Part shown: positions 1-64,000 of the stretch, in pieces | Layout: the number at the start of each line of letters is the position of its first letter | Position numbering within the stretch: position 1 is the first letter of the stretch | DNA from: Myxococcota bacterium | GTDB taxonomy: Bacteria; Myxococcota_A; UBA9042; PHBI01; JAWLBL01 | NCBI GenBank assembly: GCA_041687695.1 | Contig: JAWLBL010000001.1 | Coordinates: forward strand, 432,190-496,189 | Reading direction: 5' to 3' | Length of the DNA stretch: 64,000 nucleotides | The notes under the pieces: model-generated | Databases searched by the model: none | What the model saw: only the letters and a program-made list of their open reading frames with translations | Told to the model about the DNA's origin: nothing | Program-made: the position numbers and the translations under genes

Positions 1-1335
1 GTCGTCGGCAGCGCCCCGCTGATGACCGCCGACGACGTCCTGCGCGCCGTCCGCCTCGCCGCCGAGCCCCACGAGACGCCCTCCCGGTTCGAGCGCAGCC
101 AGATCCTGCTGCGCGCCGCCGCCCGCCTCGAGGCCGAGGCCGAGGCCGTCGCCCGGCTCATCACCTGGGAGTCGGGCCTGTGCCTCAAGGACACGCGCCA
201 CGAGGTCGCCCGCACCCTGGACGTGCTGCGCTTCGCCGCCAGCGAGGCCCTGCGCGACGACGGCGAGTGCTACGCCTGCGACACCTCCGCCCACGGGCGC
301 GACCGCCGCGCCTACACGCTGCGGCAGCCGGTGCGCCTGGTCGCGGCCATCACCCCCTTCAACCACCCGCTCAACCAGGTGGCCCACAAGGTCGCGCCCG
401 CCATCGCCGCCTGCGCGCCCATGGTCCTCAAGCCTAGCGAGAAGACGCCCCTGGCCGGGATGTGGCTCGTCCATGCGCTCAACGAGGCCGGGCTGCCGCC
501 GAACATGCTCAGCGTCGTGACCGGGCGCCCCGAGGTGGTCTGCCCCATCCTCGTCGAGCACCCCGACGTCGAGGTGGTGGCCTTCACGGGCGGCGTGAAG
601 ATCGGCAAGCAGATCGCCCTGCAGGCCGGCTACAAGCGGACGGTGCTGGAGCTGGGCGGCAACGCGCCGCTCATCGTGATGGGCGACGCGGACCTCGACG
701 AGGCCGCTGCCCTGGCCGTCGGTGGCGCCTACAAGAACTCGGGCCAGCGCTGCACCGCCGTCAAGCGCCTGCTGGTCCACCACGACCTCGCCGACGCGTT
801 CGTGGACCGCTTCACGGCGGCCTCCGAGGCCCTGAAGGTCGGCGACCCCTTCGACGAGGACACCGATCTCGGCACCGTCATCGACGAGCCGGCCGCCATC
901 CGCTTGGAGGAGCAGGCCGAGCGCATCCTGGCCGAGGGCGCCAAGCTGCGCTACGGGCTGCGCCGCAAGGGCGCGCAGCTGTGGCCGACCGTGATGGACC
1001 ACGTGCCGCAGGACAGCGAGGCCATCCGCGAAGAGGCCTTCGGCCCCCTGGCCCCCATCCAGCGCTTCGGCTCGGTGGACGAGGCCATCGCCCTGGCCAA
1101 CGGCACGCCCTATGGCCTGGCGGCCGGCGTGTGCACCAACGACGCCAAGGCCATGCTGCGCTTCGTCCGCGAGCTGCGCCACGGCACGGTGAACATCCGC
1201 GAGGTGCCGGGCTTCCGCACCGAGGCCACGCCCTTCGGCGGCATCAAGGACAGCGGCCTGGGCGTCAAGGAGGGCGTGGTCTACGCCATCAAGGCGATGA
1301 GCAACCTGAAGCTCTACACGCTGCCCTGGCGCTGA
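1..1335 (+). CDS. phnY: NAD-dependent aldehyde dehydrogenase, probably phosphonoacetaldehyde dehydrogenase (5' end outside window)
   Basis: ALDH motifs ITPFNHPLN, KPSEKTP, FTGG, LELGGNAP, catalytic GQRCTA, EEAFGP, PFGGIKDSG. The segment DDGECYACDTSAHGRDRRAYTLRQP resembles PhnY. Frame is open from base 1. Confidence 0.72.
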   Translation, partial: VVGSAPLMTADDVLRAVRLAAEPHETPSRFERSQILLRAAARLEAEAEAVARLITWESGLCLKDTRHEVARTLDVLRFAASEALRDDGECYACDTSAHGRDRRAYTLRQPVRLVAAITPFNHPLNQVAHKVAPAIAACAPMVLKPSEKTPLAGMWLVHALNEAGLPPNMLSVVTGRPEVVCPILVEHPDVEVVAFTGGVKIGKQIALQAGYKRTVLELGGNAPLIVMGDADLDEAAALAVGGAYKNSGQRCTAVKRLLVHHDLADAFVDRFTAASEALKVGDPFDEDTDLGTVIDEPAAIRLEEQAERILAEGAKLRYGLRRKGAQLWPTVMDHVPQDSEAIREEAFGPLAPIQRFGSVDEAIALANGTPYGLAAGVCTNDAKAMLRFVRELRHGTVNIREVPGFRTEATPFGGIKDSGLGVKEGVVYAIKAMSNLKLYTLPWR

Positions 1336-1354
1336 GACCGAGGGCGCGCGCCCC

Positions 1355-1891
1355 TCAGTCGATGAGGGTCGAGATCTGGCAGCTGCGGCCGCCGATGGTG
1401 TTGTTCTCCCACTTGGTGAAGCCGCCGGTGCCGCAGATGTCGTACTGGTCGCTGAGATCCCCGCAGTCGTCCGCGCTGAAGCAGCGGCGCTGGCAGATGT
1501 TGGGGTACTTCAGGTCGTGCTTCTTCTGCAGCGCGCCGGTCATGTTCAGGCACAGGTGCGTGTCGCCGCCGTCGGGCGGGTTGCAGCCGCCGTCGCAGGG
1601 CCGCGTGCAGAAGCGGAACGGGGCCATGTAGGCCTCGTCGTAGCAGTAGCCGGTGTCGCACTCGCAGTGCGAGGCGCACTCGGCGCCGATGACCTTGTCC
1701 CCCAGCGTCTCGCAGGTCTCGACGTCCTCGGTGGCGTCGGCGCCGCCGTCCGTCCCGGTGGTGGTGTCGGTCTTGGCCGTGTCCGCGCCGATGGCGGTGT
1801 CGGTGTCGGACTTGGATTGGCCCTCGAGCGAGCAAGCCGAGAGCGTGCAGGCGATGGAAGCGACGAGGGCGAGGCTTGCGAGACGGGTCAT
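1355..1891 (-). CDS. Cys-rich lipoprotein
   Basis: Signal peptide with lipobox LSAC, Thr/Asp linker, Cys-rich C-terminal half; host-like codon usage. Confidence 0.7.
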   Translation of the reverse strand: MTRLASLALVASIACTLSACSLEGQSKSDTDTAIGADTAKTDTTTGTDGGADATEDVETCETLGDKVIGAECASHCECDTGYCYDEAYMAPFRFCTRPCDGGCNPPDGGDTHLCLNMTGALQKKHDLKYPNICQRRCFSADDCGDLSDQYDICGTGGFTKWENNTIGGRSCQISTLID

Positions 1892-1974
1892 GCGGGCTCC
1901 TTTCGCGGCGCACCGGGCAGTATGCCCGCCCGGTCGGGCCGCGCCAAGGCCGACCTGCGCTTATCGAAGCGCTC

Positions 1975-3861
1975 TCAGGCGCGCGCCGTGGCCTCGAAGG
2001 CCGCCAGATCCCCGTAGGGCGGCAACCCCCAGGTGGCCCAGTGCGCGGGCGTCGGGGACATCGGCGCGCGGGCGCGCTGGGCGATGTGCGCGGCCAGGCG
2101 GCGCCACGCCTCGTCGGCCGACAGCTCGGGATCGCCCATCAGGCGGGCGGCGCGCAGCTGCAGCGTGTCCACGCGCAGCCGCCGCGCCGGGTCGCCGTCG
2201 GCGGCGCGCAGCGCGATCTCGAACAGCTCGACGCGCCGGGCGCCCTCGCCGACGGCGCCGCAGGTCACGCGGCTCACCCGCTCGAACGGCACCGTGCGCG
2301 CGGCCCCCAGGGCGATCCGCACCACCATCGCCTCACCGCGCAGCGCGACCAGCAGCGCCGGCTCGGGTTCGCCGGGGGGCGCGGCGGTCTCGGTGGGCAC
2401 ATCGGGCGCCGCCGGCGCGTCCGAGGGCGCGGCGGCGGGGCCTCGCACGGCGGGTCCCGACGGCGCGGCGGCGGTCACGGTGAGGCCGGGGTCCGTGGCA
2501 GGCGCCGGCTGCGGCTTGGAGGGCGGGGCCAGCTCGGCCCCGGCGGCCGCCAGGTCGACCCGCGAGGGGACCTTGACCAGCCGCAGCCCGATGCCGCTGG
2601 ACTGCTTGAGGATGCGCTGGCCCTTGGAGCGGGCGATGGCCTCGTGATCCCGCGGGCGGTGTCGCTGGGCGATGGCCATCCAGCGGACGCGCTCGGTCTC
2701 GTCCCAGGTGATGTTGGCCAGGCGCTCGGCGGCGCGGGCGCCGACGGGATCGGGCGGCGGCAGCTCCGTCAGCTCGACCAGGAAGTCGCGCGCGGCGTCA
2801 CGGTGACCTTCGAGCAGCGCCTCGGCCAACGCCAGGCGGAGCGCGGGCGGGCCCCGATCGCCGGTCGCGTCCACCACCCGCTGCCAGCGGTCGAGGGCGG
2901 CCATGGCCTTTCCCTCGGCGGCGAAGCGCTCGGCGGCCGCATGCAGCACGTCCGCGCCGTCGGCGGGGTAGCCGTCGGCGACGTAGCCCTGCCAGAGGGC
3001 GTCGGCGAGGCGCGGGTCGGCGTCAGGCGCCCGCCAGGCGGCGCGGAGCAGCTGGCGGGCCTCGGAGCGGCGACCCGCGGCGACGTGGGCGCGGGCCTGC
3101 ACCAGGGGCAGCGGCTCGTCCGGCGTGGCGGTCGGCAACCAGGCGAGGACGGGCGCGGAGGGCGCGGAGGGCGCCTGGTCGGCTTCGGCCTCGGGTTCGG
3201 CGTCGGCGGGCGCGTCACCGGTCGCGACCCGCAGCCCGGCGCCGACGGCGGCGCCGAGGCCCAGCACGACGCCCTGGACGGCTACGACGAGGCTAGAGGC
3301 GCCCGCGCCGACGAGGCCCAGGACGACCGCGACCAGGGCGGCCGCCAGCGCGACCAGCGGCGCGGCCACGGGGACCCCGCCGCGCGTGGACGGCACGAAC
3401 GCCAACAGCCGAACGTCGTCGCGCCAGAACAGCCCCAGGGTCGCGCCACACAGGCCGGCGACCGCGCTCGACGGGCCGACCAGCGGCGGCGCCCCCTCGG
3501 CCGCGACCAGCGCGTACAGCGCCGCGGACCCGAGGCCCAGGCCGACGTAGACGCCCGCCAGCGGCCAGGCCCCGAGGCGCTCCTCGACGGCCGGGCCGAC
3601 CAGCGCCAGGGCCAGCAGGCATCCGACCAGCTGCAGGACGCCGCCCGGCGCCAGCAGCAGCCCCATGAGGCCAGCCGCCGAGGGCGCCCCGGGCGCGAAG
3701 CCCAGCGCCCCCTCGCCGACGGCCGCGACGACGAAGCCGGCCACCAGGGTGACGCCGATGGCCAAGCTGGCCCACGGCCGATCCGGCCCGTCCTCGCGCG
3801 CTGCCCTGCCCATCCGCGTGCCCCCGCCCCCGCTCGCCTGCCCCAGCACCCGGCCCAGCAT
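1975..3861 (-). CDS. Rhomboid-family membrane domain (degenerate) fused to a TPR-like cytoplasmic region; start uncertain
   Basis: TM helices with GPAVEERLG and LVGPSSAVAG rhomboid-like motifs, then helical repeats and a Pro/Ala linker. Confidence 0.6.
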   Translation of the reverse strand: MLGRVLGQASGGGGTRMGRAAREDGPDRPWASLAIGVTLVAGFVVAAVGEGALGFAPGAPSAAGLMGLLLAPGGVLQLVGCLLALALVGPAVEERLGAWPLAGVYVGLGLGSAALYALVAAEGAPPLVGPSSAVAGLCGATLGLFWRDDVRLLAFVPSTRGGVPVAAPLVALAAALVAVVLGLVGAGASSLVVAVQGVVLGLGAAVGAGLRVATGDAPADAEPEAEADQAPSAPSAPVLAWLPTATPDEPLPLVQARAHVAAGRRSEARQLLRAAWRAPDADPRLADALWQGYVADGYPADGADVLHAAAERFAAEGKAMAALDRWQRVVDATGDRGPPALRLALAEALLEGHRDAARDFLVELTELPPPDPVGARAAERLANITWDETERVRWMAIAQRHRPRDHEAIARSKGQRILKQSSGIGLRLVKVPSRVDLAAAGAELAPPSKPQPAPATDPGLTVTAAAPSGPAVRGPAAAPSDAPAAPDVPTETAAPPGEPEPALLVALRGEAMVVRIALGAARTVPFERVSRVTCGAVGEGARRVELFEIALRAADGDPARRLRVDTLQLRAARLMGDPELSADEAWRRLAAHIAQRARAPMSPTPAHWATWGLPPYGDLAAFEATARA

Positions 3862-4105
3862 GCACCCGCGGGGCTCCCGTGCCAAGCGCGCCCCGGGCGC
3901 GGGGCAGGGGGGTCGAGTTCCAGTTCGGGCCACCTGACTGCACGAGCTCGCTCGTGCTCCGGCATGGCGCAGCTCGCTGCGCCCGCAAGGCTACAGTCCC
4001 ATCCCTCCGCGCGCAGCTAGCTGCGCGGGCCCTAGAGCCTGAGCAAGCTCGGGCCGTCAAACGCGCCCGTAGCTAGAACTCGATAGCCCTGGGGCGCGGG
4101 ACCGG

Positions 4106-7048
4106 CTACTCGAGCAGCGCCAGCAGCTCGTCGCGCGTGATGGCGGCGGCGCGATCGGCGCCCGCCAGGGCCGCGTCGGCCAGCGCGCGCTTGTGCTCCT
4201 GCAGGGCCAGGATGCGCTCCTCGACCGTGTCCTCGGCCACCAGCCGGTGCACGAACACCGGCCGGTCCTGGCCGATGCGGTGGGCGCGGTCGGCGGCCTG
4301 GTCCTCGACGGCCGGGTTCCACCACGGATCGACGAGGAACACGTGGTCGGCGGCCGTCAGGTTCAGGCCCGTGCCGCCCGCCTTCAGCGACAGCAGCATC
4401 ACCGGGCAGTCCGGATCGTCCTGGAAGCGCTGGACCGCCCCCTCGCGATCGCGCGTCGCGCCGTCCAGACGGCTGAAGGCCAGCCCGGCCGCCTTCAGGT
4501 GCGGCTCGACCAGATCGAGCAGGCTGGTCCACTGCGAGAAGACCAGCGCCTTGTGGCCCTCGCTGGCCGCCTCCTCGATGGACTCCATCAGCAGGTCGAC
4601 CTTGGACGACCGCTCGGCCGACTGGCCGGGCACCAGCGCCGAGTGACACGCCGCCTGCCGCAGCCGCAGCAGGGCCTCGAGCGCCGCCAGCACGCTCCCG
4701 CCGCCGCGCAGCCGCTCGACCACCTCGCGCCGCGTCGCCTGCCGGATGGCGTCGTAGACCACCCGCTCGCCCTCGTCGAGCTGGCAGCGCAGCACCACGT
4801 CCGTCCGCGGCGGCAGCTCGGGCGCCACGTCGCGCTTGACGCGCCGCAACATGAACGGCCGGATCCGCTCGCGCAGCCGCGCCGCCGCGCCCGCCTTCCC
4901 CTCGGCGATGGGCTGCACGTGGCGCTCCACGAAGTCCGCGCGGCCGCCCAGCAGCCCGCGGTTCGTGAAGTGCATCTGGCTCCACAGCTCGTCGAGCCGG
5001 TTCTCGACCGGCGTGCCGGTCATCGCCAGCCGGAAGTCGGCCTTCAGGCGGTAGGCCGCCTGCGCCACCTGGCTGTCGGGGTTCTTGATGGCCTGCGCCT
5101 CGTCCAGGATGACCGTGTCCCAGCGCTCGGCCGCCAACGGCTCGGCGTCGAGGCGCAGGATGGGGTAGGTCGTCAGCGTGAGGTCCGCGGCCGGATCCAG
5201 CGCGCGCTTGGGGCCGTGATAGACGGCCACCTTCAGCCCCGGCCTGAACTTGGCCGCCTCGGCCTTCCAGTTGTGCAGCACGCTGGTCGGCGCCACCACC
5301 AACGTCCGCCCGCGCACGCTGGTCAGCGCCTGCAGCGTCTTGCCCAGGCCCATGTCGTCGGCCAGCAGCGCCCCGCAGCCCAGGCCCCGCACGAAGGCCA
5401 GCCAGTCGACGCCCTGGCGCTGGTAGTGGCGCAGCTGCGCGTTCAGATCCGCCGGCAGCGCGGCCGGCGCGATGCCGCTGAAGTCGTCGAGCGCCGCCGT
5501 CAGCCGCTCGAGCCGCGGCGGCGGCGCCTCGCCCATGGCCCGGGCCAGCTTGGCCACGTCCGGCAGCGCCGCGGTCGGCACCTTCCCGACCTCGTCCTTG
5601 GCCGCCAGCAGATCCGCGACCCGCTCGCCGTGCTCGCGCAGCCACGCGGTCGGCAGCGGCGCCCACGCCCCGTCGTTCAGCGGGATGAGGCTGGCCCCGG
5701 CGCGGAACGCGCGCAGCACCGCCTTGGCGTCGGCCTTGCCGGCCGGCGACTCGAAGGCGACCTCGACCTCGAGGCCGTCCTCGTCGCCACCGAAGCTGAC
5801 CCGCGGCTCGAGCGGCGCCGCCACGTAGATCTGCTCGTGGGCCCGGCCGCGCACCTCGCCGGCTGCCCCGGCGTCCCCCGCTTCCCAGGTCCGGAGCCGC
5901 GCCGCCATGGCCAGCGCGTCCTCGCCGCCCACCTCCACGCGCCGCCCGGGCACGAGCCCCAGCACGTCCTGCAGCCGGCGCGTCAGGCGCTGCTCCGCCC
6001 GCTCGTCGCGCAGCGGCACCTTGTCACCCAGCAGCACCAGCTGCCCGCGGTCGACGCGCGCCTGCGGCGGGTCGCCATAGACCAGCGTCGCCAGCACCTC
6101 GAGCCCGACCTCGCTGCGCTCGACCTCGACCACCACCCGCGGCGGCTCGGCCTCGGCGTCGGGGAGCCGGCGCGTCCGCACGTCGACCGGCAGGCGCTTG
6201 CGCAGCGCCGGCAGCACGTCGGCGACCAGCGCGGCCACCTGATCGGCCGGGAACACCCGCCCGCCCTCGCGCATCAGCTCGTGCCGCTCGCGCTCGGTCA
6301 GGTTCGACTCGCCGATGGGGCGCAGCTCGTCCCCGCAGCGCGCCGCGCCGTTGCCGAACATCTCTTCGATGGCCGGGTCGCGGTCGATGCGGACCCGGAA
6401 GCCCCCGGCGGCGTCCTCGACGATGACGTGCGGCACCACCGGCCGGAGGGAGGCACGAATCGGCTGGCCGTCCAGCTGCACGTCCCGGGCGTGCACGAGC
6501 GCCTTGAGCACCTCGGCCATGCGCGCCCGCTGGATCGGCCCGCCCGGCCGCTCGCCCAGGGCGCGCTCGATGCTCAGATCGGCCTGCGAGGTCACCAGGT
6601 GAGGCACCTGCGCGCGTCCGGTCGCGACGGCCTGCAGCTGGACCTTCAGCGGCTCGAGCTTTCCGTCGCGGGCGACGAAGCGCTCGAGCAGCAGCCCCCG
6701 GTCACCGCGCCGCAGGCGATAGGCCACGGTCCCGACGGGCACCTTGGGCCGCGGCGCCAGCTCGCCGCTGTCGCCGGCGCGCTTGAGCGTGATGACCGCG
6801 GCGGCGACGTGCGGGCAGGCGTCGTCCTGGCTGGGGCACTCGCACGACCAGTCCGGGTCGTCGGGCCACAGCGTCACGAGCAGGCTCGCGACGGCGCCGC
6901 GCATCTGCACGCGGTAGCGGATCTCGGAGGCGTCCGCGTGCTCGACGAGCATCGTGGCCTGCCGCGCGATCTCGACGCCCCGCGACCACACGGGCGGGTC
7001 GCACGCCTCGCGGACGGCCTCGAACAGCTCGCTCACCGCATCCGACAC
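4106..7048 (-). CDS. SWIM zinc-finger SNF2-family helicase/ATPase
   Basis: CECP...CPHVAA SWIM motif; [54 protein letters not shown]. Confidence 0.95.
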
Positions 7049-7064
7049 GCGCGCGCTCGCCTCG

Positions 7065-7286
7065 CTACTTCGAGCGGTAGGTGATGCGGCCGCGCGTCAG
7101 GTCGTACGGCGACAGCTCGACGGTGACCTTGTCGCCCGGGAGGATGCGGATGAAGAACTTGCGCATCTTGCCCGAGACGTGGGCGAGGACGTTGTGGCCG
7201 TTCTCGAGCTCGACCTTGAACATCGCGTTCTTGAGGGACTCGACCACGGTCCCCTCGACCTGAATCCCTTCTTCCTTGTTCGACAT
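7065..7286 (-). CDS. infA: Translation initiation factor IF-1
   Basis: [76 protein letters not shown] at 7286 preceded by GGAG. Confidence 0.98.
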
Positions 7287-7653
7287 GTTCGCTCCGGGTG
7301 ATTGCCCCAGTGATGACCACCAGGCGGATGGCGGGGGCCGGGCCGCGGTGTGCGGCGTCGGTCGGGGCCGGGCCGTGATCGCGATCACGGCGAGCGCGGC
7401 CTCGATCGAGGTCCCCTGCCCTATGGGGACCCGGGCGCCGTGGGACGCGCCACGCAGGACGTGTGCACCGCAAAGGCGACCGATTCGCCTGTTATTCCGT
7501 TGAACTACCGCTCCGTGCGGGGGGCGGGACGCCGCGGCGCTGGTCGGCTGGGCGCCTGTTCGCACTTGGATCGGCAGCGCCCACTCCACAGGAGCGGGCG
7601 GCTCCAGTCAAGCATTCGTCGCCGCCAGGGCCGCGGCGCGCGCCCTGCGACGG

Positions 7654-9051
7654 TCAGCAGGGGCAGTCGAAGTCCGGGGGCGTGCGATCCTCGACGACCC
7701 GGTAGACGCCGTCGACCCGGCTCATCAGCACCGACCCGCTCATCAGCTCGACGTCCCCGTCGCCGTCGACGTCCGCGGCCGCGACGGGCTCGAACAGCGC
7801 GCCGGGCGCCTTGACGTCCGTCTGCAGGACCAGCTTCACGGCGCCGCGCTCGCGCCGCACCTCCCAGACCGCCCAGAACTCGCCGTAGAAGTCGCCGCAG
7901 CCGTGGCCCGCCCGCGCCGAGACCGCGACCAGGCTGGCCTCGTCCTTGGCCCCGAAGGCGACGACCCGCGGCGCCGCCCCGTCGAAGGCGTCCCAGGCCC
8001 CGGTGTGCCCGTTGCCCTTGAAGTCCTTCTGGATCGCCTTGTAGCCGGGCAGCTTGCGGAAGGCGGCCAGCGCCTGACGCTGCACGGCCGCGTCCGGCGT
8101 CATCCGGGACGGCGGCGTGGCCCGCCCCTCGGCCCTCGCCCAGACGCCCTTGCACCCGTCCAGCGCCCCCACGACGACGGTGGCCCCGTTGCCGAAGCCC
8201 TGCCGCGCGATCTCGGCCGGGCTCGCCGGCGGCTCCCCCTCGAAGTCGCCCTGCCCCAGCCACTGGTTCGACTGCCCGAAGTGCGGCTCGAAGCGCGACA
8301 GCAGCCACAGCCCCGTGACCCGCGCTCGGCACGGCCCGCCCACCCCGTCGAAGACCGTCACCTCGCGCCCCTGCCAGCCCACCAGCGCCTCGGTGAGCTT
8401 GCTGGTGTCGACCCTGGCCCGCGCCGCGAACGCATGCGCGCTGCCCAGCAGCTCGGGCTCACCGACCGCCCAGTCGGCCTCGCCGTCGGCCAGGATGACG
8501 TACGAGCCGCCCCCCGCCTCGGCGACGAACGCGAACCGGTCGCGCGGCACCTGAGCCGCCGCCGTGGCAGCGCCCACCACCCGCGAGGCCAGCATCTCCT
8601 CGCGGGCGATCTTCAGCGCGCCGCCCTCGCGGACCAACACCAGCTGCTTGGGCCCGACGTCCTTGTAGCCGCCCGAGGCCCAGGTCTGCGTGAACCTCAG
8701 GACGGCGGTCGTCGCCAGCCCCTCCGTCTGCAGGCCGCTGGCCTCGACCGTCATGGCGCGCCGGAACATGTCGCCCCGGTCCTTCATCCAGCCGGCGCGG
8801 TCGAAGGCGGCCGTGGTCGCGCCCGAGCGCCGGACCCCGAAGAAGCGCGCGGCGTAGTGGGCCTGATAGGCCGCGAAGTCGCCGCGGTTCTGCGTGGCGA
8901 GCCAGCTCGCGAGGAACGTCCGGACCTCGGCCTCGTCGATGCGCGGCGGGGGCGGCTGCGCCGAGGCCACCTGGGGCACCGTGGCGACGACGGCGAGCGC
9001 GGCGAGCGCGGCGGTCAACAGCGAGAGGCGACGGGAGCGGGGGGCGAGCAT
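7654..9051 (-). CDS. Secreted protein with N-terminal NTF2/SnoaL-like domain
   Basis: Signal peptide; VRTFLASWLATQNRGDFAAYQAHYAARF and FTQTWASGGYKDVGPKQLVLVREGGALKIAREE are typical of NTF2-like domains. Confidence 0.65.
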   Translation of the reverse strand: MLAPRSRRLSLLTAALAALAVVATVPQVASAQPPPPRIDEAEVRTFLASWLATQNRGDFAAYQAHYAARFFGVRRSGATTAAFDRAGWMKDRGDMFRRAMTVEASGLQTEGLATTAVLRFTQTWASGGYKDVGPKQLVLVREGGALKIAREEMLASRVVGAATAAAQVPRDRFAFVAEAGGGSYVILADGEADWAVGEPELLGSAHAFAARARVDTSKLTEALVGWQGREVTVFDGVGGPCRARVTGLWLLSRFEPHFGQSNQWLGQGDFEGEPPASPAEIARQGFGNGATVVVGALDGCKGVWARAEGRATPPSRMTPDAAVQRQALAAFRKLPGYKAIQKDFKGNGHTGAWDAFDGAAPRVVAFGAKDEASLVAVSARAGHGCGDFYGEFWAVWEVRRERGAVKLVLQTDVKAPGALFEPVAAADVDGDGDVELMSGSVLMSRVDGVYRVVEDRTPPDFDCPC

Positions 9052-9187
9052 CGGGGACCTCGCGGGTGGGGCGGCGCCGCCAGGGAGGGGACGGCGCGCG
9101 GGTGAGTTTCGCGACAAGCTACCGCGACTCGGGCAAGGTCCGGAAGGGCGGCGGCCGCGGACGGTGCGGGCGCCCGGGAGGCCGACG

Positions 9188-9544
9188 ATGAGCGAGACGA
9201 GCCGCGACGCGGGCGGGACGGTCCTCTACGAGGTGACCTTGGACGTCGAGGCCGAGGTGGCCGGCGCCTTCGCAGAGTGGCTCGCCGGGCACATCGACGA
9301 GATGCTCGATCTGCCAGGCTTTCGCTCGGCGGCGTGGTGGCGCGAGGCCTCGCCCGACGCGCCGCCCGCGACCGATCCTGGCGCGACCCGCTGGGTGGTC
9401 CAGTACCGGCTGGCCGATCGCGCTGCGCTCGACGTCTACCTGCGCGATCACGCCCCTCGCATGCGCCAGGGCGGGATCGACCGCTTCGACGGCCGGTTCA
9501 CGGCCACGCGGCGGGTCCTCGAGCTGGTCGACGGCAAGCCCTGA
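9188..9544 (+). CDS. DUF4286-like dimeric alpha/beta-barrel protein
   Basis: LYEVTLDV...FAEWLAGHIDEMLDLPGF...VQYRL...YLRDHAPRMRQGGIDRF; GGAGG before ATG 9188. Confidence 0.75.
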   Translation: MSETSRDAGGTVLYEVTLDVEAEVAGAFAEWLAGHIDEMLDLPGFRSAAWWREASPDAPPATDPGATRWVVQYRLADRAALDVYLRDHAPRMRQGGIDRFDGRFTATRRVLELVDGKP

Positions 9545-9803
9545 GCGTCCGCGTGGCCCCTGACATCGAGCGGGATGTCGGATCACGTCGATCGCGATCT
9601 GTCAAGACCCCGGCCTCGGCGACGACCCGCGCGTCGCGACCGCACCGCGCGCGCGTCGCCGCCCGGGACCGAGCGCCCGCCCGGCCGCAGGGGCGGCGCC
9701 GATGTGCCCGCGACCATTCACCTTCCGGAATGCGATGACGCGTCGCCGGGGTTGGCCCGTTCCGCGCGCGACCAAGGCGCCGAGGCCAGGCCCGAAGTCC
9801 GTA

Positions 9804-9832
9804 TTGACAGCCGGATCGACCTGACCTACCAC
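9804..9832 (+). promoter_or_regulatory. Possible sigma70-type promoter
   Basis: TTGACA (9804-9809), 17-nt spacer, TACCAC; 50 nt upstream of ATG 9882. The -10 match is imperfect. Confidence 0.35.
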
Positions 9833-9881
9833 CGGCACAGCGGCGACCGACACTTTCCGCCGCACACCCTCGGAGAAACTC

Positions 9882-10526
9882 ATGAAGCTCATCACCCGTT
9901 GCGTCAAGTCCGCCTTCCTGGTGGCCGCCCTGACCGGGCTCCTCGGAGCCTCGGCCTGCCAGAAGAAGGAGGAGCCCAAGAAGGAAGAGGCCGCCGCGGC
10001 GACCGACAAGAAGGAAGGCGAGGCCGCCAAGGCCGAGGACGGCGCCGAGAAGAAGGCCGACGAGGCCGCCGGCGCGAACGCCTGCGAGAAGGTCCTCGAG
10101 AAGATGTGCGAGGCCGCCCCGACCATGTGCGACGAGCTCAAGAAGAAGGCCGCCGAGGCGCCCAAGCCGACCGAGGCCGAGCTGGCGGGCTGCGAGGAGC
10201 TGCTCAAGAACGAGGCCAAGCTCAACGAGATGACCGGGGCCATCAAGGCCGCGGCCGAGCTCAAGAAGGGCGCCGAGGCCGCCGCCGCCGCCGCCGCCGA
10301 GGGCGAGGCCAAGCCCGAGGGCGAGGCTCCCGCCGCCGCCGAGGGTGAGGCCAAGCCCGAGGGCGAGGCTCCCGCCGCCGCCGAGGGTGAGGCCAAGCCC
10401 GAGGGCGAGGCTCCCGCCGCCGCCGAGGGTGAGGCCAAGCCCGCCGAGGGTGAGGCCAAGCCCGAGGGCGAGGCTCCGGCCGCCGCCGAGGGCGAGGGCA
10501 AGGCCGAGGAGAAGGCCGCCGAGTAG
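9882..10526 (+). CDS. Lipoprotein with Glu/Ala/Lys/Pro-rich repeats
   Basis: Lipobox ASAC, small 4-Cys helical core, C-terminal AAAEGEAKPEGEAP repeats. Confidence 0.8.
   Translation: MKLITRCVKSAFLVAALTGLLGASACQKKEEPKKEEAAAATDKKEGEAAKAEDGAEKKADEAAGANACEKVLEKMCEAAPTMCDELKKKAAEAPKPTEAELAGCEELLKNEAKLNEMTGAIKAAAELKKGAEAAAAAAAEGEAKPEGEAPAAAEGEAKPEGEAPAAAEGEAKPEGEAPAAAEGEAKPAEGEAKPEGEAPAAAEGEGKAEEKAAE
10290..10503 (+). repeat. Coding 42-bp tandem repeat (AAAEGEAKPEGEAP)
   Basis: Near-identical copies of gccgccgccgagggtgaggccaagcccgagggcgaggctccc. Confidence 0.85.
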
Positions 10527-10642
10527 TCGGCGCCTGCCCTCGAGGCCGCCGGTCGTCGAGGGCGCCATCGGTTGATTCGTCACGCGAGGGCGGGCTACGG
10601 TCCGCCCTCGCGCGTTTCGAAAGCATCGCAGGGGAAAGCCGC

Positions 10643-11842
10643 ATGTCCGCCCGCCTCGCCGAGCTCGCTTCGACCTCGATGTCCCTGGCCCGCTTCGCCC
10701 TGGCGCTCTGCGCGATGGCCGCCGCCGCGGCGTGCGGCGACGCGCCGGTCGAGACCGCGTCCTCGACCTGCAGCTGCGAGGGCCGCGCCTGCGGCGACGA
10801 CGGCTGCGGCGCCTCCTGCGGCGCGTGCGGCGACGGGACGACCTGCTTCGGCGGCCAGTGCATCGACGCGGCCGAGTGCGACGTCGTCGGGTTCGCGCCC
10901 ACGGCCGAGTCGGTGTTCACGCGCCGCGCCGGAGGGCAGCAGCGCCTGCACTACGTCGCGACGACCAAGACCGTCTCGCCGCCCTTCGACATGGTGGTCA
11001 TCGACCTCGACCACGCCGGCTTCTTCCCCGGGGGCGTCCCGGCGGCCGGCACCTACGACCTCGCCGGCCTCGACGGCCCGACCTGCAGCCTATGCGTGCG
11101 CGGCTTCGGCTTCTGCAACGATCAGGACTGCTTCAACAAGTTCGTCGCCAAGGAGGGGCGCCTGACCCTGTCCGAGACGGGCGAGCCGGGCACCCCCTTC
11201 GTCGGCCGCCTCGACGCCGTGAAGTTCCAGCAGATCCGCATCACCGACAGCGGCCAGGTCACGCCACACCCCTCCGGCAAGACCTGGTGCCTCGACCAGC
11301 TGGCCTTCTCGCAGGACGTCCCGCCCCTGCCCGACAGCAGCAGCACCTGCGTCGCGCCCGGGACCGGCACCAAGGTCGGCGACAACATCGGCGACTTCGC
11401 CCTGACCAACTGCCTGGGCGAAGAGGTCGCCCTGCACGCCCGCTGCGGCGCCGCCAAGGCCCTGTGGGTGGTCGCCGTGGCCGGCTGGTGCGGCGCCTGC
11501 GAGAGCTTCGTGCCCTACGTCGCGCAGCAGTACGCCGAGCGCTCGGACGACGGCCTCGAGATCATGATCGTCCTCGGCGAGGACAACCACGGCGGCAAGC
11601 CCTCGCTCGATTACTGCAAGGCCTACGCGAGCCACCACGGCGTCGACCCGCGGCTGGTCTTCGTCGACCACGGCACCAGCGGCTGGCAGCAGACCTTCTC
11701 GAAGATCGAGACCTACTCGGGCGGCACCCTGGGCCTGCCGTGGAATGCGCTCCTCGACGCGACCAGCATGGAGTATGTCTGGAGCACCAACGCCGGCACC
11801 GGCGACCTCGCCGCCGAGCTCGACGCCCTGCTCCAGCCCTGA
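10643..11842 (+). CDS. Cys-rich lipoprotein with C-terminal thioredoxin-like (TlpA/redoxin) domain
   Basis: Lipobox AAAC, CEGRACGDDGCGASCGAC motif, C-terminal VGDNIGDFALTNC...AGWCGAC...GLPWN. Start may be 10679. Confidence 0.75.
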   Translation: MSARLAELASTSMSLARFALALCAMAAAAACGDAPVETASSTCSCEGRACGDDGCGASCGACGDGTTCFGGQCIDAAECDVVGFAPTAESVFTRRAGGQQRLHYVATTKTVSPPFDMVVIDLDHAGFFPGGVPAAGTYDLAGLDGPTCSLCVRGFGFCNDQDCFNKFVAKEGRLTLSETGEPGTPFVGRLDAVKFQQIRITDSGQVTPHPSGKTWCLDQLAFSQDVPPLPDSSSTCVAPGTGTKVGDNIGDFALTNCLGEEVALHARCGAAKALWVVAVAGWCGACESFVPYVAQQYAERSDDGLEIMIVLGEDNHGGKPSLDYCKAYASHHGVDPRLVFVDHGTSGWQQTFSKIETYSGGTLGLPWNALLDATSMEYVWSTNAGTGDLAAELDALLQP

Positions 11843-11848
11843 CCCCGC

Positions 11849-12703
11849 GTGACGATGCTCGGTCCCGACGCCTTCCAGCTCCTCTGCCTCGCCGTCCTCG
11901 CCACCGCCTGGGCCTTCCTGCTGCGCCAGGGGGACGACGCCCGCGCCCTCGCTCGTGACGGCCTGCTCCTGGGCGCTGGCGCCTGGCTCGGCGAGCAAAC
12001 ATGCATCGCCTGGTACGCCTTCTACGGCTACGCCGACTTCTGGTGGGTCCGCCTCGGCCACATCCCGCTGCTCGTCGCCCTCATCTGGCCCATGGTCATC
12101 CTCTCGGCGCGCCAGGTCGTCGGCGCCCTCGCCCCCAACGCGCGCGGCCTCGCCTCCGCCGCCCTGGTCGGCCTCGTCGTCATCTTCGACGCCTCGCTCG
12201 TAGAGGTCGTCGCCGTCCGCGCCGGCCTGTGGGCCTGGGCCGAGGGCGGCTACCTGGACGTCCCCCTCATCGGCATCCTGGGCTGGGGCTTTTACGGCGC
12301 CGCCGCCTCGTGGTGGCTCGACCGCGCCCGCGGCCCCTGGCGCCTGGCCCTGCCCCTGGTCGCCCTCCCCCTCACCCACGGCCTCATCCAGCTCGCCTGG
12401 TGGGCCCTGTTCCGCTGGACCCTGCGCGACCCGGCCACCCTCGGCCCCACCCTCTTCTGGGCCGCCTTCGCCGCCCTCGCCCTCGCCTTCGCCCTGCGCG
12501 CCCGCGCCCGCGGCCTCGGCCTGCCCCTCGACACCGCCCTGCCCCGCGTCCTCGCCTCGGCCGTCTTCCTCTACCTGCTCGTCACCTTCGACGCATCGGA
12601 CGACACCTGGCTCCGCTGGCGCCACACCGCCCTGGTCGCCGTCCCCTACCTGGTCGCGACCCGCTGGTCCCGCGCCCCCGCCCCCGCGCTGGCGGCCCGC
12701 TGA
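11849..12703 (+). CDS. Integral membrane protein, CruF/DUF422-like
   Basis: Multiple TM segments; E...YGY...LGHIPL, DASLVEVVAVRAGLWAW, YLDVPLIGILGW. Confidence 0.6.
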   Translation: MTMLGPDAFQLLCLAVLATAWAFLLRQGDDARALARDGLLLGAGAWLGEQTCIAWYAFYGYADFWWVRLGHIPLLVALIWPMVILSARQVVGALAPNARGLASAALVGLVVIFDASLVEVVAVRAGLWAWAEGGYLDVPLIGILGWGFYGAAASWWLDRARGPWRLALPLVALPLTHGLIQLAWWALFRWTLRDPATLGPTLFWAAFAALALAFALRARARGLGLPLDTALPRVLASAVFLYLLVTFDASDDTWLRWRHTALVAVPYLVATRWSRAPAPALAAR

Positions 12704-12710
12704 CGCGCCC

Positions 12711-14789
12711 TCACGGGCAGCCCGGCAGCGCGCACGGCGGGTCCTCGCACAGGTCGGCCACCCGCATCATCCACAGCGTCGGCGGCGTCGCGGCCGTCCG
12801 CCCGAACAGGGCCAGCCCCCCGTCCAGCGCCACCACCGCCGTAGCCGCCCGCGGCAGCGCCATCCCGGTCCACTCGTGGCCACCCGCCGACACGCCCGCC
12901 GGCGACAAACGCTGGAAGGCGACGGCGACGTTGCCCGGCCCCGAACGCGCCACCAGCACGTCCCCCTCGGCCGTGAGCGCCGCGTCGACCGGGTCGCCGC
13001 TGGCCTGCGACCACGCCACCTGACCGTCCGCCCCGACCGCCGCCAGCGCCCACTGCGCGCCCACGATCCAGCCCCCGTTCGGCCCCGGCCTCGCGAAGGT
13101 CGGCGTCCCCGTGGCGTCCCCCAGGACCGCGGCCTCGGGCCACGCCAGCGCGCCGTCGGCGGTCAGGGCCCTCACCTCCAGCTTCGCGCCGCCTGGCTTC
13201 GGCACCCAGGCTGCCACCACCGCGCCCGCCGGGCCGCCGCCGAAGACCACGGCCGTGGGGTCCAGGTTGTCCATCGTGGTCTCCCAGACCGGGTCTCCGG
13301 CGGCCGTCACCCGCCGCACCGTCACGTCCTGCTTGGTCGCGGTGCCGATGAGCAGGTCGCCCTCGGGCCCCGCCGCCAGCCCCAGCACCGTGTAGTGCGG
13401 CAGCGACAGCACCACCGGCGCCCCCGCCTGCCCGTCCGCCCCGAACGTGACCAGCCACGCCGTGTCCAGGACCGAGCTGGTGCGGACCAGGGTCACGATC
13501 TCCCCGTCCGCCCCGAGCACCATCCCCGACAGCCAGGCCGACTCGCCGCCGGGCGGGCTCCAGGTCACGTCCCAGACCACCTCGCCCGCCGGCGTCCAGC
13601 GCACCAATCGGACCTGCCCCTGCGACGGCAGCTCGCCGATCTGCGCCCCGCCCAACAGCAGGTCGCCGCCGCTCAGCGCCAGCCCGAACGCCGGCACGTA
13701 CTTAGACGTCGTGCCCACGACGCGCTCCCAGCTCGACACGCCCTGCCCGACGCACTGCCCCTGCTGGCACAACCCGCCGACCTCGCACTCCGATGGCGCG
13801 CAGCTGGCCACCTGCGCCGTGTGCACGCACCCGACCGCCGCGTCGCAGGCGTCCTTGGTGCACGGGTCACCGTCGTCGCAGTCCAACGCCACGCCCTCGC
13901 ACACGCCCGCGGCGACGCACACCGTCTCGACCGTGCACGGGTCGCCGTCGTCGCACGCGCCCCCCTGCGTCCATCCCGGCCCGGTGCACGGCGCCAGCGC
14001 CTGGCACACGCCGTCCACGCAGCGTGCCGTGTCTGCCACTGGGCAGGCCTCGACGCCCCACGGTTCCTCGCAATACCACGACGGCTCCACGGCCCCGCAC
14101 CACGCGCCGACCAGCGCCTTGATCTGTCCCTCGAAGGCCACCAGCTGCGCGTCGGCTATAGCGTGGCTACACAGGTCCCCGCATGCACCGCCGAGGGCGG
14201 TGACGACCACGCACTCCGCGTCCTGCTCGCACGCCGCGAGCTGGCTCGCCGCTTCGGCGATGGCGTGCCGGGCGCCGACGACCAGGTCCTGGCAGCCCTT
14301 GCACCCCTCGGGCGTCGTGAACTGCCCGAAGTCGCAGCCCTCAGAGCACGCGGCCAACAAGCAGTGGTCCGTGTGGAAGCACGACCAGGTCCCCCCGTTG
14401 CAGTCGCAGACGAGGCTGTCGTCGCAGCTGCCGCAGCAGCACTCCGTTCCGTACGTGCACTCTCCCCAGACCGCGCAAGCGCCGTCGAAGGGCGGCTCCT
14501 CGGGCGGACACGTGGTCGGTACGTCCGGGACGACGTCACCCTCACCGACATCTCCCCCGACGTCGGCATCGCCGATGTCACCCGCGGCGTCGCCGTCGCC
14601 CACGACGACACCGTCCGAGTCGGCAACGTCCGCCAGCGCGTCCTCCATCGCGTCCTGGTCCTTGGACGCATCGACTTCGCCGGCGCCGTCCCCGGCGTCC
14701 TCGGCCCCCGCAGGCTCGCCGCAGGCCACCATCGCCCAGGCGGTCAGCGCGGCAGCCAGGGCCCAGCGAGAGGTAGTGATCTTCTTCAT
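12711..14789 (-). CDS. Cys-rich lipoprotein with C-terminal beta-propeller-like region
   Basis: MKKITTSRW signal ending MVAC, acidic linker, CDDGDPCT repeats, W-anchored propeller-like blades. Confidence 0.7.
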   Translation of the reverse strand: MKKITTSRWALAAALTAWAMVACGEPAGAEDAGDGAGEVDASKDQDAMEDALADVADSDGVVVGDGDAAGDIGDADVGGDVGEGDVVPDVPTTCPPEEPPFDGACAVWGECTYGTECCCGSCDDSLVCDCNGGTWSCFHTDHCLLAACSEGCDFGQFTTPEGCKGCQDLVVGARHAIAEAASQLAACEQDAECVVVTALGGACGDLCSHAIADAQLVAFEGQIKALVGAWCGAVEPSWYCEEPWGVEACPVADTARCVDGVCQALAPCTGPGWTQGGACDDGDPCTVETVCVAAGVCEGVALDCDDGDPCTKDACDAAVGCVHTAQVASCAPSECEVGGLCQQGQCVGQGVSSWERVVGTTSKYVPAFGLALSGGDLLLGGAQIGELPSQGQVRLVRWTPAGEVVWDVTWSPPGGESAWLSGMVLGADGEIVTLVRTSSVLDTAWLVTFGADGQAGAPVVLSLPHYTVLGLAAGPEGDLLIGTATKQDVTVRRVTAAGDPVWETTMDNLDPTAVVFGGGPAGAVVAAWVPKPGGAKLEVRALTADGALAWPEAAVLGDATGTPTFARPGPNGGWIVGAQWALAAVGADGQVAWSQASGDPVDAALTAEGDVLVARSGPGNVAVAFQRLSPAGVSAGGHEWTGMALPRAATAVVALDGGLALFGRTAATPPTLWMMRVADLCEDPPCALPGCP

Positions 14790-14890
14790 GACGCGCGCTC
14801 CCGGTCTCGACAGGTCCGGTCGAGCATGGCACGCCCCCCGTGCCCGACGCCACCGCATCCGCACCGGCGCCGCCCGCGCGCCCTGCAACC

Positions 14891-16459
14891 TCACCCGGAT
14901 TCGCTGGCGTCGCTGCTCCTTGGCAGGCGCACCGTGAACACCGTGCCCGCCTCCACCGCCGAACGCACGGTCACCGAGCCCCCGTGCGCCTCCACGATGT
15001 GCTTGACGATGAACAGGCCCAGCCCGACGCTGCGGTCGCCCGCTCCCGCGCTCCCGGCCGCCCGCTGCATCGGCTGGAACAGGCGCTCGCGCGCGTCCTC
15101 CGCGATGGGCGCCCCCTCGTTGCGCACCTCGAGCACCACGTCGACGCCCTCGCCCCGCGCCCAGACCGCCACCGGAGTGGCCGGCGCGCTGTACTTCAAC
15201 GCGTTCGCCACCAGGTTCGTCACGACCTGGGCCAGGCGGTCGGCGTCCCAGCACCCCTGCGTGTCGCCTTCGCTCGACACGACGATGTCACGCTCGGGGA
15301 AGTTGGCCCGCACCTCCTCGACCACCTGATGGGTCAGCGCGTGCAGGTCGACGCGCCGCGGCTCCACCGGCAGCCCCCCGCCGAGGCGCGCCCGGGTCCA
15401 GTCCAGGAGGTCCCCGACCAGGCGCGAGGCCCGCTCGGCCGAGCTCAGCACCCGCCGCAGCGCGCCCACGACCCGCTCGTCCAGCGGGCCACGACGCAGC
15501 AGGCTCGACGTCTGCAGCAAGATGGCGCTCAAGGGGTTGCGCAGGTCGTGGCTCACGATGCCGATGAGCTGCTGCTCGAACTCCGAGCGCTCACGCGCCT
15601 CGGCCGCCAGGCGCTCGGCGCGCTCTCGGGCCGCCTGCTCCCGCGCGAGCAACGCCTCGCGCTCGGCTTCGTGGCGCTTTTGGGCGCGCAGGTCGCGCGT
15701 GACGGTGCCGTATCCGAGCATGCGGTGGGTGTTCGGCTCGCGGATGGCGAAGAAGCTGTGGAACACCGGGATGCGCTCGCCCGTGACGAAGTGGTTGAAC
15801 AGCGTCTCGCCCTCCCAATGCCCCTCGCGCTCGAGCGCCGGGTAGATGACCCGCGCGGCGAACTCGCGCACCTCGGGCGCGTAGTAGTTGGGCGTCACCG
15901 TCGCCTCGGGCGCCCCCTCGAGGCCGACCAGCCGGCGTCCGGCCGGGTTGACGTAGACCGGCCGCCCCTCGACGTCGGCGACGCCGATGAAGTCCCGCGA
16001 GTCCTCGACCAGCGCCCCGAGGCGCCGCAGCTCGGCGTGCACGTCGCTACGGTCGGTCACGTCGCGGCCCACGAAGTACGACGACCCGTCCTGCGGGCCG
16101 GAGGTCACGCGCCAGGCGATCCAGCGGGTCGTCCCGTCGCGGTGCCGGATCCGGTGCTCGAGGTCGACCGTCGCCTGACCCGCCGCCAGCGCCGCCAGCG
16201 CGTCCTGGGACGCAGACACGTCGTCGGGGTGGACGAGATCGATGAACGGCTGCGCGACCAGCTCGGCCTCGCTCGCGCCGAGCGCCGCGCACAAAGCCGG
16301 GTTGACGCGACTCCAGCGCCCCTCGGCGGCGGACCCGACCGCGAGCAGCTCGGCCGACAGATCGAAGAAACGCGCGAGGTCTGGCTGCGACGCCGTAGGC
16401 TGGGGTTGCGCCCCGCCGCGCGCGCCGTTCGTCCCTCGGGTCCGCTTCCCCATCGCCAC
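14891..16459 (-). CDS. PAS-domain sensor histidine kinase
   Basis: Two PAS domains (VHPDD, YVNPAG); H-box SHDLRNPL, N-box NLVANALKY, G-box GLGLFIV. Confidence 0.95.
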   Translation of the reverse strand: MAMGKRTRGTNGARGGAQPQPTASQPDLARFFDLSAELLAVGSAAEGRWSRVNPALCAALGASEAELVAQPFIDLVHPDDVSASQDALAALAAGQATVDLEHRIRHRDGTTRWIAWRVTSGPQDGSSYFVGRDVTDRSDVHAELRRLGALVEDSRDFIGVADVEGRPVYVNPAGRRLVGLEGAPEATVTPNYYAPEVREFAARVIYPALEREGHWEGETLFNHFVTGERIPVFHSFFAIREPNTHRMLGYGTVTRDLRAQKRHEAEREALLAREQAARERAERLAAEARERSEFEQQLIGIVSHDLRNPLSAILLQTSSLLRRGPLDERVVGALRRVLSSAERASRLVGDLLDWTRARLGGGLPVEPRRVDLHALTHQVVEEVRANFPERDIVVSSEGDTQGCWDADRLAQVVTNLVANALKYSAPATPVAVWARGEGVDVVLEVRNEGAPIAEDARERLFQPMQRAAGSAGAGDRSVGLGLFIVKHIVEAHGGSVTVRSAVEAGTVFTVRLPRSSDASESG

Positions 16460-16521
16460 GCCTCCCGGTCGATGGCTCTAGCAGACGCTCGCGGGCCGGT
16501 CACCGATGCAGGCTCGATGGC

Positions 16522-16935
16522 CTACGCCACGTGCTCCGGGTCCATCCACAGGACCTCCCAGTGGTGCCCGTCGGGGTCGTAGAAGCTCCAGGCGTACATG
16601 AAGCCGTGGTCCTGCGCGTCCTTGGCGTGCCGGCCGCCGTTGGCGACGGCCTTGGCGACCAGGGCGTCGACCTCGGCGCGGCTCGCGCAGGACAGCGCGA
16701 CGAGCACCTCGGTGTGGGTCGCCGTGTCGCAGATGGCGTTGTCGGTGAAGCCCTGAAAGAAGGGCCGCTGCAGCAGCATGACGAAGCCGTCGTCGCTGAG
16801 GATCATGCAGGCCGCGTTGTCGTCGGTGAATTGCGGGTTGAACTCGAAACCCAAGGCCGTGAAAAAGGCCATGGTGCGCTTCAGGTCGGCGACGGGCAGG
16901 TTGATGAAGACCTTGCGGGGGTTCTGAACGGCCAT
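16522..16935 (-). CDS. VOC/glyoxalase family protein
   Basis: KVFINLPVADLKRTMAFFTALGF...FMYAWSFYDPDGHHWEV; GGAGG before ATG 16935. Confidence 0.9.
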   Translation of the reverse strand: MAVQNPRKVFINLPVADLKRTMAFFTALGFEFNPQFTDDNAACMILSDDGFVMLLQRPFFQGFTDNAICDTATHTEVLVALSCASRAEVDALVAKAVANGGRHAKDAQDHGFMYAWSFYDPDGHHWEVLWMDPEHVA

Positions 16936-17006
16936 GTCGGGCCTCCGGCGGACGTCGTGGTTCGGCTCGCGCGAGGCCGCGACGTGCCGCCTCGCTCGCA
17001 TGCCCC

Positions 17007-17037
17007 TTTGGACCGCCGCGCCAGGCGAGACTCATCG
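17007..17037 (-). promoter_or_regulatory. SigG-type ECF promoter for the VOC gene
   Basis: Minus strand reads CGATGA-N18-GTCCAAA, matching the mycobacterial SigG consensus CGATGA(N18)GTCNNTA as I recall it. It lies between the sigma gene and the VOC gene. Confidence 0.65.
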
Positions 17038-17068
17038 GCCGCGGCGAAAAAAAACGACCGCGGCTCGC

Positions 17069-18031
17069 CTACTCGGCCGGCAGCGCCATCGGCAGCCCGA
17101 AGCGCGGGAAGAGCGTCTCGGTGTCCAGGAACGAGGTCCAGCTGGCGATGCGGTCGCCGGACAGCTCGAGCACGGCCAGGGCCCACGGCCGATAGCCGCC
17201 GTCGGGCGCCAGCTTGTACTGGGCGAAGGTCGGCAGCCCGCACGCCGCGGTCGGCACCAGGCGAGAGCCGCGACAGGCGGCGCCGCGGCCCAGCAGCCAG
17301 GCGCGCACCGCCTCGGGGCCCTGCAGCCACAGCGCGTAGGGCGGCATCGAGAAGACGGCGTCCTCGCGCAGCAGCGCGGCCAGCGCGTCCGCGTCGTAGC
17401 GGTGGAAGGCCTCGACGTACCGCTCGAGCAGCTGGCCCTGCGCGGGCGACAGCGGCTCGACCTCGCGCACGTCGCGGCTCGCCAGCGTCGCCCGGGCGCG
17501 CTGCAGGGCGCTGTTGACGGCGGCCACCGTGGTCTCGAGGGCCTGGGCCACCTCGGCGGCCGACCAGCCCAGCACCTCGGTCAGCAGCAGGGCCGCGCGC
17601 TGCCGCGGGGGCAGGTGCTGCAGCGCCGCCACGAAGGCCAGCCGGATGCTCTGGCGCAAGATGAGCTGTCGCGCGGGGTCCTCGTCGTCGGGGATGGCGC
17701 TCGCGTCGGGCACCGGCTCGAGCCAGTGCGTCCTGGGGCGCGCGACCAGCTCGTCGGTCACCGTCCCGGCGGGCCCCTCCTCGACCGGGCGGGCGCGCCG
17801 CTTGCGGGCGGCCAGCTGGTCCAGGCAGACGTTGGTCGCGATGCGGTACAGCCAGGTGCGCACCGAGGCGCGCCCGTCGAAGCGCTCGAAGTGCCGCCAG
17901 GCGCGGACCATCGTCTCCTGGACGGCGTCGTCGGCGTCGACCACCGAGCCGAGCATCCGATAGCAGTGACCCGTCAGGGCGGCGCGGTGCGGTTCGAGTG
18001 AGGCGACGCTGTCGGCTTGGGTGACGGTCAT
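17069..18031 (-). CDS. ECF sigma factor with C-terminal SnoaL-like domain (SigG-like)
   Basis: [61 protein letters not shown], SnoaL tail with MPP. Confidence 0.92.
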
Positions 18032-18088
18032 GGTGTGGGATCTAGCACTGCCCCCCCGGCCGCGTCGACCCTGGCGCCGGGGCGCCGC

Positions 18089-19000
18089 TCAACCCACCAG
18101 GAACACGTTGTCGGGCAGCCCCGCGGCGGCCCACAGCCGCGTGCCCAGCAGGTAGAAGAGCAGCAGCGCCGTGCCCAGGTGCGTCAGGTTGATGCAGTCG
18201 GCGCGCGTCAGGCCCCGGCGAAAGCGCGGGCGATAGAAGGCCAGCTGCACCGCGGGCGCCGCCAGCATCAGGCCCTCCTTCAGCCCGACCAGCCCGCCCA
18301 GCACGCCGGCCGCCAGGATGACGACCGACAGGGCCAGCAGCCCGTCGATGATCTGCCGCGACCGCTCGGCCCCGTGGACCACCGGGTAGGTCGGCACCTT
18401 CGCCAGGCGGTCGCCCTCGAGGTCCCTGAGATCATAGAGGATCTCGTAGGTGATCTCGAAGGCGACGAAGAAGGCGGCGAGCAGCGCGACGGCCGCCCAG
18501 CCGCCCGGATGCGCCACGGTCCAGGCGTTCACGGCCAGCGGGTAGATGAAGACGGTCAGCACGAACAGAGCCGCGCTCATGAAGTTCTTGAAGAAGTAGA
18601 GGTCCTTGAAGCGGCGCAGCCCGCGCAGGGTCGGCACCAGCGGCACCGAGTAACCCAGCCCGATGACCTGCACGACGACACGCAGCCAGGTCAGCTCGGG
18701 GAAGGCCACCAGGGTCCAGGCGAAGGAGCCGACCTGGATGACGACCCAGGCGATCGTGAAGCCGCGCAGGTGCCGCGCGACCCGCTCGGTGCCGCGGATC
18801 TCGTTGGCCAGGTCCTCCTCGAGGTCCGTGATGCGGTTGAGCAGGTTGATGAGCAGCCAGTCCAGCCCGCCGACCAGGGCGATGGCCCACGGGTACTCGC
18901 CGGTGAACAGCCAACCGAAGACCAGGGCGGCCGCCATGGCGATGCCGATGATGTGCAAGCGCAAGATGGAGCCGAGATCGGCGATGGCCTCGAGTCGCAT
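18089..19000 (-). CDS. UbiA-family prenyltransferase
   Basis: Asp-rich motifs NRITDLEEDLAN and YDLRDLEGD; multiple TM segments. Confidence 0.88.
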   Translation of the reverse strand: MRLEAIADLGSILRLHIIGIAMAAALVFGWLFTGEYPWAIALVGGLDWLLINLLNRITDLEEDLANEIRGTERVARHLRGFTIAWVVIQVGSFAWTLVAFPELTWLRVVVQVIGLGYSVPLVPTLRGLRRFKDLYFFKNFMSAALFVLTVFIYPLAVNAWTVAHPGGWAAVALLAAFFVAFEITYEILYDLRDLEGDRLAKVPTYPVVHGAERSRQIIDGLLALSVVILAAGVLGGLVGLKEGLMLAAPAVQLAFYRPRFRRGLTRADCINLTHLGTALLLFYLLGTRLWAAAGLPDNVFLVG

Positions 19001-19046
19001 GCGTCCTCCGGGGTTCGCGCGCCTCGTTTACCGGAAGGCGCGGCGA

Positions 19047-19110
19047 TTGACACGCGTGTCGTTGACACGGCCCGCCGTGGCGACGATGCTCTTGGTCAGA
19101 TGACCAAGAG
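19047..19110 (+). promoter_or_regulatory. tetR promoter and candidate operator
   Basis: TTGACA (19062-19067)-N17-GATGCT (19085-19090); perfect inverted repeat CTCTTGGTCA-ga-TGACCAAGAG (19089-19110) over the ATG; palindrome GACACGCGTGTC at 19049-19060. Confidence 0.65.
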
Positions 19111-19741
19111 GCCGAACACCCCGGTCGTGACGACCGCCCCGCGCGCCGACGACGTGGCCCTGCAGGCCGCCGCGAAGCTGTTTCGCGTCAAGGGCTTCGC
19201 CGGGACGACGGTGCGCGAGATCGCCGCCGAGGCCGGGATGCTCCCGGGCAGCCTGCACTACCGCTACCCGACCAAGGAGGCGCTGCTGCTGGCGCTGATG
19301 GCGCGCGCGGTCGCGCAAGTCGGCGCCGCGGTCGAGGCGGCCACGGCCGACGTGACGGACGCGGTCGAGCGCCTGCGCGCGGGTCTGCGAGCGCACCTCG
19401 AGCACCTCCTGTCGGGCGACGACGCAGTGTACGTGCTGGTGTTCGAGTGGTGCGCGCTGTCGGGCGACGCGCTCGCCGAGATGACGCGCCTGCGCGACCG
19501 CTACGAGGCCATCTGGGGGCGGCTGCTCGGTCAGGCCGCCGCCGCGGGCGCCCTGCGCGCCGATCTCGACCTGGGTGTCGTCCGCCGCCTCGGCTTCGGC
19601 GCCGTCAACTGGATCGCCACCTGGTACCGGCCGGGCGGGCCGCACACGCCCGAGACCCTGGCCGATCAGGCGCTCGAGCTGTTGCTCCACGGCGCCGCCC
19701 CGCCCCGCGAAGGAGTCGACGATGGTCAGTCTGTTCGGTAG
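19100..19741 (+). CDS. TetR/AcrR-family regulator (KstR2-like C-terminus)
   Basis: AAAKLFRVKGFAGTTVREIAAEAGMLPGSLHYRYPTKEALL; GAVNWIATWYRPGG. Confidence 0.93.
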   Translation: MTKRPNTPVVTTAPRADDVALQAAAKLFRVKGFAGTTVREIAAEAGMLPGSLHYRYPTKEALLLALMARAVAQVGAAVEAATADVTDAVERLRAGLRAHLEHLLSGDDAVYVLVFEWCALSGDALAEMTRLRDRYEAIWGRLLGQAAAAGALRADLDLGVVRRLGFGAVNWIATWYRPGGPHTPETLADQALELLLHGAAPPREGVDDGQSVR

Positions 19742-20882
19742 GACGCTCGAGAACCTGCGCAACGCCGGCCCGGCCTTCCGGGACGCGGTCGCCTCGCGCA
19801 ACGTCGACGTGCTGCGTTCGCTGCTGGGCCCCGCCTGGCGCGGCTTCGTGCAGCAGCAGGCCAAGCAGGCGCCCGACACGGCGCTGGCGACCGGCTACGA
19901 GGTCCACTTCGACTGGACCTACGAGCGCGCCGCCCCCGACTTCCGGCGCCTGTACGAGGTCGCCAAGAAGAGCCAGTGGAACGCCACGACCGACCTCGAC
20001 TGGTCGAACGACATCGACCCCGGGCCGGCCGGCCAGTGGCTCATCCCCGACGACTTCATCCCGATGCGCGACCTGAAGGAGTGGCGCACCTTCGACGACC
20101 GCAAGAAGGAGGAGCTCCGCCACGCGACGCTCTCGTGGCTGCTCAGCCAGTTCCTGCACGGCGAGCAGGGCGCCCTGTACGCCGCCGCCCAGGTCACCGA
20201 GGCGGTCCCCTGGCTCGACGCCAAGCTCTACGGCTCCACCCAGGTCGTCGACGAGGGCCGCCACGTCGAGGTCTTCCACACCTACCTCACCGACAAGCTC
20301 GGTAAGCTCTACCCCATCAACGACAACCTCTACGTGCTCATCGACGCGCTCATCGTCGACGAGTCGTGGGACATGAAGTTCCTGGGCATGCAGATCATGA
20401 TCGAGGGCCTCGCCCTGGGCGCCTTCGGCACCATCCGCCAGGCGACCAAGGAGCCCCTCCTCCGCGAGCTGCTCAAGTACGTCATCACCGACGAGGCCCG
20501 CCACGTGCACTACGGCGTCCTCGCCCTCGAGCGCCACTACCGCGAGGCCGACTACTCCGACCGCGAGCGCCGCTACCGCGAGGACTGGACCTTCGAGGTG
20601 ACCCTGCAGCTCCGCAACCGCTTCCTCGCCCACGAGCTGCGCGAGGAGTACTTCGCCCACCGCTACACCCGCAAGCAGTGGGACGAGCTCATCGGCCGCA
20701 GCGAGCTGATGCAGCTCTTCCGCAAGACCATGTTCAAGCGCATCATCCCCAACCTGCGCCGCCTGGGCCTGCTCACCGACCGCGTCAAGCCCCGCTACGC
20801 CGCCCTCGGCCTCCTCGACTTCGAGAAGGGCCGCGCCGCCCCCGACCTCACCGCCCGCGACCTCATCGACGACGTCGCCTGA
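19722..20882 (+). CDS. Ferritin-like diiron oxygenase (AurF-like)
   Basis: SQFLHGEQGA, DEGRH, IEGLA, DEARH diiron ligands; AGGAG before ATG 19722; overlaps the tetR 3' end. Confidence 0.88.
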   Translation: MVSLFGRTLENLRNAGPAFRDAVASRNVDVLRSLLGPAWRGFVQQQAKQAPDTALATGYEVHFDWTYERAAPDFRRLYEVAKKSQWNATTDLDWSNDIDPGPAGQWLIPDDFIPMRDLKEWRTFDDRKKEELRHATLSWLLSQFLHGEQGALYAAAQVTEAVPWLDAKLYGSTQVVDEGRHVEVFHTYLTDKLGKLYPINDNLYVLIDALIVDESWDMKFLGMQIMIEGLALGAFGTIRQATKEPLLRELLKYVITDEARHVHYGVLALERHYREADYSDRERRYREDWTFEVTLQLRNRFLAHELREEYFAHRYTRKQWDELIGRSELMQLFRKTMFKRIIPNLRRLGLLTDRVKPRYAALGLLDFEKGRAAPDLTARDLIDDVA

Positions 20883-20934
20883 CCCCCCGCACCGTCCGCC
20901 CCGGGGCCCAGCCCCGGGACGGCCCCGCGGCCCC

Positions 20935-22116
20935 TCACCCGGTCCGCGACCCGAACGCCCGCCGCTCCGCGACCTTCCGGGCCACGAACGCCGCCCCCAG
21001 CTCCTGCCGGGCGATGAGCAAGTTGTGCGCCTGGCACACGACCCGCACGTTGCCGACCGAGTGCCCGCCGCCCTTGGCGAAGGCCTCCTGGTGGTGCAGC
21101 TCCAGCCGCCTCGTCTCGGTGCAACGCCCACCCGGGCCGACATAGGTGCACCGCAGCCCATCCCGCGCGACCACGGCCCGCCTGACGGCCCTCGGAATCG
21201 CCCTCCCCCGCTCAGCCGCCCCGACCGACGCTCCGGCCTGCCCGACCGACGCTCCGGCCTGCCCGACCGACGCTCCGGCCTGCCCGACCGACGCTCCGGC
21301 CGCCGCCGGTTCGTTCGCCACGTCCACGCTCTCGGCCTGACCTGACGCCTTCGCGGCGCCCCGCTTCTTCGCCTTCCGGGCCCCCACCCCGAACCGCTGC
21401 TTCTTCTTCGCGGCCAGGAAGACGTCCAGGGCCATCTCCAGCAGCGTCTCGTAGTCGCCCGACGCTACGCTGTGGCCCGCCAGCGCCATCGCCTCCTCCT
21501 GCTTGGCAGCGACCCGGGCGCCGACGGTGACCTGCACCCGATACCGCGCCTCGGACAGCGGCTCGACCCGATGCTGCGGCTTCGGCCGCTCCAGCGACAG
21601 CTCGCTCGCCCCCGCCTTCGACTCGCCGGTCGCCTGCTTGGGCGCCTCGGCCCGCGCTCCGCCCCGGGGCGGCGGCAGCTTGAACACCCGCGCCGGCACG
21701 TCCGGCCGCGGCGACCACTTCGCCACCAGCTCCGACAGCTCCCGCTTGCTCTTGCCGGCCGCCTCGCCCAGCCGCTCGCCGACGTTGCCGTCCTCCAGGT
21801 GCGGCCCGATGACCCGCACCCCGCTCAGGCTCAGCCGTCCGTCGGCCAGCATGGCCCCCATCTGCGGCCACCGCCGCACCCACCCCACGGCCTTCACGTA
21901 GTTGTAGGCCTTGTCCTCTCCAAAGCCCCACCGCGTCCGGCACCACTCGAACAGCGAAGGACTGCCATCCACGAGATGCAGCTCCCTCGCCTCCACTTCG
22001 GCCAGATGGACCACCAGATTGGCCGTCGTCCGCCGCTCCAGATCGACCAGCTCGCCGACCCGCCCCAGCAGCCCTTCGTCGGACAGATTCTCCAGCAGCT
22101 TCAGTCCCTTGCTCAT
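20935..22116 (-). CDS. HNH endonuclease-domain protein (DUF222/13E12-like N-terminus)
   Basis: IPRAVRRAVVARDGLRC...C...LELHH...GG.HSVGNVRVVCQAHN; helical N-terminus LSDEGLL...HLAEVEARELHL..G.PSLFEWC. Confidence 0.85.
   Translation of the reverse strand: MSKGLKLLENLSDEGLLGRVGELVDLERRTTANLVVHLAEVEARELHLVDGSPSLFEWCRTRWGFGEDKAYNYVKAVGWVRRWPQMGAMLADGRLSLSGVRVIGPHLEDGNVGERLGEAAGKSKRELSELVAKWSPRPDVPARVFKLPPPRGGARAEAPKQATGESKAGASELSLERPKPQHRVEPLSEARYRVQVTVGARVAAKQEEAMALAGHSVASGDYETLLEMALDVFLAAKKKQRFGVGARKAKKRGAAKASGQAESVDVANEPAAAGASVGQAGASVGQAGASVGQAGASVGAAERGRAIPRAVRRAVVARDGLRCTYVGPGGRCTETRRLELHHQEAFAKGGGHSVGNVRVVCQAHNLLIARQELGAAFVARKVAERRAFGSRTG
21220..21301 (-). repeat. Coding 21-bp tandem repeat (GASVGQA, about 4 copies) in the HNH linker
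   Basis: cccgaccgacgctccggcctg repeated. Confidence 0.85.
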
Positions 22117-22382
22117 CCCGCAGCCCTCCCATCGAGTGACGGCAGTCTAGCACGGGGGTCCCCCGACCCTCGCAGCACCCCCTGGACGGCCGTTCAGGCC
22201 TCCCAGACGACGCGCGACGACCCTCTACCCTGATCAGCGCGCTGTAGAGCCCAGTAGAGGCCTCCCAGCCCCTCGCTCCGCCCGATCTCCGAGCGCCGAA
22301 ACTTCAGCCCGGAAACCCGTCAACAACTATTTGCCTCCTGGGCCCATCCCGATGTCGATTTTCCACCCCTGGCCTCCCGCCC

Positions 22383-22713
22383 GCCCCGGGACGACGGCCC
22401 TGGCGTTTCCCGGGACGACGGCCTGCCCGCTTCCGCCCCGGGACGACGGCCCTGGCGTTTCGCCCCGACACGACCGTCGCGAGCGCCACCCAAACGCCGT
22501 CACCAACCCGACCAGGCCCGCCGGGCCTGGCCGGAAAGCTTCGCCATGGGCGAAGCACTCCGAAAGCGGCCTGGCGGCCGCGTACGTCGCCAGCCTGCCG
22601 AGCCTCTCGTGGCTCTGGTCTACCCGTCGCAACTGCAGCGCTCCCCGGGACGACGGCCTGTCCGCTTCCGCCCCGGGACGACGGCCCTGGCGTTTCGCCC
22701 CGGGACGACGACC
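22383..22713. repeat. Two clusters of ~25-28-bp direct repeats with core CCCGGGACGACG
   Basis: Core at ~22385, 22409, 22436, 22463 (degenerate), 22643, 22671, 22698; two alternating tail variants. Confidence 0.85.
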
Positions 22714-22888
22714 AGCGCGCCCTCGCCGCGCTCGACGATAACCCCAGACTAGCAAACCCCTCATGCAGCGCCCCTGCTGCCCCAGCACCCCATGACCCAC
22801 TCCGCGCCTCGGGACGCGAAGCGGCCCGGACGCCCCCGTCCGGACGGGGGCTGCGCCCCCGAGCCCCGCTTTGTGCAGCTGCAGCGAA

Positions 22889-22973
22889 GGCCGGGGTCAA
22901 GGGCTTTGTCGTCCGCGAGGAATTGGCCGGCCGCCCAGGCCGGCCAAGGGGGACAAAGCCCTTGAGGCCGGCC
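22889..22973. other. Long nested inverted repeat/hairpin
   Basis: TCAAGGGCTTTGTC (22897-22910) pairs with GACAAAGCCCTTGA (22952-22965) and encloses TTGGCCGGCC-gccca-GGCCGGCCAA (22923-22947). Confidence 0.85.
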
Positions 22974-23071
22974 GAAGCGGAGGCTACCGCGCCTCACCCA
23001 TCCCTACCCCTGGCTTTCCAGCCCGACCCAACGACCAGCACCCACCTTCCCGCTCCGGGACGACCTCCCCC

Positions 23072-23836
23072 TCACCCCACCCGCAACGCCCCCAGATACG
23101 CCTTCACCGTCGCCTCGAACCCGCGCTCGAGGGCGTCCGCGGTCAGGGCGTGGCCGATCGACACCTCGGCCAGCGCGGGGATCGCCCGCACCAGATCGGA
23201 CAGATTGGTCAGGTCGAGATCATGCCCCGCGTTGACCCCCAACCCCGCGTCGGTCGCCGCGCGCGCGGTGGCGACGCAGGCCTGCAGCGCCGCCGCGTGG
23301 TCGCCTGTCCAGTGGGCCATGGCGTAGGGGCCGGTGTAGATCTCGATGCGGTCGGCGCCCGAGGCCGCCAGGGCCGCGACGGGGGCCGGGTCCGGGTCGA
23401 CGAACAGGCTGACGCGGCTGCCCCAGCCCTTCATCTCGGCCACCAGATCGCGCAGGCGCGCGACGTCGCCCGCGCCGAAGCCGTGGTCGCTGGTCAGCTG
23501 CCCCGGCGCGTCCGGCACCAGGGTGCACTGCGCCGGCCGGACCTCGCGCACCAGCGCCATGTACCCCGGATAGGGTCCGCTCGGCCCCTCGAAGGGGTTG
23601 CCCTCGACGTTCAGCTCGACGCCGGGGTGCTCGGCCACCAGCGCCGCCAGCACGCGCACGTCGTCGGGCCGGATGTGCCGCAGGTCCGGCCGCGGGTGCA
23701 CCGTGATGCCCCCCGCCCCCGCCGCGATGCAGATCCGCGCGAACCGCGCCACCGAGGGCACCCCGTGCTCGCGCGAGTTGCGCAGCAGGGCGACCTTGTT
23801 CAGGTTCACGCTCAACGTCGTCGTCGCGTGCGTCAT
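23072..23836 (-). CDS. pdxJ: Pyridoxine 5'-phosphate synthase
   Basis: LSVNLNKVALLRNSR, GITVHPRPDLRHI, QCTLVPD, TSDHG, RIEIYTGPY, VNAGHDL, EVSIGHAL. Confidence 0.95.
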   Translation of the reverse strand: MTHATTTLSVNLNKVALLRNSREHGVPSVARFARICIAAGAGGITVHPRPDLRHIRPDDVRVLAALVAEHPGVELNVEGNPFEGPSGPYPGYMALVREVRPAQCTLVPDAPGQLTSDHGFGAGDVARLRDLVAEMKGWGSRVSLFVDPDPAPVAALAASGADRIEIYTGPYAMAHWTGDHAAALQACVATARAATDAGLGVNAGHDLDLTNLSDLVRAIPALAEVSIGHALTADALERGFEATVKAYLGALRVG

Positions 23837-23925
23837 GGGTGCCACCTCGTCGGTTCGTTCGCGCGCGGTATAGCAGATCACTCTGCTTGCGCCACCACCT
23901 CCCGCGTGGGAAGACCATCGGCACC

Positions 23926-24867
23926 ATGAACGCCGCGACCCTCGACGAGCTGACCTCCATGGCCGTGTTCGCCCGCGTCGTCGAGCTGCGCTCCTTCAGC
24001 GCCGCCGCCCGCGAGCTGGGCCTGTCCAAGTCCGCCGTCTCCACCCGCGTGTCGCGCCTCGAGGCCTCCCTCGGCGTGCGCCTCATGCACCGCACCACCC
24101 GCAAGCTCTCGCTCACCGAGGCCGGCCTCGCCCTGTACGAGCGCTGCGCCCGCATCGTCCAGGCCGCCGACGAGGCCGCCGAGGTCGCCGAGGACGCCTC
24201 CTCCGCGCCCCGCGGCACCCTGCGCGTCAACGCCCCCGTCACCTTCTCGCAGCTGTACATGGGCCCCGTCCTGGCCGGCTTCCTGGCCGCCTACCCCGAG
24301 GTGCGCGTCGCCCTGACCGTCAGCGACCGCTTGGTCGACCTCGTCGAGGAGGGCACCGACGTCGCCATCCGCATCACGCGCCTGCAGGACTCGTCGCTCA
24401 TCGCCCGCAAGCTCGCCGACGATCGCGGCGTCGTCGTCGCCGCCCCCGACTACCTGGCCCGCCGCGGCACGCCCGAGGTGCCCGAGGACCTCGTCGAGCA
24501 TGACTGCCTGCGCTACTCCGGCCTCGACGCCCGCGTCGAGTGGCGCTTCGTCGGCCCCGACGGCCCCTACTCGGTGCCCGTGCGCGGCCCGCTGGTCGCC
24601 TCGGACGGCGCCGTCCTGCGCGAAGGCGCCGTCGCCGGCCTGGGCCTGGCCGTCGTCCCCACCTTCATGGTCGCCGACGACCTCGCCGCCGGCCGCCTGG
24701 TCATCGTCCTCGACGACCACCGCGACGCGCCCCTGGGTGTGTACGCCGTCATGGCCGAGCGCCGCCACCTCGCCCCCAAGGTCCGCGTCTTCGTCGACTA
24801 CCTGGCCGCCCGCTTCGCCGAGCCGCCCTGGCACACCGCGCACACCTGCCCGCCGCGACCCACGTGA
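23926..24867 (+). CDS. LysR-family transcriptional regulator
   Basis: FARVVELRSFSAAARELGLSKSAVS..VSRLEASLGVRLMHRTTRKLSLTEAG; CrgA-like substrate domain. Confidence 0.95.
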   Translation: MNAATLDELTSMAVFARVVELRSFSAAARELGLSKSAVSTRVSRLEASLGVRLMHRTTRKLSLTEAGLALYERCARIVQAADEAAEVAEDASSAPRGTLRVNAPVTFSQLYMGPVLAGFLAAYPEVRVALTVSDRLVDLVEEGTDVAIRITRLQDSSLIARKLADDRGVVVAAPDYLARRGTPEVPEDLVEHDCLRYSGLDARVEWRFVGPDGPYSVPVRGPLVASDGAVLREGAVAGLGLAVVPTFMVADDLAAGRLVIVLDDHRDAPLGVYAVMAERRHLAPKVRVFVDYLAARFAEPPWHTAHTCPPRPT

Positions 24868-25079
24868 CCCCGCCGCCACCGGGCCGCGACGCGCCCGTCA
24901 CGCGGTGATCCCCAGGACGGCCCCCCGCCCTGCGCCGCCCCCGGCGACCTCGCCGCGCCACCGCTCGGCCCCCGCCGGCTGCGCTTGACACGAGTGGACC
25001 CGCACCCTTTCTTGACGCTCGCCAGGGCCCGAGCGCGACGCCGGTCGCGCAGGCCCGGACACAGTCGAGAGGTGCCGAC

Positions 25080-28000
25080 ATGCGGATGGGATGGTTGGGC
25101 GCGGCCTTCGTGGCGGTCCTGTGGCTGGGCGCGGGCTGCGGCGACGAGCCCCGCCAGAAGTGCGATCCGGCGAGCTGCGGGGCCAACGAGGCCTGCTCGA
25201 CGACGAGCGAGACCTGCGAGTGCGTGTCGGGCTTCACGCGCGTCGACGGGGCCTGCGTCGACGACAAGACGGGCGAGTGCCCGGCCGGCCAGGACCGCGT
25301 GGGCGACGCGTGCCTGTCGGCGCGGATGGTGCCGTGCGCGGACGTCGCGCCCGACAACGCCACCAGCGACGTGGTCGACGTCGAGATCACCTACACGGAC
25401 GCGGACGGCTGGACCGAGCCGGCCGAGTGCGCCTGGAGCTGCGACGCCGGCTACGGCGAGGCCGCGGGCCTGTGCGCGACCAAGCGCGCCGTGGCGTGCG
25501 TCGACATGGCGCCGGCGAACGCGACCAGCATCCCCGACGAGGTCGAGGTGTCGTGGTCGGACGAGACCGGCTGGCCGGCGGCGCCCCCCTGCGAGTGGGC
25601 CTGCGACGCGGGCTACGGGCAGGTCGACGCCGTGTGCCTGAACGAGCGCGAGGTGGCCTGCGAGGACGAGGCCCCCGCCAACGCGACCTCGACGGCCGGC
25701 CCCGTGACCATCACCTACACGGACGAGGGCGGCTGGACGACGCCCGCGGCCTGCGCGTGGGCCTGCGACGCCGGCTTCGCCGAGGTCGACGGCGCCTGCG
25801 TGAACAGCCGGATGGTCGCCTGCGTGGACGAGGCGCCCGACGACGCCACCAGCGAGGTGGTCGATGTCGAGATCACCTACACGGACGAGGGCGGCTGGAC
25901 GACGCCCGCGGCCTGCGTGTGGGCCTGCGACGCCGGCTTCGGCGAGGTCGACGGCGCCTGCCTGGCCAGCCAGATGGTGGCCTGCGCCGACGCGGCCCCC
26001 GACAACGCGACCAGCACGGCCGCCGACGTCGAGATCGTCTGGTCGGACGACACCGGCTGGCCGGCGCCCGCCGCGTGCGAGTGGAGCTGCGACGCCGGCT
26101 ACGGGCCGGTGGGCGAGGCGTGCCTGGCCAGCCAGATGGTGGCCTGCCTCGACGCGGCCCCCGACAACGCGACCAGCGTGGTCGCCGACGTCGAGATCGT
26201 CTGGTCGGACGACACCGGCTGGCCGGCGCCCGCCGCGTGCGCGTGGGGCTGCGACGCCGACTTCGCCCTGACCGACGGTGCCTGCATCGACAGTCAGCAG
26301 GTCGACTGCAACGACGCCGCCCCGGCCAACGCCACCAGCACTGTGGCCTCGGTCACCATCACCTACACCGACGCCGGCGGCTGGACCGCCCCCGCCGACT
26401 GCGAGTGGGCCTGCGACGCCGACTTCGCCGACATCGACGGCGCCTGCCTGAACAGCCAGCAGGTCGATTGCGCCGACGTGGCCCCGGCCAACGCCACCAG
26501 CACGGTGGTCGCCGTCGAGATCACCTACACCGACGCCGGCGGCTGGACCGCTCCCGCCGACTGCGCGTGGGCCTGCGACGCCGACTTCGCGCTGGTCGAC
26601 GGCGCCTGCGTGAACAGCCAGCAGGTCGACTGCAACGACGCCGCTCCGGCCAACGCCACCAGCACCGTGGCCCAGGTCACCATCACCTACACCGACGCCG
26701 GCGGCTGGACCGACGCCGCCGACTGCGCCTGGGCCTGCGACGCCGACTTCGCGCCCGTCGACGGCGCCTGCGTGAACAGCCAGCAGGTCGACTGCAACGA
26801 CGGCGCCCCGGCCAACGCCACCAGCACCGTCGCCCAGGTCACCATCACCTACACCGACGCCGGCGGCTGGACCGCCCCCGCCGACTGCGCGTGGGCCTGC
26901 GACGCCGACTTCGCCCTGGTCGACGGCGCCTGCGTGAACAGCCAGCAGGTCGACTGCAACGACGCCGCCCCGGCCAACGCCACCAGCACCGTCGCCCAGG
27001 TGACCATCACCTACACCGACGATGGCGGCTGGACCGCCCCCGCCGACTGCGCGTGGGCCTGCGACGCCGACTTCGCCGATGTCGACGGCGCCTGCGTGAA
27101 CAGCCAGCAGGTCGACTGCTCCGACGTGGCCCCGGCCAACGCCACCAGCGAGGTCGTCCAGGTCACCGTCACCTACACCGACGCCGGCGGCTGGACGGAC
27201 CCGGGCGCGTGCGCCTGGAGCTGCGACGTCGACTTCGCGCAGGCGGACGACAGCTGCATCGACAGCGAGCTGGTCCCCTGCGCCGACGTCGCGCCCGCCA
27301 ACGCCACCAGCGCCGAGCAGATGGTCGAGATCACCTACACGACCGCCGGCGGCTGGACCGTGCCGGCCGACTGCGCGTGGACCTGCGACAGCGGCTATGC
27401 GCCGGCGGACGGCCAGTGCGTCTCCGGCCAGCTGGTCGACTGCAAGGACGTGGCGCCCGACAACGCGACCAGCGTCGTCGTGCAGGTCGCCATCACCTAC
27501 GACGAGGCGACCGGCTGGTCCGAGCCGGCCGACTGCGAGTGGACCTGCGACACCGACTTCGGCCAGGTCGGCGACGCCTGCGTGGACACGCAAGAGGTCG
27601 ACTGCGCCGACGTCGCCCCCGACAACGCGACCAGCGTCGTCACGACGGTCACCATCACCTACTCGAGCGACGGCGGCTGGACCGAGCCCGAGGCCTGCGC
27701 CTGGTCGTGCGACGCCGACTTCGCCGAGGTCGACGGCGCCTGCCTGAACAGCCAGCTGGTCGCCTGCGTGGACGTGGCCCCGGCCAACGCCTCCAGCGTC
27801 GTCGTCCCGGTCGAGATCACCTACACCGACGCCGACGGCTGGACCGCCCCGGCGGCCTGCGCCTGGGAGTGCGACCTCGACTTCGCCCTGGTGGACGGCG
27901 CCTGCATCGACAGCCAGGTCGTGCCCTGCGCCGATGAGACGCCGGCGAACGCGACCAGCGTCCCGTCGACGGTGACCATCACCTACACCACGGCCGGCGG

Positions 28001-29591
28001 CTGGACGGCCCCCGAGGCCTGCCTGTGGTCCTGCAACGCGGACTACTTCTTCGACGGCGCGGCCTGCATCGACACCGATCTGGTCCCCTGCCAGGACGTC
28101 GCCCCGGCCAACGCCTCCAGCGAGGTGGTGCTGGTCGAGATCACCTACACCGACGCGACCGGCTGGACGACGCCGGCCGAGTGCGCCTGGTCCTGCAACG
28201 CGGACTACGCGCTGGTCGACGGCGAGTGCACCGACTTCCAGATCGTCACCTGCGCCGACGTCGCTCCCGCGAACGCGACCAGCATCGAGGAGGAGGTCTT
28301 CATCATCTACTCGGACGCGACGGGCTGGAGCGACCCCGACCCCTGCGTCTGGGTGTGCGACGCCGACTACGACGAGACGGTCGACGGCCAGTGCATCAAC
28401 GTGCGCATCGAGCCCTGCTTCGACGTGGCGCCGGCCAACGCCACCAGCGTGGTGGTCGACGTCGAGGTGACCTACACCGACGCGAACGGCTGGGCCCTTC
28501 CGGCCGACTGCGACTGGGACTGCAACCTCGACTACGCCGAGATCGACGGCGCCTGCGACAACGAGATGCTGGCCGAGTGCCTCGACCAGGCCCCGGCCAA
28601 CGGCACCTCGATCTTCGACTACGTCATCGTCACCTACACGACCGCGGGCGGCTGGAGCGAGCCCGAGGCCTGCGAGTTCGAGTGCGACGCGGGCTTCCAC
28701 CCCTGGGAGGACATCTGCGCCGCGAACGTGAGCATCGACTGGTGCATCACCCAGTGGCCGCTGGACATCACGACCTGGGTGGGTGACGAGACCAACGTCT
28801 ACGGCGTCGTCTACTCCGAGCAGGGCACCTCGGAGATGGGCCAGCTGGCCGGCATCACCGCCATGGTCTGCTTCCGCACCGAGCCCATCACCGGCGGCCC
28901 GATCGACCCGGCGACGCTGACCTGCACCGACGCCATCTACAACAAGGACATGGGCAACGACGACGAGTACTGGGCGACCGTCACCTTCCCGGCGCCGGGC
29001 GACTACCACTACATCGTGGCCTTCTCCGGCGACGGCTCGCAGACCTACACCTACTGCGACCTGACCGGCCCCATCGACGGCGAGGTGGCCTGGCCGGGCC
29101 CGGCCACCGTCTACGGCCCCGAAAACGGCAGCTTCGAGCGCTGGAACTTCAGCGGCACCGAGCCGATGGGCTGGACCGCCGACCCGGATGTGGGCGTCGA
29201 GCGGTCGCTGGACGTCTTCCGCAGCGGCGAGGCGTCGGTCAAGCTGACCCGCGGCTCGACCAACAACAGCAACCTGGACTTCATCTCGGAATGGGTCCCG
29301 GTCACGCCCGGCGTCCCGGTTCGCCTGGGTCTGTGGTTCTACGACAACACCGTGGACGCCCGGGGCCGCCTCATCTACGAGTGGGGCAACGCCGACATGA
29401 CCTCGGCCGGCGCGCCGACCTACGGCGGCTACACCAGCAACTCCGACAGCTGGCAAGAGCTGACGACCACCGTCACGCCTGGCGCGTCGCACCACTACGT
29501 GCGCGTCCTGACCCGCGTCTACAACGACTCGGGCGCCAGCACGGGCGGCTTCGTCTACCTCGACGACGTGACGGTCACGCCGCAGCCCTGA
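25080..29591 (+). CDS. Giant surface lipoprotein with 21 Cys-rich 54-aa repeats and C-terminal carbohydrate-binding-like domains
   Basis: Lipobox GAGC; repeat SQQVDCNDAAPANATSTVAQVTITYTDAGGWTAPADCAWACDADFALVDGACVN; C-terminal NGSFE...YLDDVTV CBM4/9-like jelly roll. Confidence 0.85.
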   Translation: MRMGWLGAAFVAVLWLGAGCGDEPRQKCDPASCGANEACSTTSETCECVSGFTRVDGACVDDKTGECPAGQDRVGDACLSARMVPCADVAPDNATSDVVDVEITYTDADGWTEPAECAWSCDAGYGEAAGLCATKRAVACVDMAPANATSIPDEVEVSWSDETGWPAAPPCEWACDAGYGQVDAVCLNEREVACEDEAPANATSTAGPVTITYTDEGGWTTPAACAWACDAGFAEVDGACVNSRMVACVDEAPDDATSEVVDVEITYTDEGGWTTPAACVWACDAGFGEVDGACLASQMVACADAAPDNATSTAADVEIVWSDDTGWPAPAACEWSCDAGYGPVGEACLASQMVACLDAAPDNATSVVADVEIVWSDDTGWPAPAACAWGCDADFALTDGACIDSQQVDCNDAAPANATSTVASVTITYTDAGGWTAPADCEWACDADFADIDGACLNSQQVDCADVAPANATSTVVAVEITYTDAGGWTAPADCAWACDADFALVDGACVNSQQVDCNDAAPANATSTVAQVTITYTDAGGWTDAADCAWACDADFAPVDGACVNSQQVDCNDGAPANATSTVAQVTITYTDAGGWTAPADCAWACDADFALVDGACVNSQQVDCNDAAPANATSTVAQVTITYTDDGGWTAPADCAWACDADFADVDGACVNSQQVDCSDVAPANATSEVVQVTVTYTDAGGWTDPGACAWSCDVDFAQADDSCIDSELVPCADVAPANATSAEQMVEITYTTAGGWTVPADCAWTCDSGYAPADGQCVSGQLVDCKDVAPDNATSVVVQVAITYDEATGWSEPADCEWTCDTDFGQVGDACVDTQEVDCADVAPDNATSVVTTVTITYSSDGGWTEPEACAWSCDADFAEVDGACLNSQLVACVDVAPANASSVVVPVEITYTDADGWTAPAACAWECDLDFALVDGACIDSQVVPCADETPANATSVPSTVTITYTTAGGWTAPEACLWSCNADYFFDGAACIDTDLVPCQDVAPANASSEVVLVEITYTDATGWTTPAECAWSCNADYALVDGECTDFQIVTCADVAPANATSIEEEVFIIYSDATGWSDPDPCVWVCDADYDETVDGQCINVRIEPCFDVAPANATSVVVDVEVTYTDANGWALPADCDWDCNLDYAEIDGACDNEMLAECLDQAPANGTSIFDYVIVTYTTAGGWSEPEACEFECDAGFHPWEDICAANVSIDWCITQWPLDITTWVGDETNVYGVVYSEQGTSEMGQLAGITAMVCFRTEPITGGPIDPATLTCTDAIYNKDMGNDDEYWATVTFPAPGDYHYIVAFSGDGSQTYTYCDLTGPIDGEVAWPGPATVYGPENGSFERWNFSGTEPMGWTADPDVGVERSLDVFRSGEASVKLTRGSTNNSNLDFISEWVPVTPGVPVRLGLWFYDNTVDARGRLIYEWGNADMTSAGAPTYGGYTSNSDSWQELTTTVTPGASHHYVRVLTRVYNDSGASTGGFVYLDDVTVTPQP
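25320..28725 (+). repeat. Coding 162-bp tandem repeat, 21 copies
   Basis: 162-nt period (tgaacagccagcag at 26611 and 26773); central copies nearly identical, outer copies diverged. Confidence 0.9.
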
Positions 29592-29752
29592 CCGGCCTGA
29601 CCTGCCCTCCCCCGCGGCCCGGGAGCGACTCGCTCGCCCCGGGCCGCGGCTCTTTGGCAGGCCCGCGACGCCCCCACCCCCGGCCGCGTGCCCAACCGCC
29701 CGTGGTGCCTAGCGTTTCGGCTGGGGAGACGACAAGTGGGAGGGGGACCACC

Positions 29753-30376
29753 ATGAAGCTGGAAGCCTTCATCGACGAGGTGCGCCGCAACGGCCAGCTG
29801 CCCAGCGAGGCGCAGGCCGAGCGCGCCGTCCACGCGACCCTGGCGACGCTGAGCGAGCACGGCGCGTGGATCGACACGACCCGCAGCGAGCTGCCCGACG
29901 AGCTGCGCCGCTACTTCCAGGCGCCTGCCGCCGCCGCCATGGCCCAGGGCGAGGACGACGAGGGCCAGCGCCGCGTGCGCCCCGGCCAGCCCGCCCCGGA
30001 CGACCTGGTCGGCGGCGAGCGCCCGGCCGGCCACAACCCGACCTTCAGCCCGGCCAACTTCGCGGTCACGCCGCCGACGACGTCCACGTCGCCCAAGGTG
30101 CCCGGCGAGGACCGGCCGCCGGCCTCCTCGATGCGCGAGGCCCGCGAGCGCGACGGGCGCCGCGGCCGTCCGCAGCGGCGCCGCCGCCTGGACGCCTTCC
30201 TCGACCACGTCGCCGCCCGCGAGGGCCTGAGCGACCCGTCCGAGGCCGAGGCCCACGTCCGCGCCGTCCTCGAGGCCCTGGGCCGCGCCCTGGACCAGCC
30301 GCAGGTCGACACCATCCGCGAGCGCGTCCCGGAGCTGTCCGAGATCTGGCGCCGCGGCGAGACGCCAAGCGCTTGA
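29753..30376 (+). CDS. DUF2267-like protein with internal low-complexity insertion
   Basis: FIDEVRRNGQLPSEAQAERAVHATLATLSE...ELPDEL and LDAFLDHVAAREG...AEAHVRAVLEAL... Confidence 0.7.
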   Translation: MKLEAFIDEVRRNGQLPSEAQAERAVHATLATLSEHGAWIDTTRSELPDELRRYFQAPAAAAMAQGEDDEGQRRVRPGQPAPDDLVGGERPAGHNPTFSPANFAVTPPTTSTSPKVPGEDRPPASSMREARERDGRRGRPQRRRRLDAFLDHVAAREGLSDPSEAEAHVRAVLEALGRALDQPQVDTIRERVPELSEIWRRGETPSA

Positions 30377-30384
30377 GGGCCCAC

Positions 30385-30412
30385 CCGTAGCGCCCCACCC
30401 CGGGCGCTACGG
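30385..30412. terminator. 11-bp perfect hairpin (terminator- or REP-like)
   Basis: CCGTAGCGCCC-cacccc-GGGCGCTACGG just after the DUF2267 stop; no U-tract. Confidence 0.45.
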
Positions 30413-30462
30413 CCCCGCGCGCCGGTGGGATGAGGAGACGTCGTCGGGGACTGGGGACTTGC

Positions 30463-31070
30463 GCAGGGCGAGTGGGGAAACCCGTTTCGGCGCTGGGGAA
30501 GCGCGAGCGGCCCGTGTGACGCTCGATCGGGCCCTGAAGCGTCGCGATCGGTCTCTGTGGCGCTCGATCGGGCGCCGGGAACTTCGGTAGCGGGCTGGGG
30601 CCACGCGATCGGGAACTGGGGCTCCCGCAGGGCGAGTGGGGAAACCCGTTTCGGCGCTGGGGAAGCGCGAGCGGCCCGTGTGACGCTCGATCGGGCCCTG
30701 AAGCGTCGCGATCGGTCTCTGTGGCGCTCGATCGGGCGCCGGGAACTTCGGTAGCGGGCTGGGGCCACGCGATCGGGAACTGGGGCTCCCGCAGGGCGAG
30801 TGGGGAAACCCGTTTCGGCGCTGGGGAAGCGCGAGCGGCCCGTGTGACGCTCGATCGGGCCCTGAAGCGTCGCGATCGGTCTCTGTGGCGCTCGATCGGG
30901 CGCCGGGAACTTCGGTAGCGGGCTGGGGCCACGCGATCGGGAACTGGGGCTCCCGCAGGGCGAGTGGGGAAACCCGTTTCGGCGCTGGGGAAGCGCGAGC
31001 GGCCCGTGTGACGCTCGATCGGGCCCTGAAGCGTCGCGATCGGTCTCTGTGGCGCTCGATGGGGCGCCGG
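30463..31070. repeat. Intergenic 164-bp tandem repeat, ~3.7 identical copies
   Basis: Units start gcagggcgagtggggaaacccg at 30463, 30627, 30791, 30955. Confidence 0.95.
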
Positions 31071-31082
31071 GGCCTCGGCGAA

Positions 31083-31700
31083 TCAGGGTGGGGTCGGGGC
31101 GCCCAGGCGGCCGCGGGTCCACAGGGTCCGCTCGACGACCAGGTCGAAGACGCGCTCGAGGGAGGCCTGCACGTGGGCGCCCTCGAGCAGGCCCATGGCG
31201 CGAGCGATGGCCTCGAAGGTGGCCAGGCCGTCGTCGCGCGTCTCCTGCCGCAGGCGGTAGCGGGAGGGGGGGCCGGGGGGGAGGCGGACGTAGGTCACGT
31301 CGGCGAGATCGCGCATGCGGCCGGCGACGCGGGCGGCCTGGCGCCAGTTGCCGTCGGGGACCACCAGCGTCAGCGGCCGCGGGTCGGCGGCCGCGAAGGC
31401 GGGGCCCAGCTCGACCGAGTCCTCGGTGGGGAACAGGACCGCGGTGCGGCGCTCGGGGGTGACCAGCGCGGCGTAGTCGAGCGGCTCGTCGGGGCGGCCG
31501 CGGACCAGCAGCTGCGAGTTGGCCAGCGCCAGGCGCGCCAGGTGGCCGGTGTTGGTGGTCTTGGTGGTCTCGCGCTTGTGCATGACCAGGACCAGCCGCG
31601 TGGGCAGGTCGTGGCGCACCACGTCGCCGCACACGCACAGGTGCGGGTGCATGCGGCAGAAGGGACAGCGCGGGGCCATCTTGGTGCGTTGACCGCCCAT
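31083..31700 (-). CDS. DTW-domain tRNA-uridine aminocarboxypropyltransferase (TapT-like)
   Basis: RCPFCRMHPHLCVC, H..E..KTTNTG, LFP, DGNW, Y.LR, LATFEA. Confidence 0.85.
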   Translation of the reverse strand: MGGQRTKMAPRCPFCRMHPHLCVCGDVVRHDLPTRLVLVMHKRETTKTTNTGHLARLALANSQLLVRGRPDEPLDYAALVTPERRTAVLFPTEDSVELGPAFAAADPRPLTLVVPDGNWRQAARVAGRMRDLADVTYVRLPPGPPSRYRLRQETRDDGLATFEAIARAMGLLEGAHVQASLERVFDLVVERTLWTRGRLGAPTPP

Positions 31701-31911
31701 GGGTGGGCCGAATGCCACGGATGGCGGCGGAACCAAAGAAAAAACGGGCTCGTGGAGCACAATCGCGGCTGGCGCCCCGGGCGGCGCAGGCGACAGGCGC
31801 ACGCTGAGGGGAGAACGCAAAAAGCCGACCCGGGCGCGTGGCCCGGGCCGGCTCGAGTCGGTCCGCGGAGCGGGGCGGGCGCTCAGGCTCGCCCCGGCTC
31901 ACGCGCTCGGA

Positions 31912-33432
31912 CTACCACTTCTCGGGCTGCGCACCCGGGGCGCGGCGCTGCGGCACGTCGACGCGCGGGGGCGCCGGGCAGCGCGGGGCCGGCCCGCGGA
32001 TGACGTCGAACTCGACGCGGCGGTTGAGGCTGCGGCCCTCCGCGGTGGCGTTGGTGACGAGCGGGTCACCCTCGCCGTAGCCGCGCACCGTGACGCGGGC
32101 GGTCTGGACGCCGTTGTCCAGCAGCACCTGCTCGACCGTGCGGGCGCGGCGCAGCGACAGGTCCATGTTGTAGTCGGCCGGGCCGGTGTGGTCGGCGTGG
32201 CCCTGGATCTCGATGAGCTCGATCGCGGGGTTGGCACGCAGCAGCTCGGCGATCTCCTCGATGGCGGCCTCGGAGCCCGCCTGGAGCTCGGCGCGGTTGT
32301 ACTCGAAGAAGATGCGCTCGCACAGCTCCTCGAGGCGCGCCTCGACGTCCTGCACGATCTCCTCGTCCTCGGGGCACATCACGACCGGCTGGGCGACGTC
32401 GCCCATCAGGTCCGGGCACCCGTCGGGGCCGGAGCCCCACTGGGTCGGGCACAGGTCGGCCACGTCGGGGATGCCGTCGCGGTCGGTGTCACGCGAGATG
32501 TCGATGACCTCGCGCTCGACGATGTCCATCTCGGGGGCCAGGTTCAGGCCGATGAACGCGCGCCAGTCGGGCGTGCCGTAGCCGCTGTTGAGGCCGGCGC
32601 CGCCGCCGATGGTGACGGCCACCGTGTCGAAGGCCTCGAAGCGCGCCGCGCCGTTGATCTCGACGGGGCTCGTGGCCTCGCTGACCGCCACGTCGTTGTC
32701 GACGGCGGTGCGGCCGGCGACCTCGGCGATGAGCTCGAGGGTGTCCGGGGCCGGCGAGACGGCCAGCGCGCCCTTGTAGGTCAGCTCGTTGTCGACCTGG
32801 AGCGACTCGAGCTGCTGCTTCTCGCGCACCAGGAAGCCGACGTTCGCGCCGAGGCGGATGTACTCGTTGAACTTCCACTCACCGACGCCGTACGGGTGGA
32901 AGGCCCAGCCGTCGTTGCCCTGGAAGTTCCGCTCGGACCCGGTCGGGATGTAGACGTCGCCGGCCACGGCGAACCCACCGCCGCGGTTCTGGCGCTGCGA
33001 GTCGCCGAAGAGCTGGATCTTGGGCGTGATGCGCAGGTCACCGATGCTCGTGTCGAGATCCCGGGTCGGCAGCGTCGTCGAGCTCTCCTCGTCCACCACC
33101 CAGGCGACGGGCATGCCCACGCCGATCTGGAAGCGGTTGAACAGGCCGAGCGCGGCGGTGAAGTCGGTCGTGAGCTGGTGCTCGATGAGCGACGCGTCGC
33201 GGCCGGTGAGCGGGTCCTCGATGCGGAGTAGATCGTTCGAGTAGTGCGTGAAGGCGCCGAACGACGGGGTCAGGTGCGGCAGCACGGCGGCGCCGTCGGC
33301 CTGGATGTAGTTCTCATTCGAGCCCTGCGCGGGCTGGAACGTGTTGGCGTTGATCGAGCCAACCTGCGCGTTGGCGGTCGCGAGGGGCACCGCCGTCAGC
33401 ATCGTGAGGAGCAGGGTGCGAACCTTCTTCAT
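31912..33432 (-). CDS. Outer-membrane beta-barrel + TSP3 + OmpA-domain protein (TraB-like), paralogue 2
   Basis: Signal peptide, amphipathic beta strands, DTDRDGIPDVADLCP, OmpA motifs IQGHAD, NMDLSLRRA, GYGE, NRRVEF. Confidence 0.9.
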   Translation of the reverse strand: MKKVRTLLLTMLTAVPLATANAQVGSINANTFQPAQGSNENYIQADGAAVLPHLTPSFGAFTHYSNDLLRIEDPLTGRDASLIEHQLTTDFTAALGLFNRFQIGVGMPVAWVVDEESSTTLPTRDLDTSIGDLRITPKIQLFGDSQRQNRGGGFAVAGDVYIPTGSERNFQGNDGWAFHPYGVGEWKFNEYIRLGANVGFLVREKQQLESLQVDNELTYKGALAVSPAPDTLELIAEVAGRTAVDNDVAVSEATSPVEINGAARFEAFDTVAVTIGGGAGLNSGYGTPDWRAFIGLNLAPEMDIVEREVIDISRDTDRDGIPDVADLCPTQWGSGPDGCPDLMGDVAQPVVMCPEDEEIVQDVEARLEELCERIFFEYNRAELQAGSEAAIEEIAELLRANPAIELIEIQGHADHTGPADYNMDLSLRRARTVEQVLLDNGVQTARVTVRGYGEGDPLVTNATAEGRSLNRRVEFDVIRGPAPRCPAPPRVDVPQRRAPGAQPEKW

Positions 33433-34300
33433 GACTTCCCTCCAAGCGGGGTCGACAGCGCGAGAGGGGGCACGCCAGGACGCGCTTCGGCGGGGCGTGG
33501 CTGCTCGCGTCTCAGGGGAGTGGGGGAGCCGGCGCGTGGCGGCGACGCGGGTCGCCCGGGAAGTGCGCGCTGGCGGACCGTCGGCGGCCCCGGTGCGTGA
33601 TGGCGAGCCGAGTCAGCGCTTTGGCCGGGTGTCCCCGTGAGGGGAGGCGCCGGAGCGAGCGTGTCGGGGAGCCAACCAGCGTTCGGGACGCGGGGGCGCG
33701 AGGGGCGCCCTGGGTTCCTTCGGTCGGGGTGGGAAAGACGTGGTGTCGGGTGCTTCGGCGGCTCGGATTGAGCCAGAGTGACTCGGGGATGAGGTTCCCC
33801 TCGCCGGGGTGTCTCGCCAGGTCGGTGGGAGCCGACCGGAAGCGGCGAGCAAGTTCGATGTGACTATCGTTAAACACGTTCCCTGCGCCGGTAAACCCCT
33901 GGAATCGCGTGAAGTGAGGGGTCGCATTCGTCGGGCGCGCCGTTGTTGGGCCAGATGGGATTCCGAGGCGTGATCCCCGAGCCCCGATCCGACCCTGCAG
34001 CGCGGCCCCTGTGCAGCCGCGGGCACCTGGCAAGAGATTGGGCGTGAATGTGCCGCGGCGGGCGCCCGGAGTGCCAAAGAACGCAGCTGACGGGGCTGGC
34101 CACTCTCGCGGCGCGATCGCGGCGCGCGCGGGGACAGTGGACAGGCCGGACCGCTGCCTTCGGGGATCGGACGGGGCGGGCCGCGGGAGCCCCCCGTGGC
34201 GGCCTCGAGGGTCGCGCTGCAGGGGCCAGGGGGCGCCGCCAAACGGCCGAGGCCGGCGCCGCGGGTGCGACGCCGGCCTCGGACCAGGGGAAGCCCTCGA

Positions 34301-35812
34301 TCACCACTTCTCGGGCATGGGCGCGCGGCGGCGCGGCGCCGTGTCCTCGATGCGGGGGGGCGCCGGGCAGCGCGGGGCGGGGCCGCGCAGCACGTCGAAG
34401 GCGACGCGGCGGTTGTAGGCGCGCGAGACGTCGCCGGTGCCGGCGACGAGCGGGTCGTTCTCGCCGAAGCCGCGGACCGTCAGCCGGGCGGTGTCGACGC
34501 CGCGCTGGACGAGCGCCTCCTCGACGGCGCGGGCGCGGCGCATGGACAGATCCAGGTTGTAGTCGGCCGGGCCGGTGTGGTCGGCGTGGCCCTGGATCTC
34601 GAGCAGCTCGACGGCGGGGTTGGCCTGCAGCAGCTCGGCGATCTCGTCGAGCACGGCCTGGCTCTCGGGCTTGATGGTGTCCTGGTTGTAGTCGAAGTAG
34701 ATGCGCTCGCACAGCTCGTCGAGCCGGGCGATGACCTCGGCGTCCTCGGGGCACATCACGACCGGGGTGACGTCCTCGCCCATGAAGTCGGGGCACCCGT
34801 CGGGGCCCGAGCCGGGCATGGTCGGGCACAGGTCGGCCACGTCGGGGATGCCGTCGCGGTCGGTGTCGACCACCTCGATGTCGGCGCGCTCGACCACCTC
34901 GCGCGGGGGGGCCCAGTTCAGGCCCAGGAAGGCGCGGAAGTTCGGCGAGCCGTAGCCCTCGTTGACGCCGGCGCCGCCGCCGACGGTGATCGCCAGGCGG
35001 TCCATGGCGATCCACCGGGCGGCCGCGTTGATCTCGGCCGGCGAGGTCGCCTCGCTGGTCACGACGTCGTTGTCGACGGCCGTACGGCCGGTGATCTCGG
35101 CGATGATGTCGACCATGTTGGGCACGGGCGTGAACGCCAGGGCGCCGCCGTAGAAGAACTCGTTGTCGACGACCAGCGCCTCGATGACCTGGCGCTCGCG
35201 CAGGTTCATGCCCGCGGTGGCGCCGATGCGGAACATCTCGCTGAAGCGCCACTCGCCGACGCCGCCGACACCCCAGTTGATGCCGTCCCAGCCCTGGAAG
35301 TTGCTCCGGGCGCCGGTCGGGACCGAGATGTTGCCGATGATGGCGAAGCCGGCGCCGCGGTTGTTGCGCTGGGCGTCACCGAAGAGCTGCAGCTTGGGGA
35401 CGATGCGCAGGTCGCCCGCGGCGACGTTGTCGAGGTCGCGGGTCGGCAGGGTGGTCGAGGACTCCTCGTCCAGCAGCCAGTTGATGGGCATGTCCAGGCC
35501 GAGCTGGAAGATGTCGCCGAGGCCGAGGGCCGCCAGCAGGTGCGAGCTGAGCTGGTGCTCGATGAGCGCCGCGTCGCGGCCGGTGACCGGATCCTCGAGG
35601 ACGAGCGGCTCGTTCGCGTACTGCGTCACGATGCCGAAGGCCGGCTGCAGGCTGGGCAGCACCGAGGTCGAGTTGACCTGGATGTAGTTGTCGTTGGTGC
35701 CGGGCGCCGGCTCGAAGATGTTGGCGTTGATCGAGCCCGCGACCTGCGCGTTGGCCGCGCCGAGCGGGATCACGGTGAGCGCCGTGAGGAGCAGGGTTCG
35801 AACCTTGTTCAT
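34301..35812 (-). CDS. Outer-membrane beta-barrel + TSP3 + OmpA-domain protein (TraB-like), paralogue 1
   Basis: Same architecture; collinear and clearly homologous with 31912-33432. Confidence 0.9.
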   Translation of the reverse strand: MNKVRTLLLTALTVIPLGAANAQVAGSINANIFEPAPGTNDNYIQVNSTSVLPSLQPAFGIVTQYANEPLVLEDPVTGRDAALIEHQLSSHLLAALGLGDIFQLGLDMPINWLLDEESSTTLPTRDLDNVAAGDLRIVPKLQLFGDAQRNNRGAGFAIIGNISVPTGARSNFQGWDGINWGVGGVGEWRFSEMFRIGATAGMNLRERQVIEALVVDNEFFYGGALAFTPVPNMVDIIAEITGRTAVDNDVVTSEATSPAEINAAARWIAMDRLAITVGGGAGVNEGYGSPNFRAFLGLNWAPPREVVERADIEVVDTDRDGIPDVADLCPTMPGSGPDGCPDFMGEDVTPVVMCPEDAEVIARLDELCERIYFDYNQDTIKPESQAVLDEIAELLQANPAVELLEIQGHADHTGPADYNLDLSMRRARAVEEALVQRGVDTARLTVRGFGENDPLVAGTGDVSRAYNRRVAFDVLRGPAPRCPAPPRIEDTAPRRRAPMPEKW

Positions 35813-35897
35813 GTCAGTCCTCTCTGGAGCGAAGGGTCGCGGCCCGGCGCCGCCCGGAGGCGACGCCGAACCGCTGCGGGGGTCGTGGGGGCGTTCG

Positions 35898-38450
<2,553 letters not shown>

Positions 38451-38871
38451 GGGGAAGCCCTTTTCAGTTGGAGAGGATCGGAGAGGGGGCGAAGGGTGGC
38501 CCGGACCGTCGCAGGCCGTGCCGAGCCGCGCTCCGTGGGGGTGAAGCGCGGGCCAGGAGTGGGGCGCCCCAGGAGGCTCGGCCTCACGCGGAGGGCGCGA
38601 GCGAGGGCGTCGACGTGGCGCCTCGGACCAGGATCGGTCCCGGCGGCGACGATCGCGCGGCGGTGCCGGCGCGGCGGCGGCGTCGGCGGGACCGGTAGAG
38701 GTCCTGGCCGTGTGTTGCAGCAATCCGGGGGGCGCAGGGGGGACGAGCCCGGCCGCCGCGGCGACGCACGGGGAGGCGTCGTGGGGGGGAGGACTCGAGC
38801 TGCGTCGGTCAGCGGGGGGCTCCCACCAGCGTCGGTGCGGCACGTGCCACGGCTGGTTGGGATTGGAGACC

Positions 38872-38899
38872 ATGCTAGCCAGGGCTTCCTGCCAGTCAA
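38872..38899 (-). promoter_or_regulatory. Candidate sigma70 promoter for the TSP3/OmpA operon
   Basis: Minus strand TTGACT-N16-TAGCAT, ~420 nt upstream of ATG 38450. Confidence 0.4.
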
Positions 38900-39059
38900 C
38901 GCGCCGGTCCCGAAATGAGCTCCGAAGCGTGTCCCAGCCAGCGTTCATACGGTTGAACGGCTCGTAACGCCCGGCGATTGTGACGCGGCGAGGCCGCTTG
39001 CGGGCGGCGCCTTGACCCCAGGCGGCGGGGGGTCGAGAGTGGGACCACGCGCGGCACTC

Positions 39060-39075
39060 TGGCACATCCCTCGCA
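39060..39075 (+). promoter_or_regulatory. Candidate sigma54 (-24/-12) promoter
   Basis: TGGCAC-ATCCC-TCGCA against consensus TGGCAC-N5-TTGCW, 55 nt upstream of ATG 39131. Confidence 0.4.
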
Positions 39076-39130
39076 CCGCGAAGGCGCGGGGGGCCACCGA
39101 GGCCGGCGCCCCCCCGACCCGGACCCGCCG

Positions 39131-39997
39131 ATGATCCACGTCATCCGCTCGCTCGCGTGCCTGCGCGCGACCTGTCTGGCCGTGACCCTGTGGGGAGCGG
39201 CCCTGGCCGGCTGCGACGACGTGCTGGTCGAGCCCCCCCTGCCACGCGGCACCCTCTCGGGACGCGTCGCCGACCTGCCCGGCAACCAGGCCGTCGCGCC
39301 CTGGGTGGCCGCGGCGCCGCGCGGTCTGGACTGGCTGGCGGGGGCGGTGCAGGCCGACGAGGCCGTGCTGATGCGGGTCGACCTGGGCCAGCGCGAGGAG
39401 CGGCTGGCCGTGGCGCCGGTCAGCGCGAGCGGCCTGTTCGCCTTCGAGCGCATCCCGCTGTGGCGCGGGCCGCTCATCGTGCAGCTCCGCGCGCGAGGGG
39501 CCGTCGTAGGCGAGGTGATCGTGCCGGGCGGGCTGCGCATGGGGGCCGAGAGCGTCATCGCCGCGCCCGTCAGCCTGGAGACGACGGTCGAGGCGCAGGC
39601 GTTCCGGGCGCTGATCGCGGCGGGCGTGCGCCCGGTCGAGATCGACGTGGTCGACCTGATGGCGCGGATCACCGCGCCGATGGCCATCGGCGCAGACGGG
39701 GCCGCGCTGGCCATGCCGGTTTGGGAGGCGCAGCAGGCGTACCTGGCGGCGCTGGACGCGCTGACGCCGGGGCCGGTGAACGCGCGGGCGGCCCAGGAGG
39801 CGAAGCTGCCGGCGTGGCGCGGGCTGGCGATCGAGCTGGCGGTGGCGCAGGGCGCGCCCGAGCTGGCGGTGGCCTGGGACGCGTTCGAGGACCAGGTCCC
39901 GGCGGCGATCGCGTTGGGGCTGGACGCCGAGCCCGAGGCGCACGGTGTGGCGTCGGCGATGGCGCTCGAGGCGATGGCGGCGCGCGGTTCGCAGTAG
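39131..39997 (+). CDS. Hypothetical lipoprotein
   Basis: Lipobox LAGC; host-like codon usage. Confidence 0.6.
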
Positions 39998-40031
39998 GTG
40001 CCGCGGGGCGCCTGTGCCAGCATGCGCCGCC

Positions 40032-41240
40032 ATGAAGCTGGTCGCCGCCCAAAGCTCGCGCGAGATCGCGCTGACCCTGTCCCGGGATCTGACCCGCGCC
40101 CTCAAGCGCGGCCATCCGTGGGTCTTCTCGGACGCCCTGCGCGAGCGCCCGCCCGCGCCGGCCGGGGCGGCGGCGCTGCTCACCGACAAGCGGGGCAAGC
40201 CGGTCGCGCGCGGGATGTACGACCCGGGGGCGCCGCTGGCCTTCCGGGCGTGCACGACCGATCCGCGCGAGCGCCTGGACGACCGCTGGGCGGAGCGGCG
40301 GCTCGAGGCGGCGCTGGCGCTGCGCGAGGCGGCGGTCGTCGAGCCCGGGGTGACGACGGGCTTTCGGCTGTTCAACGGCGAGGGCGACGGCGTGCCGGGG
40401 CTGGTGTGCGACGTGTACGGCGACACGGCCGTGGTGAAGCTGGACGGCGAGGGGCCGCGGGGGTTCTGGGACGTCGCGGGCGTCGCCGCGTGGGTGGGCC
40501 GGCGGCTCGGGCTGCGGACGGTCTACGAGCGCGAGCGCACACGGGGTGGGCCGCGCGGCGAGGTCGCGTGGGGCGAGGCGCCACCCGAGCGGGTGCGCTT
40601 CCTCGAGCACGGGCTGACGTTCGCGGCGGACGTCGTGCACGGGCAGAAGACGGGCTTCTTCCTGGACCAGCGCGACAACCGGCGGCGGGTGCGGCGGCTG
40701 GCGGGCGGGCGGCGCGTGCTGAACGTGTTCGGCTACACGGGCGGGTTCTCGGTCTACGCCGGCGCCGGCGGGGCGACGCACGTCACGACGGTCGACATCG
40801 CGGCGCCGGCCATCGCGGACGCCCAGGCGAACTGGACCCTCAACGGGCTGCCGCCCGAGCGGCACGACGGGGTGGCGGCCGACGCCTTCGCGTTCCTCGA
40901 GCAGGCGGCCGGCGGGGGCGAGCGCTGGGAGCTGGTGGTGTGCGATCCGCCGTCGTTCGCGCCCTCGCGGCAGGCGCTCGACAAGGCCCTGCCGGCCTAC
41001 ACGCGCCTGTTCGCGGCCGCCGCGCGCGTCACGGCGCCGGGCGGGCTCCTGTGCGTCTCGTCGTGCTCGAGCCACGTGGGCCCCGAGGCGTTCCAGCAGC
41101 TGACCGAGGAGGCCGTGGGCCAGGCTCGGCGCCGCGCCAGCCTGGTGGGCGTTCACGATCAGCCGGCCGATCACCCGACCCCGCTGGCCTTTCGCGACTT
41201 CCGGTACCTGAAGTTCCTGGTGCTGCGCCTCGACGACTGA
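40032..41240 (+). CDS. Class I SAM-dependent rRNA methyltransferase (RlmI/RlmK-like)
   Basis: GHPWVF PUA domain, RLFNGEGDGVPGL, GQKTGFFLDQRDNR, VLNVFGYTGGFS, DPPSF, SCS, YLK. Confidence 0.92.
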   Translation: MKLVAAQSSREIALTLSRDLTRALKRGHPWVFSDALRERPPAPAGAAALLTDKRGKPVARGMYDPGAPLAFRACTTDPRERLDDRWAERRLEAALALREAAVVEPGVTTGFRLFNGEGDGVPGLVCDVYGDTAVVKLDGEGPRGFWDVAGVAAWVGRRLGLRTVYERERTRGGPRGEVAWGEAPPERVRFLEHGLTFAADVVHGQKTGFFLDQRDNRRRVRRLAGGRRVLNVFGYTGGFSVYAGAGGATHVTTVDIAAPAIADAQANWTLNGLPPERHDGVAADAFAFLEQAAGGGERWELVVCDPPSFAPSRQALDKALPAYTRLFAAAARVTAPGGLLCVSSCSSHVGPEAFQQLTEEAVGQARRRASLVGVHDQPADHPTPLAFRDFRYLKFLVLRLDD

Positions 41241-41303
41241 GCGGGGCAGATCCTTTCGCGATCGGGCGCGTCACACAGGGCCTCGTCATCCCCGGAGGCC
41301 CCC

Positions 41304-42668
41304 ATGCTGACCGTCCTGCTCGCCCTCGCCCTGCCCCTCCTGTCGCCCTTCGATCTCCGCGCGTCGGACGCGCTCGCGGCCCCGCCCCCCGTGACCGCGA
41401 TCGCCGGCAGCCTGTCCCTCGAGGCCCGCCTCGAGCGCTCGCTGGTCCACACGTCGGCCGCCCAGATCCACGCGCTGGTCAAGCTCACCGCGGCCGACGG
41501 GGTCGCGGCCGAGCGCCGGCCGGTCAACCTGGCGCTGGTCCTGGACCGGTCGGGCTCCATGGCCGGGCGCAAGATCGAAGACGCGCGCGCCGCCGCGCTG
41601 GCGCTGGTCGGGCAGCTGCAGGACGGCGACCGCGTGACGGTGGTCAGCTACGGCAGCGACGTGCGCGTGGACGTGCCGCCGACGGTGCTGGACGCCGCCG
41701 CGCGGCTCGAGGTGACGCGCGCCATCGTGCGCATCCGGCACGGCGGCCGCACGAACCTGGCGGGCGGGCTGAAGGTCGCCTACCACCAGCTGGCGCCCCA
41801 TCGCGACGCGGACCGGGTCACGCGGGTGGTGCTGGTCTCGGACGGGCTGGCCAACGTGGGCACGACGCAGCCGCGGCTGCTGGCGGCGTTGGCCCGCGCC
41901 GACTGGCAGGAGGGGACGGTCACGACGACGCTGGGGCTGGGCGTCGACTACAACGAGGATCTGATGACCGAGCTGGCCGTGCACGGGGGCGGCGGCTTCT
42001 ACCACGTCAGCCGATCGGAGCAGCTGGCCGGGGTGCTGAGCGACGAGCTGGCGCACATGCAGGCGACGGTGGCGCGGCAGGCCACGCTCGAGCTGACGCT
42101 GCCCGAGGGGGTGCGCGTCCGGGCGGTGCACGGGCACGCGGTCGCGCAGGAGGGGCGGACGGTGCTGGTCACGCTTGGAGATCTGTCGGCGGGGCAGTCG
42201 CGGTCGATCCTGTGGGCGCTCGAGCTGCCGCACGCGCAGCTCGGGGCGCAGCCGCTGGGTGAGATCGTGCTGCACTACACGGACGCGCGCGACGGGCAGC
42301 GGCGGGCGGCGCGCGGCGGCGCGATGCAGGTGACGTGGACCGGCGACCGCGTGGCGTCCGAAGCCAGCGTCGACCCCGAGGTGGCGGCGCGCATGGCCGA
42401 GCTGCAGCTGGCGGCGGCGATGGCGACGGCGGCCGACCACATGGCGGCCGGCGACCTGGACCAGGCCCAGCAGGTCCTGGGAGCGGCGACGCGGCGAGCG
42501 CGGAGCAACGCGGCGGGGTTCGGGGCGGTCGGGCAGCCGCTCGCGGACGAGGCCGCCGCCGCCGAGGCCATGCTGGACGACGTGAAGAAGGCGCCGGCCA
42601 GCCCGAAGGCGCGGCGCGAGCTGGCCAAGCAGGGCAAGGCCAAGGCCTTCGAGATGAGCCGACAGTAA
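41304..42668 (+). CDS. Secreted VWA-domain protein (YfbK-like)
   Basis: MIDAS motif LVLDRSGSM, GRTNL, LVSDGLAN, GLGVDYNE. Confidence 0.88.
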   Translation: MLTVLLALALPLLSPFDLRASDALAAPPPVTAIAGSLSLEARLERSLVHTSAAQIHALVKLTAADGVAAERRPVNLALVLDRSGSMAGRKIEDARAAALALVGQLQDGDRVTVVSYGSDVRVDVPPTVLDAAARLEVTRAIVRIRHGGRTNLAGGLKVAYHQLAPHRDADRVTRVVLVSDGLANVGTTQPRLLAALARADWQEGTVTTTLGLGVDYNEDLMTELAVHGGGGFYHVSRSEQLAGVLSDELAHMQATVARQATLELTLPEGVRVRAVHGHAVAQEGRTVLVTLGDLSAGQSRSILWALELPHAQLGAQPLGEIVLHYTDARDGQRRAARGGAMQVTWTGDRVASEASVDPEVAARMAELQLAAAMATAADHMAAGDLDQAQQVLGAATRRARSNAAGFGAVGQPLADEAAAAEAMLDDVKKAPASPKARRELAKQGKAKAFEMSRQ

Positions 42669-42673
42669 CCCGA

Positions 42674-43012
42674 TCAGGGGCCGTAGCGGTCGTCTTCGGG
42701 CAGGGGCCGGTCCTCGTGGACGGCGCGCGCGACGGCGAGGGCGCGCGCCTCGTCGGCGCGGGCGTACCAGGCCTCCTCGAGCCGGTCCCCGCGCCGCGCG
42801 TAGCAGGCCAGGGTGGGCCCAAAGCCGCAGGCGCCCAGGCAGCCGCTCTCGGTCAGGCGGATGGAGCCGCCGCGCTTGTAGTAGGCCAGGTGCTCGGCCT
42901 CGAGCCGGCGCCACAGCGCGGCGAACAGGCGCCGCGCCCCCAGCCCCGTGCAGGTCGGCCCCGTGCAGAGCAAGAGGTGCCCGCGCGTCGGGAAGAAGCG
43001 CGGCGCCGTCAC
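42674..43012 (-). CDS. Thioredoxin-like [2Fe-2S] ferredoxin
   Basis: HLLLCTGPTC...ESGCLGACGFGP...WY. Confidence 0.85.
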   Translation of the reverse strand: MTAPRFFPTRGHLLLCTGPTCTGLGARRLFAALWRRLEAEHLAYYKRGGSIRLTESGCLGACGFGPTLACYARRGDRLEEAWYARADEARALAVARAVHEDRPLPEDDRYGP

Positions 43013-43031
43013 GCCGTCACCGTCCTCGGGC

Positions 43032-44006
43032 TCACTCGTCGAGCACGTAGGCGAAGACGAGCGGCGCGATGATGGAGGCGTCGGAGTTGATCATGAAGCT
43101 GGGCGTGTCGACGTCCAGCTTGCCCCAGGTGATCTTCTCGCGCGGCACGGCGCCCGAGTACGACCCGTACGAGGTGGTCGAGTCGCTGATCTGGGCGAAG
43201 TAGGCCCAGAAGGGGGTGTCCTCGCGCTGCATGTCCTGAATCAGCATGGGGACGACGCAGATCGGGAAGTCGCCCGCGATGCCGCCGGCGATCTGGAAGA
43301 AGCCGATGGGCGTCTTGGCGTCGGCCTGCTGCTGGTACCACCCGGCCAGCCAGACCATCTGCTCGGTGCCGGTCTTGACGCAGTGGTGCTCGACGCCAGT
43401 GTCCGCCCCGCGCATGCAGGCGGCGGCGAACATGTTGCCCAGGGTCGAGTCCTCCCAGCCGGGCGTGTACACGGGCACGCCCATCTCCATGGCCGCCAGC
43501 AGCCAGGAGTGCTCCTTGGGGATCTGGAAGTGCTGCTCGAGCGTCGGGTCGCGCAGCACGTCCATCATGAACTCGGACGGGAACTTGCGGACGCCCTCGC
43601 GGGTCGCCTTGCTCCACAGGGCGATGAGGCGCTCCTCGAGGTGGCGCATCACCGTCTCGGGGATGCAGGTGTCGGTCACCCGGTTGAAGCCTTCGTCGTA
43701 CAGGCGCTTTTCGTCCTCGGCGCGCAGGTCGCGCCAGTCGTCCACGATGCAGTACTCGCGGTGGGCGACCAGGTTGAAGACGTCCTCCTCGAGGTTGGCG
43801 CCGGTCGTCGAGATGGCGCTGACCTTGCCGGCGCGGATCATCCGGGCGAGCGAGATGCCGAGCTCGGCCGTGCTCATGGCGCCGCCCATCGCGAGGAACA
43901 TCTTGCCGCCGCCGTCGACGAGGTCGACCCAGCCCTGCGCGGCGGCGCGGGTCTCGCGCGCGTTGAAGTGGCGGAAGTGCGTCTCCATGAACTGGCGCAT
44001 CTTCAT
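43032..44006 (-). CDS. Deoxyhypusine synthase-like protein (probable homospermidine/polyamine synthesis)
   Basis: GAMSTAELG, TGANLEED, NRVTDTCIPE, WEDSTLGN, GGIAGDFPIC, GSYSGA.P.EKITWGK, SDASI. Confidence 0.9.
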   Translation of the reverse strand: MKMRQFMETHFRHFNARETRAAAQGWVDLVDGGGKMFLAMGGAMSTAELGISLARMIRAGKVSAISTTGANLEEDVFNLVAHREYCIVDDWRDLRAEDEKRLYDEGFNRVTDTCIPETVMRHLEERLIALWSKATREGVRKFPSEFMMDVLRDPTLEQHFQIPKEHSWLLAAMEMGVPVYTPGWEDSTLGNMFAAACMRGADTGVEHHCVKTGTEQMVWLAGWYQQQADAKTPIGFFQIAGGIAGDFPICVVPMLIQDMQREDTPFWAYFAQISDSTTSYGSYSGAVPREKITWGKLDVDTPSFMINSDASIIAPLVFAYVLDE

Positions 44007-44140
44007 GTCTCGTCTCCTCGAACCATCGTGGCGGCCGGAGCCCCCCTGGGCGCGGCGAGGCGCAAAGGTAGCGGCGGGCCTGGCCCTGTCAAGGGTCGTT
44101 CGGCTAAGGTCGGCGGCCAACGGGACATGGAGGGGACGAC

Positions 44141-46183
44141 GTGCGAATCGCCCGGTGGCTGTTGGTCGGGACACTGATGACGACGCCCGCGTGCGGGGGC
44201 GGCGGGGGCGGGTCGTCGCCGGCCGACGTGGCCGACGACGCCAGCGAGGTCGAGACCGGCGGCGAGGGCGACGCAAAGGGTCAGGACGTGGCGGCGGACG
44301 TCGCCGAGGACACCGGGCCCACCGGACCGCCGCGTGTGTGCCGAGACGGCGCCGCGTGGGCGCCGGGGACCCGGGCGTTCACCGACGTGACCGAGGCCTG
44401 GGGCCTGACGGGCGTGACGGGCTTTCGCCTGGGCGCCGCGGACCTCGACGGCGACGGCTTCGCGGATCTCGTGGTGCGCACCCACGTCGTCAACGGGCGC
44501 GACGACTTCTCCGAGGGCGGCGCCCGCTACACGTTCGTGATGATGAACCGCGCGGGCGACGACGGCGCGCGCCAGTTCGTCGACACGACGCAGGCCAGCG
44601 GCTTCACGGCGCGGGTCGACGGGGGCGAGGGGCGGACCACCCACGTGGTCGTCTTCGGCGACATCGACAACGACGGCGATCTCGACGCGTTCTCGGGCGC
44701 CGGGGTCGAGACCGACCCCGCCAAGCCCGACAACGGCGACCACGGCGAGGTGCTCATCAACCAGGGCGACGGGACCTTCGTCCTGGGGCCCGGCGGCGAC
44801 GCGCGCTACCCGGTGCAGCGCCTGAACGTCGGCGGCGCGTCGATGCTGGACTACGACCGCGACGGCTTCCTCGACCTCTTCGTCGGCTTCGGCAACGGCG
44901 CCGACCAGCCGCTGCCCGACAAGCTCTACAAGGGCGACGGCCAGGGCTGGTTCACCGACGTGTCGAGTGAGGTCGGCCTGGTCACCAAGGACTGGAACCT
45001 CCTCAGCGACATCAACGCCGGCAAGGCCCACCGCAACACCTGGGGCACCACCGTCTGCGACGTGAACGACGACGGCCTGCCCGACCTGGTCACCGCCAGC
45101 TACGGCCGCGGCTTCAACGGCCTGTGGGTCGCGCGCCAGACCGACGACGGCGTGGTCTACGACGACATGGCCATCCCGAGCGGCGTCGGCCAGGACCACC
45201 GCGTCGACTGGACGACCAACCTGAACGCGCAGTGTTACTGCAAGCTCAACCCCGACGCCGAGGACTGCGACCAGGCCCCCGCCCCGCCCGCCTTCTTCGG
45301 CTGCAGCGCCGGCCAGCAGCTGCGCTGGAACCACGCCTACGACCGCATGCCCTTCCGCCTCGGCGGCAACACCTTCGGGACGGTCTGCGGCGACGTCGAC
45401 AACGACGGCGACCTCGATCTGATGACCCACGAGATCGTCCACTGGGACGTCGGCGACACCAGCGACCCGGCCGAGCTGCTCGTCAACGACGGCGCCGGCA
45501 CCTTCACGCGCCCCGGCAACGACGTCACCGGCCTCGTGCGCGACTACGACCGCGTCGACTGGAACGCGGGCGAGATGACCGGCGCCTTCCTCGACTTCGA
45601 CAACGACGGGCGCCTCGACGTGCTGCTCAACTCGTCCGACTACCCGGGGACGCACGCCTTCCTGTTCCACCAGCAGCCCGACGGCACCTTCGCCGAGGTC
45701 GCCCTCGCCGACGCCATCGACCACTACCGCTCCCACGGCATCGCCCTGGCCGACTTCGACCGCGACGGCGACCTCGACGTGGCGGTCGGCAGCAGCACCT
45801 CGCGCTGCAGCCAGGGCGACCCCGAATGCGCGGCCGGCAAGCAGGTCATGATCTTCCGCAACGACGCCGGCGACGCCCGCAACTTCGTGCAGCTGCAGCT
45901 CGTCGGCGGCCCCGGGTCGAACCGCTCGGCCATCGGCGCCCGCGTCACCGTCACGGCGGGCGGCGTCACCCAGACCCAGGAGGTCGGCGCCGGCTACGGG
46001 CACTACGCCGCCCAGAACGAGCTGACGCTGCACTTCGGCCTGGGCGCCGCCTGCGACATCGACGCCGTCACCGTGCGCTGGCCCGACGCCGCCGGCACGA
46101 CCGAGACCTTCGCCGGCGTGCTCGCCAACTACCGCGTCCGGCTGACCCAGGGCCAGGCGTCCCCCGACTACCTCGTCGACTGA
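44141..46183 (+). CDS. CRTAC1-like FG-GAP/VCBS repeat lipoprotein with ASPIC/UnbV C-terminal domain
   Basis: Repeated DxDxDGxxD motifs; NRSAIGARVTV...LHFGLG...VRWP. Confidence 0.88.
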   Translation: MRIARWLLVGTLMTTPACGGGGGGSSPADVADDASEVETGGEGDAKGQDVAADVAEDTGPTGPPRVCRDGAAWAPGTRAFTDVTEAWGLTGVTGFRLGAADLDGDGFADLVVRTHVVNGRDDFSEGGARYTFVMMNRAGDDGARQFVDTTQASGFTARVDGGEGRTTHVVVFGDIDNDGDLDAFSGAGVETDPAKPDNGDHGEVLINQGDGTFVLGPGGDARYPVQRLNVGGASMLDYDRDGFLDLFVGFGNGADQPLPDKLYKGDGQGWFTDVSSEVGLVTKDWNLLSDINAGKAHRNTWGTTVCDVNDDGLPDLVTASYGRGFNGLWVARQTDDGVVYDDMAIPSGVGQDHRVDWTTNLNAQCYCKLNPDAEDCDQAPAPPAFFGCSAGQQLRWNHAYDRMPFRLGGNTFGTVCGDVDNDGDLDLMTHEIVHWDVGDTSDPAELLVNDGAGTFTRPGNDVTGLVRDYDRVDWNAGEMTGAFLDFDNDGRLDVLLNSSDYPGTHAFLFHQQPDGTFAEVALADAIDHYRSHGIALADFDRDGDLDVAVGSSTSRCSQGDPECAAGKQVMIFRNDAGDARNFVQLQLVGGPGSNRSAIGARVTVTAGGVTQTQEVGAGYGHYAAQNELTLHFGLGAACDIDAVTVRWPDAAGTTETFAGVLANYRVRLTQGQASPDYLVD

Positions 46184-46250
46184 CGCCCGCCCCCTTCGGC
46201 GCCCCCGCCCGCGACGTTAGGCTGGAGCCTCCCCACCCGGAGCCCCAGCC

Positions 46251-47603
46251 TTGCGTCAACTGCTCATCACCGTCCCGCGCGGCCAGGGCCCGCGCGTCCT
46301 CGACCTGGCCCGCGACGAAGGCGGCGCCGACCTGGTCCGCCTCGACGGCGCCAGCGCCGACCGCGGCGAGGTCGAACTGATCCTGGCCCACGTCCCCAAC
46401 GCCCGCGTCGGCTCCCTGGTCGACCGCCTCGAGGCCATCCCCGAGCGGCGGATCGCCTTCCTGCCGACCGCCGCCATCGCCCTGCGCCCGCCCGCCGACC
46501 AGGTCGCCGACCAGGTCGCCGACGTCCAGAGCCTGAGCCCGCTCGAGGTCTTCGTCAGCGGCCTCCAGAGCGTCGGCTCCTGGGGCGCCTTCCTGGGCTA
46601 CGCGGCCGCCGGCGGCATCGTCGCCTGGATCGGCCTCGTGACCGGGTCCTCGTACCTGCTCGTCGCCGCCATGCTCATCGCCCCGTTCGCCGGCCCCGCC
46701 ATGAACGCCGCCATCGCCACCGCCCGCGGCGACACGCGGCTCCTGGGCCGCTCGCTCCTGCGCTACTTCGCCTCGCTCGCGCTCTCGGTCGCCGTCGCGG
46801 TCGCGCTGACGCTGGTCTTCGGGGTGCGCGTGCCGCCGCCCATGGCGGTCGACATCTCCCAGGTTTCCGGGCTGGCCGTCCTGCTCCCGCTCGTCGCGGG
46901 CGCGGCCGGCGCGCTCAACAAGTCCCGCAGCGCTCAGGACAGCCTGGTCTCCGGCGCGGCCACCGGCCTGCTGATCGCCGCCGCCCTGGCCCCGCCCGCC
47001 GCCATCCTCGGCCTCGGACTCGCGCGCGGCGAAGGTGACCTGGTGCAGTCCAGCGCCTTCTTGCTGATGCTGCAGCTCGTCGGCGTCAACCTGGGCGGCG
47101 CGGCCGTCTTCCGCCTGGTCGGCCTCACCCCCGCCGGCCCCCACTTCGCCCGCGGCCGCCGTTGGTTCGCCTGGACGGCCGCCGCCGCCTCGGTGGCCGC
47201 CCTCGCCGGCCTGCTGACCTGGCAGCTGACCGGACGCCCCGATTTGCAGCGCGAGTCCCGCTCGCGCGAGGCGGTCTCGACCGTCCGCCAGGTCGTGGAC
47301 GAGCGGCCCGACGTGCGCCTGGTCGAGGCCGAGGCCCGCTTCACGCGCGGCGAGATCGCCGGCCAGGACACGCTGCTCGCCGTCGTGCGGGTGCAGCGCA
47401 CGGCGTCCGCGCGTGGGACGGACGAGCAGTTGCGCGTGGAACTGACCCGGCAGATTCAGCGGCGGCTGACTGACGACGGCTTTCGCGTCACTCCCCTGGT
47501 CGATGTCACGGTCCTGTTACCTCCTGAAAGCTCCCTCGCGTCGCCTGCCGAAGCCGCTTCGGAGGCCGCTCCGACGGCTCCGGACGCGAGCCACGGAGAA
47601 TAG
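46251..47603 (+). CDS. DUF389-domain membrane protein
   Basis: IGL...AAMLIAPFAGP, G...AAALAPPA; several TM segments. Confidence 0.8.
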   Translation: MRQLLITVPRGQGPRVLDLARDEGGADLVRLDGASADRGEVELILAHVPNARVGSLVDRLEAIPERRIAFLPTAAIALRPPADQVADQVADVQSLSPLEVFVSGLQSVGSWGAFLGYAAAGGIVAWIGLVTGSSYLLVAAMLIAPFAGPAMNAAIATARGDTRLLGRSLLRYFASLALSVAVAVALTLVFGVRVPPPMAVDISQVSGLAVLLPLVAGAAGALNKSRSAQDSLVSGAATGLLIAAALAPPAAILGLGLARGEGDLVQSSAFLLMLQLVGVNLGGAAVFRLVGLTPAGPHFARGRRWFAWTAAAASVAALAGLLTWQLTGRPDLQRESRSREAVSTVRQVVDERPDVRLVEAEARFTRGEIAGQDTLLAVVRVQRTASARGTDEQLRVELTRQIQRRLTDDGFRVTPLVDVTVLLPPESSLASPAEAASEAAPTAPDASHGE

Positions 47604-47663
47604 GGGCTTGCTCTTGACGAGGGCCCCGACCTAGGCTGTGCGCTCCTTCGGGAGGAGCTGCTC

Positions 47664-48773
47664 ATGCCCAGGAAGGCGACCCGCGGCCCCATGTCGCGTG
47701 AGTCGGGCACACCCGCCGAGGCCCCCGGCCTTCGCCCCATCAGCCACTTCGACGGCGCCCGCGACGCCTCCACGCCCATGGACCGCCTGCGCGAGGTGCG
47801 CCGTCGCGCCGAGGGCTTCCGCGAAGAGATGCTCGCCGGCCCGCAGGTCCGCAGCTACCGCTCGTTCGGCCTCGTGCGCGTGCCCTACCCGACGCGCTTC
47901 GGCCTGCGCAACGCCTGCAGCGTCCCGACCCCGTACCTGCACATCCTCAACCGGCTGTTCATCATCCAGTTCGACACGCCCGAAGGGCTCAAGACCCTGC
48001 TGGTCTCGCCCTCCGACGCCCAGGGCAACGCCGAGACCCCCTTCTTCAAGCGCCTCGCCGACGGCATGGGCCCCCTCAAGGGCGTGGGCCGCCGCGTCAT
48101 CGCCCCCGAGCTGGCCACCGTCGAGCAGTGCCTGGCCCAGGCCGGCGTCCGCCCCGAGCAGGTCGACTACCTGACCTACGACCACCTGCACACGCAGGAT
48201 CTCCGAAAGTGGCTCGGCAGCGCGGACCGGCCCGGCCTGTTCCCGAACGCCAAGCTGCTCGTGATGCGCCGCGAGTGGGACATCGCGCGCGGCCACCTGC
48301 CCTGGCTGCGCGACTGGTACCACCCGCGCGGGACCGACGGCGTGCCGCCCGAGCGGGTCGTGCTGCTCGACGGCGACGTGATGCTCGGCGACTCGGTGGC
48401 GCTGCTGCGCACGCCCGGGCACACCGAGGGCAACCACTCGATCGTCGCCCACACGCCCGAGGGGCTGATGGTGACCAGCGAGAACGGCATCGCGCCCGAG
48501 GCCTACGCCCCGCTGGCGTCCGAGATCCCGGGCGTGCGGCGCTACGCCCTGCAGACCGGGGCCGAGGTGGTGCTCAACGCCAACACCCTCGAGAACAGCG
48601 TCGACCAGTACCTGTCGATGGTGCAGGAGAAGACCATCGCCGGGCCGTCGGTGCGCCACCCCGACTTTCCGAACGTCGTGTGCTCGTCCGAGCTGACCGG
48701 GTACTGGGCGTTCCCGGGGCTGCGGCCGACGTTCGCGTTCGGGGACCTCAGCTTCGGGACGGTGGGGGCATGA
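47664..48773 (+). CDS. Metallo-beta-lactamase-fold protein
   Basis: VDYLTYDHLHTQD, FPNAKLL, TPGHTEGNHS. Confidence 0.75.
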   Translation: MPRKATRGPMSRESGTPAEAPGLRPISHFDGARDASTPMDRLREVRRRAEGFREEMLAGPQVRSYRSFGLVRVPYPTRFGLRNACSVPTPYLHILNRLFIIQFDTPEGLKTLLVSPSDAQGNAETPFFKRLADGMGPLKGVGRRVIAPELATVEQCLAQAGVRPEQVDYLTYDHLHTQDLRKWLGSADRPGLFPNAKLLVMRREWDIARGHLPWLRDWYHPRGTDGVPPERVVLLDGDVMLGDSVALLRTPGHTEGNHSIVAHTPEGLMVTSENGIAPEAYAPLASEIPGVRRYALQTGAEVVLNANTLENSVDQYLSMVQEKTIAGPSVRHPDFPNVVCSSELTGYWAFPGLRPTFAFGDLSFGTVGA

Positions 48774-49600
48774 GCGGGCGCGTCATCGTCGTCACGGGCG
48801 CGGCCAGCGGCATCGGGCGGCACCTGGCGGACACGCTGGTGGCGGCGGGCGAGCGGGTCGTCGCGACGGACGTCGACGCGGACGGGCTGGACGCGTTCGC
48901 GCGGGCCGCCGGGTGGGACGCGCAGCGGGTGGTGACGCGGGCGCTGGACGTGCGGGACGCCGAGGCCTGGGAGGCGGCGCTGGACGAGGCGACCGGCCGC
49001 TGGGGGCACGTGGACGTGCTGCTCAACGTGGCGGGGTACCTCAAGCCGGCGCGGACGCACGAGGCCGCGCTGAGCGACGTGGATCTGCACCTGGACGTCA
49101 ACCTGAAGGGGACCATCCTCGGGACGCGGGCCGCGGCGCGGCGGATGGTGCCTCGGCGGCAGGGGCACATCATCAACATCGGATCGCTGGCCAGCCTGGC
49201 GCCGGTGCCGGGGCTGGGGCTGTACGCGGCGAGCAAGTTCGGGGTGCGCGGGTTCTCGCTGGCGGCCGCGCAGGAGCTGCGCGAGCACGGGGTCGCCGTG
49301 TCGCTGGTGCTGCCCGACGCGGTCCAGACGCCGATGTTGCGCCTGCAAGAGGACTACGAGGAGGCGGCGCTGACCTTCTCGGGCCCTCGGGCGCTGACGG
49401 TGCACGAGCTGGGGCGCCTCATCACGGGACACGTGATGGCGAGGCGCCCGCTGGAGGTGACGCTGCCCGGGTCGCGGGGGACGCTGGCGAGGCTGGCGGG
49501 GCTCGTGCCCGAGGTCGGGCGCCTGCTGGCGCCCGTGCTGCAGCGAAGAGGACGTGCCATGCAGGCGCGAAGGCGCAAGGGGCGCCCGGTTTCCAAGTGA
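48770..49600 (+). CDS. Short-chain dehydrogenase/reductase
   Basis: TGAASGIG, NVAG, YAASK; ATGA overlap with the upstream gene. Confidence 0.93.
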   Translation: MSGRVIVVTGAASGIGRHLADTLVAAGERVVATDVDADGLDAFARAAGWDAQRVVTRALDVRDAEAWEAALDEATGRWGHVDVLLNVAGYLKPARTHEAALSDVDLHLDVNLKGTILGTRAAARRMVPRRQGHIINIGSLASLAPVPGLGLYAASKFGVRGFSLAAAQELREHGVAVSLVLPDAVQTPMLRLQEDYEEAALTFSGPRALTVHELGRLITGHVMARRPLEVTLPGSRGTLARLAGLVPEVGRLLAPVLQRRGRAMQARRRKGRPVSK

Positions 49601-49611
49601 GTAGGGAGAAG

Positions 49612-52600
49612 ATGATGCGACGATGGGAGAGATGGGCCGGGGCGGCCGCCCTGGTGCTGGCCGCCGCGTGCGGTGACACGACCGGGAACGGGACACCGAT
49701 GGTGGACGTGCCGCTGTCGGACGTCGAGGACACCTCGACCGGGGACACGGTCACGGGAGAGATCGAAGAGGACGTCGAAGAGGACGTCGGCGAGGACGCG
49801 ACGCCCGACGTGGTGCCCGACGAGGGGACCCCGGACACGGGTCCGGACACCGAAGCGGACGTCGAGCCCGACGTCGAGCCGGACGTCGAGTTGGACACCG
49901 CCACCGACGTCGAGCTGGACACCGTCGAGCCCGACGCCGAGCTGGACGTCGAGGCCGACGTCGAGCTGGACACCGTCGAGCCCGATGCCGTGATGGACGT
50001 CGAGGGCGACGTCGACCTGGACACCGCCACCGACGTCGACCTGGACACCGCCACCGACGTCGACCTGGACACCGCCACGGACGTCGACCTGGACACGACC
50101 ACGGACGTCGCGGACGCCGGCCCCGACGCCGAAGAGGACACGTTCGTGCCGCCGACCGGCGACGGCGAGACGTGCGCCACGGCCATCGTGATCGACCCCG
50201 ACGCGCTCCCCTGGAGCTTCGCGGGCACGACCGTCGGCATGGCCGACGACTACATGAGCGAGGGCTGCGGCGGCAGCGATCTCGACGACGGCTCGTTCTA
50301 CGAGGACGTCGTGTTCGCGTTCACGCCGACCGTGGCGGGCACCTACACCTTCGAGCTGATCGCGCCCAACGGCGACAGCCCGACCATCCTGTACGCGGCG
50401 ACCGACTGCGGCGACATCGCCAACACGTGCGTCGGCTGGTCCGACGACATGTACCTGGGCGGCGAGTGGGACGTGCCGCTCGAGGCCGGGACCACGTACT
50501 ACTTCGTGCTCGACGGCTACATGTTCTCCGACTACGGCGACTACGAGCTCATCGTCAATGCGCCGTGCATCCCGTCCTGCGACGGCAAGGCCTGCGGCGA
50601 CGACGGCTGCGGCGGGACCTGCGGGGCCTGCGACGAGGGCGACCTGTGCGGCGAGACGTTCCAATGCCAGGACGGTGACCTCGTCGCCGGCAACAACTGC
50701 GCCAACCCGCTCTTCATCGACGGCGACAACCTGCCGTTCTCGGGCACGGGCAGCACCACCACCGGCAACGCCACCAACGACTACACCAAGCCGTCCGACG
50801 CGTGCGGCCTCAGCAGCACCTTCGGCGCCAGCGCCAACGACCAGGTCTGGACCTTCACCCCGCCGACCACCGGTCTGTACACGCTCGAGTTGACCCTCGA
50901 CGGCTTCTGGGACTCGGCCTTCTACGTCGTGACCGACTGCACGGACGTCGCCAACTCCTGCGTCAAGGGCGCCGACGGCACCAAGATCGAGGCCGTCCTC
51001 GAGGGCGGGCTGACCTACTACATCATCGTCGACGGCTACTCGTCGGCCACCGGCAGCTACACCCTCGACGTGTCGGCCCCCTGCGCGCCGCAGTGCGACG
51101 GCCGCGAGTGCGGCAGCGACGGGTGCCAGGGCGTCTGCGGCACCTGCGAGTTCGGCGACATCTGCGACGACGGCGTGTGCACCGCGGCCGCCGAGGGTGA
51201 CACCTGCGGCAGCGCGTTCTTCGTCGACAGCGACAACCTGCCGTTCTCGGCCACGGGCAGCACCACCACCGGCAACGCCACCAACGGCTACACCAAGCCG
51301 AGCGGCGCCTGTGGCCTCAGCAGCACCTTCGGCGCCAGCGCCAACGACCAGGTCTGGATGTTCATCCCGCCCAGCACCGGCCTGTACACCCTCGAGATGA
51401 CCCTCGACGGCTTCTGGGACTCGGCGTTCTACGTCACGACCGACTGCGCCGACATCGCCAACGCCTGCGTCAAGGGCGCCGACGGCACCACCATCGAGGC
51501 CGTCCTCGAGGGCGGGATGACCTACTACATCATCGTCGACGGCTACTCGTCGGCCACCGGCAGCTACACCCTCGACGTGTCGGCCCCCTGCGCGCCTCAG
51601 TGCGATGGGCTCGAGTGCGGCGACGACGGCTGCCAGGGCGTGTGCGGCACCTGTGAGGGTGGCGACGTCTGCGTAGCCGGGATGTGCACGGCGGCCCCCG
51701 AGGGCGACACCTGCGACGACCCGATCTTCGTGGACGCCCTCCCGTTCGTGGCCGAAGGCTCGACCGCGGACTTCTCCAGCGACTACGGCTACGGCGAGGA
51801 CGAGTGCCCGGGCGAGACCAGCGCCTGGGGCGCGGGCTCGAACGACGCGGTCTACGCCCTGACCGCCGACGTCGACGGCACCTACACCGTGACCCTCGAC
51901 GCCAGCTTCGACTCGAACCTCTACGCGGTCACCGACTGCGGTGACATCGCCAACACCTGCCTCGCCGCCCACGAGAAGTTCGGGTCGGGCGAGACCATCG
52001 AGCTCGCGCTGTCCGCCGGCCAGACGGTGTTCATCATCGTCGACGGCTACGGCAACACCTCGAACCAGTCCGGCAGCTACACGCTGACCATCGACCCGCC
52101 GTGCGTCCCGTCGTGCGACGGCGTCGAGTGCGGCGGCGACGGCTGCGGCGGCTCGTGCGGCACCTGCACCGACGGCGGCGTCTGCGTCGACGGGATCTGC
52201 GAGGCGGCCCCCCAGGGCGACACCTGCGCCGACCCGTACGTCGTCGACACCATTCCGTTCCTCGCCGAGCACACGACCGCAGACTTCTCCAGCGACTACG
52301 GCTACGGCGCCGATGACTGCCCCGGCGTCAGCGACGCCTGGGGCTCGGGCTCGAACGACACCGTCTACGCCCTGACCGCCGCTGTCGACGGCACCTACAC
52401 GGTGACCCTCGACGCCAGCTTCGACTCGAACCTGTACGCGGTCACCGACTGCAGCGACATCGCGAACACCTGCCTCGCCGCCGACGAGATCTTCGGCACG
52501 GGCGAGACCATCAGCCTCGCGCTGACCGCTGGCCAGACGGTGTTCATCATCGTCGACGGCTGGGGCAACTCGTCCAACCAGTCGGGCAGCTACTCGCTGT

Positions 52601-52617
52601 CGGTGACGCTGGACTGA
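49612..52617 (+). CDS. Large surface lipoprotein with acidic stalk and five PPC-like beta-sandwich modules joined by Cys-rich linkers
   Basis: Lipobox AAAC; TDVDLDTA repeats; modules GDTC...D.V..F..P..G.YT...YYIIVDGY...G.Y.L; linkers C.P.CDG..CG.DGC.G.CG.C. Confidence 0.85.
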   Translation: MMRRWERWAGAAALVLAAACGDTTGNGTPMVDVPLSDVEDTSTGDTVTGEIEEDVEEDVGEDATPDVVPDEGTPDTGPDTEADVEPDVEPDVELDTATDVELDTVEPDAELDVEADVELDTVEPDAVMDVEGDVDLDTATDVDLDTATDVDLDTATDVDLDTTTDVADAGPDAEEDTFVPPTGDGETCATAIVIDPDALPWSFAGTTVGMADDYMSEGCGGSDLDDGSFYEDVVFAFTPTVAGTYTFELIAPNGDSPTILYAATDCGDIANTCVGWSDDMYLGGEWDVPLEAGTTYYFVLDGYMFSDYGDYELIVNAPCIPSCDGKACGDDGCGGTCGACDEGDLCGETFQCQDGDLVAGNNCANPLFIDGDNLPFSGTGSTTTGNATNDYTKPSDACGLSSTFGASANDQVWTFTPPTTGLYTLELTLDGFWDSAFYVVTDCTDVANSCVKGADGTKIEAVLEGGLTYYIIVDGYSSATGSYTLDVSAPCAPQCDGRECGSDGCQGVCGTCEFGDICDDGVCTAAAEGDTCGSAFFVDSDNLPFSATGSTTTGNATNGYTKPSGACGLSSTFGASANDQVWMFIPPSTGLYTLEMTLDGFWDSAFYVTTDCADIANACVKGADGTTIEAVLEGGMTYYIIVDGYSSATGSYTLDVSAPCAPQCDGLECGDDGCQGVCGTCEGGDVCVAGMCTAAPEGDTCDDPIFVDALPFVAEGSTADFSSDYGYGEDECPGETSAWGAGSNDAVYALTADVDGTYTVTLDASFDSNLYAVTDCGDIANTCLAAHEKFGSGETIELALSAGQTVFIIVDGYGNTSNQSGSYTLTIDPPCVPSCDGVECGGDGCGGSCGTCTDGGVCVDGICEAAPQGDTCADPYVVDTIPFLAEHTTADFSSDYGYGADDCPGVSDAWGSGSNDTVYALTAAVDGTYTVTLDASFDSNLYAVTDCSDIANTCLAADEIFGTGETISLALTAGQTVFIIVDGWGNSSNQSGSYSLSVTLD

Positions 52618-52642
52618 CGCGTCAGCCAGGTTCATCCTGATC

Positions 52643-52690
52643 GAAGCCGCCCTCGTCGCCCCCGCGCGGCGGGGGCGGCTTCTTTTTTTT
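52643..52690 (+). terminator. Rho-independent terminator
   Basis: GAAGCCGCCC...GGGCGGCTTC stem followed by T8, just after stop 52617. Confidence 0.8.
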
Positions 52691-52710
52691 CAGGCCGACG
52701 AGGTCGCCCC

Positions 52711-53271
52711 ATGCGCGCGCTCGCCCTCACCCTCGCCCTCGCCACGCCGCTCGCGGCCTGTGGCGGCGCCGCCATGACGCCCGGCCACCCCGCCGCGCCC
52801 ATCGAGCCGGCCGCCCTGTCCTTCGACGACCCGGTCGGCGCCGCCCGCAGGATGGTCGCGCTGGCCCACAAGGGCCAACCAGGCCACCGCCAGCTGCAAG
52901 CCCACGTCGACTGGCCCTGGGTCCGCCGCCTCGCCCCCGTCAGCGGCGCCTTCCAACCCACCCTCGACGACCTCGTCGCCACCCTGACCGCCGCGCCCCC
53001 CGCCGGCTGCGCCCCCGAGTGGCAGGTCGACGACGGCGGCCACCGCCTCGACTTCCCGCCCGCCATGGTCGACGACCCCGACGACCTCGCCGCCGAAAAA
53101 GACGCCCTCAAGGCCGAGCTCTACACCGGCCACGACGTCGTCTTCACCTGCGGCCCCCAGGCCGAGCAGTTCGCCCTCCAGCTCGTCCGCGGCCCGCGCG
53201 GCGCCTGGCTCATCCGCGGCTGGACCCCGCTCGCCCCGGTCCGCGCCTGGCTCCTGGGCCCCGGCGGCTGA
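52711..53271 (+). CDS. Hypothetical lipoprotein
   Basis: Lipobox LAAC; GAGG before the ATG. Confidence 0.65.
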   Translation: MRALALTLALATPLAACGGAAMTPGHPAAPIEPAALSFDDPVGAARRMVALAHKGQPGHRQLQAHVDWPWVRRLAPVSGAFQPTLDDLVATLTAAPPAGCAPEWQVDDGGHRLDFPPAMVDDPDDLAAEKDALKAELYTGHDVVFTCGPQAEQFALQLVRGPRGAWLIRGWTPLAPVRAWLLGPGG

Positions 53272-53364
53272 TCCCCACCCCGCCCCGAACCCCGCGTCCT
53301 GACGCGACTTTCGCGCCACCGACCCGGGTGGACAGCCGCCTTCGCACCCACTAGCCTCCGCCCC

Positions 53365-55113
53365 ATGACGCTGACCGCTCGGCTCGCCGCCGCGCGCCCC
53401 TGGCTCCCCCTCGTGGCCGCGCTCGCCCTCTTCCTCGCCCTCGCCGGCTGGTACGGAGAGGTCGCCGGCGTCTGGCACGAGGAGACCTCCATCTACCCCA
53501 ACCGGGGCTACCACATCCTCGCCCCGCCCGGCGAGCAGGCCCTCCCGCGCCTCGAGCCCTCCTGCGCCGACCCCGACGCCCCGCGCCTCATCCGCTCCCA
53601 GCAGCGCCCCATCCTCAGCCTCTGCGCCGGCGGCCGCGGCTACCCGGTCATGGTCGACTCCTACCTCGCCGGCTGGCTCTACTGGCCCGCCGACCTCCTG
53701 CGCCCCCTGCACGGCGACGACATCTTCGCCCTCCGCAAGCTCGGCCTCCTCCTCGGCGCCCTCAGCCTGGTCCTCACCTTCCTCCTCGTCCGCCGCCTCG
53801 CCGACGCCCGCCTCGCCGGCGCGGCCGCCCTCGTCACCGCCGCCTCCTCCTGCTTCGCCTACGCCCACGGCGTCCTCATCCACTACGAGTTCACCCCCTG
53901 GCCCCTCCTGGTCGGCGCCCTCCTCGCCCTCACCCGCGTCGCCCCCCTCGCCCCCGGCGCCCCCGCCGGCCCCCTCCCCTGGCGCTGGCTCCTCCTCGCC
54001 GCCCTCCTCGCCGGCGCCTCCGTCGCCGCCAACATCAAGACCGCCTTCCTCATCGCCCCCCTCGCCCTCGTCAGCCTCTGGCTCGGCGTCCGCTGGCGCC
54101 GCCTCCGCCCCGCCCACTGGCTCGCCATGGCCGCCGTCGCCGCCGTCCCCCTCCTGCCCACCGCCGCCTTCGCCCTGTTCGACCCCGGCGCCGCCTTCGC
54201 CCACCAGGTGAGCGGCCGCGTCGACATCCTCGGCGCCTTCACCCTCGAGCGCCTCGCCCGCCTGCCCATGAACCTGGCCATCTACTGGACCGACATGGGC
54301 GCCTACACCGAGCACCTCACCGGCACCCCCAGCCCGGTCAACTGGCTCACCGCCCTGCTCGCCTGGGCCTCCGTCCTCTACGCCGCCTCCGCCCTCGCCC
54401 GCGCCCGCGCCGGCGACGCCCGCACCCGCCTCGCCGCCGCCGCCGGCGCCGCCCTCCTCGTCTACTTCGCCGTCGTCCTCCTCCTGTACGACCAGTACCC
54501 CGAGGCCAACTACGCCCCCCTCCACTCCATCTTCGGCCTCGCCATGGCCGCCACCCTGCTCGCCCTCGCCCGCCGCCTGGCCGCCCTCGCCCCCGCCCTG
54601 TCGCCGGCCGCCGCCCCCGCCCTGGTCGCCCTGACCGCCGCCGTCCTCGCCTACAACTGCGTCCGCCGCGGCGCCCCCTCGGACACCATGCCCATGGGCA
54701 TCAACGCCGCCGCCCAGCGCGCCCTCGACGCCTGGCTCGACCAGCACCCCACCCCGGCCCCGCCCCTGCTCACCACCACCTACAACCTGGCCGGCGTCGT
54801 CGAAGCCATGGGCCCGCCCCCGGCCCGCGTCGTCCAGGCCAACCGCTTCCTGATGAACTGCCCGACCGACCCGCCGGCCGACGCCGACGCCTGCCTGACC
54901 CGCCGCTGGCGCGATCTCCTGGCCGCCTCGGACCCGGGCCCGCTGCACGTCCTGGCCCCGCGCAAGGCCAGCCCCATCGACGACCCGCTGACCGACCAGG
55001 TCGCCCCGGCCCTGCGCGCCGCCGCCGCCGCCCTCGGCCGCCGCGTCTCCGAAGCCCGCGCGTTCACGACCGGCCTGGGCGTCCCCGTCCTGGTCGTCTA
55101 CCGGGTCGACTGA
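53365..55113 (+). CDS. Polytopic membrane protein, probable GT-C (ArnT/PMT-like) glycosyltransferase
   Basis: TM1 followed by an acidic WHEET motif and periplasmic loop, then 10 or more TM segments with LRKL...TFLLVRRL; periplasmic C-terminal domain. Confidence 0.6.
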   Translation: MTLTARLAAARPWLPLVAALALFLALAGWYGEVAGVWHEETSIYPNRGYHILAPPGEQALPRLEPSCADPDAPRLIRSQQRPILSLCAGGRGYPVMVDSYLAGWLYWPADLLRPLHGDDIFALRKLGLLLGALSLVLTFLLVRRLADARLAGAAALVTAASSCFAYAHGVLIHYEFTPWPLLVGALLALTRVAPLAPGAPAGPLPWRWLLLAALLAGASVAANIKTAFLIAPLALVSLWLGVRWRRLRPAHWLAMAAVAAVPLLPTAAFALFDPGAAFAHQVSGRVDILGAFTLERLARLPMNLAIYWTDMGAYTEHLTGTPSPVNWLTALLAWASVLYAASALARARAGDARTRLAAAAGAALLVYFAVVLLLYDQYPEANYAPLHSIFGLAMAATLLALARRLAALAPALSPAAAPALVALTAAVLAYNCVRRGAPSDTMPMGINAAAQRALDAWLDQHPTPAPPLLTTTYNLAGVVEAMGPPPARVVQANRFLMNCPTDPPADADACLTRRWRDLLAASDPGPLHVLAPRKASPIDDPLTDQVAPALRAAAAALGRRVSEARAFTTGLGVPVLVVYRVD

Positions 55114-57044
55114 GCCCCGCCGCCGCCGCCCAGCAGCGCCTCGAGCCGCGCCGCCAGCCCGCGCACCCACTCCGGCCGCGCCTCGCAGGCCCGCCCCTGC
55201 CACTGCCCGCGGTACCCCAGCGCGAACCCGGCCGCCCGCACCAGCGCCCGCCGCTCGGCGACGTCCGGCTCGATGTCGACCGCCTGCAGCGCCCCCTCGC
55301 GCGCGAACAGGGCCACCGCGCCGTCGCCGGCCGGGACCAGCTCGTGAAGGCGCCACCCGTCCAGCCCGCCGCTCGCCTCGACCTGCCGCAGCAGCTCGCC
55401 CAGCAGCAGCTTCAGGCCGTGCTCGCCCGCCACGTCCGGCGCCGCCTCCCCATCGTCCCCGGCCGAGAGGCCGGCCTGCCGAACCGGGTCGCCCGCCGGC
55501 GCCGTCGGCGCGCCGAAGTAGGTGCTGACCCGCCCGTGCCGGTCCAGCCAGGCCTCGACCTCGTCGTCTCCCAGCTCGGGCAGCAGCCTGCGAATCAGGT
55601 GCTCGCGCGGGATGGGCGAGCTGACGACCAGGCGGCCGCCGAAGCGCTCGAACACCCCCAGAAAGCGCCGCGCCCGCACCCGCGGGTCGCCGCCCGGCGT
55701 GGGCGTGCGCCAGTCGTAGCCGCGCGTCGGCCCCTCGGCGGTGGCCAGCAGCCCCTGGTCCATCGCGTCGGGCATGCGCATCAGCGGCATCACCCCCAGC
55801 TCGCTGATGACCCCCAGGTCGATGGCCCAGTCCATGAAGTCCAGCGTCTCGCGGTAGTCGGCTTCGGTCTCCTCGGGGAAGCCCACGATGACGTTGACGC
55901 TGACCTGCATGCGGCCGCCGCCGACCGCTCCGATGGTCTCGAGAGCCCGCGCCACCTCGTCCGCGCGCCCCGGCTTCTTCACGCGCCGGCGCAGGCGCTC
56001 GCTGGCGGTCTCGAGGCCGAAGAAGGGGCGCGTCAGGCCGGCGGCCAGGTACTTCACCACGCGGGCGGGCGTGATGCGCCCGTCGATGATGATCATCGCC
56101 TGCAGCGCGGTCGAGGTGGTCCAGCGGGCGGCGGCGATGGCGTCGCACAGGGCGTCGAACTGCGCGGGCCAGGCGTTGGCGGCAGCGTCGCACAGGGTCA
56201 GCGACAGGTGCGGAGCGGGGCCGCCGGCGTGCAGCGCCTGCCACGCCCGCACGGCCTGGTCCATCTCGGCGGCGACGCGGGCGGCCTCGCGGAACTGCAG
56301 ATCGGGGTACAGGTTGGTGTTCGAGCAGAACACGCAGCGGAACGGGCAGCCCAGGCTCAGCAGGAACGGCACGTCGGGCGCCGGGGTGCCGCGGACCAGG
56401 GCGACGTGGCGGGTGTAGTCGATGGGCGGGATGCGCGGCGAGTCCAGGCGCGGCGGCGGCGCGGCGGGCGGCGTCCCGTGCCGCGGGTTGACCCAGACCC
56501 CCTCCAGGGAGACCTCGCCCAGGCGCCCGGCGAGGGCGGCGCGAAACAGCGGCACGGCGACCGACTCGGCGCGGCGCGAGGCCACGGCGTCCACCCACGG
56601 CTGCTGCAGATCGCCCGCGAAGGTCACCGCCTCGGGCCCGCCCAGCACGACCAGCAGGTCGGGGCGGCGCTCCTTGAGGCGGCGCGTCAGGGTCAACGTC
56701 ACGTCCGCGTTGTGGCGCCACACCGACAGCCCCAGCACGGGCTCGGGCACTGCGGCCAGTCGGTCGAGCAGCGCGTCGAACCAGCCCGCGTGCCGCCGCG
56801 CCAGCGCCTCGATCCGCGCCAGGCGGTCGTCCATCGGCGGCGACGACCAGGCCGTGCGCGCCGCGGCGTCCATCACGTCGGCCGGCGTGTCGGTCGGATC
56901 GTCCAGAAAGCGCAGCGCGCGCGCACCGATGCCGGCCTCCTCGAGCAGCCCGCCGACGAGGACGAGCCCCATCCCCAGCCAGGGACTGGCCTCGTAGGGC
57001 GGCAACATGGCGAGCGCGACCTGCACGCCGCCATGGTCGTTCAA
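55098..57044 (-). CDS. B12-binding-domain radical SAM enzyme (class B methyltransferase-like)
   Basis: N-terminal VLGLSVW...VVLGGPE; GCPFRCVFC (CxxxCxxC); FGLETAS; IVGFPEET. Confidence 0.88.
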   Translation of the reverse strand: MNDHGGVQVALAMLPPYEASPWLGMGLVLVGGLLEEAGIGARALRFLDDPTDTPADVMDAAARTAWSSPPMDDRLARIEALARRHAGWFDALLDRLAAVPEPVLGLSVWRHNADVTLTLTRRLKERRPDLLVVLGGPEAVTFAGDLQQPWVDAVASRRAESVAVPLFRAALAGRLGEVSLEGVWVNPRHGTPPAAPPPRLDSPRIPPIDYTRHVALVRGTPAPDVPFLLSLGCPFRCVFCSNTNLYPDLQFREAARVAAEMDQAVRAWQALHAGGPAPHLSLTLCDAAANAWPAQFDALCDAIAAARWTTSTALQAMIIIDGRITPARVVKYLAAGLTRPFFGLETASERLRRRVKKPGRADEVARALETIGAVGGGRMQVSVNVIVGFPEETEADYRETLDFMDWAIDLGVISELGVMPLMRMPDAMDQGLLATAEGPTRGYDWRTPTPGGDPRVRARRFLGVFERFGGRLVVSSPIPREHLIRRLLPELGDDEVEAWLDRHGRVSTYFGAPTAPAGDPVRQAGLSAGDDGEAAPDVAGEHGLKLLLGELLRQVEASGGLDGWRLHELVPAGDGAVALFAREGALQAVDIEPDVAERRALVRAAGFALGYRGQWQGRACEARPEWVRGLAARLEALLGGGGGAQSTR

Positions 57045-57084
57045 AGCCGCGCCCGCAACAACAGCACCGAGCCCATCACCGCCG

Positions 57085-57921
57085 CTACAGGCGGACGCGG
57101 CGCAGGCGCTTGAAGGCGTCGGCGCCGTCGGTCAGCAGCTTGACCACCCCGCGCGCCCACCAGAAGTTGACCGACACGCTGGCGTCCAGCGAGCGCACCT
57201 GGTGCCACCAGCGCCCGGGCAGGTACAGCAGATCGCCCGGGTGCAGGTCGACCACCAGCGGGCGGGCGTCGCGATAGCGCGGGAAGCGGCGCAGATCGGG
57301 GGCCTCGGGGTCGACGGCGCAAAAGCGCGGCAGTCGCGACAGGAACGGGTACTCGTAGACGCGGCCGTCGTCGCGCGGCGCCAGGATGTGCAGGCGCTTG
57401 CGGCCGCGCAGCTGGGCGAACAGGTTGTCGGGGAAGTCGCGGTGCAGCGGCGAGACGGTCCCGGCGGCGCTCACCCACAGGCGACTCTTCAGGCGCGAGG
57501 CCGCGCCGGCGACCGCGGGCAGCTGGACGTCGTCCAGCAGCGCGGGCAGCCGCTCCTGCACCGGGATGACGACGTAGTGGCCGGGGTCGCTGCCGGCCTC
57601 GACGCGGTCCAGCGCCTCGGCCAGCGACAGCTCGAGATAGGTGATGCCCACGCGCGGGTCGCGGCCGCCGACCACGCCGCGCGGGGTGCGGGCCACCGGG
57701 ACCACGACCTGCCCGTGCTCGGCGCGCAGCCGCTCGGGGGTCCAGCGCGAAAACGCCGGCCAGCGGTCGACGTAGCCGGTGAAGACGGCGGGGCGCTGCG
57801 GCTCGACGAAGTCGCGCACGAAGGCGGCCTCGGACGGCATCGGCAGGCGCGGGATGCGCTCCGGCGCCTCGGGGCGGCTGGTCAGGCGCCGCAGCTCGGC
57901 CCACAAGGCGGCGGGGCTCAC
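57085..57921 (-). CDS. JmjC/cupin_8 Fe(II)/2-oxoglutarate oxygenase B
   Basis: PLHRD..DN...GRK...PGDLLYLPGRWWHQV; GTG start overlaps the upstream TGA (GTGA). Confidence 0.88.
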   Translation of the reverse strand: MSPAALWAELRRLTSRPEAPERIPRLPMPSEAAFVRDFVEPQRPAVFTGYVDRWPAFSRWTPERLRAEHGQVVVPVARTPRGVVGGRDPRVGITYLELSLAEALDRVEAGSDPGHYVVIPVQERLPALLDDVQLPAVAGAASRLKSRLWVSAAGTVSPLHRDFPDNLFAQLRGRKRLHILAPRDDGRVYEYPFLSRLPRFCAVDPEAPDLRRFPRYRDARPLVVDLHPGDLLYLPGRWWHQVRSLDASVSVNFWWARGVVKLLTDGADAFKRLRRVRL

Positions 57922-58724
57922 CGGCTGACGCCCCACAGGCGCTTGAAGGCCCCGGCGGCCGCGGTGACGGCCAGGCGCGCGCCGGTGGCCCACCAGACGT
58001 TGACCGTCAGGCTGGCCTCGAGGGTCGCGACGTGGTGCCACCACCCTCGGGGCAGGAACAGCGTCTCGCCGGGCGCCAGCTCACAGACGTGCGGCCGCGC
58101 CCGGGCGACCCGCGGGAAGCGCTGCAGGTCGACGGCGTCGAGATCGACCCGGCTGGCGTTGGGCACCCCGGCGAACAGCCGCCCCGGATACAGGTTGGGG
58201 CTGTCCTCGGGCGCGAACAGGGTGAAGCGCTTGGACCCGACGATCTGCGCGTGCAGGTTGTCGTTGATGTCCCAGTGCAGCGACGAGCGCGTCCCGCGGG
58301 CCGAGAACCAGACCTTGCACAGCTTCCACGGCGCGCGCCGGCAGTACGGGAAGTCGCCCACCTCGGCCCGCAGCCCGACCGGCAGCTGGTCGAGCCGCGC
58401 CATCATATAGGCGCTCGCCTCGTCGGCCTCCAGCCGGTCCATCAGCGCCCCCAGCGCCATCGGCGTCGTGACCAGCCCCCGCCGCGGGTCGACCTGCACC
58501 ACCCCGCACCGCACCGGCAGCACCGGCACCTGCGCGTCGCCGAAGCGCTGCCGGAGATCCCCCGTCGACCACCGCCGCCGCGCCGGCCAGCCCTCGACCA
58601 GCCCCCGCACCACCACCGGCCGCCGCCGCGCGACGTACCACCGCTGGAACGCCCGGCGGTCCGGCGCCTCGACACGCTCAATCGGCACGGCAGGCAACAT
58701 CGGCGGCGCTCCCCGGTCGCTCAT
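57918..58724 (-). CDS. JmjC/cupin_8 Fe(II)/2-oxoglutarate oxygenase A
   Basis: RRPVVVRG...WPA..RW, SLHWD..DN...GSK...PGETLFLPRGWWHHV. Start at 58724 or 58700. Confidence 0.88.
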   Translation of the reverse strand: MSDRGAPPMLPAVPIERVEAPDRRAFQRWYVARRRPVVVRGLVEGWPARRRWSTGDLRQRFGDAQVPVLPVRCGVVQVDPRRGLVTTPMALGALMDRLEADEASAYMMARLDQLPVGLRAEVGDFPYCRRAPWKLCKVWFSARGTRSSLHWDINDNLHAQIVGSKRFTLFAPEDSPNLYPGRLFAGVPNASRVDLDAVDLQRFPRVARARPHVCELAPGETLFLPRGWWHHVATLEASLTVNVWWATGARLAVTAAAGAFKRLWGVSR

Positions 58725-58841
58725 CGCTCGGCCCGCCCAGTCTAAGTCGCCCACGCGCCGAAGCAAGCGGCCCCCGCCTCGCGGCCACCGTCGAAGGGTC
58801 ATCGCGAGGCCGGGACGGTGTCGTCGCCGCCGCAGGCGGCC

Positions 58842-58934
58842 CCGCGCCGGCCATGCCGGCGCTATGGACCGCGCCGGCCATGCCGGCGCTATGGACCGCG
58901 CCGGCCATGCCGGCGCTATGGACCGCGCCGGCCA
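58842..58934. repeat. 27-bp tandem repeat (~3.4 copies), each with an 8-bp inverted repeat
   Basis: Unit ccGCGCCGGC-cat-GCCGGCGCtatgga at 58842, 58869, 58896, partial at 58923. Confidence 0.9.
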
Positions 58935-59040
58935 CTCCAAGGCTTTTGGACTCTCCCATGGCCCCCCCACCCTCCGGGCCCCCCTTGAGCGCCTCGGCCC
59001 GCCCGCCCTATGATGCGCGTCACACCCCGGGAGGCACCCC

Positions 59041-60381
59041 ATGCTCGACTATCGGCTCGACATCCAGTGGCTGGAGCACATGAACGAAGGCCTCGAGCGC
59101 GCCCGCGCCCTGCGCCGGCCGGTCGTCCTCAAGCCGCTCGGCCAGGGTCGGGGGTGCTTCGAGCAGTGGTGACCCGCCGGATCTCTTGCGAGGGCCGTGA
59201 GCCTCTCCGATCCGCGTGTCAGCCGCTTGCTCAACGAGGCCTTCGTCCCGGTGGTGTTCAGCATGCACCTCCAGGGACCGGGGGTCGATGACCCCGCGCG
59301 CGCGTTCATCAACGCCCAGCGTCCGCAGGGCCAGTCGGACATCCACCCGCCGGACACCTACGTCGTCGACCCCGACGGGCAGGTCCTGGGCCACATCCGC
59401 TACGACGCGGGCGTGCCCGAGACCCTCGCCTTCCTGCGCGACATCCTGAAGGCCCACCCCCAGCTGGCGCCCCCCGACCCCCTCTTGGTGTCCCCCGCGC
59501 CGCCCGCCGACGACGCCGAGGCCACCCTCCTCGCCCTCGAGGCCCGCTACGACTCGGACGACAAGGCCGGCCTCGTCGCCGACCTCGAGGCCTGGCTCGC
59601 CCAGCACGCCGACCGCCTCCCCGGCGCGGCCGCCCTGGCCCGCACCCTGCTCGCCGGCGCCCTCTACTACGCCGGCGACCTCGCGGGCGCCCAGCACCAC
59701 TGGCAGCGCATCGTCGACGAGCACCCCGACCACCCGGTCCGCCACCGCGCCGCCTACAACCTCATCGAGCCCAACGCCTGGCCCAGCCCGGTCCACCCTG
59801 AGCTGCGCGACGCCCGCCACCCCGACGTCGCCGAGCGCGGCCTCATCGTCCCCTCCCCCGACCTGCGCGCCGCCAACCTCGCCCGCGTCGCCTCGGATGA
59901 CCGCTACGTCCAGGTCCGCCCCCACCTCCCCTTCGCGCGCATCCCGGCGGGCACCTTCACCATGGGCGGCTCCCCCGCCCTGCAGGCCCGCGAGCTGCCC
60001 AACCGCCGCGTGACCCTCTCGCGCCCCTTCCTCCTCAGCGCCTGGCCGGTCACCCGCCGCCTCTGGCGCCACTTCCGCCCCGACGCCTTCCCCGGCGCCC
60101 TCTCCGAAGGCCTCGCCGGCGATCTCCCCGCCCTTCAGATCAGCTGCGACGAGGCCGACGCCTTCGTCGCCTTCCTCTCGGCCCGCGACGGCCGCCGCTA
60201 CCGCCTGCCCACCGAAGCCGAGTGGGAGTACGCCGCCCGCGGCGGCCTCGAGGGCAAGGCCCACCCCTGGGGCGACGAGCCGCCCGACCCCACCCGCTGC
60301 AACTACCTGAACCCGCGCGCCGTCCCGGTCGCCTGCTACCCGCCCAACGGCTATGGCCTGTTCGACAACGTCAGTCAATAG
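59041..60381 (+). CDS. Putative selenoprotein: thioredoxin-like (Sec44), TPR-like and FGE-sulfatase (SUMF1/EgtB-type) domains; C-terminally interrupted
   Basis: GGAGG + ATG 59041 is in frame with ORF 59197-60381 through a single TGA (59170-59172): IQWLEHMNEGLERARALRRPVVLKPLGQGRGCFEQW-U-PAGSLARAVSLSDPRVSRLLNEAFVPV. FGE motifs IPAGTFTMG, RLPTEAEWEYAARGG, PNGYGLFD are present; GNxWEW is absent. Confidence 0.8.
59179..59213 (+). promoter_or_regulatory. Bacterial SECIS-like hairpin
   Basis: GGATC/GATCC lower stem, GAG-GGC/GCC-T-CTC upper stem, apical loop CGTGA starting 23 nt after the UGA with G at loop position 2. Confidence 0.7.
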
Positions 60382-60521
60382 CAAGGTGCGAAGGGGTCAC
60401 CTACGGGTCGACCTAACCTTGCGTGCTGAAAGGATGTTGTCGTTTTCCGGTTGGACTTCATCGGTTGCTCTACGCTCGCTCCACGGATCTACGTTCAGAT
60501 CCGACTAACGAGGAACGATCG

Positions 60522-60806
60522 ATGACGACCTACGAGACGATCGAAGGATTGGGCGAGTACGTCCCCCTCGCGGATTGCTTCGTGTTGGATGATGGGGGGT
60601 TCGCCGTCGTGCTAGAGGACGGGCAGGTGCTAGTGGTCCAGCGCCGCTGGTGGGGACGCTGGCAGGCGCAGTTCAACTACCCCGGTCGCGACCACCTGAC
60701 CGCCGTGGCGTCCGGCGACACCATCGAGCAGATGGCCATCGACCTCGCCCATTGGTGGGGGCGGAGGAGTTCAGCGCGACCGCATAGGATGCGCGGCACC
60801 CGATGA
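60522..60806 (+). CDS. Hypothetical protein (element)
   Basis: GAGGA before ATG 60522; protein-like composition. Confidence 0.55.
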   Translation: MTTYETIEGLGEYVPLADCFVLDDGGFAVVLEDGQVLVVQRRWWGRWQAQFNYPGRDHLTAVASGDTIEQMAIDLAHWWGRRSSARPHRMRGTR

Positions 60807-60894
60807 GCATGTCGCACGGCTATGGCCGACAATCGATGGCCCCCGGTAGACGGCCTGGCACGAGCGGGTGGAGGATGCTCCCAGGAGGTACCTC

Positions 60895-61299
60895 ATGAAC
60901 GCGGGAAGCATCATCAGGTTCGTTGAACGCGCCAACGACTTCATCCAAGCGCACTCGAAGCGGGCACGGCGCGACGACGATGAACTGCGGGTGGCTTTGC
61001 AAAGCGTGCCTCAGCTCGTCGCGTACCTGAAGCGGAAGAGTTCTCTTGTTGATGGCGAGGAGCGGCTTGTCGACCTGGCAGTGGTCGGCGAACGCCTGTA
61101 CCGCTTGGCGCGTGACCTCAGAGGTTCACGTGCGCTCGCTGGTCAGGCAGGCAACTGGAGAGGCCTGGAAGAGGGCTGGCCACACCTTCAGACCTACTTG
61201 AGGCGCCATCGCCCGCATCAGGACTTCGTACTGCTGTCGGACCTTATCCAGCGCGTCATGGACGAGGTTCTTACGACTGCAACAACGCCTGAAGCCTAG
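60895..61299 (+). CDS. Hypothetical helical protein (element)
   Basis: AGGAGG before ATG 60895. Confidence 0.6.
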   Translation: MNAGSIIRFVERANDFIQAHSKRARRDDDELRVALQSVPQLVAYLKRKSSLVDGEERLVDLAVVGERLYRLARDLRGSRALAGQAGNWRGLEEGWPHLQTYLRRHRPHQDFVLLSDLIQRVMDEVLTTATTPEA

Positions 61300-61409
61300 G
61301 TTCAGCCCGGGGCTCCCTGGATTCGCGCGACCCACGGTAGACAAGATTTTCCAGGCGCCTGTAGATAGGGGAGCCCGTCACGGCTTCCCTCATCAACAGG
61401 AGCACCCTC

Positions 61410-62063
61410 TTGAGCGACGTTCCCTACTACATTCAGGAGATGGTCGACGACGCCAGGCTGGTTCTACCCGGACTGGACTGGCAGCCGTTGCCTTCCGGCA
61501 TCGAAGCCAAGGTGATGCCCGGCATCAACATCTCCGTCGTCATCCTTGAGGACGACGCAGGCTTCTATGCTTCGTGCAGCCCGTTCGGTGAGTTGGTCGC
61601 TGTCCACGGCAAGAACATGACGCTTGAGGAAACCCTACGGGTCCTCAGTCGGCAGTTGAACAAGGTCGAAGAGGCGATCCATCACAGCCGTGAAGGCGTC
61701 GGCGTTGTAAATCCGCTGGGGCAGCGTGGCAGGTTCGAGAAGGTGGTCTGCGACCTGCTTCGCATCCTTCGCGACGCCACTGATCCCGGGATGGGGCGCA
61801 AGGTGGATGAGTTCCTCTCCACCCTGGACGAGGATGACGTGTGGCGGATCAAGGTCGTGATGTACGCCGGAAGGGAAGGAGAGACCCTCGCAGCCGTCTC
61901 TCGCTCCACGCCCTGCGAGGGCAAGAGCCTCGACAGCCTCTGCATCAGTGAGAAGACCTTGATGCTCAGGCGCTACCTGCTCACGGGCTTCTCGGCAGCC
62001 CGCGAGCAGAAGTTCGACCTCGAAGGGTTATGGACGCCGCGAGTGCGCCCCATGGTCTTCTGA
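61410..62063 (+). CDS. Hypothetical protein with DUF3775-like C-terminus
   Basis: AGGAG + TTG start; FLSTLDEDDVWRIKVVMYAGRE...LRRYLLTG. Confidence 0.6.
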   Translation: MSDVPYYIQEMVDDARLVLPGLDWQPLPSGIEAKVMPGINISVVILEDDAGFYASCSPFGELVAVHGKNMTLEETLRVLSRQLNKVEEAIHHSREGVGVVNPLGQRGRFEKVVCDLLRILRDATDPGMGRKVDEFLSTLDEDDVWRIKVVMYAGREGETLAAVSRSTPCEGKSLDSLCISEKTLMLRRYLLTGFSAAREQKFDLEGLWTPRVRPMVF

Positions 62064-62157
62064 TCGTAACTCCGTCGCTTCAAGGTTGGCGGCGAACTTG
62101 TTACACCGGGTGAGGGCTTGCAGGAGCGGGCTCTCTCACCAGGGTGTGGAGGAAGTT

Positions 62158-62310
62158 ATGAGCGGCATTGAAAGTGAAGGTGTGTTCGAGCCTAGTGACC
62201 GTCAGCAGAAGCAGGACGAGGCGGCTCGCCAGATACTGGACGACAGCCGAGCGGGTTTCCCCGTGTCTTTCGCCATCGGGATGGAGGACTTCGACGAGAA
62301 CGAGGACTGA
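62158..62310 (+). CDS. Small acidic protein (50 aa)
   Basis: GGAGG before ATG 62158; MSGIESEG...EDFDENED. Confidence 0.45.
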   Translation: MSGIESEGVFEPSDRQQKQDEAARQILDDSRAGFPVSFAIGMEDFDENED

Positions 62311-62321
62311 GAAATCCCTGG

Positions 62322-63056
62322 TCAACACGCGGGGGTTGGGCAGCACATTTTGCGGCGAGCCGGCCGACCCTCGCTGACCGCGTACCGGTCCCGGATGGCC
62401 TGCCGGAGCTGTCGTTCGTCCTTCGGCGAGAGGGTGTGCTTCATCCTGCCCGCCTTGTCGCCCATCGACCGCACCCCGATCTCTTGGGCGACCCGCCACG
62501 CGGTCGTGTAGCCGATCCCTTCTTCCCGGGCTACGTCAGGGATGCTGCAACGCGATGCCAGCCAGTCGGTCACACGCCTGCACTGGTCCTCCGTCAGCAT
62601 GAACCGGGCGCCGCGCCGGTTCGACGTGCGCGTCACCTTGATGCCCAGGACTTCGATTGCGGCGAACACGTCCCCCTTCGACCATCCGCTGTCCCTGGCG
62701 AGCTGCGTGACCGTGTAGCCGCGATGGTGGGCGGTCCCGAGCAGTACGACCATCCTCTCGTTGATGGACTCGCGGGACCGTTCCAGTGCCGTCGCGATGG
62801 CCGCCTTGCTGGTCGTCCCCCACAAGGCGAGCAGGCGGTTGTCCTCCTCGGGCGTCCAGGGTTGACGGTGCCGCTCAGGCTTGTCGTCGTCGGTCGTCCG
62901 CCGCCCGTGCAGGGCCACCCAGCGGGACGCGGCAGCGGCCGGTGTGCGGCCGAGGGCCTTGCCGATGACCGGCCACCGGTGGCCTTCACGCCGCAGGGCG
63001 GTCAGGCGGGAATCGTCGTCGGGCGTCCAGCGTCGCTTCGGGGTCGGTGCGTTCAC
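62322..63056 (-). CDS. Myb/SANT-like repeat and HTH DNA-binding protein
   Basis: RRWTPDDDSRL...WPVIGKALGRT...RW and QPWTPEEDNRLL...IATALERS, followed by HTH-like segments. Confidence 0.75.
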   Translation of the reverse strand: MNAPTPKRRWTPDDDSRLTALRREGHRWPVIGKALGRTPAAAASRWVALHGRRTTDDDKPERHRQPWTPEEDNRLLALWGTTSKAAIATALERSRESINERMVVLLGTAHHRGYTVTQLARDSGWSKGDVFAAIEVLGIKVTRTSNRRGARFMLTEDQCRRVTDWLASRCSIPDVAREEGIGYTTAWRVAQEIGVRSMGDKAGRMKHTLSPKDERQLRQAIRDRYAVSEGRPARRKMCCPTPAC

Positions 63057-63166
63057 GAAGGACGCTACCCGGCGGGTCGAGCCATTCGACCTATTCGACT
63101 TGACCGCTGAACATCCGAGCAGTAGCCTGCGGTTCGGTACTGGCGGGCGCCAGTTCCGACGCGCGT

Positions 63167-63892
63167 TCAGCGCATCACCATTGATTGGAGTATCAACTCA
63201 TGACCATCACTGAACGTGGCCGCTTCCTCATCGAGGCCAAGAAGAACCAGCTCGACGTGCGGGTCTCGAACCCGTCCAGCGATGACCTGATCACGCTCGG
63301 CATCGGTCTCATTGCCGCCGGGCTGCTCTTCAAGGCGCTCGCGGGTTGAGGTGGGTCCAACGCGGTGGCTGACCCGATGTTCGCGCTGACGGTCAGCCAC
63401 TCCGCGCCAGGAGCCCTCAGAGCCCGAGACGAGCCGCAAGAGTTGCGAACGCGAAGCCTGCAACCAGCGGGTCCACGCCGTTGCCGAGCATCTTGAGGCG
63501 GTCCAGCCGATCGGGACCCCCATCAGCCACTCTAGGAACGCCGGCGCCAATGGCCCGCCGATGGCTGCGTTGACCGCCCAGGTCTTCCGCCGCCTCTGGG
63601 CGGGGCCTCCCGAGTTCTTCGCGTCGTTGCAGGTAGGCGTCGGCCAGCGCCCCGTGCCGTTGAGAAGGACGCACCACTCGACCGGGAAGGGCTCCACATC
63701 GCCGGAGGGCGTCACCACGTCGAGCAGGTCGCCGTTGCAGAGCCAGACCTCGCCCGCCCAGATGTCGTCCACGCCACCCCAATCGAGGTCGGCTTCGGTC
63801 ACCACCACCACCGCGCCTTCCCAGAATGAAGATCCTCGCCCTGGCGTGCGTGGCGCCAACGTCTTCCGATCTGAACAGATCCCAGCAAACAT
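63167..63892 (-). CDS. Overlapping alternative-frame ORF carrying MTase motif IX-like sequence
   Basis: WPTPT...GGPLAPAFLEWLMGVPIGWT in a different frame over the same DNA. Start uncertain (possibly GTG near 63811 after GGAAGG). Confidence 0.5.
   Translation of the reverse strand: MFAGICSDRKTLAPRTPGRGSSFWEGAVVVVTEADLDWGGVDDIWAGEVWLCNGDLLDVVTPSGDVEPFPVEWCVLLNGTGRWPTPTCNDAKNSGGPAQRRRKTWAVNAAIGGPLAPAFLEWLMGVPIGWTASRCSATAWTRWLQASRSQLLRLVSGSEGSWRGVADRQREHRVSHRVGPTSTRERLEEQPGGNETDAERDQVIAGRVRDPHVELVLLGLDEEAATFSDGHELILQSMVMR
63200..63349 (+). CDS. Small single-TM protein (49 aa), below the ORF-track cutoff
   Basis: GGAG at 63187-63190; MTITERGRFLIEAKKNQLDVRVSNPSSDDLITLGIGLIAAGLLFKALAG*. Confidence 0.55.
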   Translation: MTITERGRFLIEAKKNQLDVRVSNPSSDDLITLGIGLIAAGLLFKALAG

Positions 63893-63905
63893 CGAACCCG
63901 AGGTG
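63417..63905 (-). pseudogene. C5 DNA-cytosine methyltransferase C-terminal half (motifs VII, VIII, X), frame broken at its 5' side
   Basis: Frame reads HLGFDVCWDLFRSEDVGATHARARIFILG...RVADGGPDRLDRLKMLGNGVDP; in-frame TGA at 63906-63908; upstream GDL lies in another frame. Confidence 0.7.
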
Positions 63906-64000
63906 TCAGGTCCCCCCTTCCCAACCCGGTAGCGGGAGGGTAGGTCCAGAATTGGCGTCCCTCGTCCTGCGCGGCGATACCGAGAGCCGTGGGCGGGACG

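Follow-up and report, generated by a model that had tools for sequence, protein, structure and literature searches.

Two open reading frames that are called separately in the window (the whole stretch of 64,000 nucleotides analyzed here), one of 43 codons and the other of 394, are most probably a single selenoprotein gene, at a probability of roughly 0.8: the UGA at codon 44 would be read as selenocysteine (Sec) with the help of SelB, Sec-tRNA(Sec) and a guiding hairpin, and the gene is interrupted after codon 442. With near certainty the in-frame TGA encodes a selenocysteine, located at the active site of a thioredoxin-like domain. The 5' part of the gene comprises the following elements.

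59030 to 59034, forward strand: Shine-Dalgarno sequence GGAGG, 6 nt upstream of the start codon, read from the sequence.
59041 to 59169, forward strand: first 43 codons, encoding a helix and strand β1 of the thioredoxin-like domain; the same as P0143, a separate mini-ORF in public calls.
59170 to 59172, forward strand: UGA, read as selenocysteine (residue 44, motif W-U-P-A-G) from comparative and structural alignment.

The sequence-only reading had described GGAGG, an ATG at 59041, 43 sense codons and a TGA, followed by about 400 further codons in the same frame. All of these are found in the sequence, the frame beyond the TGA staying open for 402 more codons and ending at TAG 60379-60381. In public calls the gene appears as two products: P0143, a 43-aa mini-ORF identical to codons 1-43, and P0001, a 394-aa FGE-family protein with its start at GTG 59197.

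The decoding of UGA as Sec, which the same reading had proposed, is supported by the residue found in homologues, by the recurrence of the TGA and by the presence of the Sec machinery. TGA occupies the identical codon in all nine homologous DNA loci, namely the window, three other genomes (L093, L094 and L107) and five metagenome contigs (L096-L100), and the frame is conserved on both sides of it. These loci share 40-50% protein identity, never carry TAA or TAG at that codon and contain no further in-frame stop, so that each gene has one in-frame TGA. In the 12 database homologues with a complete N-terminus, the corresponding residue is Cys in 11 and Ala in one, and Trp in none. Codon 44 had been singled out as the place to look for Cys or a conserved TGA in homologues, and both are present. 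Furthermore, the N-terminal 43 residues are themselves conserved, with W10, Q35, G36 and W43 invariant.

The way in which database entries are cut points in the same direction. The first residue of 50 of the 62 aligned database homologues lies at the equivalent of residues 53-85, where the first start codon past the TGA is found; P0052, whose annotated start lies past the TGA, is the L093 gene as called. When 1.84 billion representatives were searched with a profile, 12 mini-ORFs (39-59 aa) stopping at profile position 42-43 were obtained, among them the 43-aa ORF of the window itself. The Cys noted earlier five residues before the TGA is present (Cys39), but it is not a conserved partner: in the homologues the upstream Cys varies (Cx4U, CxxxU, CxxU or no Cys).

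Two other explanations of the TGA were weighed against these data. If it were a true stop, the locus would hold either two genes (the 43-aa ORF and the 394-aa protein starting at GTG 59197) or one gene with a nonsense mutation or a sequencing error. Gene callers gave exactly P0143 and P0001, this copy of the gene is already damaged at its 3' end, and the contigs of the one public run do not reach the TGA. Termination is nevertheless very improbable, since TGA, never TAA or TAG, recurs in 9/9 loci that are only 40-50% identical in protein, Cys stands at the site in 11/12 full-length homologues, and a stop would split one thioredoxin fold between strand β1 and helix α1. Reading of the TGA as Trp or Gly, through an alternative code or general suppression, is scarcely credible: nothing speaks for it beyond the open frame, while the homologues carry Cys, neither Trp nor Gly, at that position, the L096 homologue itself terminates in TGA, and each gene has a single in-frame TGA.

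The genome encodes the complete machinery that selenocysteine decoding calls for, selA, selB, selC and selD having all been found, as the sequence-only reading had suggested checking. The selD match (371.9 bits) itself contains an in-frame TGA, in the motif GG-U-AAK, and tRNA-SeC bears the anticodon tca. In the three other genomes with the TGA form, selB scores above the cut-off in 3/3 and selA in 2/3, the genome lacking selA being 67% complete. The Sec trait is common in the class (selA in 84 of 107 genomes), and co-occurrence with the machinery therefore discriminates little.

Immediately 3' of the UGA, the RNA can form a hairpin.

59179 to 59213, forward strand: putative SECIS hairpin from fold prediction, with 23 nt from the UGA to the loop.

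The two-stem structure exists as originally described. In the lower stem, GGAUC (59179-59183) pairs with GAUCC (59209-59213); in the upper stem, 59190-59195 pair with 59201-59207, with U 59204 bulged, and the loop CGUGA occupies 59196-59200. The 66-nt fold has a predicted energy of -28.9 kcal/mol, while 200 dinucleotide shuffles average -23.15 ± 2.82 (z = -2.04; 7/200 shuffles as good). Bacterial SECIS elements are recognized by bSECISearch-type criteria from a loop 16-37 nt from the UGA with a G among its first two bases. A hairpin with an apical loop of 3-5 nt containing a G is possible in 9/9 loci, the loop starting 18-24 nt after the UGA; in L093 and L097 it needs another register. Comparison across the loci gives no covariation support for a shared SECIS structure, as RNAalifold returns just 3 consensus pairs. 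The proposed structure is paired in 70.4% of cells versus 66.7 ± 2.3% after shuffling (42/500 shuffles reach 70.4%), and its covariation score is 0.099 versus 0.098. When synonymous codons are shuffled within the 36-nt hairpin segment, a fraction of 0.199 folds at least as well as the window; across the loci these protein-preserving shuffles give 0.02 to 0.82, and most loci are no better than their shuffles.

Codon usage in this segment is unusual, which is the one further hint of RNA constraint. The claim that the hairpin codons break the GC3 bias of the host holds: codons ending in A or T make up 5 of the 17 right after the TGA versus 15 of the 428 elsewhere in the gene (Fisher p = 4.8e-4). 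In the three strongly GC3-biased genes, the segment after the TGA ranks 2nd of 431 (the gene treated here), 7th of 514 and 12th of 511 segments by codon rarity; the anomaly is missing in 3 of the 6 genes tested. The hairpin is best described as a putative SECIS element, one that fits the general bacterial model by shape and position only. On this model, SelB and Sec-tRNA(Sec) would decode the UGA guided by the hairpin, which starts a few bases downstream.

Read through the UGA, the protein is organized into three domains.

59041 to 59455, forward strand: thioredoxin-like domain, residues 1 to about 138 (AlphaFold2, Foldseek, Pfam).
59480 to 59770, forward strand: TPR-like helical region, residues about 148-243, with a conserved HP.HP..HR motif; boundaries approximate.
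59938 to 60366, forward strand: FGE-sulfatase-like domain, truncated, residues 300-442 (Pfam PF03781, profile positions 7-180 of 255).

This architecture, a Sec-thioredoxin followed by TPR-like and FGE-sulfatase domains, had been proposed earlier and is confirmed by Pfam, AlphaFold2 and Foldseek. The AlphaFold2 model of the N-terminal 150 aa of the window gene reaches a pLDDT of 87.0 and a pTM of 0.84, and that of a full-length homologue 93.8 and 0.91, respectively. In the homologue model a strand is followed by the Sec-bearing loop and then by a helix; Sec lies at the N-terminus of helix α1 and aligns with the leading Cys of the CPYC motif of thioredoxin 2lst. Foldseek matches the domain to the thioredoxin folds of 3f9u (E 2.5e-6), DsbH (2ju5), DsbD-gamma (2fwe), 7tkv, 2lst and 3ira, with E values up to 1e-4 and TM scores of 0.55-0.66 to 3f9u, DsbH and DsbD-gamma. 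The Pfam family Thioredox_DsbH (PF03190) scores 18.1 bits, under its 27-bit gathering cut-off, so that the homology is distant. From these models and matches, the N-terminal domain is assigned to a predicted thioredoxin fold of the DsbH/DsbD-gamma type, in the DsbH/DUF255/Thioredoxin_7 branch. It has no C-x-x-C dithiol; the motif U/C-P-A-G/A keeps the first position alone.

The TPR-like region consists of five helices in the AlphaFold2 model of the homologue and gives weak matches (TPR_6, E 0.095; CTPR3, E 0.02-0.07). The C-terminal domain is assigned with far better scores: PF03781 matches the window gene at E 1.4e-23 and 84.3 bits (cut-off 23.3), and the domain of an intact homologue matches FGE structures in Foldseek (1y1h, E 4.5e-15; TM to target 0.6-0.73), with further structural matches to PvdO, ToxD and EgtB.

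The protein resembles the thioredoxin-fold selenoproteins of bacteria with a U-x-x-C/S/T motif in several respects: at the N-terminus of helix α1, Sec stands in place of the nucleophilic Cys, Cys homologues exist, a hairpin follows the UGA, and the host carries selA, selB, selC and selD. Such selenoproteins include Sec-containing thioredoxin and DsbA-like proteins. The thioredoxin-fold selenoproteins also comprise a Thioredoxin_7 'PDZ domain-containing protein' (PMC9312934, Table 1). In contrast to the U-x-x-C/S/T proteins, the motif here is W-U-P-A-G/A, without a resolving Cys, Ser or Thr at +3, and the domain, a member of the DsbH/DUF255-like branch, is continued C-terminally by a TPR-like region and an FGE-like domain. 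The loose resemblance to a SELENON segment mentioned in the sequence-only reading finds no support in the data obtained. The N-terminal half, in which TPR-like helices follow a thioredoxin-like domain with one active-site thiol or selenol, is likewise reminiscent of the CnoX/YbbN 'chaperedoxins' and other thioredoxin-plus-TPR proteins; the structural match to the Salmonella YbbN homologue 3qdn is weak (E 1.4e-3, TMq 0.41). CnoX is not known to have an FGE domain or Sec. As leads only, ESM-Atlas look-alikes of the N-terminal half fall in clusters combining Thioredoxin_2 or Thioredoxin_7 with TPR (scores 0.85-0.86). A sister thioredoxin-plus-TPR family was sought in this genome by tblastn with P0134, P0141, P0144, P0147 and P0149, and the window gene alone was matched.

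The C-terminal domain shares the FGE-sulfatase fold with FGE itself (human SUMF1, Streptomyces coelicolor, Thermomonospora curvata), PvdO, ToxD, CalU17, EgtB, OvoA and OvsA, and the motifs RLPTEAEWE and PWG are conserved in it. FGE carries a catalytic, copper-binding Cys pair near its C-terminus. The family differs in that both Cys of an FGE-type pair occur in only 15 of 67 aligned members, and the C-terminal piece in this genome reads ...NEMSKISHRNSWR..., with neither Cys present. The positions that we take to correspond to the copper-site cysteines were equated by motif position and from what is known of FGE, because HMMER alignments to solved FGE chains end before this segment. In the 6 loci scanned, no sulfatase was found among the ORFs on either side (flanks of 1-3 kb). 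Unlike EgtB and OvoA, the protein lacks a DinB-type iron domain and has a thioredoxin fold at its N-terminus. It is likewise set apart from EgtB, OvoA and SenA by NCBIfam scores far under every equivalog cut-off (SenA, 29.1 bits versus 420; EgtB, 28.1 versus 360). A search of the genome contigs with patterns derived from the FGE domain yielded 79 generic FGE-domain loci, 27-51% identical over about residues 224-446, and 0 members of the family.

In the proposed mechanism, Sec would act as the single redox-active residue, within the motif W-U-P-A-G/A and without a resolving Cys. Its selenol may attack a sulfur or oxidized sulfur of a substrate or partner held by the FGE-like domain, and the protein might work in an oxidative tailoring pathway together with the neighboring Fe/2-oxoglutarate-type oxygenases and radical-SAM enzymes. 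In the window, an oxygenase-fold protein is encoded divergently next to the gene.

57918 to 59042, reverse strand: Cupin_8/JmjC-type oxygenase-fold protein, divergent neighbor (Pfam Cupin_8, E 4.1e-49).

The true start of this neighbor probably lies inside the ORF. Gene neighbors differ among the loci, PhyH, cupin and radical-SAM proteins being among those encoded next to the gene.

In this genome an integrated mobile element, which bears a large serine recombinase, separates the gene from its 3' end; the product encoded by the assembled locus is about 85 residues short at its C-terminus. The truncation at 60366 and the insertion had gone unnoticed in the sequence-only reading.

60361 to 60366, forward strand: TTCGAC core found at either junction, with which the host-derived part of the gene ends in this contig (sequence comparison).
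60367 to 64000, no strand assigned: left part of the inserted element, GC 58-68%, recognized by the drop in GC and running to the contig end.
62322 to 63056, reverse strand: Myb/HTH regulator, within the left part of the element.
63167 to 64000, reverse strand: methyltransferase-like ORF, within the left part of the element.

The FGE profile match stops at position 180 of 255 because the host sequence ends at 60366; the final four codons (NVSQ) and the stop TAG at 60379-60381 belong to the element. The missing C-terminus lies on contig C57 and is 56% identical to residues 443-526 of P0002; the TTCGAC hexamer also precedes this piece, at C57:5914-5909. About 300 bp from the C57 junction lies the gene of a 608-aa large serine recombinase (L110:6216-8039), with Resolvase (E 1.4e-6), Recombinase (E 1.3e-5) and phrog_95 (E 4e-34) matches. 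The element measures at least 11 kb. Its halves are found on contigs C1 and C57, each of which terminates in a 98-nt repeat that also occurs in C38, C60 and C55; since the contigs end in this multi-copy repeat, the assembly of the element is incomplete. Around the core, 19 of 38 positions show inverted symmetry, which is weak. The public reads comprise one low-depth run (X1, share 0.07), in which the left junction is bridged, with a single mismatch, by a public contig of 151 nt. Most of the 48 public-read pieces derive from other FGE-domain genes, at less than 90% similarity.

This arrangement recalls genes split by recombinases. In Bacillus subtilis, SPbeta in spsM and skin in sigK are elements with large serine recombinases that split genes; here too a coding frame is interrupted, the recombinase adjoins one junction and only a short core is common to both. 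In contrast to those systems, no excision or reconstitution was observed in the one low-depth run. It is unlikely, though worth stating, that the element is a reversible switch whose precise excision at the TTCGAC core restores the full-length selenoprotein gene. The proximity of the recombinase (about 300 bp from the junction) agrees with such a switch, as does the sequence ...GLFD|MIGNNFEW... that joining at the core would recreate, in line with the family consensus; upstream, the gene also has no other stops and has kept its rare-codon hairpin. Against it, the single low-depth run shows the occupied junction and neither an excised form nor an empty site, an excisionase or directionality factor was not recognized among the element ORFs analyzed, the element is incompletely assembled, and plain insertional inactivation explains the same data.

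Equally to be weighed is whether the truncated product of 446 residues, with the Sec-thioredoxin, the TPR-like region and two thirds of the FGE-like domain, is produced and still has a redox function. The start codon, Shine-Dalgarno sequence, UGA and hairpin are intact, the element provides a nearby in-frame stop, and thioredoxin-plus-TPR relatives without an FGE domain exist. However, the cut removes FGE profile positions 181-255, including core strands in the homologue model, and fragments of this kind usually misfold, which makes a functional truncated product quite improbable.

Returning to the selenoprotein as it would be encoded by an uninterrupted gene, roughly 87 to 111 bacterial selenoprotein families are counted in PMC9312934 (Table 1) and PMC13326102. 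A Sec-thioredoxin/FGE family does not appear in the literature searched, whose scope as regards family lists is the 87-family table of PMC9312934, and that table contains no family with PF03781 or PF03190. The impression from the sequence that this domain architecture was unfamiliar agrees with its absence from that literature and table.

It may tentatively be suggested that the gene represents an undescribed and fairly widespread Sec family acting as a redox or S/Se partner of oxidative tailoring, split in this genome by an element that could possibly restore it. According to this proposal, most members would use Sec (about 50 truncated calls and 12 mini-ORFs, versus about a dozen Cys forms), and a monoselenol thioredoxin-like domain joined to an FGE-fold domain would work beside Fe/2OG oxygenases, radical-SAM enzymes or a halogenase, the product of the tailoring being a peptide or a small molecule. 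The thioredoxin-plus-TPR sister family without FGE may, on the same tentative footing, use Sec at the same position.

Public calls split or truncate nearly all members, and domain-architecture surveys consequently miss the family unless the UGA is read through. Within the literature searched, it would be the first case of a Sec active site joined to the FGE/EgtB/SenA fold. Characterized members of that fold make or oxidize C-S and C-Se bonds, and the family therefore points to a hypothetical link between selenoprotein redox chemistry and oxidative tailoring. The interruption of the gene provides a concrete case for considering mobile elements as switches of selenoprotein genes. Finally, each new selenoprotein family shows where selenium chemistry gives an advantage, and a Sec-thioredoxin fused to an FGE-like domain would add such a case.

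The window gene is laid out as the sequence-only reading had described it, with one continuous frame on either side of an internal TGA:

59030-59034, + strand: Shine-Dalgarno GGAGG, read in the sequence upstream of the start codon
59041, + strand: ATG start, followed by 43 sense codons and then TGA (59170-59172)
From the TGA to TAG 60379-60381, + strand: same frame, unbroken for 402 further codons

In public gene calls the two halves are separate proteins, a 43-aa ORF (P0143) and a 394-aa ORF starting at GTG 59197 (P0001). Searched through a word index, the read-through protein matched at least 120 proteins, subsets of which were aligned. At the TGA position, 11 of the 12 N-terminally complete homologues carry W-C-P-A, with Cys at the site, and P0024 carries W-A-P, with Ala; the 43 preceding residues align along their whole length, with W10, Q35, G36 and W43 invariant. 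A larger alignment of 62 database homologues comprises 11 N-terminally complete proteins, one odd alignment (P0061) and 50 proteins starting at the equivalents of window residues 53-85, in each case the first start codon available 3' of the TGA.

Stop-tolerant genome searches with the N-terminal 300 residues matched 3/401 sampled genomes of the phylum and 4/107 of the class (both counts take in the window's own genome), each match containing exactly one in-frame stop, always TGA. A metagenome scan returned eight loci; five are family members, every one with a stop at the site, and the remaining three are ordinary DUF255 proteins with C-H-W-C. TGA occupies the same aligned position in all nine family loci (protein identity 40-50%), which represent about six or seven independent lineages, three of the loci (L094, L099, L100) being mutually close. 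Since the DNA loci show the TGA, the truncated database entries are best read as Sec genes called from behind it; the public call for the L093 gene, from another genome, is such a truncated version (P0052). A profile search of the N-terminal 280 residues against 1.84 billion representative proteins yielded 153 matches at E <= 1e-3, 12 of which are short ORFs (39-59 aa) stopping at profile position 42-43, directly ahead of Sec. These are the exon-like opening segments of additional Sec forms, left as orphans by gene calling. Because of the 50 truncated entries and the 12 mini-ORFs, Sec forms appear to be more numerous than Cys forms in the family. The earlier proposal that the UGA is decoded as Sec is therefore supported by Cys in 11/12 homologues, TGA in 9/9 loci and the Sec machinery of the genome, and we place its probability for the family at roughly 0.8-0.9.

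As regards that machinery, the four genes to which the sequence-only reading had pointed are all present: selD (371.9 bits, cut-off 125), selA, selB and a tRNA-SeC with anticodon tca on contig C25. The other three genomes with the TGA form have selB over cut-off in 3/3 cases and selA in 2/3, the genome without selA being 67% complete. With selA in 84/107 genomes of the class, such co-occurrence counts for little as evidence. Sec is also encoded in the genome's own selD, a selenoprotein gene with an in-frame TGA at position 1531 of its locus on contig C8 (...TTGG-U-AAKLGP...) and a downstream GGUCC/GGACC hairpin whose GGC loop lies 17 nt from the UGA, comparable to the window hairpin.

The candidate SECIS element of the window gene folds as follows:

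59179-59183 with 59209-59213, + strand: lower stem of the hairpin (RNA fold)
59190-59195 with 59201-59207, + strand: upper stem (RNA fold)
59196-59200, + strand: loop CGUGA, 23 nt after the UGA

For 200 dinucleotide shuffles of the 66-nt segment the folding energy is -23.15 ± 2.82 kcal/mol, whereas the real segment reaches -28.9 kcal/mol (z -2.04; 7/200 as good). All nine loci can fold a hairpin with a G-containing apical loop of 3-5 nt beginning 18-24 nt after the UGA, and these hairpins fit the bacterial SECIS model. The main register is found in 7/9 loci (loops CGUGA, GUC, GUG, AGUUA, GGUC across the set), while in L093 and the metagenome locus L097 the register is shifted by about 6 nt in the 5' direction (loops CGGGC, CGUGC). 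The fold, coordinates and loop distance of the proposed hairpin thus hold, but covariation does not accompany them: RNAalifold over the family loci gives 3 consensus pairs only, pairing on the proposed structure reaches 70.4% of cells versus 66.7 ± 2.3 in shuffles (reached by 42/500), and the covariation score is 0.099 versus 0.098. Protein-preserving shuffles fold equally well in most loci (fraction at least as good: 0.199 for the window, 0.024-0.821 overall). Because the conserved peptide R-A-V-S/G-L/F-S is encoded within the stem region, much of the hairpin is accounted for by conservation of the sequence alone. Independent indication of constraint at the RNA level comes from codon choice only. 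The gene has a GC3 of 95.3%, and the break in this bias noticed earlier is borne out by A/T-ending codons at 5/17 positions just after the TGA versus 15/428 elsewhere (Fisher p = 4.8e-4). Codon rarity over the 15 codons after the TGA ranks 2/431 windows in the window gene, 7/514 in L097 and 12/511 in L093, and is unremarkable in L094 (197/464), L107 (248/474) and L096 (116/514), where GC3 bias is weaker. The hairpin is a likely candidate SECIS element.

The window copy of the gene is cut by an integrated element. Its Pfam FGE-sulfatase match (E 1.4e-23, residues 300-442) ends at profile position 180/255, GC content drops past 60350 from ~76% to 58-65%, and the window ends with contig C1. By tblastn, the missing C-terminal part lies on contig C57 (5914-5666, minus strand; 56% identity to residues 443-526 of the homologue P0002), reading ...FDMIGNNFEW... 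on to a stop. Both junctions share TTCGAC (window 60361-60366, C57 5909-5914), and joined they would read GLFD-MIGNNFEW, the family consensus. In the assembly, the coding sequence gives residues 1-442 followed by N-V-S-Q, which come from the element.

Window 60367-64000 plus 5915-13292 of the C57 locus L110: integrative or prophage-like element of lower GC, at least 3.6 kb + 7.4 kb
L110 6216-8039: large serine recombinase, 608 aa (phrog_95 E 4e-34, Resolvase E 1.4e-6, Recombinase E 1.3e-5), with the C57 junction ~300 bp away

The element also encodes two DNA methyltransferase-like proteins, a primase/helicase-like ORF and Myb/HTH regulators. It is not fully assembled, because C1 (496092-496189) and C57 (13194-13291) stop in the same 98 nt, found also on C38 (62608-62705), C60 (9409-9504) and C55 (1-99), five contig ends altogether. 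These 98 nt mark the border of a repeat present in several copies, probably an IS; the assembly lacks its body. A stretch at C1 7680-7981 is 88% identical to the 300 nt preceding the 98-nt end. A 151-nt contig from a publicly available run (label: activated sludge metagenome) covers 60267-60417 with one mismatch. The left junction is thus not confined to this assembly, although the run itself may represent the sample that was assembled.

The three-domain architecture first read from the sequence is recovered by Pfam (FGE-sulfatase) and by AlphaFold2. Thioredox_DsbH (18.1 bits, cut-off 27) and TPR_6 (E 0.095) fall below threshold, and NCBIfam has no model of the whole architecture, its matches being partial FGE-fold ones far under their cut-offs. 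The intact homologue L093 (526 aa, 68-row alignment) is modelled with pLDDT 93.8 and pTM 0.91:

Residues 12-22: helix
Residues 26-31: strand
Between 26-31 and 43-53: loop with Sec42
Residues 43-53: helix, the remaining thioredoxin fold running to ~131
Between 151 and 237: five helices
From ~285: FGE-fold domain

The C-terminal domain of L093 resembles FGE of human, Streptomyces and Thermomonospora, as well as PvdO, ToxD, CalU17, EgtB and OvsA (E 4.5e-15 and weaker). The cysteine pair at the position where FGE binds copper is complete in only 15/67 aligned members and absent from the C57 piece. FGE is not an appropriate name for this domain. The window's first 150 residues (pLDDT 87.0) resemble thioredoxin folds of the DsbH/DsbD-gamma/DUF255 kind (3f9u, E 2.5e-6, TM 0.64-0.66; then 2ju5, 2fwe, 7tkv, 2lst, 3ira). 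In a weak profile alignment to thioredoxin 2lst (E 0.015), the Sec column corresponds to the first Cys of C-P-Y-C; the motif U/C-P-A-G/A is a single nucleophile with the resolving residue absent. The Cys noted five residues before the TGA is present in the window, but it moves to -4 in L093 and L096 and -3 in L107, and is lacking elsewhere.

Mechanistically the protein is of the usual bacterial selenoprotein type, with UGA, downstream hairpin, Sec/Cys pair and thioredoxin-fold active site; what is new, in the sense of not found rather than absent, is the family and its architecture. None of the 87 families in Table 1 of a 2022 review (PMC9312934) has PF03781 or PF03190. The main text of a 2026 review (PMC13188914) makes no mention of a sulfatase, FGE, EgtB, DUF255 or TPR-type selenoprotein, nor do the main texts of deep-Sep (PMC12013277), BSepDB (PMC13326102, family table aside), the GOS study (PMC2398784) and a preprint (10.1101/2022.07.06.499078) mention the same FGE-type and DUF255/TPR terms. 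Selenoprotein or selenocysteine combined with FGE-type wording returned nothing relevant in the wider literature outside subscription journals. One truncated member, P0053, is named 'SUMF1/EgtB/PvdO family nonheme iron enzyme' by NCBI. Some organisms may have two paralogues on one contig, as suggested by equal longest-contig sizes within pairs (P0010/P0033 48219, P0022/P0041 63616, P0015/P0040 20499).

A sister family of thioredoxin-plus-TPR proteins, about 280-360 aa, is without the FGE domain and has no copy in this genome. Its site carries Cys in P0141 and P0149, Asp in P0134 and Gly in P0144; four N-terminally complete members open with a hydrophobic, signal-peptide-like stretch (by eye). 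Many entries start 6-7 residues past the Sec-equivalent position, and P0147, P0150, P0154, P0158 and P0163 start V/M-L/F-R-A-G. It may be a further selenoprotein family whose genes are called wrongly.

The flanks of six loci were scanned with Pfam, and Fe/2-oxoglutarate-type oxygenase folds adjoin the gene at three of them (window, L107, L096), radical-SAM proteins lying near three (B12-binding in the window, SPASM at L096, HemN-like at L097):

Window 57918-59042, - strand: Cupin_8/JmjC protein, divergent, upstream of the gene
L110 3229-5583, - strand: PhyH-Amidohydro_1 fusion, 785 aa, directly 3' of the C-terminal gene piece in the same direction
L107, immediately upstream: WelO5-like/2OG-FeII_Oxy_3 protein
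L096, both sides: PhyH
Window 55098-57044, - strand: B12-binding radical-SAM protein, upstream
L097, ending at the gene start: tryptophan-halogenase-type flavoprotein

The first ATG of the cupin ORF shares two bases with the selenoprotein ATG, which makes an internal true start of the cupin gene probable. A class-V aminotransferase lies nearby at L094 and a cyclophilin at L093; no sulfatase was seen in the six flanks. Elsewhere in the window, 13 thrombospondin type-3 repeats (E 2.5e-129) occur in a protein of 1055 aa (35898-39065, - strand) that lies near VWA and FG-GAP/ASPIC proteins (41304-42668 and 44141-46183). The neighbour pattern suggests, but does not prove, an oxidative tailoring pathway. 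As for the biochemical role, we infer that whatever is bound by the FGE-fold domain would have the selenol as its partner, in a redox-active or sulfur-accepting capacity.

What the first reader, a model, noticed from the sequence alone, without database searches (positions are those of the whole stretch)
60340..60520. Phage-like element inserted into the conserved FGE motif of the selenoprotein gene; possible excision-controlled gene switch
Seen: the FGE domain runs normally to PPNGYGLFD, then ends NVSQ*. At exactly this point (~60367-60373) base composition drops sharply. Established: this family continues D-M-x-G-N-V-W-E-W plus the C-terminal part of the domain. Gene-interrupting elements that excise to restore a gene are known (skin in sigK, SPbeta in spsM, nifD/fdxN elements). 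Inference: this is an att junction, and the missing 3' half should lie at the far end of the element beside a recombinase. The GLxDMxGN-coding DNA is conserved across many FGE paralogues, so it could be a recurrent attB. A 7-bp inverted repeat CGGATCT-acgttc-AGATCCG (60484-60503) lies nearby.
Basis: partly seen in the sequence, partly recalled or inferred. Interest (0 to 1): 0.8.

Follow-up and report, generated by a model that had tools for sequence, protein, structure and literature searches.

The report
Prophage splitting a selenoprotein gene
A bacterial virus has inserted itself into the middle of a gene for a selenium-containing protein, leaving both halves intact and its cut-and-paste enzyme in place, so removal would restore the gene; viruses with this kind of enzyme often land inside genes, and nothing here shows that the host uses it as a switch.

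Summary
The junction is real. The FGE-sulfatase domain of a Sec-containing gene (start 59041, UGA at 59170) breaks at a 7-bp core, TTCGACA (60361-60367). The missing 3' half lies on contig C57 behind the same core, 302 bp from an intact 608-aa large serine recombinase. An uninterrupted 488-aa allele from another assembly differs by 3 residues in the 5' half and none in the 3' half, and a 151-bp contig of another run bridges the left junction. The element is phage-derived (recombinase plus primase, as in a related prophage), IS-damaged, at least 10.8 kb, and its middle is not assembled. Not shown: excision, a directionality factor, regulation. The codon is not a recurrent attB in what was searched (0 of 27 related recombinase loci, 0 of 400 genomes with a narrow pattern, 0 of 80 metagenome loci); related recombinases cut comM, recA, a uracil glycosylase and tex. 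Verdict: strain-specific prophage insertion by a serine integrase; the switch is possible, unproven. The scan had not reported this locus; a recombinase with the same extra C-terminal domain was noted in another genome.

The parts
58985..59014 (+). Promoter-like site (TTGAGC-18-TATGAT) in front of the interrupted gene
   Evidence: Consensus scan, 9 of 12 matches; 1 found in 58800-61000, 0.1 expected from shuffles. A match, not a shown promoter.
59041..60367 (+). 5' part (442 codons) of a Sec-thioredoxin-like / TPR / FGE-sulfatase gene; full protein 540 aa
   Evidence: N-terminal region resembles Thioredoxin_2 + TPR clusters by language-model features, score 0.91-0.93 (a lead only); intact allele P0153.
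59170..59172 (+). In-frame UGA, inferred selenocysteine 44, followed by a short hairpin about 20 nt downstream
   Evidence: UGA at the same place in L082, L083, L271, Cys in L001; SelA, SelB, tRNA-Sec in the genome. A similar hairpin folds in all three sequences tested, but z-scores are 0.03, 0.76 and -2.16, so the SECIS is not shown by energy.
60361..60367 (+). attL core TTCGACA, repeated at attR (C57:5908-5914, minus strand); likely crossover dinucleotide GA at 60364-60365
   Evidence: Direct repeat at both junctions. Reconstructed attP is most symmetric about GA: 12 of 24 positions, with a 6-bp run TAGCAA 14-19 bp out on both arms; P = 0.09 for the total and 0.034 for the run in shuffles. 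Crossover position is inferred.
60368..60386 (+). Phage-side arm of attL; supplies NVSQ and the TAG stop that truncates the host protein
   Evidence: Bridged by a 151-bp contig of run X1 (60267-60417, 1 other letter, depth 2).
60484..60503 (.). 7-bp inverted repeat; not part of the att core
   Evidence: Present; chance 0.057 in shuffles.
60522..60806 (+). 94-aa ORF, first gene inside attL; unknown function, untested candidate directionality factor by position only
   Evidence: No Pfam or PHROG match; singleton cluster.
60868..62063 (+). Two cargo ORFs (143 aa, 217 aa) of unknown function
   Evidence: no Pfam or PHROG match.
62322..63056 (-). Myb/HTH DNA-binding protein, phage regulator-like
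   Evidence: PF00249, PF13921; phrog_323, E 2.9e-15.
63167..63892 (-). DNA-methyltransferase-like pieces; 87% identical over 476 bp to a copy in another prophage at C1:7680-8154
   Evidence: phrog_1008, phrog_32758; BLASTN.
63904..64000 (+). End of a multi-copy IS-like repeat at which contig C1 stops; the same end terminates C57
   Evidence: Same 98 bp at five contig ends; target duplicates of 5 and 6 bp pair 2 of the 5 copies, not the C1 or C57 copy. The right arm (outside the window, C57:5915-13177) holds an 84-aa ORF (5965-6219), the recombinase (6216-8042), a methyltransferase fusion (8311-10491), a 255-aa ORF and an IS-cut primase (11830-13177).

Best explanation
A temperate phage with a large serine recombinase (LSR) recombined its attP with an attB inside the Asp codon of the G-L-F-D-M-x-G-N motif of this gene (shown: both junctions, shared core, intact allele elsewhere; inferred: crossover at GA, catalysis by this LSR). 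The insertion is strain-specific and has since taken IS insertions in its primase and next to its methyltransferase-like gene, so it is probably a damaged prophage (inferred; the middle is missing). While integrated, the host makes at best a 446-aa protein lacking the last third of the FGE domain, and four downstream genes on C57 (PhyH-amidohydrolase, WelO5-like oxygenase, radical SAM/SPASM, UbiA-like) are parted from the promoter-like site (inferred). The gene is accessory, so the loss is tolerated. Precise excision would restore the 540-aa protein, but it most likely happens only on prophage induction, if at all, and not as a host-timed switch.
For: 3' half on C57 with the same core and the LSR start 302 bp away. 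Only one 5'-cut and one 3'-only FGE piece among 16 FGE-bearing frames in the genome. Intact allele P0153: 3 differences in 390 residues, 0 in 98, so the site is empty in a near-identical strain; 6 of 6 element proteins looked up are singletons among 15 billion. LSR keeps S19, R91, R94, C354, C356, C366, invariant in 29 homologues; model pLDDT 88, best matches are serine integrase structures. A relative pairs a 31% identical LSR with a 45% identical primase in a prophage with terminase, portal and head genes. Related LSRs sit beside cut comM, recA, uracil-DNA glycosylase and tex genes, and the same genome has a second recA split by a 35-kb prophage: landing in genes is routine, as Durrant et al. 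report (PMC10083194, passages). The host gene was found in 3 of 106 other genomes of the class searched.
Against: Both halves show no decay and the LSR and att sites are intact, which is also what a maintained switch would look like. SPbeta acts as a switch while being an active prophage (PMC4191935, passages), so a recent or mobile element can still be a switch. The left junction also stands in run X1, where neighbouring pieces differ by 2 of 148, 8 of 151 and 16 of 150 letters, a weak hint that the site is occupied in a second, diverged strain. C1 and C57 are not joined by any contig or read; the structural genes of this element were not found in the assembly.
Confidence: 0.7

Rival explanations
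1. Excision-controlled switch (active lysogeny): the host times excision to rebuild the selenoprotein gene and reconnect the downstream operon, as skin does for sigK and SPbeta for spsM. The trigger would be a directionality factor: the 84-aa ORF coupled to the LSR, the 94-aa ORF inside attL, or the LSR's own C-terminal MerR/excisionase-like domain.
For: Intact LSR, att sites and gene halves; the gene heads a probable operon; primase cut by IS ends, so lytic replication may be lost while excision is kept; 12 of 29 clade members hit HTH_17 and 11 of 29 MerR_1, and the model's tail matches the MerR-like RacA (5i44, E 0.12, rmsd 2.8).
Against: Site empty in a near-identical strain; the other full-length homologues seen (L001, L082, L083, L271) are uninterrupted; no second case at this codon; neither empty attB nor attP is in this assembly; no directionality factor identified; the G000 LSR itself has no Pfam hit in its tail, only PHROG hits (E 2.2e-5 and 0.069).
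Confidence: 0.15
2. The two halves no longer flank one excisable element: recombination between IS copies or between the two related prophages on C1 has inverted or split it (for instance C57 continuing into the prophage tail at the left end of C1), so the gene is locked off or needs an inversion to re-form.
For: C1 right and C57 right end in the same IS end and neither has a partner with a matching target duplicate; the unpartnered opposite ends include the left end of C1, which begins in phage tail genes; the two methyltransferase-like copies on C1 are 87% identical inverted repeats.
Against: Unpartnered IS flanks are the rule in this assembly (8 of 10 IS66-like ends, 6 of 10 ends of the other IS); the C57 copy sits inside the end of another multi-copy IS, which explains a missing flank; the C-terminal two thirds of the primase is absent from the assembly, as expected if small or repeat-bound contigs were dropped.
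Confidence: 0.12
3. Assembly or binning artefact: a chimeric join at 60367.
For: The genome is a 63-contig assembly; the source reads were not available.
Against: Two independent junctions on two contigs share a 7-bp core that rebuilds, letter for letter at protein level, an allele known from another assembly; an LSR stands at one of them; a contig of another run bridges attL with 94 and 50 letters on the two sides.
Confidence: 0.02

Closest known systems
LSR-bearing prophages integrated in protein-coding genes (catalogue of Durrant et al. 2022, PMC10083194; main-text passages and a word search of 8 supplements seen)
   Same: Resolvase + Recombinase + zinc-ribbon/coiled-coil LSR next to an att site; element disrupts a conserved coding sequence; relatives of this LSR hit comM, the commonest target in that paper (12.4% of site-specific LSRs).
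   Different: Target is an FGE-sulfatase domain of a selenoprotein; 'sulfatase', 'PF03781' and 'formylglycine' do not occur in that paper's main text or supplements (attB sites there are listed without gene names, so this is not proof). The LSR is at most 38% identical to any other cluster representative and carries a C-terminal HTH.
SPbeta in spsM, Bacillus subtilis (SprA/SprB; PMC4191935, passages seen)
   Same: Prophage inside a biosynthetic gene, LSR at one end, precise excision would rebuild the frame.
   Different: There excision, the directionality factor SprB and its mother-cell promoter are shown; here none is. Core 16 bp there, 7 bp here.
skin in sigK, Listeria comK prophage, cyanobacterial nifD/fdxN elements (PMC8987985 passages for comK and the general class; PMC5025042 and PMC4874684 search listing only; the rest recalled)
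   Same: Damaged or reduced mobile element splitting a gene into two intact halves.
   Different: Those target genes needed at a defined developmental or infection stage; this target is a rare accessory gene and the site is empty in a near-identical strain.
Related prophage in G424 (C8, about 54-85 kb)
   Same: LSR 31% and primase 45% identical, adjacent.
   Different: It keeps terminase, portal and head genes on one contig; its primase is whole (1266 aa); no FGE gene beside its LSR.

Membership tests
Large serine recombinase (integrase) | Resolvase domain with catalytic Ser and Arg residues | tested here: met
   PF00239 above cut-off; S19, R91, R94 invariant in 29 sequences
Large serine recombinase (integrase) | Recombinase domain, zinc ribbon and coiled coil | tested here: met
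   PF07508 above cut-off; C354, C356, C366 invariant; two long helices 410-462; fold matches serine integrase structures, E 1.8e-16
Large serine recombinase (integrase) | attP with imperfect inverted symmetry about a central dinucleotide | tested here: inconclusive
   Best symmetry about GA, 12 of 24, P 0.09; 6-bp run P 0.034
Large serine recombinase (integrase) | Catalyses attP x attB recombination | not testable with these tools
   Needs an assay
Integrated prophage | attL and attR with a shared core; empty attB in a sister strain | tested here: met
Integrated prophage | Phage replication and regulatory genes | tested here: met
   Primase/helicase, methyltransferases, regulator by PHROG; primase 45% identical to that of a prophage with head genes
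Integrated prophage | Head, tail and lysis genes within the element | tested here: inconclusive
   None in the 10.8 kb of assembled arms; middle missing; homologues of the relative's head genes map only to another prophage on C19
Gene-switch element (active lysogeny) | Precise excision restores an intact reading frame | tested here: met
   Joining at the core gives 540 aa and matches P0153 across the junction; shows that it could, not that it does
Gene-switch element (active lysogeny) | Excision occurs in the host without lysis | not testable with these tools
   No reads of this strain; neither attB nor attP in the assembly
Gene-switch element (active lysogeny) | Directionality factor under host control | tested here: inconclusive
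   No candidate matches a library family
Gene-switch element (active lysogeny) | Element or site kept across strains or species | tested here: not met
   Empty in P0153's strain and in 4 of 4 more distant homologues; one weak hint of a second occupied strain
Recurrent attB in FGE genes | Other elements at the same codon | tested here: not met
   0 of 27 related LSR loci (flanks up to 1.5 kb, some cut by contig ends); 0 of 400 genomes with a narrow pattern; 0 of 80 metagenome loci of at least 118 had an LSR within 2.5 kb upstream
Bacterial selenoprotein | Conserved in-frame UGA aligned with Cys; Sec machinery in the genome | tested here: met
   42, 109, 110
Bacterial selenoprotein | SECIS hairpin after the UGA | tested here: inconclusive
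   Similar hairpin in 3 of 3, significant in 1 of 3

The most novel reading that the evidence does not exclude
A replication-dead prophage acts as a host-timed switch in a myxobacterium-like host: its serine integrase, carrying a built-in excisionase-like domain, excises it to rebuild a selenoprotein gene and reconnect a biosynthetic operon. That would add a new lineage and a new kind of target to active lysogeny and give a natural integrase-directionality-factor fusion.
Probability: 0.1. Interest if true: 0.8.

Novelty: new member of a known kind. Interest (0 to 1): 0.36.

Why it matters
As it stands: a fully defined attB/attP pair for an LSR that is at most 38% identical to any other cluster representative, from a clade with an extra C-terminal HTH, ready to assay; and a host gene that gene callers break twice (at the UGA and at the prophage), a Sec-thioredoxin-like/TPR/FGE fusion for which I found no paper. 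If excision were host-timed, it would extend gene-switch prophages to a new lineage; a paper search for Myxococcota + prophage + serine recombinase + disrupt found nothing.

Tried and rejected
Complex prediction of LSR residues 290-608 with the 84-aa ORF: no verdict, score 0.07; the 94-aa ORF was not tried. No RNA holder listed. Word-based protein search with the LSR returned only itself, and with the host N-terminal part only the window's own protein. Viral-contig scans with the LSR (1 spurious 15-residue hit), the primase (0) and the 3'-half pattern (0) led nowhere. Metagenome scan with P0153 found no relative, so the sister strain's DNA was not seen. The LSR alignment was too divergent for the locus scan. 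Single-sequence fold of the host 5' half was too poor to use (pLDDT 44). An apparent truncation of the acyl-CoA dehydrogenase at C1:10.6 kb was an effect of my print limit; the gene is whole. The L103 locus has an FGE fragment inside a broken LSR next to an IS; it is a mosaic, not an att site. In the metagenome pattern scan 19 of 80 loci had no FGE hit directly upstream by my profile; most are divergent intact genes, and of 7 loci read in full (5 of these 19 plus 2 others) none had a recognisable recombinase (tyrosine integrases were judged by eye only). The pattern only finds elements whose arm starts like this one; 6 other genomes matched, 1 in an FGE gene, intact. No promoter consensus was found in front of the LSR. 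Paper searches with no hit.

Full report
Observation. The window is the last 64 kb of contig C1 of a 7.97-Mb, 73% GC genome in 63 contigs. The gene at 59041 reads through a UGA at codon 44 to ...GYGLFD, then NVSQ and a stop at 60379-60381. Pfam FGE-sulfatase covers positions 7-180 of 255. GC falls from 0.747 in the 300 bp before 60367 to 0.59 in the 300 bp after. The 7-bp inverted repeat is there but occurs in 5.7% of shuffles and lies 120 bp inside the element.

The other end. A full-length homologue (L001, 45% identical) gave the missing C-terminal part as a query; its best hit in the genome is on contig C57, minus strand from 5914. That frame begins F-D-M-I-G-N-N-F-E-W, covers Pfam positions 179-254 and ends in a stop. 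Both junctions carry TTCGACA; GC in C57 is 0.664 on the element side and 0.765 on the host side. Of 16 FGE-bearing frames that my profile found in the genome, only C1 is cut at the 3' end and only C57 is a lone 3' piece. Joined at the core the protein is 540 aa. The 90% cluster of the truncated protein holds a 488-aa member from another assembly (P0153, contig 146 kb; the third member, 36 aa, is unrelated). It differs at 3 of 390 residues in the 5' half and 0 of 98 in the 3' half and runs straight through the junction. So the site is empty in a near-identical strain. In run X1 (one run, 8% of words) a 151-bp contig at depth 2 bridges attL with one other letter; other short pieces of the locus differ by 1-11%. 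This argues against a chimera and weakly hints at a second occupied strain.

The element. 302 bp inside attR starts a 608-aa large serine recombinase, behind an 84-aa ORF that overlaps its start codon and has a ribosome-binding site. It keeps the catalytic serine and arginines and three zinc-ribbon cysteines, invariant in 29 sequences; its model (pLDDT 88) matches serine integrase structures. No other cluster representative among the best 150 exceeds 38% identity. The reconstructed attP is most symmetric about GA, with TAGCAA 14-19 bp out on both arms (P 0.034 for the run, 0.09 for the total); this fits the modular attP layout described in PMC11722253 (passages) but is only suggestive. The right arm also holds a double methyltransferase, a 255-aa ORF and a primase; the left arm holds three unknown ORFs, a Myb/HTH regulator and methyltransferase-like pieces. 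In genome G424 a 31% identical LSR and a 45% identical primase stand side by side in a prophage with terminase, portal and head genes, so the element is phage-derived. Both contigs end in the same end of a five-copy IS-like repeat; on C57 it sits 17 bp inside the end of a second IS, which itself cuts the primase at about residue 450 of about 1270. Calling them IS21-like and IS66-like is from memory of their terminal letters. The arms total 3,536 + 7,263 bp; the middle, including the rest of the primase, is not in the assembly. That C1 and C57 are the two ends of one element in direct orientation is therefore inferred, not shown; unpartnered IS flanks are common here (8 of 10 and 6 of 10).

The host gene. 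UGA44 aligns with UGA in three homologues and Cys in one, and SelA, SelB and tRNA-Sec are present. The N-terminal part resembles thioredoxin-like + TPR proteins (a lead). All NCBIfam hits (PvdO, SenA, EgtB) are far under cut-off, so no enzyme can be named. The gene follows a promoter-like site, and on C57 it is followed on the same strand by PhyH-amidohydrolase, WelO5-like, radical SAM/SPASM and UbiA-like genes with gaps under 100 bp: probably one operon, whose head the prophage has cut off. The full-length gene was found in 3 of 106 other genomes of the class, uninterrupted in each. An earlier scan note calls the host an uncultured myxobacterium (e1-730464); I did not check this.

Is the codon a recurrent attB? 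Not in what I could search. Of 27 loci with related LSRs in the same class or phylum, none has an FGE half at its att side (flanks up to 1.5 kb, some cut short). Four could be read as cutting other genes: comM (G021), recA (G045), a uracil-DNA glycosylase (G421) and tex (G016) (only one half was seen in each). A narrow pattern over 400 genomes found no other cut FGE gene. Of 80 metagenome loci (of at least 118) where an FGE 3' half lacks the usual upstream codons, none had an LSR within 2.5 kb. Durrant et al. show that LSR elements commonly disrupt genes and that comM alone takes 12.4% of site-specific LSRs (PMC10083194, passages); 'sulfatase', 'PF03781' and 'formylglycine' are absent from its text and 8 supplements. 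The same genome has a second recA split by a prophage of about 35 kb with its own LSR, beside an intact recA (lead from e1-7687790).

Is it a switch? What is shown is the capacity: intact enzyme, intact sites, intact halves. What defines the known switches is regulated excision without lysis and a directionality factor under host control (SprB for SPbeta, PMC4191935, passages; review PMC8987985, passages). Neither can be seen here, neither attB nor attP is in the assembly, and the site is empty in a sister strain. Intact halves are equally expected of a recent insertion. One feature keeps the bolder reading open: this LSR clade ends in a MerR/excisionase-like HTH (12 of 29 hit HTH_17, 11 of 29 MerR_1; in G000 only PHROG and weak fold hits). 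Engineered integrase-factor fusions drive excision (PMC12286644, passages); a search for a natural fusion found no paper, and an earlier scan note read a similar tail as extra DNA binding (e1-5272464). Extra DNA binding or autoregulation is the likelier role.

Verdict. A real, well-defined prophage insertion by a serine integrase into a rare selenoprotein gene: 0.70 passive strain-specific insertion, 0.15 host-used switch, 0.12 rearranged and not simply excisable, 0.02 artefact. New member of a known kind; interest 0.36.

Noticed in passing
G000 C19, about 108-144 kb: A second recA copy is split by a prophage of about 35 kb with an LSR at 142.7 kb; an intact recA is on C27. Already noted by the scan.
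   Followed up: partly
L080:7830-8042 and alignment A1: The LSR clade carries one or two C-terminal MerR/HTH_17 domains; a few members lack it.
   Followed up: partly
G000 C1:1-10600 (L108): Tail and lysis end of another prophage, starting at an IS end and ending beside an intact acyl-CoA dehydrogenase with a short direct repeat after its stop; no matching head or terminase found in the assembly.
   Followed up: partly
L103 (G151:C77): A broken LSR with an FGE-domain fragment in its place on the opposite strand, next to an IS transposase.
   Followed up: no
window 58850-58935: A 27-bp unit repeated three times just upstream of the promoter-like site (my notebook entry says 22 bp, a slip).
   Followed up: no
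window 53365-58800 and L001: Upstream lie a PMT_2 glycosyltransferase-like gene, a B12 radical SAM gene and two JmjC/cupin genes; the L001 homologue also sits among oxygenase-like, glycosyltransferase-like and radical SAM-like ORFs (read by eye), which hints at a shared tailoring pathway.
   Followed up: no
G045:C129, G021:C36, G421:C195, G016:C38: Related LSRs stand directly beside cut recA, comM, uracil-DNA glycosylase and tex genes: four more att sites for this clade.
   Followed up: partly
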